This document shows, piece after piece, positions 1 to 64,000 of a DNA stretch of 64,000 nt. The position numbers and the translations under genes were made by a program. Origin of the DNA: Saccostrea cucullata (Eukaryota); the NCBI RefSeq assembly GCF_032062105.1, contig NW_026935501.1, forward strand, positions 1 through 64,000, read 5' to 3'. How positions within the stretch are numbered: position 1 is the first letter of the stretch; the number at the start of each line of letters is the position of its first letter. The notes below the pieces were generated by a model. The model had not been told where the DNA came from and did not search any database. It was given only the letters and a program-made list of their open reading frames with translations.

Positions 1-2823
1 CCTCATAAGAATTTAAAGAATATGTCTTCTTATTTAAAAAAAAAAATCTATCAAGGAAGCATTGAACTGAACCAAACTTCTCAGTGTTCACCTAACATTT
101 TTGAAGTCTTAAAGAACAAATGCAAACAATAGATAATTTCTTCAATTCCTGATTAATGATGCATATTTAAGTTCGATGTTGCGAAAATTTCATGTAAGTA
201 TCTCGTCAGAATTTTAAGCAAAGTGTCAAAGACATGAAGTACCCTCAAAATGAAAATTCACACACAAAAAAAAAAAAAACTTTATGGAGTAAGACCACCA
301 CTCACTTGTTACTACAAGACTGTAACTACAGTTGAATATCAAGTACCGTCGAATAGGATATTAACCTATCTGCTGCCACACCTACTGCCTAGATATTTCC
401 AAACCTTTAAATTGCGTGGTGCAAGGAAAAAGAAAGGGGGGGGGGGCTTTGACATTTCTGATAAATTTTCAAATGTGATCAATGGGATTCAGATGCGGAC
501 ATTTCACAGTGTATCAGCACACAGCTGCCTTTTGGTCAATATTCTAGGGTGTTTAGCACGTAAGTGGCCACCGCTTTAAGGGTACCGGTAATTCAGACTG
601 CTAGAGCTGAAATAAGACTGTCACGAGCACCGATTTCTTATCATTTTTGTACCATTGAAATTGTTTGTTTTCCTGTTTCTTATATTGTTTCAAGACAATA
701 TAACACTCTTTTAACCTTTTGTGTTGCCAAATTTTGGCCTCAGACGAAGATCAAGGTAACTTCCAGCTAGGTTAAATTTTGTCAAACACGTTCAAATTGT
801 GATAAATTTGTGACGAAAAATGATGCACAGCCTATAGGAAAATGTGCTTAAATGGGTTTTTATTCTGTTTTTTTTTAAAGTGATATCAAGCACAATTAAA
901 CACTAAAATAAAAGTTAGTAAAACGTGGTGCAAGGAAGATCCAGATATCAACATTCCAACGGCCCTACCTTCTATATCAATTGCAATTTTGCCAATGTTT
1001 TGTGTTTTTTAGTGAAACCAGTTTTTTTTTAAATTTGATAATGATCACAAAAGATGCTAATTACATAAAACACGTGCCGCAAAGTACAGATTTATTGTTT
1101 TTAAGCTTTGTCACGGAACATTGGTTTTCATCGGTGATATTTGATTTTCTTTCAACAATTGTTCAGAAGACTCATTTGTTGTAATAATTTGAAAATATCA
1201 TACCATTCTATAAAATAGTTTTGAAATAAATACATTTATTAAAGTGAACACTTAGAAATTTTGTTGAGTGTATTGTGTGATGTTCGTAAATGCTCCTGTT
1301 ACGCCATGCAATGAAATGCATGCATATTAGACTTCTTGCGTGTTCAACATTATATATACACGGTATATGGCATCTTTTTTTCATAAAGATAGTAGGGAAG
1401 ATGCAATAACATTTCAGTAGACAAATCTTAATTCCAACTGCCTCAACCCCACCCCCCTCCTGAAAAAGAAAAACTGGCACCCTTATTCCTTTATATTGAA
1501 TGACTTATCAATTAAGATTGGTGTTGTCATGAAAAAAAAAATCTTCATTTCAATTTCATTCATCCTAATTGAATAAGATTTGAACGTAAAAGTCAGATAA
1601 ATATAATATAACATGCGTGTAAATTGATGCGCCTACGGTTCGAAGGAGAATTCTCAAAAGGTCAGCTATTTTAAATGAAGCAGAATAAATTTGACGTCCA
1701 TCAAAGCCAGTACATGATTTAGCACATCTGAAAAAAAAAATGATTTCACATATAACACAATTTAAAATTAAATAACTCTTTGCGTATGAATGGCAAAGGA
1801 AAATATCTCCGCACGTTGAAAATTGAAGATATCAAAATGTTATTCATAAAACATAACTTCCTGACTTTTGAATACATCTCTTATTATTTATTTTCTGTTT
1901 AGTTTCTGCTATTTTTTTTCTCTCTCTCTCTTTTGGAGCATTTGTAAATAAAAAAAATAATAGAATTTAATTTTACTTTAGTATAAATACATCCTATAAA
2001 CTTGGTGAAAGAGATTTGAAATTTCGGTAGTTATACTTACTTATTTGGACCTTCAAGAAGATAACAATTCACAAATATGCAAACATAATTCAGAAATGTA
2101 ATTTAAACTAGGAACAAATAAAACAAAAATATATTTTGTCATCTCACCCAAGCAAAACTTCTCGCTTCTTTGATTAACAGCAAAAGATTAATAGAATTTG
2201 AATATAAAAAGGGCATTTATTGATAAAATGAAGAACCTTTTAATGCAGTACAATACTTTTTATAAGAAAAGTTAATAATACCCCATGAGCAAAATCATGT
2301 TAATGTACTTTGTAAATGTTTTATAAATATAAAATGTTTATTTTACTGAAGTAATTTTTTTTATTCACACGTAATAATTGTATATTATTTAACTTTCCGT
2401 TGTTGTATCTTTCATGATAATTTGATTGCATCATCTGTCATTTTCTTTCCTCCCGTATTATCTGCAACTGTATACAAAATAATGAATATTGATTTCTCGT
2501 AATACATATAAAATCTACTTCTAGTGTACACATATTATTGATTCTTTTATTGCAATATAAATGTTTACAATCATTGTTTGACGACACGGTTTATGAAAAT
2601 GTCAAATAAAGTTCAAGAAATTAAAAGCAAATGTCCTTAAAAAAATAACCACTTATGGAGCACACATTCTTCTTAGGTATATATCAATACTTATCCAATA
2701 ACTAAGTATATTGATAATATATTGGAAAATGTTGTATGTCAAAAATGAAATAAATTTCTTCTTATACTTAATAGCAAAATTATTAAGGATACGACATGGG
2801 ATGCTATAAACATAATCATCGTC

Positions 2824-2862
<39 letters not shown>

Positions 2863-4205
2863 TTTTCACGAATTGATTATCCTTTTTTTGGCCCGCATAA
2901 GGAAATGAAATGAAAGAAATCTAATCCTATAGCGATTGTTCTACCCTAATTACTATATACATGTATACCTACATACTGTTTTATGGGTATATTTTATGCA
3001 CATAGCGTACGGATTACCCCACTTTCACTGATACTAAAATTATAAAATAGGAATACATATGTTTACGTTTACTTATTTTCCTAATGCCTCAAGCTTACAT
3101 TATTTTTTTTTTTAATTTAAGTCATGAAATTCTATTCAATTAATAACCATGACTGACTCAACGAAATAAAGTGATTGCTTTCAGCCTCTCTGTGCTTTCA
3201 TTAATTAATTTATGTCTTTTCATGTTACAAAAGAAAAAGAAAACCTTTTATGCGACAAGAAGAATAACTCTACATGATTTATATCGTCAAGTTTTAATTC
3301 AAGAAATTTAAACAATTGTACTCTATTTTTTATATAATTTGTTGTTTTGATTTCAGTAAAAAAAAAATATCAGTCAATCAAATTGGATATCTATAATAGT
3401 TTTCAGTCCAAAAAATCATACACACTCTTTATAAACTTAAAAATACATCATATTTGGCTTTAGATTATAATAATAAAAAAAAAGAATAAAATTTTAACTC
3501 TTGCCCTCTATTTACACAGAATCATGTTTACACAAAAATAGCGCTGTTTTTATTTTCTACTTTCAGAGAGATTTGCGATACACTGTAATTATCTTCCTGG
3601 CATTTAAATATTTATTTACTGCTGTGGAAATACCCAATGCATTTATTTCAACGTAATGTCAAGAGGCCTTCAGATTGCATCAGTATCCTTGTTGAGTTGG
3701 ATTGTTACAGATAAAATACATAAAAGCTCATCTTCCGAATGGTTAAAATGTAAAAGACGGAAAAGGGGGAGCAGTCATTAAATCCTAAATTTGTTGTCTA
3801 TGGAGATCTTAAAAATTAAAGGTACTTTCTCTTTTTTTCTGAAGCAAATATGAATACATTCGGATTGTCGCTGTCGGAAAAGGGGAAAAAAATCAGTTGA
3901 TGAATATGCATCTCTAGAATACCAAGCATAAAATTATTTAATTTTAATTGTAACATGCCATTTGATTGGATAAAAGATCTTTTTGCATCCTATAGGTTGC
4001 CTACCTCATGATATGTTAAGTCAAAAACATATTGCCCCCTTTGATGTTACTTTTAAAGCTCAATTTGAAGCCATTGTTTAAGGACCAAAGAATGTTTATC
4101 GTCTATACTGAAATGAAAAATAAAAGGATTGAAGCTTTTTTTTAACCTGTGTTATACGTATACGCTTTCCCTAACCGCTACGCATTTGATGTAGTTATGT
4201 TTCAG

Positions 4206-4458
4206 CATTGGCGTCGGAAGGAAATTGCAAATTGCAAGTGTGTGTGTGTGTGTGGGGGGGGGGGGGGGGCTATTCGAAAAGGGGGGTATGTGTGTGTGTG
4301 TGGGGGGGGCTATTCGAAAAGGGGGGTATACCAACAAAAAAGGAATATCCCAATTTTCAATGCCTATAAAATTTCTATTTTAAGTAATTTTGCAAAAAAA
4401 AGTTGGAGGGGGGGGGGGGGGGGGCTACACCCCCAAGCCCCCGGTTCCGACGCCTATG
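4206..4458. mobile_element. MITE, TIR CATAGGCGTCGGAA family
   Basis: cattggcgtcggaa ... ttccgacgcctatg; empty site in the paralogous intron near 37505. Confidence 0.85.
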
Positions 4459-5157
4459 TATAGTGTATACCATAGATTAAAATAAGTCATATTCCTTAAA
4501 TGTTATCATAGATATTTCAGCATATTGACAGAGGCTCGTTGATGTGAATTGTTGTACATGAAAATTTATATAATTTGAAAACGTAAATTGTGAGGTTGGA
4601 AACACCTTTACGAATGATGTATTATCTGTTATAAGACATATATGCCTCATATTATTTATATCATTTGACAGTTTTGATCGCCATTGATTTGGAACCTTTG
4701 AAATATGTTCCCCTGGGATTTTTGGATCAGAGGTTTTGAGATGCTTCCCAGGATTTGTCAATGTGAGTGGCTGGTGTTTCTCTTTCCACAAAGAACCAAC
4801 GTCCATATTGAATTGTGCTGTAAATCTAAGATCATATTGACCATTATGTACAATGTACAATGTACATATATAAGTGTTTATAAATTTGTATAATCTAAAT
4901 ATTGATGAATCGTAATTTGACACCGAATATCGAAAAACCCTAAACATACTCTAAATCTCAAGTAAAACACTAGAATATTTGATTTTAGATTGAAACACCC
5001 CCCCCCAAAAAAAAGAAGAAACTCATACGAATCTAAAAATATATTAAAGGAAAATTGCTCAGTAATTACCAATAGCAACATATATACTGGAAATGAAATA
5101 GTTTTTTTTTTGTTTCAGAGATGGACTTTTTCAACATATATCAAGAAAGAGAATTAG

Positions 5158-5225
<68 letters not shown>

Positions 5226-5424
5226 CAAGGGAAAATCATGACTTGAAATATTTAAGGGGAACGTGTTTATCATTAAATCCTTGGAAAAGCTTTTGTTCTG
5301 AATAGCTAGCTGCAGAACTGTAGCTCTCTGAGTAAGAAAAAGTGAACGTAAATCAAAAGCTGTATGGATCTCTGCTACAACCCTCTGACAGACCTTACCT
5401 ACATCATGCTGTAACATAAACAGC

Positions 5425-5812
5425 ACCTCTATCACATTAACAGTAAGTCTATTACAATAACGGGAACTCTTTTACATTAACAAGAACTGTTTAACATTAT
5501 CAGGGACTCTATGTCATTAACAGGAACTCATTACATTAACAGGAACTCATTAAAGTAACAGGAACTCTATCATATTAACAGGAGCTCTTTTAGATTTACA
5601 AGAACTCTATAACATTTACAGGAACTCTATTACATTAACAAGAGCTTTATAACATTTACAGGAACTCTACCACATTAACTGGAACTTCTGACATTAACAG
5701 GAACTCTATTATCTAAACAGGAACTCTATTATATTAACAGTAACTCTATTATTCTTACAGGAACTCTACTACATGAACAAGAACTCTATTACATTAACAG
5801 AAACTCTATAAG
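5425..5812 (+). repeat. 20-bp minisatellite (ACAGGAACTCTATTACATTA)n in pseudogene intron 3
   Basis: About 19 diverged units ending at the exon 4 acceptor. Confidence 0.92.
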
Positions 5813-8800
5813 ATTGCTCAGAAGGAATGAGACATTGAGGCTGACAAAAACTGTAAGTATTATGGTTTAATAACCCCCAGATAAGAAAAATAACTCTTAC
5901 ATGGATATGTTTTTGGGTGTTCTTTTCTTGAATCAAGTAAAATTGTAAATTTTGTTAGTCTATGAATGATTTAATCAAAAAATAGATTTTAATCGAAAAA
6001 TTCTAAAAAAGTAAAGTTTACATAGAGACAAAGATAGATCAGATACTAGAAAAAAACATTCTTGCAATGAATCAAGAAGCCTTCCTCTCAAATAAAGACT
6101 TAGGCACTCCAAGTTATTTTTTCGATATCAAGCGCCCGCCTGCACCTTGCGTTTTAAAAAAAACAGCTATACCAGATATAAACAACAACAACAACCAAAA
6201 AAAATTGTTTATTCGGGAAAAAATGATTGCAGTTGCTAATTTTTCCACATTTGAAAACATGATGAAATGAATTTCTTCAGGCTAAAAATTAATTATTTTA
6301 CTTATTAAATTTTAATAATTTTTATTTTCATTTATGTCATACGACAATAATTTTTTTGACCTGCTAATTTCTTTTTCTCGGGATCTGGTGCGAACTTGAG
6401 TATGAAGTTTTTGGAAAGTTTAAACATTTTAAACTGAATGATGGTAGTAAATCTGAATTTCCTGATATGAAAGAGATCGGATCGAACATTTTTACATCTA
6501 TAAAATATAAAGTATATTTTTCATATAACTACTTGTATTTCAGACTTAAAGCTTATTTCTCATATAAGGAATGCATAAGCAAAAAGGCATTTCTTTTAAA
6601 TTGATACATCAGATATACATATATAAACCCCTTCACTTATGTTAGAGGTTCAAATATAAAATCTGTCTCTTATAGAATGATAATTATTCATAAGCTAATA
6701 CACACTTTATCTGTAAGTGCTTTTATGGATTGACACTTTGAACCTCTCTTAAACACAAAAAAAAAGATTCAATTGTTTTAAAAAATACGTATTCTCTATA
6801 TTGTAAAAAAAAAACCTGAAGTTTGGAGTACATTTTATATCATGGTAAAATACTATGCTTGCAATGTAAGGACAATATTCTAAATTCATTTTTTCTCTTT
6901 CCAGCTTGTGCAGATTTTATTAAGCATGGTGTAAAAAGTTCTAAATATAAACACATCCCTAATGTTAAGGAATGTACAGTAAAATAAAAATTGCATTGTT
7001 TAGATTTTTCAAGTTACATTTCACAAACGCCAAACATATAATATTTTAACGAGAGCGAGTCTTATTATTTCTGACTCAGGGATTTTGAAATTGTTTACTG
7101 TTATATTTATTGTTTTAAGACTAAAAAAATAAAATGCCTACCGTCCCGATTTCTTTAAGGGTCATCTCAAATGTTTATTTTTACTATTGAACCCTATGGG
7201 AAAATATTGGAAAAGCGCCAAATAACTTTTTTCCATATTTTTGTATTTCTGCCCTAGTTATTTCTTTTTCATTCAAATAGATAGAAGATGTAGTTAAAAG
7301 TCACCAAATTGTGAAATTTGGAAAAAAAATTGACCATCTCTATTGGTCTAGGAATTAATTACTAAGTTTATTTTTTCAAAGTCCAATACCTCTAAATTTG
7401 CCACTTTACGGTATAAATACATTACGGTATAAATACATATCAGTGCAGATGAATCATTGGTGCATAATTTTTACGGTAAAAATAGCAACTTTTGGATTCC
7501 TTGTATGTTTCTTTGGATGACCTGTCAACAAGTTTAAGTATAATATCCATGGACGTCTTGAATATACAAACGTCATTCTTCAGTGTCATGCATTAATTAC
7601 AAAATCGGAAAATGTTGACGTCGTTAAAGCCATATCAGCATTTTTTCCTTATTATTATTGGAAAAATCACCCTTTTGGACCAGTTAGGGTTTTAGATAAT
7701 GTTTATTTTGTAGTTAAATTAAAATATTTGGCTAAGGTGTATTGTCGCACAAATTATTGCATGAAATAAATAACCTGCGCCAAGTCATGCGCACTTTAAA
7801 TACACTCGGCCTCGTTAAATATATTTACGCAGGCAATACAACACATAACACAAAAATACACTGAGAGGTTGTATACAGAACTCTTTAATGTGCAGTATTT
7901 AGAGCATCCTTAATGCTAGACCTCTACCATTTAGTTTTCATTCAGTGAAACATATGGAGAAAACGAACAGTATTCAAGATTCATATAATAATACGAAATA
8001 GGAGTATAGCAAATATAGTATAATTTCACTGACATTGCAGATATCTGATTGCTATACTAGTAGTTAAGTTAACCAAGAAAGCAGTTAAGATTATACAAAA
8101 AAAATATGTGTTCTTGACCTCTGTTTCGTTTTCTTGATATTATCTTGTACATGTAAGATTCCTCTAGGTCCTCTCTGCCACACCAGAGAGCAAATCTGAC
8201 CCCGCCTCCAGGATTCACCATTAAATCTTCGTCACTTCCGGGAGCGGGGATGGGCGCATGAGCGGAGACCTTTGTTCCGAAGTTCACGATCCTCGGTGTT
8301 TATGAAGGACTTATTCACACTGTAGACAAGAAGGAGGATTTTTATTCATGGCAGGTAAAATCATACAGAGAATCAAACAAAATAAAAACAAAAATGAAGT
8401 TACATATTTAAGTTACATATTCCTAGTCTTCTGTCGGTGAAACATGATGGACAAAAGGTTTCCACTGTTTTCGTCCCCCGCCTGTCGGCCTGTTTATCCG
8501 TCCGTCTAGCTGTCCCTATCCTTTCGTCCCCTGCCTGTCGGCCTGTTTATCCGTCCGTTTAGCTGTCCCTATCCTTTCGTCTCCCGTCTAATGCAACACT
8601 CTCACAATGCTTTATTATTTTTTAGATTCTTTTAATCCCTAAATATTCATTACCTTAAAGTAGTTTTGATCAATATTGATCTGATTGTGTTAAAGTATTG
8701 AATATACACTGTATTAAATATTCCGAACTAAAATTAAATCTTAAAAATTAGGATCTTATTGTGTTCAAAAGTAGATAAGCAGGGGACCGATGGTACTTAC

Positions 8801-9110
8801 AACATAGAGGCAGAAGATCCGGCCTGTAGTAACTGGTTACGATTCGTTAATTCTCCCGCCAAATATCAACAGGAAAATGTCATCCCTATCACGTGCGAGG
8901 GCATTATCTTCTATATGACGTCACGTGGCGTAGAACCGGATGAAGAGCTTCCGGTCTGGTATGGGGATGGATATGGGAGGTTTTTAGGCGTAAACCGCAT
9001 ACATCCGGGTAATTGAACAATATAGTACATCTAGCTAATACATTTTATAGTTAACTGTTTTCATTCGGGTATGTAAACAATCTACTTATCAAGTAATTTT
9101 ACCATATATA

Positions 9111-9689
9111 CTCGATTCTCATTATATCGCGGGTTTCATTGTATCGCGGTATATTCCAAAAAATCAGATACATAGCTCATATGCTTTTTGTTGAAAAAAT
9201 ATCAGTCTGTCATCTCAATGTAAATTTTTGTGATGATTAAAAAGTATGGAAAACGCGTCGGAAAAAAAATTTCAAATAAAACATAATTTTACAGAAATCA
9301 ATCTCCGTTTTTATTATTTTTAGCCCGCTGAGTTTATAACCTAGTAAAATCCATATATAAAGTTCATGTTTAGAAAGTCTTTAGTTTGTATAATTGTTTA
9401 TTTTCTTACGTAAAATTACATGGTAAAATAAAAAAAATAAGAATTGAAGGCCATGTCAATCTCAAGTTTCCACGTTTTCCCATAACCGCGATACTATGAG
9501 ACTCTCTAGTTTAGGAGTTAAAAATAGACTACAACTAAGACGATGCAAGCTTGGGAAATAATTTGATACTAAAAAGTAGGCCATAGTTTGCTTTATCAAT
9601 ATCATTTGATGAAAGTTAAATTAAAAAAAAAATCAAATTACACTTTTTTATGCAAAAGATTTAAGTACCGCGATGTAATGAGACACCTG
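9111..9689. mobile_element. TA-flanked MITE (Tc1/mariner-like) in pseudogene intron 7
   Basis: Inverted ends tctcattatatcgcgg / ccgcgatgtaatgaga, TA on both sides; empty site catatacaatgt near 41411. Confidence 0.75.
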
Positions 9690-12600
9690 TATACAATGTA
9701 GTCATTAATTTTTTTTATTACATGCTGTTGTTCCTTGGGAGGTTTCAAGGGGTAAGCCTGGGTAATAAAACAATTTATTCATAACATGCTTTTATTTAAA
9801 TGAAATGAATACAATATTTTTTTTCAAGTTTCTCTAACTTGCCTTTGAATACAAATAGATACTCTTTCATCAAAAAATAATGCAGACTATATTCAAACAC
9901 CTTTGATAGATAGTGAGATATTTTTTAGCGTTCTACAAATCTGATTTTAAATTTTTGAAATGAAGAAAACAAACTTCACATTGGATCTGGAAAGCATATT
10001 TTCTTAGTGTATCAAAATTGTAAATTATTAATTTCATCCAAACAAGTATTCTTGGACTCGAACACTACCAAAGGCACTTATTTTCCTTTGTTCTTTAAAT
10101 TGAATTGTAGATTTGCCTTCGTTTTATTATGCTCATTAGAAAATTTTCTATTTTTACATATGCTACCACGCAAAAAAGGATACGCTCCCTTTCAATGTCT
10201 TTTTAATATGTATACAACAGATCAAATTTTATCAATTTTTAGAGCCACAGGATGTTAAGCATCAAGTCATGACGTATAGGCGGTGTTTCAAACAAACATT
10301 CTAGACAAGATACTATTAATCCTTATTCATAAAAGTAAAATATAGGTTTTTGAGTATAATATAATTTTTTTCTTGTCCTTTTTTGTAGAAGTTGATCTCA
10401 ACGGTTCTTTTGCATTTCGTGCCAATGTTTTGACATTTGACAACAATGAAAGACTTATTTTTGATAGCTGGAAACCTGTGACGTATCAGAACTGGAATCC
10501 TAACGATGAGGGCGAGACAGCAATTGACCCAATCTTTGGCCTCCTTTTGACTTATCATAACGACAGCAGGTGGCGCTGGGTGACTGAGAAACTACACGTA
10601 CTATACAGGAGAAGACGGACTAAAACGTCCCTTTATTTGTGAGGATTCTCCATTTAATTTGGAGCATGAAGAGTATTCTGTTACATAATGATTCATTCTC
10701 TTTTAATTAAAATAAACATTTGTAACCATTATCTTTTGTTATATGATTTCATTAACAGTGGTGTATAAAGTTCTAAATCATTCAATGGAGTATTCTTAAG
10801 TTAAGGTATATTCGTCTCCTCGGAAGTCAGCTAGATTTATCCTCGGATCGTATATTCGTCTCCTCGGAAGAGATCTAGGTTCATCCTCATGTTTTAAATA
10901 AACTATGAATAGCATGTACACAAAGACAGACAGTACATTAAATATATTCTGCTGTGGGGGTCGATCCGTCTGTCTGTTTGTTTGTGATGTTTCCCTGATT
11001 TATCGGTAAGTGGGGAAATGAATTAGCACTGACTAAATGACGAGACTACTAACACAGTATAAAACTTTTTGTAAGAAAAGTAAATATCTCCATCAGCAAA
11101 ATCAACTTAATGTACTTTGGTTATCTTTTGTACATAAAAACTGTATATCTTATAGGAGGAAGGTTTTTACTGACAATCAATACATGTATACTATTAAATC
11201 AAAAATAAACTTATCCACCTATGTCTGAAATTCAAACAGATAATGAGATTTGAACCCATGGATTGAATTTCTTCATGACAGCGTCCAAACCTGCAAGCTA
11301 TGGAGAGTAACGGAGTTTTGGGTTAAACAGAAAGTTAATGTTTTGTCATACCTACTTTATTCGCCAGATCTTTCAACCTTTGACAAAGGGTCATACGGAA
11401 AATTGTTCTGACTTCTAGAAACAATTTTGAATTGAATAAAAATATCATGGACGGGTATTTTATTTAAAGGAGAATATTTAAGTAAAATCATCAAGACTAA
11501 ATCAAAGTTTTTCTTTTTGGTTTCTTCCCGAGTACCGATGACATGATTTATTGAACAGCCAACGTACGGTCTGAAACGGAAGACTTCAATAAGAAAAGAA
11601 ACTGTAGAATCATGCACTATAAGATCTAACGTTGGAAACGGAAGATCTTAATAAACAGTAGAATTACAATAAGGTTTTACGACTGGAAAGGAGACCTTAT
11701 CAAGAAACAGAATAAAAACAAACTTCGCTTGGTCAGCAGACCTGGCATTTAATTTAAGTTCAAACTTGTAAAAATCTTCAGACGTATATAAGTAACGTGT
11801 GTATCACATGACATGACATCTGATGTGGGTATGTAGTTTCACTGGTACTGAGGTGTTTGTGACCTTCAAGTTTCCTTTGGCTGATTAAGGTGGCCCTGAC
11901 ATAAATACATATTATTCAAATTATCCAATATATTCCCTAGGCTTCTGAAATTCTTAGATGATGTTCACAATTTGTAAATTTTACAAAACCACTCAGTCGG
12001 GGTTTTCTATGAAAATGATCAGGACATGTTGACATTCGTAACGAACCACTGACTTTTTGGCGATTGGCGCAAATCAAAGAAAATTCAACGAAAATGTATT
12101 TATTTAAATAGATTAAGGTCCAACAATACTCAAATTGATAAAGTAAACAATAGTTTTCCTTCACTGTAATTAAATACTGGATTTGCAGTTGACTTGTAAT
12201 AGACCCATTTACGACGTAAAATGCTGAAAAAAATCACCCTTAAGCCAATAATCACGTGACCAATGTTTTCTTGTATCATCATCAAAATAAATGTATGATT
12301 GGTGGACTTTTATAGGTCAGTTTGTACATAGACATTGAGGTTTGTCATTGTCTGTTTTCTGTATCTATAACTTCCTTTGTACAATCAATTGTTTGAAGAC
12401 ATTATTTTCTTTATATCTACAAATATTCTATGAGTAATCTATTTTGCTTTTTATTTAGCATGGTGACTTTTTCCCCAAACGGGATATTTTTTTTTTCTTT
12501 TGCGACAGAACACAAAATACAATCATCTTGCTTCATCATCTTTAAATATTTACATCAAATAAACACAACAAAGAATAATATGAAGATACATGCAAACCAT

Positions 12601-13039
12601 TTCAGTGAAATCGGTAAAAGGAATGGACACATAACGTGTTCATCTTTTATTAAAATATAATTATGTAAATAAGAAGCTATGTAAGCATACTCTTCCATGT
12701 CAGAAAGCTTTAACTCAGGTTCTTGTGTCACTTTTTAAGTTTACTCCTTTGTTTTATTATTTCTCAAATTTTCGAAGCTCGTCGATATTCCTATCCTTTG
12801 AGAATCACTGACATTCGATCTTACTTCTAATTAAGTATTTTAACATTTTCCACGATTAAATCTTTTTTTTTGGAAATAAATATTTATCTTTTTTTAATTC
12901 CAAGTAGGGAATGATATGTTAAATTTTCTAACTCAAGCACCAAATGAATTTAAATTCTACCATCAGGAGCAGAACATATGTTAATATCTAAAACACTATA
13001 GTTGTACCCAGATGTCCATGACGAGCGAACATCCCTCGT

Positions 13040-13390
13040 TAAAAGAAGGATATAGAGATAACGAACAGCATTTAATCTCAAAGTCCATTAAACAATATAC
13101 AAAATAAGAGCAGAGCAAACAAGGACCTCCAAAACTTCAGAGGTGGGATCAAGTGCCATGGAGGAGCGAGCATACCAATTCGTATTAGTCCATTATTTAC
13201 ACACTAATTGACGACGGATTATCCCATAATTTCCAGATCATCACAAAGAGGAAAGGATCGGTTTGTACGGTCGGCAGAAGATGATCATTCCTAAATGGCT
13301 CCCGATCTATGAATTTTCAGAGGTCCGTGTTTTTGATGCTCTGTTTGGTTAATGGAATTTTGAGCTTGAATATTGTTCGTTATCTCCATA
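13040..13390. mobile_element. Two oppositely oriented fragments of the same Penelope-like 3' region
   Basis: gaggtgggatcaagtgccatggaggag near 13140 is close to the reverse complement of ctcctccatggcacttgatcatacctc at 63974-64000; a more decayed plus-strand copy follows. Confidence 0.55.
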
Positions 13391-14189
13391 CAATTCATCT
13401 ATCTATCATATCCAATTGCAAAAGTAAAAGTATGTAAAAATAAAAGTATGTATATTTAAAATTTAACTAGTTTAATAACAGGACCAGGGTTTCCTTCACT
13501 TATCAGGAGATTGGTTTAAAATTTAAAAAAAAATTCCCATTATTTGTTTGAAGTTCGGCGAGTTCAGGACATATGCAAATTAATTGTGCAAAGTTACGTA
13601 TTAGAGCTACAAGTTTCAACATTATAACATCTTGATATCTGTCAGATCTCAAAAATAAATTAGTAAATATTTACATTGTATTATTTTAGAGTGAATTAAA
13701 TTTTATGAACTTCTACTTCTTTTTTTTTCATAATAACTTCTTCTTGTTTCTATTCCCTTGAGGTTTATTAAGGATCTACAAAAATATATTAACAGGATAT
13801 GTCTTTTTTGTTGAATCTTTATTAATTACATTTAAGTCTCCATTATATCCGCATTAGATTTTTGTCTTTGATTATAATTCGACTTGTTCCACTTGTTTAA
13901 AGGTTTATTTAAATTGTTAAATTACAAAGCTGCGCTCGCCAAAAGCGTCACACCGTAAAAAAATATAATGTATAGATTTCATTAATTGTGACAAATTGAT
14001 GTAAGTTCAATTTGAAACATAAGATAAACGTTATCGTATTAGTAAGTAGAATGCAATATTATTTTATTTTATCACGCAATGAATGACAGTTTAGAGTTCA
14101 AGGGAGTTTGGGGATATGTTTGAGATGTATTGACTTATCAAAAATATATTTTTAGATAAGCATAAAGATGCACTACCTTTAAATACTTT

Positions 14190-15766
14190 CCTCATAAGAA
14201 TTTAAAGAATATGTCTTCTTATTTTCCAAAAAAAAAAATCTATCAGGGAAGTATTTTGTAATGTTAGTAAATGCTCCTGTTACGCCATGCAATGAAATAC
14301 ATGCATATTAGACTTCTTGCGAGTTCAACATTATATATACACGGTATGTGGCATCTTTTTTTCATAAAGATAGTAGGGAAGATGCAATAACATTTCATTA
14401 AACAAATTTTAATTCCAACTGCCTCAACCCCCCCCCCTCCCTGAAAAATAAAAACTGGCACCCTTCTTCCATTATATTGAATGACTTATCAATTAAGATT
14501 GGTGTTGACGGGAAAAAAAAATTCATTACATTTTCATTGATTCTAATCGAATAAGATTTGAACGTAAAAGTCAGATAAATATGATATAACATGCGTGTAA
14601 ATTGATGCGCCTACGGTTCGAAGGAGAATTCTCAAAAGGTCAGCTAATTTAAATTAAGCAGAATAGATTTGACGTCCATCAAAGCCAGTACATGATTTAG
14701 CACATCTGAAAAAAAAAAGATTTCACAAAAACACAATTTAAAATTAAATAACTCTTTGCGTATGAATGGCAAAGGAAAAAAATCAAAATGTTATTCATAA
14801 AAAATTAGCTTCCTGACTTTTGATCCCATCCCTTTTTATTTTGTTCTGTTTAGTTTCTGCTATTTTTCCTCTCTGTTGAAGCATTTGTAAATAAAAAAAA
14901 TAATAGAATTTAATTTTACTTTATTATAAATACATCCTATAAACTTGGTGAAAGAGATTTGAAATTTCGGTAGTTATACTTACTTAATTGGACCTTCAAG
15001 AAGATAACAATCCACAAATATGCAAACATAATTCAGAAATGTAATTTAAACTAGGAACAAATAAAACAAAAATATAGTTTGTCATATCACCCAAGCAAAA
15101 CTTTTCGCTTCTTTGATTAACAGCAAAAGATTAATAGAATTTGAATATAAAAAGGTCATTTATTCATAAAATGACGAACCTTTTAATGCAGTATAATACT
15201 TTTTATAAGAAAAGTTAATAATACCCCATGAGCAAAATCATGTTAATGTACTTTGTAAATGTTTTATTAATATAAAATGTTTATTTTACTGAAGTAATTT
15301 TTTTTTATTCACACGTAATAATTGTATATTATTTAACTTTCCGTTGTTGTATCTTTCATGATAATTTTATTGCATCATCTGTCATTTTCTTTCCTCCCGT
15401 ATTATCTGCAACTGTATACAAAATAATGAATATTGATTTTTCATAATACATATAAAATCTACTTCTATTGTACACATATTATTGATTCTTTAATTGCAAT
15501 ATAAATGTTTACAATCATTGTTTGACGACACGGTTTATGAAAAAGTCAAATAAAGTTTAAGAAATTAAAAGCAAATGTCCTTTAAAAAATAACCACTTAG
15601 GGAGCACACTTTCTCCTAAGGTATATATCAATAGTTATCCAATAATTAAGTATATTAATAATATATGAGAAAATGTTGTATGTCAAAAATGAAATAAATT
15701 TTTTCTTATACTTTTTAGCAAAATTATTAAGGATACGACACGGGATGCTATAAACATTATCATCGT

Positions 15767-15802
<36 letters not shown>

Positions 15803-16493
15803 TTTTCACGAATTGATTATCCTTTTTTGACCCGCATAGGGAAATTAATGAAAGAAATATAATCCTATAGCGATTGTTCCACCCTAATTACTATATACAT
15901 GTATACCTACATACTGTTTTATGGGTATATTTTATGCACATAGCGTACTTATTACCCCCCTTTCACTGATACTAAAATTATAAAATAAGAATACGTATGT
16001 TTACGTTTACTTATTTTCCTAATGCCTCAAGATTACATTATTTTTTTTCTTAATTTAAGTCATGGAATTCTATTCAATTAATAACGATTATGGACTCAAA
16101 GAAATAAAGTGATTGCTTTTAGCCTCTCTGTGCTTGCATTATTAATTTATGTCTTTTCATGTCAGAAAAGAAAAAAATACTTTTATATGACAAGAAGAAT
16201 AACTCTACGTGATTTATATCGTCAAGTTTTACTTCTAGAAATGTAAATCATTGTACATTATTTTTTATATAATTTGTTGTTTTGATTTCAGTAAAAATAT
16301 CAGTCATTCAAATTGGATATCTATAATAGATTTCAGTTAAAAAAAAAAACATACACACTCTTCATAAACTGAAAAATACACCATATATGGCTAAAAATTA
16401 AAATAAGAAAAAAAATTACAATTTTCACACTTACTCTCTATTTGACATAGACTCATTGTTTCACAAAAATAGCTCTGTTTTTTCTACTTTTTC
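14190..16493 (+). repeat. Segmental duplicate of the upstream flank at 1-3565
   Basis: Near-identical colinear sequence (starts cctcataagaatttaaag in both). About 1.2 kb (65-1270) is present only in the first copy. Confidence 0.93.
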
Positions 16494-16909
16494 ACTGTTT
16501 ACATCCGGGTATTCAAGCAATCTACTTATAGCATAACTTTTACATATACAAAATGGTCATTCGATTTTTTTTAATACTTGCTGTGGATTCTGGGTATACA
16601 ATTAAACAACTTATTCATAACATCATATCATCTTTATCAAATGCTGTAAAATACAATTACGATATTTTTTTTTTCAAATTTATTCAATTTGCGTTTGATT
16701 ATATAGTAGGCATTCTTTCATCCAAAAATTATGCCGATTATGTTTGATCACCTGTAATAAATAGTTTGTTAGATGTTTTGCCTTCAACAAGTCTGATTTT
16801 AAACTTTTAGATAATAAAAACACTTCACATCAAATCTGGTAAATATATTTCTGAAGTGTATCAAAGATACAGGTCTTTCTGGAAAACATTTTTCTTGTGC
16901 AACCTGCAA

Positions 16910-17211
16910 AAGTTCATCTCAACGGTTTACTTGCATTTCGTGCCAATGTTTTGACATTTGACGGCAATATAAGACTCATTTTTGATAATTGGACACCTGT
17001 GACGTATCAGAACTGGAATTCTAACGACGAGGTTGAGACGAAAGTTGACCCAATTCTTGGCCTCCTTTTGACTTATCATAACGATGGTAGGTGGCGCTGT
17101 GTGACTGAGAGAAACTACACGTACTATACAGGAGAAGACGGACTAAAACTTCCCTTTATTTGTGAGGATTCTCCATTTTATTTAAAGCCAGAAGAGTGTT
17201 TTGTTATATAA
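16910..17211 (+). pseudogene. Orphan last exon (CTLD C-half) of a third CTLD-PR/SET copy
   Basis: 302-nt homologue of exon 8, still open but with acceptor CAG>CAA. A junction near 16494 joins pre-exon-1 flank directly to intron-7 sequence, so exons 1-7 are deleted. Confidence 0.88.
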
Positions 17212-17515
17212 TGTTTCATTCTCTTTAGATAAAAATAAACATTTGCAACTATTATTTTCTTCATAATTTCATTGAGCATGGTGTAAAAAAAGTATTAATA
17301 CTAGTAATTATAGTCTTGAGTCTTCTCAAGTTTATTTAGTATATTCGACAACTCGGAAGAGATCCAGATTTATCCGAATGATTAAAAACACTATGGATAG
17401 CATAGAGACAGAATGTGCATTATATTATGGCGTCTCGATATATTTGTGAGGAAACTTACACTAAGATCTTTTCTCCCCATACGTATAAAATTTTATTTTA
17501 CACAGTAATATTATC

Positions 17516-18140
17516 ATTTTTATGCACCCGTTATTCAAGAGTTAGGGGCATACATATTTTCCTCTGACAGTTTGTCCGTCTTTCTGTTTGTTTGTCAGAT
17601 TATCTGTTTAATTGATATCATCTTTTCATACTCATTTATTTTGACAAGACTTTCTTGAATACCAACAGTTTTAATCTTGAACTTATGGATTTGACTTTCT
17701 TTTATAAATGAAAAAAAAACTTTAACCTTGGCCGTAGCCACTGAGTGGTTAGTATTAGGTGTTTACTACTTTACTGGTTTATCTCTTGTGGTAAGAGCTT
17801 GTCTTGAATACCAATATCTTAATCCTTTTACTTGAACCTGAGACTTTTAAATGGTTGATTCTGTGACTTTTATATTTCATCTGTGTAGTCTTTGTGAAAT
17901 TTCTTGGAAATCATTTATACTAAATCCTCGACTTTGTCCAGTTTGACCTACTTTTGAAAGTCTTTCACTCTTGTCATCAATATTGAACTGTTGCTGCTCT
18001 TATGCTTTTTATTTCTCTAAGGTTGACTCATTGTGAGAAGCTTTTCTTTTGGTACAAAAATTAATTATCTCTTGACCGAAAACATTCATCATAAGCTGCA
18101 ATACAAGAGCACCTTTGTTTAACAAACTTTTCTTGAATTC
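17516..18140 (+). mobile_element. Older HINE-like element, with a counterpart near 43830-44805
   Basis: ttttatgcaccc..ggggcata..gtccgtc start, tgacct-rich body, end ctttgtttaacaaacttttcttg. Confidence 0.6.
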
Positions 18141-19900
18141 TAACAATTAGCTCCTACAAACTTTTCCAATTTATTAAACTACAAATTCCAAGTTGTATTT
18201 TATATTTTTTTTCAACATGCATATATGTTCCATAGTCTACAAATCGCATAATAGAGAATGACTTGTCTTAACACACATATAAATTTTTGTGTCATTTTTT
18301 AGCACACTGGATTTTTTTCTTTTCAAGTAGATGTAGTCTCATAATTGCAAAGGTATTTGCAAGCATATTGATTTATGTTAAATGGCTAGGTCTTATTTGA
18401 AAAGAAAGTAGCAGATAAAAGATAGCATCTCAAACAATGAATCAGTGCTTATTTTTGTACTTTTTCTAACTTCTTGTCTTGATTTGGAAATCTTAATTAC
18501 ATTTATTTAGAAAACTTAAATTATCTACAATGTAAGTAACAATCAATCTAAATGATTTTAATTTTTGATTTTCGCTGATAACATTGCTCTTGCACGGCAT
18601 TGAACGTTTGTGATGTCAGGATAAAACACCTATTACACATTGTAACCTTTTTACCCCCGTTCTGTGTTATGGTGAATTGGAAAAAGATAAAAAAAAAATA
18701 CAGTATCGATATTAGGCTACGATGACCCCCATTCTGTGTTATAATGTTTTGAAATAAAAAAAAAGCAGTATCGATATAAGTTTACTATGACGTACATGTA
18801 TCTTGTGCATTCAAAAGCAGAAAACTCTATTTTTTTCAAATGATTATCTGTAGCAATAAAAAATATTGATCTTAAAAAAAATTGATTCGCGGATTATAAA
18901 GCGTAAACTGACCCAAACCAGGTTATAATCGAATAATTTGGCCAAGAATTAGAGTCATTCCTTAAATAACTATCGTATAATTAGATTTGTGGAAAGAAAT
19001 ATTCAGTACGTCTGACTTCATTTTTTTAAGCTTATTTCATCCATAATATGAAAAAACTCAATATTATCCATTTAAGCGTTTTTATAGTAGATTAATGGAT
19101 AATAAATACTCATCAATTTAAAATATTGCATGGATGGAAAAAAAGACAGTCTTATTCTTTTAAAGAAACATAATCTCAGATGTATTATAATGCAAAACAT
19201 TAAAATCAGGTATATCTTATATATTTTTTTTATAATCGTCTTGAAATCTTTATTGCAATGAAACCTGTTTTATCTGACATGCACATGTAGCAGATTATAA
19301 ATGTATGTGTCGGAATAAACAAAGTGTAGTATTGCTGCGTGTAAATATCATGGACATAAGTATATATGAGAAATGGAATTGAATGGCGGACACCACAGTA
19401 AAACGTTTTGCCTATATGTCGGATTAAACAGGTTCCACTGTAATAGCTTTAACAATTAAGTAATCTTCATCCTAATTATCTGTCCAGATATATTCGTTTA
19501 TCAGTGTTTGTAAATAACAACGAAATATGTGTAATTTATAATTTATTACAACACATATCCTGTTCTCCATTTTTACTGAATACATTTAGTAGAAAAAAAA
19601 TACCATGATTTATTGCTTTAAAAAATAGTTCATCCCCCCTTCTTTACAGGAAACATATTCATTTACAAGTTTGTCACTTTATGTCAACCTTTATTTAAAA
19701 AAATAAAACCGCGATAAACATTAATCTTAAGTCGTCTCTTGGATTACGGATGGTCTTTCATCTGTGAAAAAAAGGATTAAATTAATGCTTCACAAATATA
19801 ATATAATATTGTTCTATTTAAAAAAAACATTTATAACTGAAATTTTTACAGAAATACAAAAACAAATAAAACCTGGTAATTAAGGTTTAATGAGGTTTAC

Positions 19901-20156
19901 CTAGTGACGTCTGATCATCATGGTGGTCCCCTTCACTGATGTCCCACTCGTTACTATGGGTTTCCATGGGTACACCCAGGACTCCGAAGACCGGGGACCG
20001 TTAAGGAAGGCTCGGTTACACCAGTTAAACCACCAGCCTCCTCTGAAGAGAGCAGCACAATTACCATCACTCCACCTGTCATTGTCCCTGTCTGGGTACT
20101 GAAGTACATCCCAGACAGATCGTTTTTGGGGTAACCTGTGTCTAACATAGAGTCAC
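19901..20156 (-). pseudogene. Terminal exon of a duplicated FReD pseudogene
   Basis: GDSMLDTGYPKNDLSGMYFST, then a 1-bp deletion, then DRDNDRWSDGNCAALFRGGWWFNWCNRAFLNG..KGTTMMIRRH*. Flanks are homologous to those of 45902-46320. Confidence 0.9.
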
Positions 20157-23100
20157 CTGTAAAGTTAAACAAAAGGAATCACAGAGTTAACTGATTTTTA
20201 TATCTTTAAACTAATTGTCATTGATAATACTGAGGTAATTCTAAGATAGGCAGATTTAGGTGCTGGAAAGAGTGATAATGTTTAATTTAAATACTGATGT
20301 ACGTCTGAGATATACAGTTTGACGTGTTGTTTCCTGTAAATAGAGATAAAAATAATACAAAAAGACAAAACACTACACAATTCACATAGCCTCCTTCCTA
20401 GTGTAACAATAAACAACAGACGTGTTACACTTTTAAGCTTTTATAAAACATCACAAAATGAAATTTTAATATTTGTCCGAGACCGTGCATTTAAACATGT
20501 ATAACAAGCAATACTAAGTAAATCATTAAAAACGAGATAAGATATGGTGTATCTGTGAATGGTTTCAGATGGTATATTTCCTATTAAATAAATGGAAATG
20601 TGAAACGGGTTAACGTCTTTAAAACTTGGCTTTTAAGCTTTTTTTATTTGAATATTTATCTGATCAAATTTTTTTTATCATCAGATTTTCGTAAACCTTT
20701 CGACATTTAACATACATGACGCATTGTAATCTTTCTATTCCATAGTAGTAAAAAATGTAATTCATTGAAAATCAGACTATCGCAGCTAGGATAAGGCTGC
20801 CCGTAAAATATCAAACTGTTCAAACTGTAGTAACTTCTCTGAACTACCTAGATATGACATCATAATAGAATATGACTTCAAACAATTACTTGAGCTGACA
20901 TATACAAAAGTGTCATAATTATTACAGGGGCATGTAGATTTATTATGGGGATTTGTGTTAAAATTCAAGAGTAAGGTTTGTTTTTTACAGCTTGTGTGTG
21001 CTGTTATAATGTTTAACATTTAATATTTAAATATATTAAATTCCTTTTGCTTGTCGGATATGCATATATTAAGCAGGTTGTATTTGATGAAAAAAATTAT
21101 GTTTGCATAATATTTTTATTTTACATTTACATCAATAATTTGTATGGTTTACAATTGTGGGTTTTTTGGCTAGTATTTTACAATTTACACAAATCCATTT
21201 CTCATTCAATTTTATTAGATGTTATCTCAATAGTGTACAAACAATGAATCTACAAAGTAGAAATATTTCAAATCTAAGCCTGAATTTTGCTAGAATTAAA
21301 AAATTTACAATCATGATTTAGCTCAATTTTTGAATAAATTTCTACATACTAGTAGTAAATATACTGAAGTAATTATAAATAATCTTATAGTATTGTATGT
21401 AAAATTTTATTAAAACACAACAGGTAAAATATTTTCATTTAACAAGACTGCAAAATTGACTGAAACTGCCCCTATTAAAACTTCTTTATAAATGGCTTTT
21501 CAATTTCCCACAATAAATTATATCATACTTTGCATAATTAAGAGTAAAAGTTGCCAATAAAAGTTATCCATTCTTTTTACATGTACATTTTAATAAGACA
21601 CACTAAGCCACTAACAAGAAACTCGCCCACAAGCAACAGCAAAAGGATTCAGAGACACACCTTTCTCTTGCTTGGGTATCAAGATCTGCGTAAACTTTGC
21701 AAAGCTTTAGACCACCCTTATATTGTTTCCCAAGTATTTCAACAATAGATTCCATGAACTTATTATCCAAGTTCAATGAAAAATACTTAATGTTGACTGT
21801 GAAAAAACAAGTTAAAAAAATCCTTTATATCATTTGATTATGTCAATTCAAATTTAAGGAAAAACTTTATCACAATTTTAGCATGCTTAAATTTGTTTAC
21901 AATACATGTATCAAAAATTTCTGTTCCAACTGAAATTTTATCAATTGTAATATAACAAATTAAATCAACGTTAATTGGAATGCAAAACATTTCAAAGTGA
22001 TATTTTCAACTTTGCTTTAAAATATCAAAAATTTAATTAGCTCTGGAATCAAAAACATGCACATATAAAATCCTGTATAAAATAAGTAAAATATATTTAA
22101 CAATTTTTTTAGCCTTAATTACAATTCCAACTTCATAATTCATAAATCTCTTACTTCAAATGGAAGGAAACAAATTAATATTTTACTCTTGCAATTCTCA
22201 TTTATTTACCCTTGCAATATCAATTTTAATAATTAAAATCACAATTCAACCCTTTTTTAGTTCCATAAATGTCTCTACCTCATTTGCCTATTAATTTTCA
22301 ACATCATGACTTTTGTGTGAACAAAAACTTGCCCAAAGCAAAGCAAAAATGGTCAAGGACATATTTCTTACTTGGGTATCAAGATCTGCAACTTACTGCC
22401 AGCAAAGCTCTTTAACTACCCTTGATCTGATTATCATTTTTTCCAAAAAATGTCCATGTACTGATTATTCAAAAGGTACATATATGTGATATATAAATCA
22501 TGATTAAAATGTATGTGATTTTTTTAAACAATAATATACATGTTTTAATCTGAAATCAAGCATAAGAAAAAACTTTCACTGTCAAAAATACAACACTAGG
22601 TATATTTTTCTTATCTAAAATTTAATTTGTGCAAAACAGTAGCAACTCAGATATTTCATCTCTAATAGCCCATCTCTGTTCAATTAATACATCCATAGGT
22701 TTGACTCTTTTAGATCTTTATTTGTCCTAGTTCTTCTTATGCTCTGCCTTTTAGTATGATTTGAGAATGGCACTTTTGGTGTCCTATATCTTTGAAGAAA
22801 CAAATGAACGCAACTTCAGCTTTCTAATTTCATAGATAGTAAGATCTTTAGAATCATTTTTTGTACTATGAAAATGTAATCAATATTTAAAACTCTCTTT
22901 TCTTGCTTCTCTCTCTCTTCATGCCAAGAAGTCTTCTCTCTCTTGGAGAAACCTTATTAAGTTCCTTTAATTTCTACAATAAACATACTAAATACCTATT
23001 TGCCTATATATTATTATATGTGTGCTTCTGGATTTATGCAATTGCATATATTAAATAGTAAAAACAAAATCTGAGTTGATTTTAAAATTATTATTTGACC

Positions 23101-26100
23101 TAGAGGAAACACAGCTCAATTTTGCTTAATTAAAAATTTACAGAAGACTACAAAAGATATGCCATTTTTTCTCTTTAATAAAGACAGATAATTATCTATA
23201 ATTTCAGGCCAGCGAGCTACAGATTTCTCAGGCCAGCTCTCTCTCTCTCGAAGCTCTCTTCTCTAATGATTTTTTCTCTCTCCATCTTTTTGTTTGGAGC
23301 ATTTTACTCTCTTGACCTTGAACATTTGAGGTCTCCTTTTCTCTGCTCTCCACACTAATTCTTTCATTTCTCTACTATGGATATGGTAAAAAGCTGTCAT
23401 AAACAAAATATGAAAAATTAATAACAGGTGTGGCTCTCCATAGAAAGAATATACAAAAAGGAGAAAAAATATACAAACAGGGTATACTTATGACTAACAT
23501 GACTACAGCAAGAAGATAACATTTTACACAATGAAAAAAATTCTCTGTCATCTAGTTAAGTGAATTGCATAAAAAACATATAATTATATGTAAAGATCAA
23601 ATTTATAAACCTGTACAAAATATGATATGAAACATACATAATGGTACAGTAGTCCGAGCACATAGATTTACAAAGTTTAGGAAAATGCAAAGAATAGCAT
23701 TTACAGCATTTATCATATTAAGACACACATATATATAGTTTCACAGCAGCAAGCTGCAGAATTTGTGGAAGTGTTGTAAATTGGGGACTGGTGACTTTTT
23801 GCCATCTTTTTTTTTTAGCAATTTACCAATGTATTTACCTGCTTGACCTTGAATCGCAGCCCTTTTCTTCGTGTTTCTCCACGATTTTTATTTAATGTAG
23901 CAGAAAGATACTATGGATAAAAAAAAATATGAAAAAATAAAAGCAGGTATGGCATCTCAACTGAAAAAATATATAAACAGATGTATTTTTGATATAGAGC
24001 AAGTAGATAACATTCATACAATAATAAAATCTTCAAACTTTGTGATCTAGTACATATTATGATATGTATTATATTAAATTTGAGACAAAAAACATGATAT
24101 GAAATGGGTTACATACTCGGAACACATGGAATTTAAGAGTAAACTTAAATGCAAAAAAATATTGTTAAATTTATGTGAATGGTTAGCATTACAGCATTTA
24201 ACATGCAAGTTATTGGGATAATGAACAAGTGATTTAACATAAAGTAAAATATATTAACAACTTACACTGTAGATTGTAAGTTTTTTAAGTGGACAACAAA
24301 TGCAAACTTCCAGTAAATGGTGGCAATCTCATACACAATAAGTTGTACAACAAATGATTAGTTTGTACCTCATACTGGGTAGCCAAATATCTGGTCAAGT
24401 CACTTTTAGGAAGAGAGCCTCAGCAAGTTCAATGTGGATCATTCCCATAGCTACTTCAAACTTTTCTGGCACAATTTCTGAAAGAAAAGATGTATCTTGC
24501 AGGGATTTTTATTCAAACTACGAATAATTCTCATGAATGTAAAAATTTGAAAAGTTTTTAGATGACAGACGAATACCAGACACAGAACAGAAAACTCGCT
24601 CGGGTCTTAAAATGGCTCAGGTGAGCTAAAATAAATCAATTCATGTGATTTTATTGATCTTATCAGAAAATGTAAGAAATCTTACCGTTGTGTTAATCTT
24701 CGTACTGCTTTTGTCATTTCTTGTGAGCATTTGGACTCCTGTAAATAATGCATGCATAATTGTGCATCATAGACATGATAGAATGTGATAGCTATTTTTA
24801 ATAATTCATGCTTACGTATTTAACGTAAAAAAATTATGCATAGCTCTGAATCCATTGCTATTGTATTTTTAAGATAAGGAAAATAAGAATATAAACCTCG
24901 TATTGTCTACTTGGTATATAGCATTTCAAGTTGTTGCAATATTTTTTATACTTTTATGCATAAAAATACAAGTTAATAAAACATTGTTTGTTTATTTGTG
25001 ATAATAGAAAATTTGAGAGGTATGGTTCTCACCATTTTCACAAGCTGTCTACATAGCCGGCGTTATGGGGAATCGTCTCAGGCACAGACCACACTGCAAC
25101 TATTTAAATAATCAAAATAAGTGCTCAATATATTCTTGAGTAGGCATTAAGAAATAAATAAATAATTTATTACATTGTACAACACTCTCTGTAAATGCTG
25201 AACAGAGGAACACTTTAGTGACAAAAATTCTGAAACCAATTCGAAATCCATCTTTAAGTAAGATGGTTAAGTGTTAAATAATTATTACAAAATGTAAAAA
25301 GCGCTTGCCCAAACGATTTTACTGCCAGGCATTTTATGTGTACAGCCCAGACTAAGGAACAGTAACATTATGAGTAGCAGAGGCAATTATTCATTCAAGG
25401 ACACATGATAAAATTTTGTACATTGTTCCTACCGCTAAACAGGGTCGTAAATGTCTTCATCTTCTATTAAAACATAAATTCCATCCAAAGTTTATCATGC
25501 TTCTCCTTACATCGAGTAACTCTCTTTGCCCATTCCTCCCGTACAACATCATGATCAAAATTCAACATGGCTGCGTGGAACTCTCCAAAAAATTGAATTT
25601 CGGCGCGGTGTGTTGTTTTTTTTAAAATAAATTGCTTTTCGAGCCCGACTTCGATCCCGATGTAATTGTACTACAGTGGTAGTCGATAGAGAAAACACTA
25701 AGTTATATTCCACAGTTTTGAAAAATCTACATAAGGGTTAAATAAATAAAAATGAGAAATAAATAAATTAAAATGAATAGGGTGCCTAAATATTTTTTTT
25801 CAAAAATGTTTCAACATAAGTTTACATTAGGTATAAAGAATTATTTATGACATATTCAAAATACCAAAAATGTACTTAAACTTTAAGTATAAGCATATTT
25901 ACTTTTACATGTCGATATTCTTAAACGGGACGTATAATTATCTCAATTAAACTATATTATTCTCGACGTATTTTGCATTAAATATGATTATACTTATTTG
26001 AAAACTGTATTTAATTATATCACAATATATCTCATGTAAAATGTAGCGTTATACATAAATTAAATTCAATACAAGAAATTTACTGGAGTATACGAATTTA

Positions 26101-26232
26101 TTAAATTATATTAAACGCGACTTTTCATGCAGTGAGATTTTCGTAAACCTTTCGACATTTAATATTAATGACGCATTGTAAACTTTCTATTCCATAGTAG
26201 TAAAGAATGTAATTCATTGAAAATCAGACTAT

Positions 26233-26367
26233 CGCAGCGAGGATAAGGCTGCCCGTAAAATATCAAACTGTTCAAACTGTAGTAACTTCTCGGAACTACC
26301 TAGATATGACATCATAATAGAATATGACTTCAAGTCACTGCATACTTGAGCTGACATATCGAGGAAA

Positions 26368-26403
<36 letters not shown>

Positions 26404-29400
26404 TATATTAAGAGGGATTTGACCCGATTAGTGCAATGCACTAGTCTTCCTCGGGGTTTTAAAAAAACAATAATACAATAATGAAATCATTGTACAATAA
26501 TAAATAATACAACATGACGTAAAAATACAAGTACATATAGATTTCAGGAGATTTTAGCTTGCGGCATGTTATTATGAATTTTTCTACATTTTTACGAAAT
26601 GTGTGTAAATTCTGTGAAAAACGTATGTACAAAGGTAGTTTGTTCCATAAATGAACAAATAATGAAAAGAATTTTTAAATTGATTTGTTCAAAAAAAATA
26701 TTTCGGTAGATGAAGGTCATAGTTTGTTTCAGATCGTAGAGCATAACTACTAGAAGAAATAAATTCAAAAGAGTCTCTTAAATAAGTAGGTGCCATACCA
26801 TGAAGTGTTTTGTACAGTAATATATATTTATGAAAATCAATCAACTCGTAAATAGTCAGCCATCCAAGTTTTTCGAATAATGGTAGTGAAGGGGCATCAT
26901 AATTTTCTAGTATAATACGGGCTGCCCTTTTTTGCAATTTAAAAACTCTATCTATGCCAGCACCTGGCGCATTACCCCAAATAGTTAGGCAATAATTCAA
27001 AGACAGAATGTTGCATTATAGAATAGTTTTCTTGTGTGTAAGGGAAGGAATTTTTTAATTTTGCGCAACGTATATAATTTATATGTCAAAGATTTACAAA
27101 CTGAGTCAATATGGTGATTATAGCGCAATGAACCATCAATATGCACTCCCAGAAGTTTTTCAGATTCAACATTTTCAATTAATTTGTTTGAAGCATATAA
27201 ATTTAGTTCAGGTGAATCTATTCTTGATTTTCTCTGCTGAGTTCCCATAAGCATACATTTTGTCTTATTGGTATTTAACACCATTTGATTTTTGGAACAC
27301 CAATTTTCAATCTCACACAAATCAAAGTTAAGGGCATTCTCAATACCTTCTATATTTTTATGATATGTATGCAAGGTTGCAGTTCATCGGCAAACATATC
27401 AATATCTGTTCTATTTACATGTAAAGGGAGATCATTTATATACAATAAAAATAATAGGGGACCTAAAATAGAACCTTGGGGCACTCCTGCTGTGACGGGC
27501 AAAAAATCAGAGGAATATGTTCCTATTTTTACACACTGAGACCTTGAGGTTAAATAAGAATGAAACCATTTAATAGCCCTTTGATCAAAGTGATATGATT
27601 GAAGTTTACTTATAAGAATTTCATAATTAACCAAATCAAATGCCTTGCTAAAATCAATGAAAGTTATGCCTACTAGATTTCCTTGGTCCATAGCTTGTAG
27701 CCAATTATCGTAAGTTTTGTAAGAGCCGTTTGACAGGAATGAAATTCTCGAAAAGATTGTGATTTAAATAAAAGATAAAGTTAGAGGCAAAGTTACGTAT
27801 TTGATTTGCTATGTGTTTTTCAACTAATTTTGATAATGTTGGAAGAATGGATATTTCTGTAGTTCCCTGGATCTGCGTGGTCGCCATTTTTGAAAATAGG
27901 AGTGACTTTTGCTTGTTTTAAACTGGATGGAAATACTCCATTAGTGATACTAGCATTTATAAGATGTGTAATAGATTTACATATGACATTTGCCGAAAGT
28001 TTTAGAAGACGATGTCCGATAAAGTCTATACCGGCTGACTTATTTACATCAAGTGTATTCAACATATTCAATACTTCAAATTCAGTTATTTCATTAATAC
28101 TGAAAACATTTTCTTTCCCTAGCTTAGTTTCTGTATACCGATTTAATAATTCTGAATCAAAACTTTGTACTGACATATCTGCTAATAATTTACAGGATAT
28201 ATCAGTAAAGTGTTTGTTAAAAATATCAACAATATCCTGTAAATCTTCAAAATCTAAACCATTTTGTGTAATATTCAAAGTTTTGGATTTAGATGCCAAA
28301 TGGTTTAAATAACTCCACATTTCTTTAGGACTTGAGCTTTCTTCATTTTGCAGATTTGTAATACTTTGATTTTGCTTGATCTATTAATTGTGTAACTTTA
28401 TTTCTCCAAATTTTGTAATTTTCTGAATTCCTTTGTAAATGATATGTATCGCGTAAATGTCTGGCACCATTTATTTCCTGTGTTAGCCATTTAGGTCGAA
28501 TTTCAGTCAACTCTTTTTGTTTTTACTTTGGCATGCCTGTTAAGAATATCATTAAACAATTCATAAAATTTATTCAATTTCGTTTGGGTCTTTAAGTTTA
28601 AGAAAGTGTTAAAATTTGCATTTTCTAACTCTCTCAAAAACTCGTTTTCGTTGAATTGTTTAAAATCTCTATATTGGATTTAGTATGTTTTCCTCTACGA
28701 TGTATATAATTAGTTTTCCGTGTCAAACATACAGGGTAGTGGTCAGAAATAGCAACAGGGGGCACATTTGTTTCACATATGTTTTCTGGTTTAGTTGTAT
28801 AAAAATGATCAATTAAGGTACTTAGGTATTGTTATTCTAGTAAACAGTAACTAGATTGAGAAAGTCCAAACTACTCTAAAGCAGATGTCCAATATTGTGT
28901 GTTTCATTAGATCAATATTAAAATCACTGATAGAATAATTTCAGTATGTCACAGCAGGAGGCACGGTTTCCCTTCTAGGTTTAACCCAGTAAGGGGGCAA
29001 ATGGTGGACGATAAAGAGCAATAAAATATAGGTTTTGAATTTTTTAGATTTATCTCTAGCCATATTGTTTCAATATTACTGATTTCAAAATCAGTTCTAC
29101 GTTTATAAGAAATGTCATTCGAAATGTATATTAAAATTCCACCACCTGCCCTTAGTTTCGATCTTTTCTTTCAAAAACAAAGCCCTCAATATTTAATTCA
29201 GCGTTGCCTATCTACGGTCAAAAAAGTTTACATATACCTAAAACTTGTCTAAAGTTTGCCTATTTTGGAGCAATAGTTTTATTTCGTCAATTTTTGGAAT
29301 AATTGACAAATATTTAAATTTCCGAATCGTAAACCTTTTTTTACCAATCCAAATCCTTGGTTATTTTGTGTTGTTTGAAATCATTATTAAAAAAGTCAAA

Positions 29401-31470
29401 AAACTGTTTTCATTACTTGTGAAACAGATTTGAATGAGCTTGTACAGGAGAAATGACAGTGGTTTGTTCAGCTGAACTTGGGCTACTTTTAGAATCCGTG
29501 TTCGATTGTTCTTACTTTTAACATGTGGTTTACTTGACAATTTAGAATTTGTACAGATATTACAGTTATCAATATCGTTACATAAACATTGTAAATTGTT
29601 ACATTCATTACAAATAATGCTAATTTTTTTTTACTAGATTTCGAAAAAGATTTAGAATGGTTGTTGACGGCTACACATTCTTTGCCTGATACCTAGTACA
29701 TGTATGGAAGGATTTCGTCTTGTGTCCTAATTCCCCGCAATTCCAGCAGTCAAGCTTTCGTCCGTGCAATACAGTGGCGCGATGTGTGTCCGTGTTCACT
29801 GCAGAAGTAGCAAGTCACAGAAATAAATTTCGCATTGGAATCTGTAGTTCGACTGGAAATGCAAAATCGAAACTTCACTGTTAATCCGTAGAAAGAAGCA
29901 CTGCCGTCCCCTTGTCCGAAAGATGAATCCCGTCTTTCCAATAATGCATACGGTTTACCTCCTTGATTTCACTTATGTTAAAATAAATGAACCTCCATAT
30001 TCATCTGATACATATTTCAATGTGGTATTCACATGAGACACATCCACATCCCGTCTTGGTAATATTCGGAAAAATAAACTTTGGTTCCAAGAGAGCGATG
30101 TTTGATGTCGGTGATGATTTCTGCCGCATCATGTTCAATTACGTCCACGTCTCGATATATACAAAAAAAAACAGATGAGGCATCATTTCCCCCGGCTTGA
30201 ATGATGATGTGGGAATATTCTAATGCATTTATTTTGTGAATTTTTTCTTTGATTGGGATAGTTTAGCACCTCTAGGTAATCTCACATGAACACCCTTTTG
30301 TGAACCTCTGGTACTTACCCGTTGTAAGATTGAACTTCCAATTATAAGTTTTTTACTTCCGGGTTTTTCCAAATCATGGATCTTGCTGGTGTATGATGAT
30401 GGTCCTGTGATTCGGTGTTTGTACCAAATCAGCTGTGCATGTTGCTTTCTTTTCCGGTAAAGTTTCACACTGGGTGTGTCTTATGGATACGGAATTTGAT
30501 GGCACAGGATTCAAACCATGCACGTCTGTTTCTTTTTCTTCATAACCTTCATTGATGTCTGCGTGTTTTTGTTAAAGTTTGGTTTGCTGTGATCCTTGTC
30601 TTTTTGACATCTTAGTTTTCCTTTTAATTCATGCAATTCTTTGGCTAAATCACAAATTGATTGTTTTAAGGATTGGATTTTTATTTCAAAAACTGTTCAC
30701 AGTCATGTAAAACATCACTTGACGGACTGGTGTATCACAACTGAGAAGGCTTTTTAACTGGAGTTGATGCCATTTGTGGCGATGATTTCCCAGTGCATTA
30801 CTAATATTGTTAGTGTCCTTGCTCTGAAATGTCGTTGATGAATTTATTAAGGAAAGTGTCATAATTATTACAGGGGCATGTAGATTTATTATGGGGATTT
30901 GTGTTTAATTCAAGAGTAAGGTTTGTTTTTTAAGCTTGTGTGTGCTGTTATAATGTTTAACATTTAATATTTAAATATCTCTATTCCTTTTGCTTGTCCG
31001 ATATACATATATTCAAGCAATAGCAAAAAATTATGTTTGAAACGCTCCCCTTACACTTCCGTAGACAGAGTTAGAATTTATGAATCGTGTTGATATTGGA
31101 CTGGCACAAGTGAAAGACAAGGGTAAATTGAAGATATTCTGCGTGAATCTAAAAGAGAAGTATGTCTTCTAACTGAATTTTGCTGGGGGATCGTATGTAT
31201 TTTATCCGTTTTTGTATAAATCGCGATAAAGACCGTAAATACCCCTTCTTACGTTGGCCATTTTTTTATTGTAAAATATTTTCTTAAGAAGAAAAAGTTA
31301 AACCTGCCCCCAGCACTTTTTGAGTACCATGGATCACGATGAATAAGTCTATATAACAATCTTTGCACAATAATTGTGTTATGCACTTGTGCCGATGCGA
31401 TTCTTGTACAACATTTAAGAATATCAAAAATGTCCATTTTAAGCCTTCGGACAGCCTTATCATAATTGCG
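26233..31470. mobile_element. TIR-bounded non-autonomous DNA element (about 750 bp) hosting the LINE
   Basis: Left end cgcagc[t/g]aggataaggctgcccg (26233 and 20781) versus reverse complement of 31448-31470, cgcaattatgataaggctgtccg. Absent from the paralogous intron near 47083. Confidence 0.7.
26370..30849 (-). mobile_element. Degenerate CR1/L2-type LINE (ORF1 esterase + CCHC knuckles; ORF2 APE endonuclease + RT), probably 5'-truncated
   Basis: RT motifs [44 protein letters not shown]; APE remnants GGGILIYI and SDHYPV; ORF1 LIIGSSI..RGAK and CYFCSEHGHTSRHC; (ATT)n tail 26370-26400; 8-bp TSD AGGAAAGT at 26362-26369 and 30850-30857; many frameshifts. Confidence 0.93.
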
Positions 31471-31900
31471 TCATGCTGTGTAAACTTTTTCCGTATTACA
31501 TGTAGTTGAAATGTGAATTATCAAAAAATATCAGGAAACCCAAGCTGAAAAACAATGTTGAACAAATGTAATTATTGGATTTGTTTATTTAAAAAAAAAT
31601 AAGATAACTTTTCATGTACATAAGATGTATAATTAGAATTTTTATCAACTTGACAATAACAAATTTAATATCTGCTGAATACGTGAATGGTACCTGCAAG
31701 TGACATTCTTAAATATCAAACATATTTAATTAGCGTGGAATCAAAAACGTATACAGAAAAACAAAAAAAAAAAACACATCTTTCTCTTTTTTCAACACCT
31801 TTTTAACCTGCCGATAAAGAAAAGAATAATTATGAAGATATACGTAATTTGAACCTAATTTTAAGAACTTAACGTGAATACACTGACCTAAAGTTCCACT
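31471..31900 (-). pseudogene. Rest of FReD pseudogene intron 4 and the last few bases of exon 4
   Basis: Colinear with 47088-47498 and ends in GGAACTTTAG|gtcag. Homology stops there; exons 1-3 were not found. Confidence 0.75.
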
Positions 31901-32350
31901 TGCATAAAGCTCCTGGGTAAGATTCAACACAGTTTTGTGTGAAAAAAATCTCTTGAAAGTTAAGAAAAAATGAAAGGACATCATTTTTAAAACTGAACAA
32001 GTAGAAATTAAGTTGAAATAAAAAGAATTAAGTCAGTTTAGCTGTTATCATGTAAAGTACGTTAGGTACGTGAGTTATACAAAAGGTAAGATTTTAGGAA
32101 ATAAAAAGCATGCTTTATTATTTTTTTTTATCCATTATATGCATGTATAAAAATTTTCACGAGAAAATCTGATGTCAGGAACAAAACAGTAAGCGTATAT
32201 CTATCTTCCTATTGACTCTTAATATATCTCATATAATATATCATTACGCTAAAAAATGTCCTTCCTTTCTTCACAAAGTAAAGATTTCCGAATCACTTCG
32301 TTATACCGTATCTGTCATTATAACACCGCACTCTCTCTGTCTCTCTCCCC

Positions 32351-32400
<50 letters not shown>

Positions 32401-32539
32401 ACGAAACGCTTATTAAGTTCCTTTTGTTGGGATCTCTGATCATACTTGATCTATTCTTGTACTCTTATTGAATGGATCGTGGTTATTTATAGAGCGGTGT
32501 TTAATATGACGGCCGTCTGACAACCAGAATCTATCATTG

Positions 32540-33770
32540 ACGACTGACTCCTCTATCTCTCTCTTTCATTCTTTCTTTTCCCTCTCATTCTTTCTTCTCT
32601 CTCATTCTTTCTTACCACAATCATTCTTTCTTTTCTCTCATTCTTTCTTCTCTCTCTCCTTCTCTCATTCTTTTTTTTTCTCTCTCTCCCTCTTTTTCTT
32701 TCTTCTCTCTCTCATTCTTTTTTCTCTCTCATTCTTTCTAACCTCTCTCATTCTTTCTTTTCTCTCTCTCCTTTGTTGTCTCTCTCCTTTTTAGGTTCTT
32801 CCTCCAACTATCTCCTTCTCAGTGACGTAGCATCGTGTCTTAAAGTAACCTTAAAATAATCTTCCTGCCTGACAAACCAAAAAAAGTAAACCTGTTTAAA
32901 AAATATGAAATTCGGGGGAATTGGCATTTTTTTATTTTCAATACCAATTTCTTTTTCATATATAATACATTAGATGTACTCCTATTTGACCTTACTGCAA
33001 CAAAAAGTTGGGGAGACTTCCAGCCTTTCCATGTACATTGTTACTAGTAAAATTTAATGTATGGCGGAAGTAAGGGGGGGGGGTCCCCCTCGTGGCTTCT
33101 TAATCTTACTATGTAAATCTTTCTTTCTCTTATCTCTTTTCTCAATTCTTTTTTTCTCTCTCTTTTATCTTTCTTCTTCCTCCCTCCCTTTTTCTTCTTT
33201 TCTCTCCTATCTTACTTCTCCCCCTCCCTCCTATCTTACTTCTACCCCCTCCCTCCTATATCTTACTTCTACCCCCTCCCTCCCTGAAAAATACTTCCCC
33301 TCCCTCCTATGTTTACTCTACCCCTCCCTCCAATTTTTTTTTTCTACCCAATTTCTTTTCCTATATAATACTCTTCATTGTTACTTACTTCTACCCCCCC
33401 CTCCCTTCTTAATCTACCGTCTATGTAAATCTTTCTTTCTCTTATCTTACTACCCCCTCCCTCCTATCTTACTTCTACCCCCCTCCCTCCCTCCTATCTT
33501 ACTTCTAAATCCCTCAATATCTTTACCCCCTCCCTCCTATCTTACTTCTACCGATCTTACTTCTCTTTCCTCCTATCTTACTTCTACCCCCTCCCTCCTA
33601 TCTTACTTCTACCCCCTCCCTCCTCTCTTACTTCTACCCCCTCCCTCCTATCTTACTTCTACCCCCTCCCTCCTATCTTACTTCTACCCCCTCCCTCCTA
33701 TCTTACTTCTACCCCCTCCCTTCTCTATCTCTCTTTCTCGCTCTCACATCCCCCTCTCCCCTCTTATATT
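32540..33770 (+). repeat. Polypyrimidine low-complexity tract and 25-bp minisatellite (CTCCCTCCTATCTTACTTCTACCCC)n
   Basis: CT-rich 32540-32800; the 25-bp unit repeats from about 33200 to 33720. Confidence 0.9.
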
Positions 33771-34487
33771 TTTATACAGCAATTAAGATTGAATAAATCC
33801 AATGACTGAATAAAAAATTTAGTGGTAACTAAGTAAGATTACTGTTTTTTGTTAATGACAACACGTGTATTTCCTTTTAATGATGAAATTATTTTCTTGG
33901 TGTGATCCAGTCATACTGACTATTGTCATACTCCTCACCTTATGTTGCGGACAATACCGTCTGTTGTCACCTTGTACGGCCGCTTCGCGTGTTTTATGTA
34001 TACACGTGTTTTCAGGCACACGTAAAACACATGTAGCGGTAAATATTTATAATTTGAACATATTTATTGCTTTCTTTATTACAAAAGAGTCAGAAACAAG
34101 CTCTTACAACTTACAGGTTCTTCTAGTTTTCCTTAAAAACCGTTTGTGTTAAATTTCATTATTAAAAGGAAAAAAAAACACCCTTCATTGGCTAACAAAA
34201 CACAATATAATTACTCTCTTTTTTTTTTCATTAATTCGCTGTTATATTTTAAAATTTATTTATGATTGTTGAATGATATGTAAGAGAGAGGAAGGTGGAA
34301 GGGGAATTATGTCACCGAAGGGTTGCTCCTATAACCAGTACATACATATACAGTTACTGACATTGTCTGAGTAATAACACACTACATATACTCATATTAG
34401 CAAATTCCACAAGTGCATTTAATTGGTGAGAGATGAGCAATGAAATGCAAGAAGAGTTTCATTTCCTGATCTTTCTATCAATACGCA

Positions 34488-34737
34488 GCCGCCCGCTTGG
34501 TGCAGTGGTTACAACGTCAGTTCTAGAGTCGGGAAGTAAGGGCATCGATCCTTATGTCGCCGGTTCAAATCCCACTTTGGGACGTGGAGAACAGTTCCTC
34601 GGATTAGACCGTATAAACCGAGGTCCCGTGTAGCAATAGGTGCTCTAAAGAAAAGGATCCCTTCTGCTCAACCACCATTAGTGTCAAGGCTAGCTAGAAC
34701 AAAACTTGAAGCTCTCCACCGGCAACTGATGGCTTGA
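34488..34737 (+). mobile_element. tRNA-derived SINE, degraded 3' end
   Basis: A box TGGTGCAGTGG, B box GGTTCAAATCC, then the shared core cggattagaccgtataaaccgaggtcccgtgt. Confidence 0.8.
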
Positions 34738-34782
34738 TCGACAATGACTTTAATTGCCTTTAAAATGCTTATTTTTACTCGA

Positions 34783-34955
34783 CATAGGCGTCAGAATTGA
34801 TAGGGCTAGGGTGGGGGTGGGGGGCTAAGCCCCCACTCCCCATTCCTTTTGCAAAGATAGGCATGTAAAATTGGGAGTTACCTTTTTTGTTGGTTTAGCC
34901 CCCCACTTTCAATTGGCACCCTCCCCCCAATTTCAATTTGCTTCCAACGTCTATG
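34783..34955. mobile_element. MITE, TIR CATAGGCGTCGGAA family
   Basis: cataggcgtcagaa ... ttccaacgtctatg with 5-bp TSD CTCGA. Confidence 0.85.
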
Positions 34956-35613
34956 CTCGAAATAAAGTTTTTAAAAAATTTAAACATATAATTCTAGATC
35001 TAAACAAAACTGTAATTGAGAAAAAAAAATGACCTGATTAATATATACCTTAAAAACAAAAGATTTAGAAGCTAAATAATGCTAGTAAAAGTTAAATTAA
35101 ATTGCCGTTTTTATATTACCTAGGAAACAATGAGATGTACGCTAATGAGGAAAAACATTGTTTTAACAAAATAAAAACAGGCACTCTTTTGTCATCGGAG
35201 GTTGTTAAGGTGTTTAGAGGCCGCATTTCCGCGTAAATAAAAAGTCTCCTCGTATTATTTTTCAAAATAGTTTGTTACTAAGTTTTATTTCGTTGATAAT
35301 TGTTGTTCAAAATTGAAAGACACAAGTAAAATATCAACACTTCCTTTGGCATCAATCAGTCATTGCCTTTGAAATGCTTGTTAGAAGAAAAGCATATTGA
35401 TATCCTAGCAAGTTTGTGAAAAGGATGATGTAAATTAAACGCTAAACAATGGTTTTATTGTAAATGAAATATTTAAAACAACTCCTCCTTTTTTTTTAAA
35501 TAACTACAATCAATGACCTCAAATACACAAACTAAAACAATACCTGAGCTTTAGTCTTGCACAAAGCTCAAAGTTAACACATATCGCACTTTTTCCAGAA
35601 TTATTCTAAAATA

Positions 35614-35838
35614 CTGTATAAGTGGAAATTTTAGCGAGACGCAAATTTAACGATTTGTCCTTAAACACCGGTAATTTATTTTTTGCACGATGTTATCTTA
35701 GCGATTTAAAAATGCACAATAAAGAAGCTATTACAAATAAAACACAATTAATTTTTAGCGATATTCAATTTTAGCGAACTCGGCTCCCTCGCTAATAATG
35801 TCAAAATTAAATCCTCGCTAAAAATTCTACTTATACGA
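35614..35838. mobile_element. TA-flanked MITE
   Basis: gtataagtggaaattttagcgag ... ctcgctaaaaattctacttatac inverted ends with internal ttagcga repeats. Confidence 0.75.
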
Positions 35839-35924
35839 TATTAAATAGCACGATATATATGCATCTCATTTAGGAGAAATTTCATTTAAGATAATTATTC
35901 CAGAATAGCGTGATATACATTTCA

Positions 35925-36110
35925 ATGATTCAATATATTGTTCAACGTGCAGTGCTTCTCGAGAATTTTTCACTCATACGGAGAAGCCATCAATTACCAG
36001 TGGAGAGCTCCAAATTTTGTCCTATACTTAGCACTCAGAGACATTGAGCTTGATCACTTCCTTACTTTGCGACTCTATAGCAGACGCTCTAACCACTGCA
36101 CCTCGCGGGC
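35925..36110 (-). mobile_element. Internally deleted SINE (head joined to tail)
   Basis: 35925-36050 matches the SINE tails; 36051-36110 matches the head of the 34488 SINE. Confidence 0.7.
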
Positions 36111-36507
36111 GACTCTAAAGCAGATGTTCTATCCACTGTGTCATGCGGGCGACTCTAAAGCAGACGCGCTTTCCACTGCGCCCCGCGGGCGACTCTAAAG
36201 CAGACACTCTATCCACTTTGTTCTGCGGGTAACTCCAAAACAGACGCTCTTTCCACTGCGCCCTGCGGGCGACATAAAGCAGACGCTCTATCTTCTGCGC
36301 CTCGCGGGCGACTCTAAAACAGATCTCTATCCACTGCGCCTCGTGGGCGACTCTAAAGCAGATGTTCTATCCACTGTGCTTCGTGGGCGACTCTAAAGCA
36401 GACGCTCTATCCACTGTGCTTCGTGGGCGACACTAAAACAGACGCTATATCCACTGCGCCTCGCGGGCGACTCTAAAGCATACGCTATATCCACTGCGCT
36501 GCGCGGG
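36071..36507 (-). repeat. 11 x 40-bp tandem array derived from the SINE tRNA head
   Basis: Minus-strand unit GCCCGCGAGGCGCAGTGGATAGAGCGTCTGCTTTAGAGTC. Confidence 0.9.
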
Positions 36508-36704
36508 ATATTTAAACTTGTTAAAGAAAAGACAAGAATAGAATAACCTCCCTCTCTTTATGTCACATCATCATGTTTACACAAAAAAAAAGCTTGGTTT
36601 TAATTTTTATTCTTTCAAAGAAATTGACTGAAATCCTCTTCCTGACATTTAATAATTTACTTATTTACTCTTGTAGAAATACCCAATGCATTTTTTTCAA
36701 CGTA

Positions 36705-36759
36705 ATGTCAAGAGGCCTTCCGATTGTAGCAGTATCCCTACTGTGTTGGATTGTTACAG
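36705..36759 (+). CDS. Exon 1, signal-peptide-like segment of the CTLD-PR/SET gene
   Basis: ATG at 36705, basic residue then hydrophobic run (MSRGLPIVAVSLLCWIVT-VLIA), donor CAG|gtaaaa in phase 1. An AG acceptor at 36675-36676 suggests an upstream UTR exon. Confidence 0.75.
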
Positions 36760-39700
36760 GTAAAATAAATAAAAGCCTACCTTCCAAATTGTTAAGATTA
36801 ATGTAAAAGACAGAAAAGGGGAGGAGTCTTTAACTTTTGAATTTGTTGCAAATCGAGGTTTTGACTCTGTAAGGATTTTTTTTCTGAGGCAAAGACTTTC
36901 TCTGCCGTAAAAAGGAGGACAATTCAGTTCTCCAGAATACCAAACATTAATAATTTAATTCTATATGTAACGCGTCATTTGATTGGATACGGAATTTATT
37001 TTATATCTTCTAACATAAGTTGCCTACGTCACACGATATTATTTGTCAAACGTATGACGTTACTTTTAAAATATGCTCAGTCTGAAACCATTTTTTGGGG
37101 AAGAAAAAATGTCTTATCGTCTGGACTGAAATTAAATGATACAGAATGAAGCATATTTCAACCTTTGTTATACTCTATATCAAAATGTAGGACTATACAC
37201 GCAAATTGCCTGATTGATTGATTGTTTGTATACTGTTTAACGTCCCTCTCCAGAATATTTCACTGATATGGAGACGTCACCATTGCCGGTGAAGGGCTGC
37301 AAATTTAGGCCTATGCTCGGCACTTACGGCCTTTGAGCAGGGAGGGATCTTTATCGTGCCACACCTGCTGTGACACGGGGCCTCGGTTTATACGGTCTCA
37401 TCCGAAGAACCGCCCCATTTAGTCGCCTTTTACGACAAGCAAGGGGGTACTGAGTACTTATTCTAGCCCGGATCCCCACGGGGCAAATTGCCTGAAGTTA
37501 TGTATAAGTGTATAACATAGGTTAAAAAATAAGCTTGATTCCTTAAATATTATCACTGAAATTGTATCATATTTACCATGGCTCATTGACGTGTATTGAA
37601 GTACATGAAACTTTATATAATTACATGACTCTTTATAAAATGTGAAAACATAAAATTGTGTGAGTGGGAATGAGTTAAAGTTAAAAACATAATCTTGAAA
37701 ACAATAATACTTTTATAAAATTTATATCATATGACAGTTTTGATCGCCATTAATTCGGAACCTTTGAAATGTTCCCCTGGAATTTCCGGATCCGATGTCT
37801 TGAGATGCTCCCCGGGATTTGTCAATGTGAGTGGTTGGTGTTTCTCCTTCCACAAGGAACCGACGTCCATGTTGAATTCTAGTGACTTTTGTCATCAGCA
37901 GGGGGCTCACATGGTCGTCCTAGATTCGGAGGAGAAAGAAAAAGTACTCACCAAATATATTGAAAGTAAGAGATCAGTAGTGGATGTAACTTAAAACAAA
38001 ATCCAGAAAACGAAGATTTTTATTTGTTAATTTCTGGCTGCTGTAGTTGAGACGTCATTATACAATGAATTTAATTTATTAAAAAAACTATTTATCTTAC
38101 AACCTGAACCGTATAATAGTGTCTAGGTTTAAAATCTAATTAATGTGAACACTCCTTCTGAATTACTTACTGCTGAGACGATAAAATGCATTAAATTGCC
38201 GTGTAGATCTAAGGTTACATAACCATTAAACACATATGTAAGAGGAAAATTGATTGGAAATTACTTATAGCCAAGTTTATACTGGAAATAAAATAATATA
38301 TTTTTTGTCGCTTCAGAGATGAATTTTTTCAACATANNNNNNNNNNNNNNNNNNNNNNNNNNNNNNNNNNNNNNNNNNNNNNNNNNNNNNNNNNNNNNNN
38401 NNNNNNNNNNNNNNNNNNNNNNNNNNNNNNNNNNNNNNNNNNNNNNNNNNNNNNNNNNNNNNNNNNNNNNTAAGGATAAACGTGTTTTTCATTAAATCCT
38501 CAGAAATGCTTTTGCTCTGAATTCACCAGCTGCAGAAATGTAGCCCTCTTATTAAGAAAATTCGAAAGTACATCGAATGCTGTACAAGAATCTGTGGTTC
38601 TCTGGTTTATCTGTTCAACTTTTCCTTTATCTCTGCCACAGTCTTCTAACGGGCTGAACCTGCATCATTCTTCCACATTAACAGAAATTTATTATATTAA
38701 CAGGAACTTTATCATATTTACTGGAACTCGTTTTCATTAACAGGAACTCTATAACAATAAATGGGACTCTTACAATGAAAGAAATTCTATGACATGAACA
38801 GGAACTCGATTACATGAACAGGAACTCTATAACAATAATAGGAACACTGTTACACGAACAGGAACTCTATTACATAAACAAAAACTCTATTACAATAAAG
38901 GGAATTCTATTACACGAACTCTATAAAATGAACAGGAACTCTATTACATCAACAAAAACTCTATTACAATAAAAGGAATTCTTTTACACAAACTCTATTA
39001 AATGAACAGGAACTCTATCACATCAACAAAAACTCTATTACAATAAAAGGAATTCTATTACAAGAACTCTATTTCATGAACAGGAACTCTATTACAATAA
39101 CAGGAACTCTATCACATTAACAGGAACTCTATTACATTAACAGGAACTCTATTACAATAACAGGAACTCTACAATAACAGGAACTGGAACACTATTACAT
39201 TATTTAACAGTAATTCTATTACATTAAACTCTATTACAATAACAGGAACTCTATTACAATAACAGGAACTCTATCACATGAACAGGAACTCTATAACATG
39301 AACAGGAACTCTATTACATTAACAGGAACTCTATTACAATAACAGGAACTCTATTACAATATCAGGAACTCTATTTACTATCATTATTATAACTCTCTTA
39401 TTATCATTATTAAATTTATTGGAACACTATTACATTAGCAGGAACTGCATTATTTTAACAGTAATTCTATTACATTAACAGGAACTCTATAAGATTGCTC
39501 AGAGGGAATGGGACATTGAGGCTGAGAAGAAAAACTGTAAGTATTAGTGTTCACCAACAGCCTGATAGGAGAGATAACTCTTACTATAATGAGTGTTTGT
39601 TTGTTGCTTTTTTTTAAAGAAAAGGATCAAATAAAATGTCCTTGTCTTTCAGTTTGTACATATTTTAATCATAAATTAGATTTTTATTAGAAAATGTCTC

Positions 39701-41493
39701 TAAAAGTAAAGGAAATACAGATAAAAATGAATCAGATACTAGTAAAATGCCTTATTTACATGTAATGATAAGTTTGATAAAAGTCTACCTCTCAAATAAA
39801 GACGGTGATAATACACACTTAAATTGTCAGAGTGCTTCCATGGATAGACACTTTAAACGTTTGTTATGCTAAAAAGATATTGTTTTAACCATGTTTGGGT
39901 TTTTTTTTTTAATATTTTGTCTTATAAAGTTTTAAATTCATTTTATATCAGGGGAAAAAATATGCTTGCAAAGTAAGAACAATATTCTAAGTGTATTTAT
40001 TTTCTCTCCTCAGTTTGTGCAGATTTCATAAAGCATGGTGTACAAAGTTCTAAATATAAACACATTCCTAATGCTAAGGTATGTACAGCAAAATAAAAAA
40101 AATGCATCGTTTAGAGTTTGTTTCACGATACATATTAGAATGCTAAAAATGTCGTATCTTAAATATCTATACAGGCAACACTTCAACACAAAAATACACT
40201 AAACTGGTTGGTAGACTAAAGGTCTATGATAGGTGGCATAAGGAACTCTTTAATGTGCAGTGTTTAGAGCTTCCTTAATGTTAGACCTCTACCATTAAGT
40301 TTCCCTTAAGTAGAGTTTCACTGACTTTGTTGTTGTCTAAATGTTATATTAGTAGTTAGATAAATCATGTAAGAAGTTAATATTATACTTAAAATCATGT
40401 GTCCTTGACCTCTGTTTCGTGTCCTTGACATTATCTTGTACATGTAAGATTCCTCTAGGTTCCCTGCCTCACCAGAGAGCTAATCTGACCACGCCCGCAG
40501 GATTCGCCATCAAATCTTCGTCACTTCCGGGAGCGGGGATGGGCGCATGGGCGGAGACCTTTGTTCCGAAGTTCACGATCCTCGGTGTATATGAGGGACT
40601 TATTCACACTGTAGACAAGAAAGATGATTTCTATTCATGGCAGGTAAAATCACACAAAGAATCAAACAAAATGAAAACGAATCGCAGTTGCATATATTAG
40701 TTACATATTCCTAGACCCCTGTCATTGAAACCAGATGGACTAAAAATTTCCTCTGCTTTCGTCCCTCCCTGTCCGCCTGTTTATCCGTTTGACTAGCTTC
40801 TGTGTATGTTGCTTGACTTTGATGAGTTATAGATAAATTTTTATTTTTGATCCACTTCAGTGATTTCTGATAAAATTTTCAATTTTAGAGGAAACCAGAT
40901 TACACGGTAGGGGACTAGTATTGCTAATGTAACACTCTCACAACGCTTTATTTTTTAGATTCTTTTAATCCCTAAATATTCATTACCTCAAAGTTATTTT
41001 GATCAACATGGATCTGATTGTCATCAAGTATAAAATATATAATATATTCTGAACTACAATTCATTCTTAAGCATTATGATCTTATTGTTTTCAAAGGTAG
41101 ATAAGCAGGGGACCGATGGTACTTACAACATAGATGCAGAAGATCCGGCCTGTAGTAACTGGTTACGATTCGTTAATTCTCCCGCCAAATATCAACAGGA
41201 AAATGTCGTTCCTATCACGTGCGAGGGCATCATCTTCTATATGACGTCACGTGATATAGAGCCGGGTGAAGAGCTTCTTGTCTGGTATGGGGACGGATAT
41301 GGGAGGTTTTTAGGCGTAAACCGCATACATCCGGGTAATGAAACAATACATTTTATGGTTAATTGTTTCCATCCGGGTATTTAAACAATCTTCTTATCAG
41401 ATAACTTGACCATATACAATGTGGTCATTAAAACATTTTTATGCCCGCGTGAACAAAGTTTCGAGGGTTTATAGTGTTTGTCGTGTCCGTCCC

Positions 41494-41561
<68 letters not shown>

Positions 41562-43450
41562 TGTGTGTCTCTCTGTCTGTCTGTTTGTACGCGAAAACTT
41601 TAATACTGCCCATTGCTTTTGATTTAGTGGAGCTATGACTATCATATTTCACATGTGTATTTTTGTGACAAGACCTTTCCTAGGGTACCACATAACTTGA
41701 CATTTTGACTTGGCCTATGAGTTTGACCCTGTTTTACATAAAAATCCAAACTTTTACTTTGGCCAAATCATTTGAACAATGGATACCAGGGTTGTTATAA
41801 TTTACATATAATTCACATATATATTTTGTTAAGAGACCTTTCATTGGATACCAACAACTTTGACCTTGGAGATTTTAGTACTTGTGAAAAAACTTTAACC
41901 TTGGCCATAACTTTTGAACGGTAAGGCCTAGGGCTTTCATATTTCACCTAATTGATCCTTGTGACAAGAACTTTCATTTGATATTAAAATTCTTGACCCT
42001 TTGACCTTGACCTTTGAGTTTGACACATTTTTACACAAAAAATCTAACTTTTACTTTGACACTAATTTTTTTCAATGGTAGATTCTAGGAATATCATATT
42101 TTAAATATCAAGTCTTCGTGACAATAGCTTCCTATTGAAACCAACAATTTAAACCTTTTGACCTTAGAAATTACACATTTATAAGAAAACTTTACCTGGC
42201 CATAACATTCGAATTATAAGATTTAGGTCTTCCAAGCTTCACTTACATGTATGTAGTCATTGTGAGAAGACCTTTCGTTAGATTTCAACACTTTTAACAC
42301 TTTGACTTTGACCTTGGTTTTTGACCTACTTTTTACAAACAAATCGGAGTTTATCCTACCTTTAAAAACGCTTACCTTGGCCGTTACCTTTGAACAGGTT
42401 GTGCAAGGGTTTTCTATGTCATATTTGTATTTTTTGAAAAGGCCTTACTTTTTGTACCAACATATGTGATCTGCATTTGAGAAACCTTAACCTTCGCTAT
42501 GTTGCCATACGGGGGTATCAAAGTTTCACAAACACATCTTGTTATTGCATGTTGTTGTTTCTTGGAAGGATTTAAGACGTAAACCCCATACACCTGGGTA
42601 TATACGGAAACAATTAATTCATAACATGCTTTCATTTTTATCAAATGCATACAATAACAAAAATATTTTTGTCAAATTTCTCTACAATGTAATTGATTAA
42701 AAACTTGATACTCTTTAATCAAGAAATATGTAGATTATATTTTAACACCTTTGATAAAAAAGTTATTTAGATTTTTTTTTGCTTTCTACAAATCTGATTT
42801 TAAACTTAAAAAAAACTGCACATTAAATCTGGAAAATATATTTCTGCAGTGTATCAAAATTGTTTATTTCTAATTTCACCCATAAACATTATATTCCTAT
42901 GTTATTCAAATTGAAATAAAGTTTGGCCTAGGTTTGCTTTTGCTCGTTAGAAAATATTCTATTGTTACACATATATACCACGACGCAAAAAGAGAATACT
43001 TTCCCTTCAAATGTCTACTGAATTTGGATACAGCGGATCAAATTTTATAATTTTTAGAGCATTCAGGATGTAAAGCAACAACTCATATTGTATCGATGGT
43101 GTTTCAAATTTGAAGATTATATAATTTTTTTCTTGTCCTTTTCTGCAGAAGTTGATCTCAACGGTTCATTTGCATTTCGTGCCAATGTTTTGACATTTGA
43201 CGACAATGAAAGACTCATTTTTGATAATTGGACACCAGTGACGTATCAGAACTGGAATCCTAACGATGAGGGCGAGACAGCAGTTGACCCAATCTTTGGC
43301 CTCCTTTTGACTTATCATAACGACGGCAGGTGGCGCTGGGTGACTGAGAGAAACTACACGTACTATACAGGAGAAGACGGACTAAAACTTCCCTTTATTT
43401 GTGAGGATTCTCCATTTTATTTGGAGCATGAAGAGTGTTCTGTTACATAA
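36705..43450 (+). CDS. Spliced gene (8 coding exons): signal peptide + C-type lectin-like domain split by a PRDM9/PRDM7-like PR/SET domain, about 387 aa
   Basis: Exons with AG/GT boundaries and compatible phases: 36705-36759 (MSRGLPIVAVSLLCWIVT), 37738-37965 (CTLD N-half), 38317-into gap (KMNFFNI..; 38 nt in the paralog), 39494-39536 (IAQREWDIEAEKKN), 40014-40078 (FCADFIKHG..NAK), 40449-40643 and 41097-41334 (PR/SET), 43149-43450 (CTLD C-half, TAA). No stops in the visible exons. All eight exons recur in the same order at 3656-10688. Confidence 0.85.
37214..37482 (-). mobile_element. SINE-like retroposon in intron 1 (Deu/Nin-like core, non-tRNA head)
   Basis: 13-bp TSD GCAAATTGCCTGA (37201-37213, 37483-37495), (AATC)n tail, core cggatgagaccgtataaaccgaggccccgtgtc shared with the other SINEs; absent from the pseudogene intron. 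Confidence 0.9.
37738..37965 (+). CDS. Exon 2, N-terminal half of the C-type lectin-like domain
   Basis: RCSPGFVNVSGWCFSFHKEPTSMLNSSDFCHQQGAHMVVLDSEEKEKVLTKYIE fits the long-form CTLD pattern CP.GW...CY.F...FC...GAHL..I.S.EE; cag| acceptor, |gtaag donor, phase 1-1. Confidence 0.88.
38337..38470. other. Assembly gap (134 N)
   Basis: N run. The equivalent position in the paralog holds the end of exon 3 and a (GA)n tract (5161-5218). Confidence 0.99.
38675..39493 (+). repeat. 20-bp minisatellite (ACAGGAACTCTATTACATTA)n in intron 3
   Basis: About 40 units ending at the exon 4 acceptor. Confidence 0.93.
40449..40643 (+). CDS. Exon 6, N-terminal part of the PR/SET domain
   Basis: RANLTTPAGFAIKSSSLPGAGMGAWAETFVPKFTILGVYEG...YSWQ parallels PRDM9 [25 protein letters not shown]...FGPYEG...YSW; 195 nt, phase 0-0. 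Confidence 0.9.
41097..41334 (+). CDS. Exon 7, C-terminal part of the PR/SET domain
   Basis: IDAEDPACSNWLRFVNSPAKYQQENV...[28 protein letters not shown] contains the PR-domain motifs NW.R.VN, IFY and ELLVWYG..Y; phase 0-1. Confidence 0.93.
41436..42543 (+). mobile_element. Helentron/HINE (pearl-like) non-autonomous element in intron 7
   Basis: T-rich start ttttatgccc, GTCT/CT microsatellite, diverged internal repeats rich in tgacctt/ccttggccataact, end gggggtatc..tttcacaaacacatcttgtt; absent from the pseudogene intron. Confidence 0.75.
43149..43450 (+). CDS. Exon 8, C-terminal half of the C-type lectin-like domain
   Basis: FDNWTPVTYQNWNPN...DGRW...KLPFICE fits the CTLD pattern W.DG.P..Y.NW...G.W...LPFICE; ctgcag| acceptor in phase 1; TAA at 43448-43450. 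Confidence 0.88.
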
Positions 43451-43472
43451 TGATTCATTCTCTTTTAATTAA

Positions 43473-43478
43473 AATAAA
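43473..43478 (+). promoter_or_regulatory. Putative polyadenylation signal of the CTLD-PR/SET gene
   Basis: AATAAA 22 nt after the stop; present at the equivalent place after both paralogous last exons. Confidence 0.5.
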
Positions 43479-43567
43479 CATTTGCAACCATTATCTTTTG
43501 TTATATAATTTCATTAAGCATGGTGTATAAAGTTCTAAATCATTAAATGGAGTATTCTTAAGTTAAC

Positions 43568-43695
43568 GTATATTCGTCTCCTCGGAAGTCATCTAGATTT
43601 ATCCTCGGATCGTATATTCCTCTCCTCGGAAGAGATCTAGATTTATCCTCGGATTGTATATTCGTCTCCTCGGAAGAGATCTAGGTTTATCCTCA
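43568..43695 (+). repeat. 44-bp tandem repeat downstream of exon 8 (3 units; 2 units at 10807-10890)
   Basis: Unit tatattcgtctcctcggaagagatctagatttatcctcggatcg. Confidence 0.8.
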
Positions 43696-45901
43696 TGTTT
43701 TAAATAAACTATGAATAGCATGTACACAAAGACAGACAGTGCATTATATTGTTTCGTTATTTTCCCAAGGAAACTGACTGGGATCTCCTCTCACCATACA
43801 TACAAACATTTTAGCACAAAGTGTTGTTTTTAAAATTTCTATCCGTAATCCAAAAAATAAGGGGCAAATATATTTTCCTAGGTTAGTCGGTCCAGTTGTC
43901 TGTTTGTTTTTTATTTTTTTTTTATCTTTTTCCTGATTTATCTGTAAGTGGTAAATCAATTCGCCCTGACTACAGCCTTTAATTGGTTTGAGCAATGAAT
44001 TTCATATTTCACAGGTTTTATTTCTTTATTTTGACGGTCAATTTGGAATTTGGAATTTGAGCCTTGGTCATATGAACTATGGCTTTAATATTTCACTGGT
44101 GTATTCAACGTGTAAAAACTTTTCCTAGGGTAAAAGTATTTTTGACTTTGATCTTTATGTTTGACTCACTTTTAAAGAAATTTTCAAAATATATTCTTAG
44201 CCATAGCTACTACACAGTTAAATCAAGTGATATCATACTCCTCACGCTTATATTTTGATAAGACCTTCTCTTGAGTACAAACAGTAATGACCTTTAACCT
44301 TGATCTTATGGATTTGACCTACTTTTCAAAAACGTAAACTTTGGTCGTATTTACTGAATATTTTGTGCTAGGGGTTAACTATTTTACGGGTTCATTTCTT
44401 GTGGTAAGAGCTTCTCTTGAATACCAATATTTTCTTTTTATATTTTTATCCTTTTATTTGGACATCAGACTTTGACCACCTTTTGAAAAAACTTTGGTGA
44501 TAACTTTTGAATGGTTGATTTCGTGACTTTTATATTTCACCTGTGTATTCTTTCTGAAATTCTTTTGGGCATCATTAATATTGACTCCTTGACCTTGTCC
44601 AGTTTGACCTACTTTTGAAAATCTCTAACTTTGGTCATAATTACTGAACTGTTGCTGCTTATATGGTTTTTATTTTAGAAGGTAGACTCATTGTGAGGAA
44701 CGTTTCTTTTGGTACCAAAACTACTTTTATATTGACCTTGGTGTTTGACCTGCAAACGACAACATTTATCATAAGCCTCTTTGTTTCACAAACTTTTCTT
44801 GAATTTTTATCATTAGCTCCTAAAACTTTTCCTATTGATTTAATAACAAATTTCAAGTTGTAGTCTATCAAATTTTTGGATATACTAGTATATAAACCAT
44901 CGTATACACATTGCATAAAGGAGAATGACTTGTCACACATATTGAATCATTTTTTAAAGATGTAGTCTCATAATTACAAAAGTTTTAGCAAACATATTGA
45001 TTAATGTTAGCTTGCTTTTTATTTGCAAAAGCAGTTGTAAATATAAGATAACATCTTTCAAAAAATAATGAATCGGTGCTCATTTTTTTCTAACTCCTTG
45101 TCTTGTTTTGCAAATTTGATTTTTTTATTTAAATGATCTCAAATTTTGCTTTTAAGATTTGTGACGTCAAAATAAAACGCTTATTACAAATGTAACCTTT
45201 TAATCCCCGATCTGTGTTAGAGTGTTTTGAAATAAAAAAAAAAATACAGTTGATTTAAAAAAAAAATATCTTAACATCTTTATTACAATGAAACTTGTTT
45301 TATCCGACATGCACGGGGAACAGATTAAAAATATATGTGTTGGAATAAACAAGATGTAGTATTGCAGCGTGTAAAGATCATTGAGATAATTATAAATGAC
45401 AAATGAAATTAAATGGCTGAAATCACAGTAAAGAGTATTGCATGTGTCGGATTAAACAGGTTCCACTGTAATAGGTTTAACAATAAAGTAATCTTCATCC
45501 TAATTCTCCGCCCAGTTATCTCCATTTATCAGTGTTTGGAAAAAAAGAACGAAATTTTTCTATTTTCAAATTTATTACAACACATATAAAATACATCTTT
45601 TACTGAATACATCCAGTATCGCTTTACAGAGCCGTTCAACCACCTTCTTTTACTGTTTGTTACTTGATGTTAAATATTAAAAAAAAAAGAACTCAGCGAT
45701 AAAAATTAATTTAAAATCGTCTCTTGAGGGTTTTCATAATCCATGGATGATCTTTCGTCTGTTAAAAAAAAATAAATTAATACTTCACAGATAAATGTAT
45801 GATAACATATTTTTTTTTATTAAAAACAACTTTTATTACTGAAATTTTCAGAGTAATACAAAAAGAAAAAAAAATGGATATTAAGATGTAATGATGTTTA
45901 C

Positions 45902-48857
45902 CTAGTTCCGTCTGATCATCATGGTGGTCCCCTTCACTGACGTCCCACTCGTTACTGTGGTATACCATGGGTAGGACCAGTCTCCCGGGGACCATTGACC
46001 GTTAAGGAAGGCTCGGTTACAGTAGTTGAACCACCAGCCTCCTCTAATGTTACTGCCAGCAGCACAGTTACCTCCACTATGTCTGTCGTTATCTCTGTCT
46101 GGGGTACTGAAGTACATCCCAGACAGATCGAGGTGAGAATAACCGGTGTCCAACATACTGTCTCCTGTAGAATTAAAAAAGAAAAATATACATGGACACT
46201 TGTTTAAAATAGATCAGTAGAGTTATATCCACTATACTCGTCGTGACCTCTGTCTGGGTGGAGAAGAATATCACAGACAGATCGTAGTAAAATAAACCTG
46301 TATTTAACATACAGTTCCCTGTAAAATCAATCAAAAAGAATCACAAAGTTAATTGATTTATATATTTTTAATCTAATTGTCAATAATAATACTGAGGTAC
46401 TTCTAAGATAGACGGCTTTAGGTGCTGGGTAGAGCGATAATATTTATTTAGTTCAACCGTAGAATCCCTGGTGTCTATCATACTGGCATCTGCAGAATTA
46501 GAGAAAATATATAACAGAGATAATAATTATTAATTTACATCAAATTAATCTTAATACTGAAGTACGTCTGAAATACATTGTTTAACGTGTTGATTCCTGT
46601 ACAGAGAGATAAAAATAATACAAGACAACAAAACACTACACAATTCACATAGCATCCTTTCTAGTGTAACAATAAACAACAGACGTGTTACACTTTTTAA
46701 GCTTGGTATAATAGGGGGGTGGGTAAAGGTCATTTGAAATTTTAGAAAATATGAAAAAATGAAATTTTAATATTTGTCCGAGAACGTGCCTTCAAACATG
46801 TATAACATGCAATACTAAGTAAATCATAAATAACGAGATAAGATATGGTGTATCTGTGAATGTTTTAAGATGGTAGATTTCCTATTAAATTAATGTAAAT
46901 GTGAAACGCGTTGAGGTCTTTTGAATTTGGCTTTTTAAGCTTTTTTAATTTGAATATTTATCCAATCAAAATTTTTTTATCATCAAATTTTTGCAAACCT
47001 TTTTGACATTTGAGATTAATGACGCACTGTAAACTTCCTAATCCGTAGCAGTAAAAAATGTGAATCATTGAAAATCAGATTATTTAATCATATTCTGTAA
47101 ACTTTTTCCGTATCAGTTAAAATGTGAATTATCAAAAATCAGGAAACCCAAGCTGAATAACAATGTTGAACAAATGTAATTATTGGATTTAATTGTTTAA
47201 AAAAAAAATACATAATTTTCCTTGTACATAAAATGTATAATTAGAAATTTTATCTGCTTGACAATAACAAATTCAATATCTGCTGAATATGAATTGTATC
47301 TGCAAATGATATTCTGAAATATTAAACATGTTTAATTAGCGTGGAATCAAAAAGTATACATAATATCAGAAAAAAACACATCTTTCTCTTTTTTCAAGAA
47401 CTTTATAATCTTTCAATACAGAAAAGAATATTATGATAATATACGTAATTTGAATCTAATTTTAAGAACTTAACATGAATACACTTACCTAAAGTTCCCT
47501 GTGGCAGGTCCTGCAAGAAAGAGTTGATATTTTCCTGCTTCATTGGAGACAGAAAATCGATCGTACATTTCATACAGCGTTGTACCATTCTGGAGAGTGA
47601 TGGACACATACAGGGATGAGGTGTTTTCTTTTGTTAATTTATGGATTACGTCATTTCCTGTATTAAGATATATTTGAAATCATCTGAAAAGTTCATCGAA
47701 TACAATTAATTCTTTTTAAATCTATATGAATCTACCGTAATGAAAAATCAAATTATTTTCCATAGCTGTAGACAATATTGCTAAATTTGGTCTCATTAGA
47801 ATATGCCGCTAAATGATATTCTTCTTTTCTATTTTTTTATTATTTGAAATATCAATTAAACACGATATCTGAATATCATAGAACACACATTAACTGGTCT
47901 TAACTTTAATCTTTTTACGCATTATAATTTTTTTTGCCACAAGAATCAATTTTTTTTTATCTTAAAACTTTGAAGGAATAAAAAGTTCTTATTTGAAACC
48001 GATTTACACTTACCAATCCAGACGTTCCGTTCTGGTGAACCAAAGCCATTCTTATATTCCGCCCAGTTCCTGTCAAAGGTTACGGATCCGTCTAAGCGTT
48101 TCTGAATTGCCTGTAAAAATTAACATGCGTAACATTTCAATTGATTGCTTCGAACATTCGTAGGATCCATTTTTTATGATATAAACTACAATACAAGCCT
48201 ACAATCCTTAAAACCAACGAAACAAGGTGTGTTATATTAAGTACTTTTAATTATAAAATTAAAAACCTACCGTCCATCCACCGCCCATTGTGGTCATATC
48301 GCAGTAGATACTTATTGGAATGGTTAATGTTCTGTAGGGGTATATATCATACACCCCTGTGATGGTTGTACCGTTTTCTTGAAGATCCTTGCAATCTTTG
48401 GGCATGCTAGAAAAATCTGGAAACAAAAAAAAAAAAACTGTTCCTCATTATCTAAAAAAAAAACAAAAAAAAAAATACAGGAAACTTGATAAAAAAATCC
48501 TGTCCCCTCGAGAAGGACCTAAAAAATCAAAGAAGCTAAGAGAATTAAAAAAAAACAAATATACATACCGTTATCCGAGTAGTATCTCCAGCCGGCCTCC
48601 TCAGACGTACCAGACGTTAGACTTTTCTTGTGGGTACGGCATTTCTTCATTTTAGGATTAAAACCAAAAAAGACGCACTCCCTTTGACACATTGCGGCGC
48701 ACTCAGTTAACGATTGAGCATTATGTTCACCTAGAAGGTCATTGTCGGACTTCTTATTATTAAAGTCAAGTTTCGCTGCATATTTTTGAGAAATAATGGT
48801 AGCTTTAGACAAAGCTAAGAAGCCTACAATTAAAGTGATAACCCACTGATTGCTCAT
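45902..48857 (-). CDS. Fibrinogen-related protein (signal peptide + PAN/Apple-like + FBG domain), 5 exons, with a +1 frameshift at the end of exon 4
   Basis: Exons 48857-48569 (MSNQWVITLIVGFLALSKA..ECAAMC..C..FGFN..KC), 48416-48271 (PKDC..GVYDI..YCDMTTMGGGWT), 48110-48014 (AIQKRLDGSVTFDRNWAEYKNGFG..WIG), 47657-47489 (NDVIHKLT..YDRFSVSNEAGKYQL), 46164-45902 (GDSM..FSTPDRDND..NCA..GGWWFNYC..LNG..MMIR). Total 964 nt, one base more than an intact frame. Confidence 0.88.
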
Positions 48858-49986
48858 TTTATTTGTTGCGCAAAAATCGGCCGCGTTCTAGTGAATCTGT
48901 GAAATTCTGCTAAATGGTCTTTCAACAGCCAGATATAAATATCGTACCATAATCAATGTCTGAAAAGTGATTGGCTAACTGTTACGTACGGGGGTTGTCC
49001 CAAAAAGTCGTAGACAATGTTTATAATTTTTTAATCATGCAACCAATACTTACCAAATTTTCCGAAGACATAATTTAGTCAATGTTCTTTAAAATTGTGA
49101 ATTTTGAAATACATATCTTTCGTATTTATAATATTAGGACGATTTATGTGAAGGCCGATAAGGCCTGTCGGCGCACGGTCAAAATTCGAAATAATTTACG
49201 CATATAACTATTACATTTACTTTTATTTCTTTAGTACTATATAATACATTGAACTCAAATTTAAATCACTGAGACCAGAATAAAAATATTAATAGTATGT
49301 CAAAATTTCATATAAATATCACTAGAAACATACAATTGGTTTCATGATTTTCACAGTATCGTTGAAATTGAGTTTGATGAAAATGACGTCGTCAAACACG
49401 TAGTCGGCGCACGGAGATGTAATTAATTGTGTTGGATATGGTTAATGTACACCTGAGACGGGAACAAATAGTATAGAAGTGACACTACACACCAGATTCT
49501 TATAAAGAAGTTATTTTTAAACTGCACGATATTCAATGAGAGTTTTTTTCTTCTGTACCAAAAATATTTAATTGCGGTATGTAAGAAGTAGAGTACTGTT
49601 TAATAAACGCAGACAATTTGGGAAAATCTGGACCGCAAACGACGTCAAACAATTTGTATTCTGTGCTGCCTACAGTAAGGTGAACTTTCGACTATATTTT
49701 GACTGCAATTTGAATCTGCTTTAAAGAAAAAACAAGTAAAAAACAAACGGACAGTCGTGAATTAAAGTATGTCCGTTAATCAAGACACTATGTGGTCTAT
49801 CACTTAAAAAAAATTATTGAATGTTAATACCCGCTAGTGAAGCAGACAAAGAGAGCATAACGTTATAAGACACGTAATTTACGCTTGCTTTCCTGTGCCG
49901 GTGTACACTTATGTTCTTTATAGAAACAAACATACTTTGTACAAACAAAGACATATTGGGTACATGTAGGCATGACGTCACGTTTT

Positions 49987-50723
49987 CTCATCCAATAGTC
50001 ACTCCCACCGTGTGCTCCTTGTCATCCAACGGTCACTCCCACCGTGTGTTCCTTGTCATCCAACAGTCACTCCCACCGTGTGTTCCTTGTCATCCAACGG
50101 TCACTCCCACCGTGTGTTCCTTGTCATCCAACGGTCAGTCCCACGTGTGTTCCTTGTCATCCAACGGTCACTCCCACCGTGTGTTCCTTGTCATCCAACG
50201 GTCAGTCCCACCGCGTGTTCCTTGCCATCCAACGGTCAGTCCCACCGCGTGTTCCTTGTCATCCAACGGTCAGTCCCACGTGTGTTCCTTGTCATCCAAT
50301 GGTCACTCCCCCCGTGTGTTCCTTGTCATCCAACGGTCAGTCCCACCGCGTGTTCCTTTGCCATCCAACGGTCAACGTGTGTTCCGGTCACTCCCCCCGT
50401 GTGTTCCTTGTCCTTGCCATCCAACGGTCAGTACCGCGTGTTCCTTGTCATCCAACGGTCAGTCCCACGTGTGTTCCTTGTCATCCAATGGTCACTCACA
50501 CCGTGTGTTCCTTGTCATCCAATGGTCACTCCCACCGTGTGTTCCTTGTCATCCAATAGTCACTCCCACCGTGTGTTCCTTTTGTCATCCAATGGTCACT
50601 CCCACCGTGTGTTCCTTGTCATCCAATGGTCACTCCCACCGTGTGTTCCTTGTCATCCAACGGTCACTCCCACCGTGTGTTCCTTGTCATCCAACAGTCA
50701 CTCCGACCGTGTGTTCCTTGTCA
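49987..50723 (+). repeat. 34-bp minisatellite (CATCCAACGGTCACTCCCACCGTGTGTTCCTTGT)n
   Basis: About 22 head-to-tail units, no unique spacers. Confidence 0.95.
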
Positions 50724-50759
50724 TAATCGAGCAAAAGAATTAAAAAACAAAGAGAAAAA

Positions 50760-51609
50760 AATCATAATGGTAACAATTCAGTGTGATACAATCATAATGA
50801 CGTAACAATTCAGTGTGATACAATCATAATGACGTAACAATTCAGTGTGATACAGTCATAATGGCCTAACAATTCAGTGTGATACAATCATAATGACGTA
50901 ACAATTCAGTGTGATACAATTATAATGACCTAACAATTCAGTGTGATACAATCATAATGGCCTAACAATTCAGTGTGATACAATCATAATGGCCTAACAA
51001 TTCAAGGTGATACAATATTAATGACGTAACAATTCAGTGTGATACAATCATAATGGATTAACAATTCAGTGTGATACAATCATAATGGCCTAACAATTCA
51101 GTGTGATACAATCATAATGGCTTAACAATTCAGTGTGATACAATCATAATGGCCTAACAATTCAGTGTGATACAATCATAATGACGTAACAATTCAGTGT
51201 GATACAATCATAATGACCTAACAATTCAGTGTGATACAATCATAATGACCTAACAATTCTGTGTGATACAATCATAATGGCCTAACAATTCAGTGTGATA
51301 TAATCATGATGGCCTAACAATTCAGTGTGGTACAATCATAATGACCGAACAATTCAGTGTGATACAATCATAATGACCTAACAATTCAGTGGGATACAAT
51401 CATAATGACCTAACAATTCAGTGTGATACAATCATAATGTCCTAACAAATCAGAGACATACAATCATAATGGCCTAACAATTCAGTGTGATACAATTATA
51501 ATGACCTAACAATTCAGTGAGATACAATCATAATGGCCTAACAATTCAGTGAGATACAATCATAATGGCCTAACAATTCAGTGTGATACAATCATAATGG
51601 CCTAACAAT
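50760..51609 (+). repeat. 32-bp minisatellite (AACAATTCAGTGTGATACAATCATAATGACCT)n
   Basis: About 26 head-to-tail units. Confidence 0.95.
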
Positions 51610-51799
51610 ATGTATATAAATGTCAGTTAACATTGGACCTAATCATAATTTATATTTTATGACAGGGTCATTGTTAGAAACACAAAATTTACGAAATCTT
51701 CACTTTAAGCGAGCTATTGAATTATTTGATAAAGGAACATATTTCCAGTAGCTAGCCTCGTTTGAGAAGCTGGGAAGAACAGTTCTCTTAGGAGTGGAT

Positions 51800-51995
51800 C
51801 TTAAGTAAACAAATTGGGTGTGATCTTAAAACCTTCAGTAAAAAAAAATCGGGTGTAATGTTAAATATTTCACTAAACAAGTCGGGTGTAATGTTAAATC
51901 CTTCAGTAAAACAAATCGGGTGTAATCTTAAAGCCTTCACAAAACAAGTCGGGTGTAATGTTAAAGCCTTCAGTAAACAAAGTAATCTTAAAGTA
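51800..51995 (+). repeat. Short tandem array, about 35-bp unit (AAACAAATCGGGTGTAATGTTAAAGCCTTCAGTA)
   Basis: About 5 units. Confidence 0.8.

Positions 51996-64000: not shown

Follow-up and report, generated by a model that had tools for sequence, protein, structure and literature searches.

Gene structure and transcripts

The window, that is, the whole stretch of 64,000 nucleotides analysed, carries a Saccostrea cucullata gene on the + strand whose coding sequence runs from 36705 to 43450, followed by a stop codon, and comprises eight exons according to our reading of its splice sites and open reading frames. This gene and related features of the window are as follows:

36705..36759, + strand: exon 1, with the start codon and the greater part of a hydrophobic signal-peptide or anchor segment; ends in phase 1; kept in paralogues
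37738..37965, + strand: exon 2, N-terminal half of the C-type-lectin-like domain (CTLD), with beta0, beta1, helix 1 and helix 2; ends in phase 1
38317..38336, + strand: readable 5' part of exon 3 (linker), followed by the assembly gap; kept in five ungapped paralogues
38337..38470, no strand: assembly gap (N), left unfilled; the 3' end of exon 3 falls inside it
38675..39490, no strand: intronic 20-bp tandem array of 42 copies, whose unit matches the exon 4 acceptor and first bases
39482..39536, + strand: exon 4, long linker helix (from paralogues, RNA and the predicted model)
40014..40078, + strand: exon 5, end of the linker helix, invariant Cys at 40016-40018 (what is left of the PRDM zinc knuckle) and start of the pre-SET segment
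40449..40643, + strand: exon 6, N-terminal half of PR/SET, with the glycine-rich cofactor loop and the Y276 equivalent at 40590-40592
41097..41334, + strand: exon 7, C-terminal half of PR/SET, including the N-W-x-R-x-x-N motif; ends in phase 1
41220-41222, 41238-41240 and 41286-41288, + strand: exon 7 sites, respectively an invariant family-specific Cys, the Y341 equivalent and the Y357 equivalent
43149..43453, + strand: exon 8, C-terminal half of the CTLD with the closing Cys, and stop codon; covered by an RNA contig
3657..10685, + strand: paralogue of identical exon order, broken by two stops and three frameshifts
16912..17205, + strand: additional copy of the last exon

All readable splice sites of the gene are GT-AG, and 94 codons are open to the left of the gap and 284 to its right. 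Because the gap removes the 3' end of exon 3, the frame of this copy across it is unreadable from the window, and a frameshift hidden there would make the window copy, and only that copy, a pseudogene. Exon 3 needs a length of 2 mod 3 to keep the frame; in RNA, 38336 is connected to 39482 by one transcript contig (run X1) and one read (X22), and the length in between, taken as a letter count only, obeys this rule.

Five splice junctions, spanning lectin exon 2 to PR/SET exon 7, occur in RNA of the same species, among them 37965-38317, which uses the acceptor at 38317. An acceptor at 40459, by which exon 2 would be spliced straight onto the PR exon, was ruled out, as the RNA uses 40449 and three linker exons. 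These reads carry six changes relative to the window in exon 2 and thus come from another animal or copy, so that the junctions document the family rather than the window copy. At that level, the chain from 37965 to 40449 predicted in the initial annotation was recovered, but the predicted 41334>43149 junction is absent among the junctions listed. In relatives, the whole open reading frame lies on single RNA-run contigs of 1.2-1.4 kb.

The gap inside exon 3 and the absence of 41334-43149 among those junctions could suggest an artefact, either a chance nesting or a mis-assembly at the gap that fuses two separate genes. However, the exon order is identical in the five ungapped paralogues and recurs in five further oyster species, in their gene models, and on the single RNA-run contigs, which makes this explanation extremely improbable and, at the family level, already refutes it. 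A chance juxtaposition had been argued against at the outset on the strength of the paralogue in the window; the argument is borne out by paralogues, other oysters and RNA-run contigs, and that particular copy, although identical in exon order, is a broken one.

A PR/SET domain nested in a C-type-lectin-like fold

The structure of the protein was assessed on an AlphaFold model of a paralogue 97-99% identical to the window copy (pLDDT 88.4, pTM 0.80). The bivalve lectin SPL-2 aligns with model residues 4-345 over 134 of its 138 residues (Z 15.7, rmsd 2.6), over 30 CTLD structures match residues ~4-345 at Z of 12-16, and the family profile also matches many CTLD structures. In this model, both lectin halves close into one double-loop CTLD fold, which has two helices and pairs its first strand with its last, around the PRDM9-like domain, as had been proposed. 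In profile searches of the kind suggested at the outset, the PR/SET match to exon 7 is strong (Pfam PRDM2_PR, PF21549, E 1.7e-21; SET, E 5.1e-9), the Lectin_C match to exon 2 is weak (E 0.037), and exon 8 alone has no Pfam or Lectin_C match, so that its CTLD identity rests on the structure, where it completes a single CTLD with exon 2.

The closest folds are tied (Z 14-16) long-form CTLDs: SPL-2 of Saxidomus, struthiocalcin/ovocleidin-17, RegIII-alpha, CD69 and the mannose-receptor CTLDs. The oyster proteins resemble them over the whole fold and share the Cys of their N-terminal disulfide and of the helix-1/beta-5 pair. They differ by ~195 residues inserted after helix 2, the loss of the inner disulfide, the absence in place of EPN/QPD, WND and WIGL motifs, and an identity of 10-19%. 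In the family alignment, which bears on residues only, the N-terminal pair and the pair linking helix 1 to the last strand are invariant and the inner pair is absent; the invariant Cys number six, an even number, three of them in exon 2. QPD and WND sugar/calcium motifs are absent in all 17 full-length members, whose only EPN string (P0075) sits in the PR part rather than the lectin part. The designation of the protein as a C-type lectin thus holds for the fold, but not for sugar and calcium motifs or the inner disulfide, and 'lectin' denotes a fold only.

As for the insert, PRDM9 is its best PDB match (model residues 82-242, Z 19.2), and its match to the PRDM9/PRDM7 group reaches E 3e-16 by Foldseek and E 2e-39 by profile, vs a profile E of 2e-28 with the next PRDM, which supports the PRDM9/7-type origin already advanced; a single-sequence fold of the insert (pLDDT 35) was excluded from the evidence. 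Like PRDM9/PRDM7, and also PRDM11 and C. elegans SET-17, it has a pre-SET segment, three catalytic tyrosines (for their role, see PMC5519329) and cofactor motifs. The equivalents of Y276, Y341 and Y357 are kept in 34/36, 36/36 and 36/36 rows, and all three are present in the window copy; the N-W-x-R-x-x-N motif is invariant, and the glycines and the asparagine that bind the cofactor vary as little as the tyrosines of the substrate channel. dN/dS is ~0.05 against two intact close paralogues, and the PR part shows dN 0.19 at dS 2.4 against an orthologue transcript. Unlike PRDM9/PRDM7, the family has neither KRAB, SSXRD nor zinc fingers, for which Pfam gave no match in window exons or full-length members, as the first reading of the locus had it for C2H2 arrays and KRAB. 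The pre-SET zinc knuckle (Cys3-His) is reduced to one Cys, which alone aligns with the knuckle of a spider PRDM9-like protein, the lectin C-terminal half stands in place of the post-SET, and a secretory-type N-terminus and sequons are added. With the post-SET replaced and the knuckle lost, cofactor binding may be altered.

The exon chain, the RNA junctions and the model agree with the single gene originally described, in which PR/SET is inserted after CTLD helix 2. The PRDM9/7-type pre-SET and PR/SET exon block occupies a phase-1 intron position at this point, and would have been gained by exon shuffling before the split of the oyster genera.

An oyster family with a secretory-type N-terminus

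The nested architecture with its secretory-type start is that of a real, conserved and spliced oyster gene family, which falls into about six old paralogue groups and is present in Saccostrea, Crassostrea/Magallana and Ostrea. Named matches with the lectin-PR/SET-lectin layout come from oysters only, and databases annotate them as 'PRDM9-like' (also 'PRDM7-like'). Literature searches (lectin, PRDM9 and oyster; signal peptide, SET and Crassostrea; six gene identifiers) returned no description, in line with the initial statement that no described protein of this kind was known, and an ESM Atlas shape search returned PRDM/zinc-finger clusters only and no lectin-nested PR/SET. A 'PRDM9' assayed in oyster gonad (PMC12111275) was considered as a member and set aside, no tie to the family being established.

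A hydrophobic, uncharged N-terminal run supports the proposed secretory-type start in the window copy and its relatives: it occurs in all 16 members examined and is weak (8-10 residues) in four. In the window copy it spans 20 residues, so that an uncleaved membrane anchor is also possible for this clade, whereas other clades have shorter, cleavable-looking signals. Beyond the N-terminus no hydrophobic 19-residue stretch is found in the window copy (maximum KD 0.97); the claim that a transmembrane segment is lacking thus stands for the rest of the protein, and is less sure for the N-terminal run. The six N-X-S/T sequons reported earlier are all present, and the alignment, whose rows are not independent, holds 75 sequons vs 44.7 +/- 6.1 in shuffles. 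RefSeq also holds shorter isoforms (305 aa). These, and the availability of SAM and histones inside the cell, could point to nuclear or cytosolic isoforms that skip the signal exon and in which the lectin halves replace zinc fingers as a protein-interaction part; this is improbable, given a signal exon conserved under selection, the sequon excess and the invariant lectin disulfide Cys.

The S. cucullata genome contains more than 100 exon matches, many of them broken, which indicates fast birth and death of copies, although the assembly is fragmented and such counts may include haplotype duplicates; the burst was found in Saccostrea only. A transposon-borne origin of the copies was considered, without firm support: their 5' ends are scattered, and the right-hand end that about half of 20 copies share, near window 44900-45030, lies little short of where the compared stretches stop. 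The gene neighbours are PAN-fibrinogen genes. A putative immune role has its sole basis in these fibrinogen-like neighbours and the copy-number turnover.

A candidate luminal lysine methyltransferase

Catalytic and cofactor residues retained across all paralogue groups make these proteins candidate methyltransferases. Our preferred reading, to which we give a probability of about 0.5, is a PRDM9-derived, lectin-fold-targeted protein-lysine methyltransferase of the secretory pathway (ER/Golgi lumen) or the extracellular space. The protein would enter the ER and become N-glycosylated, and the two Cys of the insert, one left over from the zinc knuckle and one new, would pair as a disulfide replacing the lost zinc site. 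The sugar-blind lectin fold would hold a protein partner and offer its lysines to the active site; substrates might be secreted lysine-rich matrix, mucus or defence proteins. Free SAM is scarce outside cells, which makes a truly extracellular enzyme less likely than a luminal one. SAM could be delivered by an MFS_5/SAMT-1-type carrier of the Golgi; MFS_5 genes are present in the S. cucullata genome, weak support given how widespread these carriers are, and the family has been proposed as a Golgi SAM carrier (10.1101/2021.07.06.451061).

The conserved tyrosines are also compatible with a binding-only role. The protein could be a secreted binder whose PR pocket recognises histone tails or lysine-rich peptides, such as those of extracellular histones from haemocyte traps or of microbial surface proteins, with the lectin fold as scaffold or opsonin. 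The PAN-fibrinogen neighbourhood, the rapid copy turnover and the scarcity of extracellular SAM fit this reading, but the turnover is qualified by its restriction to Saccostrea and by possible haplotype duplicates, and in a pure reader the invariant cofactor glycines and asparagine should have been lost in some of the six old groups; we regard it as rather unlikely. Intact catalytic residues, and a nearest solved relative, PRDM9, that methylates H3K4/H3K36 in meiotic nuclei, would also suit a secreted effector taken up through its lectin fold by host cells or a eukaryotic parasite to methylate histones there, where SAM supply is no longer a problem. Legionella LegAS4/RomA likewise export a SET domain and match the family profile distantly (E 4e-5), but they reach host nuclei through a bacterial secretion system and bear ankyrin repeats and no lectin fold. 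With neither translocation module nor evident nuclear signal, with disulfides and glycans probable, and with no sign of uptake, we give such delivery little credence. Finally, the 20-residue N-terminal run of this clade resembles the signal anchor of a Golgi type II membrane enzyme, and a lectin fold joined to a SAM-dependent one, with an MFS_5 carrier present, might serve glycan O-methylation, the sugar being held by the lectin fold; no methyltransferase has yet been assigned to the methylated glycans of invertebrates (PMC6422873, for C. elegans). However, SET chemistry concerns amines and the lysine-channel tyrosines are retained, no EPN/QPD/WND sugar site is in place, methylated glycans are far more widespread than this oyster-only family, and other clades have shorter, cleavable-looking signals, all of which makes this highly improbable.

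For the preferred luminal lysine methyltransferase, the closest functional analogy would be the diatom BacSETs, which reportedly were proposed to act within the secretory pathway, methylating lysines of wall proteins bound for secretion. The likeness is by analogy only: the lineage is unrelated, we know of no lectin fold in BacSETs, and homologue searches with the oyster family gave no diatom match. BacSETs are SET-domain proteins co-expressed with cell-wall formation (silica deposition vesicle; 10.1101/2020.11.23.393678).

What is new here is the architecture, a PR/SET domain nested in a lectin fold, the enzymatic function being a candidate one. It would be a clean case of domain insertion via phase-symmetric exon shuffling. 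Animal PR/SET domains are known as enzymes of the nucleus or cytosol and C-type-lectin folds as extracellular binders; if active, the family would provide a definite enzyme that methylates lysines of secreted animal proteins. Moreover, many oyster genes labelled 'PRDM9-like' or 'PRDM7-like' are lectin-PR/SET proteins, and this labelling can mislead recombination, epigenetics and stress-transcriptome studies in farmed oysters.

Gene structure and transcripts

The lectin-SET gene has eight exons on the plus strand (36705-43453 of the window), with GT-AG at every readable splice site. The short exon 3 loses its 3' end to an assembly gap (38337-38470), which was left unfilled, the two sides (94 open codons from exons 1-2; 284 from exons 4-8, with the stop at the end) being translated separately and the exons searched singly. 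The phase-1 end of exon 2 and the phase-0 start of exon 4 require an exon 3 length of 2 mod 3. Two phase-1 introns flank the insert exons, the mark expected of exon shuffling, the putative mechanism. Tandem arrays occur at 38675-39490 (a 20-bp unit grown from the exon-4 acceptor), immediately 5' of the start codon (40 bp, 11 copies, 36069-36507; longer in paralogues, with 31 copies in L022) and in the exon 6 region of some paralogues (L021, L039; a 31-bp unit derived from the exon 6 end).

Across 37700-43500, coverage by RNA runs falls on the exons, and most introns carry none outside interspersed repeats. The joints 37965-38317, exon 4 to 40014, 40078-40449 and 40643-41097 are present in raw polyA reads and in the contig set, and the step from 38336 to 39482 is bridged by one contig and one read, with an extra-letter count that satisfies the frame rule (gap-bridging RNA was used for this count alone). 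The lectin-to-PR/SET chain from 37965 to 40449 proposed in the initial annotation is thus seen in family RNA. The junction 41334-43149, also proposed, is not among the joints listed, but in relatives the whole ORF lies on single contigs from public runs, whose 1.2-1.4 kb fit a spliced mRNA; an artefact is most improbable. With six differences from the window in exon 2, and no full match at the eight listed sites in any of five tested paralogues, the reads represent the family in other animals. RNA shows the frame kept across the gap for family members, and it is likely kept in the window copy.

Predicted fold and conserved residues

P0026, a paralogue 97-99% identical to the window copy, was folded together with 36 relatives (predicted model: pLDDT 88.4, pTM 0.80). 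A structural search divides the model into two domains: one matches PRDM9 (residues 82-242, Z 19.2), and the other spans residues 4-345, along which C-type-lectin domains align nearly whole (SPL-2 at Z 15.7 over 134/138 residues with rmsd 2.6, and dozens of others at Z 12-15). Because of this nearly whole alignment, both halves are predicted to close into a single lectin fold around the insert, as first suggested; in the model the insert (~195 residues: long helix, pre-SET and PR/SET) exits after helix 2.

The tyrosines required for catalysis in PRDM9, Y276, Y341 and Y357 (PMC5519329), all have equivalents in the window copy, and in 34/36, 36/36 and 36/36 aligned rows, respectively; the glycine loop and an N-W-x-R-x-x-N motif are as fixed. 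Beside this active site, a secreted protein that reads lysine-rich or histone peptides without catalysis is a rather unlikely alternative. The lack of a zinc-finger array and of a KRAB-like region, noted in the initial annotation, was borne out: KRAB, SSXRD and zinc fingers are all absent from the oyster lectin-SET proteins, and the PRDM zinc knuckle is reduced to one Cys. The oyster protein shares PRDM9's active site but lacks its defining domains, which rules out a PRDM9 orthologue.

Of the six invariant cysteines, four belong to the usual set of a long-form lectin domain and two lie within the insert, one of these two at the position of a Tyr in PRDM9-type proteins; a disulfide probably joins the insert pair. 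The fold is common to calcium-dependent lectins, but their EPN/QPD/WND site is absent and the inner disulfide lost, so that calcium-dependent sugar binding is unlikely and a calcium-dependent lectin is ruled out; the lectin identity claimed at the outset stands for the modelled fold and not for the site. Methylation of glycans by the PR/SET domain is accordingly left as a distinctly improbable alternative.

A hydrophobic N-terminus occurs throughout the family. The run of 18-20 residues in the window's clade could be a membrane anchor, and the shorter runs of other clades look cleavable. Sequons exceed shuffles (75 vs 45 +/- 6, an excess inflated by related rows). An effector taken up into cells and an intracellular isoform are each improbable.

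Distribution, copies and neighbours

An exon 8 query retrieved full-length proteins sharing the layout, and further searches placed them in Saccostrea cucullata, S. echinata, Crassostrea virginica, Magallana gigas, M. angulata and Ostrea edulis, under the database names 'PRDM9', 'PRDM7-like', 'set-17-like' or uncharacterised; one S. cucullata protein is identical to the window copy at 91/94 and 281/284 residues on the two gap sides. The architecture extends to other oyster genera, and in length- and word-limited searches non-oyster matches comprised the PR part alone; as found, the family is restricted to oysters, which falls short of proof. A PR/SET domain nested in a C-type-lectin fold is confirmed at family level, and is very likely for the window copy.

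In a PR-part tree the oyster proteins cluster together with moderate support (87/86) in about six groups; because most groups hold members of two or three genera, the family diversified before these genera split. The window's clade burst in its own genome: exon 8 has 152 matches there, exon 7 has 119 and exon 2 has 70, many of them incomplete or broken; since the assembly is fragmented, part of these counts may reflect duplicated haplotypes. Purifying selection acts on the window copy (dS 0.112/dN 0.006 and dS 0.194/dN 0.010 against two intact paralogues).

On four contigs (C7595:16967-18169, C18968:18066-19262, C854:12677-13821, C6032:12558-13756), a copy of exon 2 that is 85-91% like that of the window is followed after ~700 bases by a last exon with only 51-53% likeness, and nothing in between matches a PR exon; tandem paralogues may have recombined here, phase 1 to phase 1, into lectin-only forms. 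Gene copies L024, L025 and L034 and models P0002 and P0145 retain exon 1, in some cases exon 2 too, and the last exon but no PR exons, as deletion derivatives or skipped forms. The window also holds:

45902-48857, minus strand, PAN-domain and fibrinogen-C gene adjoining the lectin-SET gene
19954-20172, minus strand, partial second copy of the PAN-domain/fibrinogen-C gene
26689-28320, minus strand, broken LINE reverse-transcriptase remnant

The PAN-domain/fibrinogen-C gene was duplicated along with the lectin-SET gene.

Proposed function

The most likely reading, at roughly even odds (about 0.5), is a secretory-pathway lysine methyltransferase, in which the lectin fold would select a protein substrate, the PR/SET domain would methylate its lysine and an MFS_5 carrier would supply SAM. 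The MFS_5 family has been proposed to carry SAM into the Golgi of nematodes and plants (10.1101/2021.07.06.451061). MFS_5 genes are present in the genome, one intronless (SAMT-1/MFSD5-type; C22911:110773-111720) and one spliced (C23494). Diatom BacSETs, with a proposed secretory location, are the nearest working analogy. They are co-expressed with cell-wall formation (10.1101/2020.11.23.393678). The neighbouring PAN-fibrinogen genes and copy turnover are the only hints of an immune role, and a function in shell, cement or mucus is just as possible. In agreement with the initial annotation, no description of oyster lectin-SET proteins was found in the literature searched, which covered few subscription journals, and as far as searched the architecture is undescribed.

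Follow-up and report, generated by a model that had tools for sequence, protein, structure and literature searches.

The window, that is, the whole 64,000-nucleotide stretch of Saccostrea cucullata DNA analysed here (positions 1 to 64,000 of contig NW_026935501.1), carries an intact and transcribed gene that belongs to a family specific to oysters, in which a PRDM9-like PR/SET domain is inserted into a C-type-lectin-like domain (CTLD). On balance, we think it probable that the whole is best explained as an intact and transcribed PR/SET domain derived from PRDM9, placed inside the lectin-like domain of a protein that putatively enters the ER, binds SAM and carries out methylation. The original prediction had pointed to a PR/SET insert at 40014-41334 that keeps all three PRDM9 catalytic tyrosines but has a degenerate zinc knuckle and no post-SET finger, and had read it as a constrained active site whose zinc ligands were lost on a move into the secretory pathway. 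Checked against HMMER alignments and RNA joints, its observations were correct in every readable detail, the span starting at the first base of exon A and ending at the last base of exon C. The interpretation held for the constrained active site, for PRDM9 as the closest solved relative, for the loss of the first knuckle ligand pair and for the absence of the post-SET finger; the further step, to a methyltransferase that is active and suited to the secretory pathway, is plausible.

The exons of the gene are listed in Table 1; all three PR/SET exons lie on the plus strand. RNA was mapped on positions 37700-43470 using contigs of three runs (two studies) and raw oligo-dT reads of a fourth run (third study). 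The RNA contigs and reads gave the GT..AG joints 37965>38317, 38336>39482, 39531>40014, 40078>40449, 40643>41097 and 41334>43149, which make up a chain of seven exons. The first of these joints, from exon 2, was found in RNA contigs, the joint of exon 4 to 40014 was seen in contigs X1 and X14, and a single 769-nt contig spanned exons B and C together with the last exon. At exon 4 the window and the contig did not match over the last 5 bases, and the donor GT is at 39537. The initial F codon of exon A uses a T carried from the preceding exon, and the N stretch, in which 15 transcript letters fall, masks as many as 5 codons of exon 3. The frame is open through all readable exons to the stop codon with canonical splice sites, and RNA reads and contigs extend past the stop to about 43470. 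Since the RNA contigs diverged from the window by 1-4%, their source may be alleles or close paralogues and not this locus. No joint expected of a lectin-only isoform (37965>43149) was present among the 15 joints listed of 34.

Table 1. Features of the window gene and its neighbouring copies
Feature	Position	Strand	Content	Basis
Putative exon 1	36705..36759	+	ATG, hydrophobic N-terminus MSRGLPIVAVSLLCWIVT, phase 1 end, GT donor	Sequence
Exon 2	37738..37965	+	First CTLD half: beta0/beta1, alpha1, alpha2	RNA contigs over 37734-37965
Exon 3, readable part	38317..38336	+	K-MNFFNI; runs on into N stretch 38337-38470	Joints 37965>38317, 38336>39482
Exon 4	39482..39536	+	ELYKIAQREWDIEAEKKN, piece of the long linker helix from lectin half to PR/SET	Joint to 40014
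Exon A	40014..40078	+	F-CADFIKHGVQSSKYKHIPNAK, pre-SET relic with one Cys and one His	Joints 39531>40014, 40078>40449
Exon B	40449..40643	+	PR/SET first half: LPGAGMGAW (cofactor loop), GVYEG (Y276 equivalent)	RNA joints, HMMER
Exon C	41097..41334	+	PR/SET second half, short post-SET stretch, phase 1 end	Pfam, phmmer, RNA joint
Last exon	43149..43450	+	Second CTLD half, beta2 to beta5, PFICE; stop codon 43448-43450	RNA and sequence
Broken tandem paralogue	3656..10685	+	Same exon order	tblastn of each exon against the window
Lone last-exon copy	16912..17205	+	87% identical (protein)	tblastn

The phase at the end of putative exon 1 (phase 1) fits that of exon 2. An equivalent of this exon is also found upstream of paralogous copies, and related proteins begin in the same way. 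The five-exon middle module (exons 3, 4, A, B and C) has phase 1 at both entry and exit, and the gene offers a clean case of phase-compatible exon shuffling, with one domain put inside another.

The identity of the inserted domain was determined from exons B and C. Exon C alone matched the Pfam family PF21549 (PRDM2_PR) with an E value of 2.1e-21 and 76.3 bits against a cut-off of 27, and the SET family at 6e-9. For PF21549, exon B alone scored 16.2 bits, and the full-length relatives scored 84-97 bits, above the same cut-off. Exon C encodes DPACSNWLRFVN, SNWLRFVN, EEN, PITCEGIIFY and LVWYGDGYG, LVWYGDGYGRFLGVNRIHP being the segment around LVWYG, and its best match among PDB sequences was PRDM9 (5.8e-14, phmmer). 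HMMER placed the tyrosines in GVYEG, IIFY and LVWYG opposite Y276, Y341 and Y357 of PRDM9, as had been predicted. They fell on positions 82, 147 and 163 of the PRDM9 chains (4ijd/6nm4), and since the human PRDM9 constructs start at residue 195 these positions equal Y276, Y341 and Y357, which are treated as the catalytic tyrosines of PRDM9 (PMC5519329; PMC6116924). The predicted cofactor motifs GAGMG and NWLRFVN were likewise found in exons B and C.

Searches were made with single exons of the window gene, and analyses of complete proteins used database entries. For structural comparison we used P0189 from Magallana gigas, the closest full-length relative, with 376 aa and 65-75% identity to the large exons of the window gene. 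Its AlphaFold model, built with an alignment of 63 rows, had a mean pLDDT of 85.2 and a pTM of 0.80. PRDM9 ranked first with both structural methods: Foldseek matched the model to 4c1q_A with an E value of 2.7e-15 and a TM of 0.74, and VIA matched model residues 105-266 to PRDM9 with a Z of 16.9 over 150 residues at 35% identity. In entry numbering this alignment pairs model residues 105-266 with PRDM9 204-359, in agreement with the tyrosine assignment. The SET fold was thus recovered on the model of P0189, taken in place of the window protein. Placement within the PRDM family was made by profile scores against 11 PRDM types in the PDB, in place of a PRDM-family tree. A profile of 14 oyster PR/SET inserts scored 137 bits with PRDM9, 98 with PRDM12, 86 with PRDM11 and 80 with PRDM14, and less than 80 with each of PRDM1, 2, 3, 4, 5, 10 and 16. 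The nearest ESM Atlas clusters by shape were chordate PRDM9/PRDM7/SSXRD types; the shape search returned no cluster with both lectin and SET, and the feature search of the Atlas gave no match. Together the profile scores, the structure ranking and the Atlas clusters support a PRDM9-like origin of the PR/SET domain.

Among solved PRDMs, the PR/SET domain of PRDM9/PRDM7, an H3K4/H3K36 trimethyltransferase (PDB 4C1Q, 4IJD, 6NM4), was the best match to the oyster insert at 35-38% identity, and both have Y276/Y341/Y357, the AGxGxW loop, NWxRYVN and a short post-SET stretch. Unlike PRDM9, the oyster domain sits within a lectin-like domain that follows a signal-peptide-like start. Neither KRAB nor SSXRD was detected by Pfam in the full-length relatives, and the upstream exons of the window encode instead the hydrophobic start, the lectin half and the helix. 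Because a KRAB-related domain, SSXRD, an intact knuckle, the post-SET finger and the C2H2 zinc-finger array of PRDM9 are all absent, the oyster gene is not a PRDM9 orthologue.

The zinc sites of the insert were then compared with those of PRDM9. The knuckle had been called degenerate, with FCADFIKHG as its remnant; one Cys and one His are indeed left there, and the homology of FCADFIKHG to the knuckle comes through the structural alignment, which starts at this relic (model 105 to PRDM9 204), the sequence profile alignment to PRDM9 beginning only past it. No C-x2-C was present in any readable upstream exon, and exons 3 and 4 are free of Cys as far as they can be read. Likewise, none of the 8 full-length relatives read has a Cys between CTLD alpha2 and the single 'FC', which indicates that the first ligand pair of the knuckle is gone. 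The relic Cys was found in all 16 family rows covering the column, and the relic His in the window subfamily only. The two additional cysteines that had been noted behave differently: that of PITCEG occurs in 19 of 19 family rows (with Tyr at this place in 25 of 44 PRDM9-like outgroup sequences), and that of DPAC is not conserved. From these patterns, a disulfide may possibly link the relic Cys to the PITCEG Cys, the pair that corresponds to C115 and C242 of P0189. The absence of a post-SET finger was borne out by the 769-nt contig, in which exon C (to 41334) is spliced straight to the lectin half (from 43149). About 20 residues remain past the Y357 equivalent, and as exon C leads into the second lectin half with its stop at 43448, neither a post-SET zinc finger nor a C2H2 array can follow. 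The crystallised construct of active mouse PRDM9 (198-368) also has no post-SET finger (PMC6116924), so that a missing finger alone does not preclude activity.

Constraint on the active site, which had been predicted, was evident from codon analysis. For the PR/SET exons of 12 S. cucullata paralogues, an M0 codon model run on the genomic tree of these copies gave an omega of 0.19, with a 2dlnL of 86.9 against omega = 1. The same 12 copies, chosen for having complete exons B and C, showed a mean pairwise dN of 0.028, a dS of 0.174 and an intron divergence of 0.15. Pairwise dN/dS was 0.11-0.19 across all four large exons, with 0.14 and 0.19 for the lectin exons. In an alignment of oyster subfamilies that are 35-59% identical in the PR/SET domain, the tyrosines (the equivalents of Y341 and of Y357 with the next G, and GxYxG), AGxGxW, YxW, SNWxRYxN and EEN were invariant.

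Purifying selection of this kind shows function, not catalysis, and the main rival to a methylating enzyme is a non-catalytic binding module. In that case the embedded PR/SET domain would be a pseudoenzyme without methyl transfer, carried by the lectin-like scaffold either as a structural spacer or to bind peptides or ligands. A binding module would show purifying selection too, and many PRDM proteins are without detectable methyltransferase activity, most members of the family being inactive in vitro (PMC9861158). The pattern of retained residues argues against it. Partial PRDM9 orthologues of vertebrates that are short of other domains commonly lose at least one of the three tyrosines (PMC5519329), which makes their retention notable in the oyster family, where all three are kept. 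Moreover, no oyster family row that covers the columns of the GxG loop, SNWxRYxN and EEN departs from these motifs. We therefore regard a pseudoenzyme as unlikely, albeit as the reading that competes most seriously with an active methyltransferase.

The lectin-like part of the protein was recognised mainly by structure. Residues 27-372 of the P0189 model matched the clam C-type lectin SPL-2 with a Z of 11.5 over 131 of 138 residues, and an exhaustive structural search also gave matches to about 25 other CTLDs with Z of 9-11. In this model both halves form one CTLD, and the helix and the PR/SET domain are inserted between alpha2 and beta2. The linker helix comprises P0189 residues 94-124, modelled with a pLDDT of 96-98, and includes the residues equivalent to exon 4. 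By Pfam, Lectin_C (PF00059) stayed below its cut-off of 22.6, with 15.3 bits for exon 2 and 14-21 bits for the relatives, and the last exon gave no Lectin_C match at all; low scores are expected since the domain is split by the insert. Exon 2, which includes CSPGFVNVSGWCFSFHKEPTSMLNSSDFCHQQGAHMVVLDSEEKEKVLTKYIE, encodes four Cys and two N-x-S/T sequons, and the last exon includes WTPVTYQNWNPNDEGE and GRWRWVTERNYTYYTGEDGLKLPFICE. The CTLD cysteines C0-C0' and C1-C4, the latter being the alpha1-to-beta5 disulfide, were conserved in 13-18 family rows. No EPN/QPD or WND motif for Ca2+ and sugar was seen by eye at the expected place in the last exon, and no Cys for a C2-C3 disulfide lies there between beta2 and PFICE. 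SPL-2 of Saxidomus purpuratus, which is Ca2+-independent (PDB 6A7S), has the same fold as the two oyster halves combined. The bivalve CTLDs and the oyster domain have in common the N-terminal Cys pair of the long form and the Cys of the alpha1-to-beta5 disulfide, and both lack the Ca2+-site motif. In contrast to CTLDs of the SPL-2 type, the oyster domain is broken after alpha2 by about 195 residues and the C2-C3 cysteines are missing.

CTLDs are overwhelmingly extracellular proteins, and the N-terminus of the oyster family was examined for secretory targeting. In 8 of 9 oyster family proteins, as well as in putative exon 1 of the window, the first CTLD Cys is preceded at a distance of 8-20 residues by the end of a hydrophobic stretch. 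The Kyte-Doolittle maxima over 11 residues were 1.7-3.0 in 8 of the 9 oyster proteins examined, and putative exon 1 of the window had a Kyte-Doolittle mean of 2.4 over residues 5-18. Five N-x-S/T sequons are present in the lectin exons of the window. This layout is the one usual for secreted lectins, and the protein is accordingly described here as putatively secreted, on the grounds of its hydrophobic N-terminus, its retained CTLD disulfide cysteines and the CTLD fold of the model.

Alternatively, the protein may not be secreted, the hydrophobic start being a membrane anchor or a mis-modelled exon and the bulk of the protein being cytosolic or nuclear with intracellular substrates. The window gene has a long h-region, of about 20 residues when putative exon 1 and exon 2 are combined, and one relative (P0031) has a weakly hydrophobic start, as this alternative would allow. 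Against it stand the position of the hydrophobic start just before the first CTLD Cys, the conserved C0-C0' and C1-C4 cysteines, the extracellular nature of CTLDs in general and the loss of all nuclear-type domains, so that we hold an intracellular protein to be quite improbable.

An enzyme in the secretory pathway would need SAM there. O-methylation of the terminal sugars of N-glycans occurs in the Golgi lumen. In oysters the terminal GalNAc and fucose of N-glycans are O-methylated (PMC10301044), and C. elegans has a putative Golgi SAM transporter (PMC7614267). Because oyster N-glycans are O-methylated, by cell biology in the Golgi lumen, SAM probably reaches the secretory pathway, and its presence there is plausible.

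Based on these observations, the preferred reading of an active methyltransferase can be put as a mechanism. The hydrophobic start would bring the protein into the ER, where the lectin-like half would become disulfide-bonded. The PR/SET domain would bind SAM and methylate lysines of one or more proteins that it meets along the secretory pathway or extracellularly, with targeting supplied by the lectin-like scaffold. The structural role of the knuckle would have passed to the long helix, and possibly to a disulfide formed by the two Cys that are invariant in the family. The birth-and-death dynamics of the family, with dozens of copies of which most are broken, would be consistent with involvement in immunity or gamete interaction, which is a guess. 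In its most specific form, the proposal is that of an extracellular or luminal lysine methyltransferase of the PRDM9 type, made by oysters and refitted to the oxidising secretory pathway, that has discarded its zinc sites, with the helix and perhaps a disulfide as substitutes, and that is directed by its lectin part to microbial, gamete-surface or secreted host proteins. We offer this specific form tentatively and consider it doubtful as a complete account.

Animal SET-domain lysine methyltransferases are known as nuclear or cytosolic enzymes. If the oyster proteins were active and secreted, protein lysine methylation would extend to the secretory pathway or the extracellular space, and an animal-encoded secreted SET enzyme would, if true, be a new kind of effector of innate immunity or fertilisation. 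The family is also a natural experiment on which parts of the catalytic module of PRDM9 are dispensable, namely the knuckle and the post-SET finger. SET-fold methyltransferases that leave the producing cell are represented by the secreted effectors LegAS4/RomA of Legionella, and LegAS4 was among the weak sequence and fold matches of the oyster insert. In contrast to the oyster proteins, these bacterial effectors are injected into host cells by secretion systems and act on host chromatin; they are of unrelated origin, have no lectin scaffold and are not animal proteins.

The S. cucullata genome contained 119 matches to exon C, of which about 50 reach at least 80% identity, counts that are upper bounds since the assembly (1.17 Gb, 23,869 contigs) probably has uncollapsed haplotypes. 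When 22 copies of this species were checked exon by exon, about 16 were broken. The defects were a recurrent W-to-stop change in GAGMGAW and frameshifts; loss of the start codon or of AG acceptors; and, in exon B, a 4.8-kb insertion and 31-bp minisatellites that expanded from its 3' end. In all exons seen, the window gene and L038 were intact, and L033, L039 and L046 were intact over the portions covered. Within the window itself, the broken tandem paralogue has stops in exon 4 and exon B and frameshifts in exon 2 and the last exon.

Given such decay, the window copy might be transcribed but functionless, its low dN/dS reflecting past selection on parental genes before a recent burst of duplication. 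The high share of copies disrupted by stops or frameshifts, by loss of splice sites, by large insertions or by expanded minisatellites, the broken copy 30 kb upstream and the part of exon 3 hidden by the N stretch are points in its favour. Nevertheless, all readable exons of the window gene are open and flanked by canonical splice sites, spliced transcripts exist, at least one further copy, L038, is undamaged, and orthologous groups have been retained in oyster genera at only 47-75% identity to exon C of the window. A functionless copy is therefore very unlikely in our view. A nested or independent gene, or a chimera of the assembly, was ruled out, as one RNA contig bridges the PR/SET and lectin exons and the orthologues have the same architecture.

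This architecture, with the order hydrophobic start, lectin half, helix, PR/SET and lectin half, was found in S. cucullata, S. echinata, M. gigas, M. angulata and Crassostrea virginica. A model from Ostrea edulis is truncated at its N-terminus and retains PR/SET together with the lectin half that follows it. Beyond oysters, matches were to the PR/SET part only and came from PRDM9-like zinc-finger proteins of priapulids, thrips, crustaceans and fish. When relatives were sought of P0038 from Mercenaria, a protein with a signal peptide, a Cys-rich part and PR/SET, P0038 itself alone was recovered. No published description of a PR/SET domain within a lectin was found in the literature on oyster PRDM9, on bivalve lectins with SET, or under the LOC identifiers. 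In databases the family members are labelled 'uncharacterized', 'SET domain-containing', 'PRDM9', 'PRDM7-like', 'PRDM6', 'PRDM16-like' and 'set-17-like', with RefSeq using 'PRDM9' for several of them, and as oyster genes carry names such as 'PRDM9', 'PRDM7-like', 'PRDM6' and 'set-17-like', surveys of the presence, copy number or expression of PRDM9 in molluscs can be misled.

The S. cucullata genome was also searched for PRDM genes with a regular knuckle. The Pfam family PF18445 (PR zinc knuckle) gave 0 matches in this genome but also 0 in the controls. With the knuckle of a Priapulus PRDM9-like protein as the query, weak matches were obtained about 3 kb upstream of two PR/SET matches of 42-43% (C1728 and C11452), which hints that a canonical knuckle-bearing PRDM may be present in the same genome.

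Besides the main lectin-PR/SET gene, which encodes a PRDM9-like PR/SET domain inside a C-type-lectin-like domain, the window holds a second full copy with an identical exon order. Stop codons interrupt exon 4 and exon B of this copy, the latter by a change of W to stop in the motif GAGMGAW, and exon 2 and the last exon are frameshifted, so this copy is a tandem pseudogene. A copy of the last exon, encoding the C-terminal half of the lectin domain, was also detected with 87% identity at the protein level, and no PR/SET exons were found upstream of it.

Approximately 60 bases 3' of the stop codon in both the main gene and the tandem pseudogene, a short exon-A-like stretch was observed. Translation past the stop codons gives NFIKHGV*SSK, whereas exon A encodes DFIKHGVQSSK. 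These stretches may be a trace of module insertion or duplication.

Coordinates of gene copies and repeats in the window and in paralogous loci
Feature	Location	Remark
Second full lectin-PR/SET copy	window 3656-10685	tandem pseudogene
Lone last-exon copy	window 16912-17205	lectin C-half
Exon-A-like stretches	window 43507-43539 and 10745-10777	
CT-rich block, 24-36-bp tandem repeats	window 32331-33730	strong strand skew (GC skew -0.53)
40-bp repeat, 11 copies	window 36069-36507	3' limit ~200 bp upstream of putative start codon
20-bp minisatellite, 42 copies	window 38675-39490	
(TGTC)n/(CT)n microsatellite	window 41484-41593	flanks intronic repeat
Intronic repeat	window 41560-42140	
31-bp exon B arrays	L045:6731-7514; L049:5893-8502; also L020, L030	ten to >40 copies

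The unit of the 20-bp minisatellite, ACATTAACAG followed by GAACTCTATT, is a copy of the exon 4 splice acceptor and the first codons of that exon, which starts at 39482; since the unit repeats this acceptor, the intron carries many potential decoy acceptors. Exonic sequence has also been amplified elsewhere in the family: several S. cucullata paralogues carry expanded arrays of a 31-bp unit derived from the exon B 3' end (…IHTVDKKEDFYS). The intronic repeat of the main gene is dispersed, abundant and transcribed. Its RNA word depth reached ~32,900 in one run, with numerous rearranged joints.

In the same genome, two contigs (C1728:27816-31115 and C11452:12298-15272) each carry a PR/SET match (42-43%) preceded by a weak zinc-knuckle-like match ~3 kb upstream. 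The two loci are probably a canonical knuckle-bearing PRDM gene of S. cucullata, present as two haplotigs.

The clam (Mercenaria mercenaria) protein P0038 (XP_053395731.1) combines a clear signal-peptide-like N-terminus and cysteine-rich flanks with a PR/SET domain in which all three tyrosines, equivalent to Y276, Y341 and Y357 of PRDM9, are retained. It would be a second, distinct secretory-type setting for the PR/SET domain; it could also be a gene-model artefact because it was a singleton in the word search. For Magallana gigas, RefSeq gives the plain name 'PRDM9' to several lectin-PR/SET genes (P0189, P0167 and others). The 'Prdm9' (LOC105330008) that was testis-biased in an oyster gonad study (PMC12111275) may be either a true PRDM9 or a lectin-PR/SET member.
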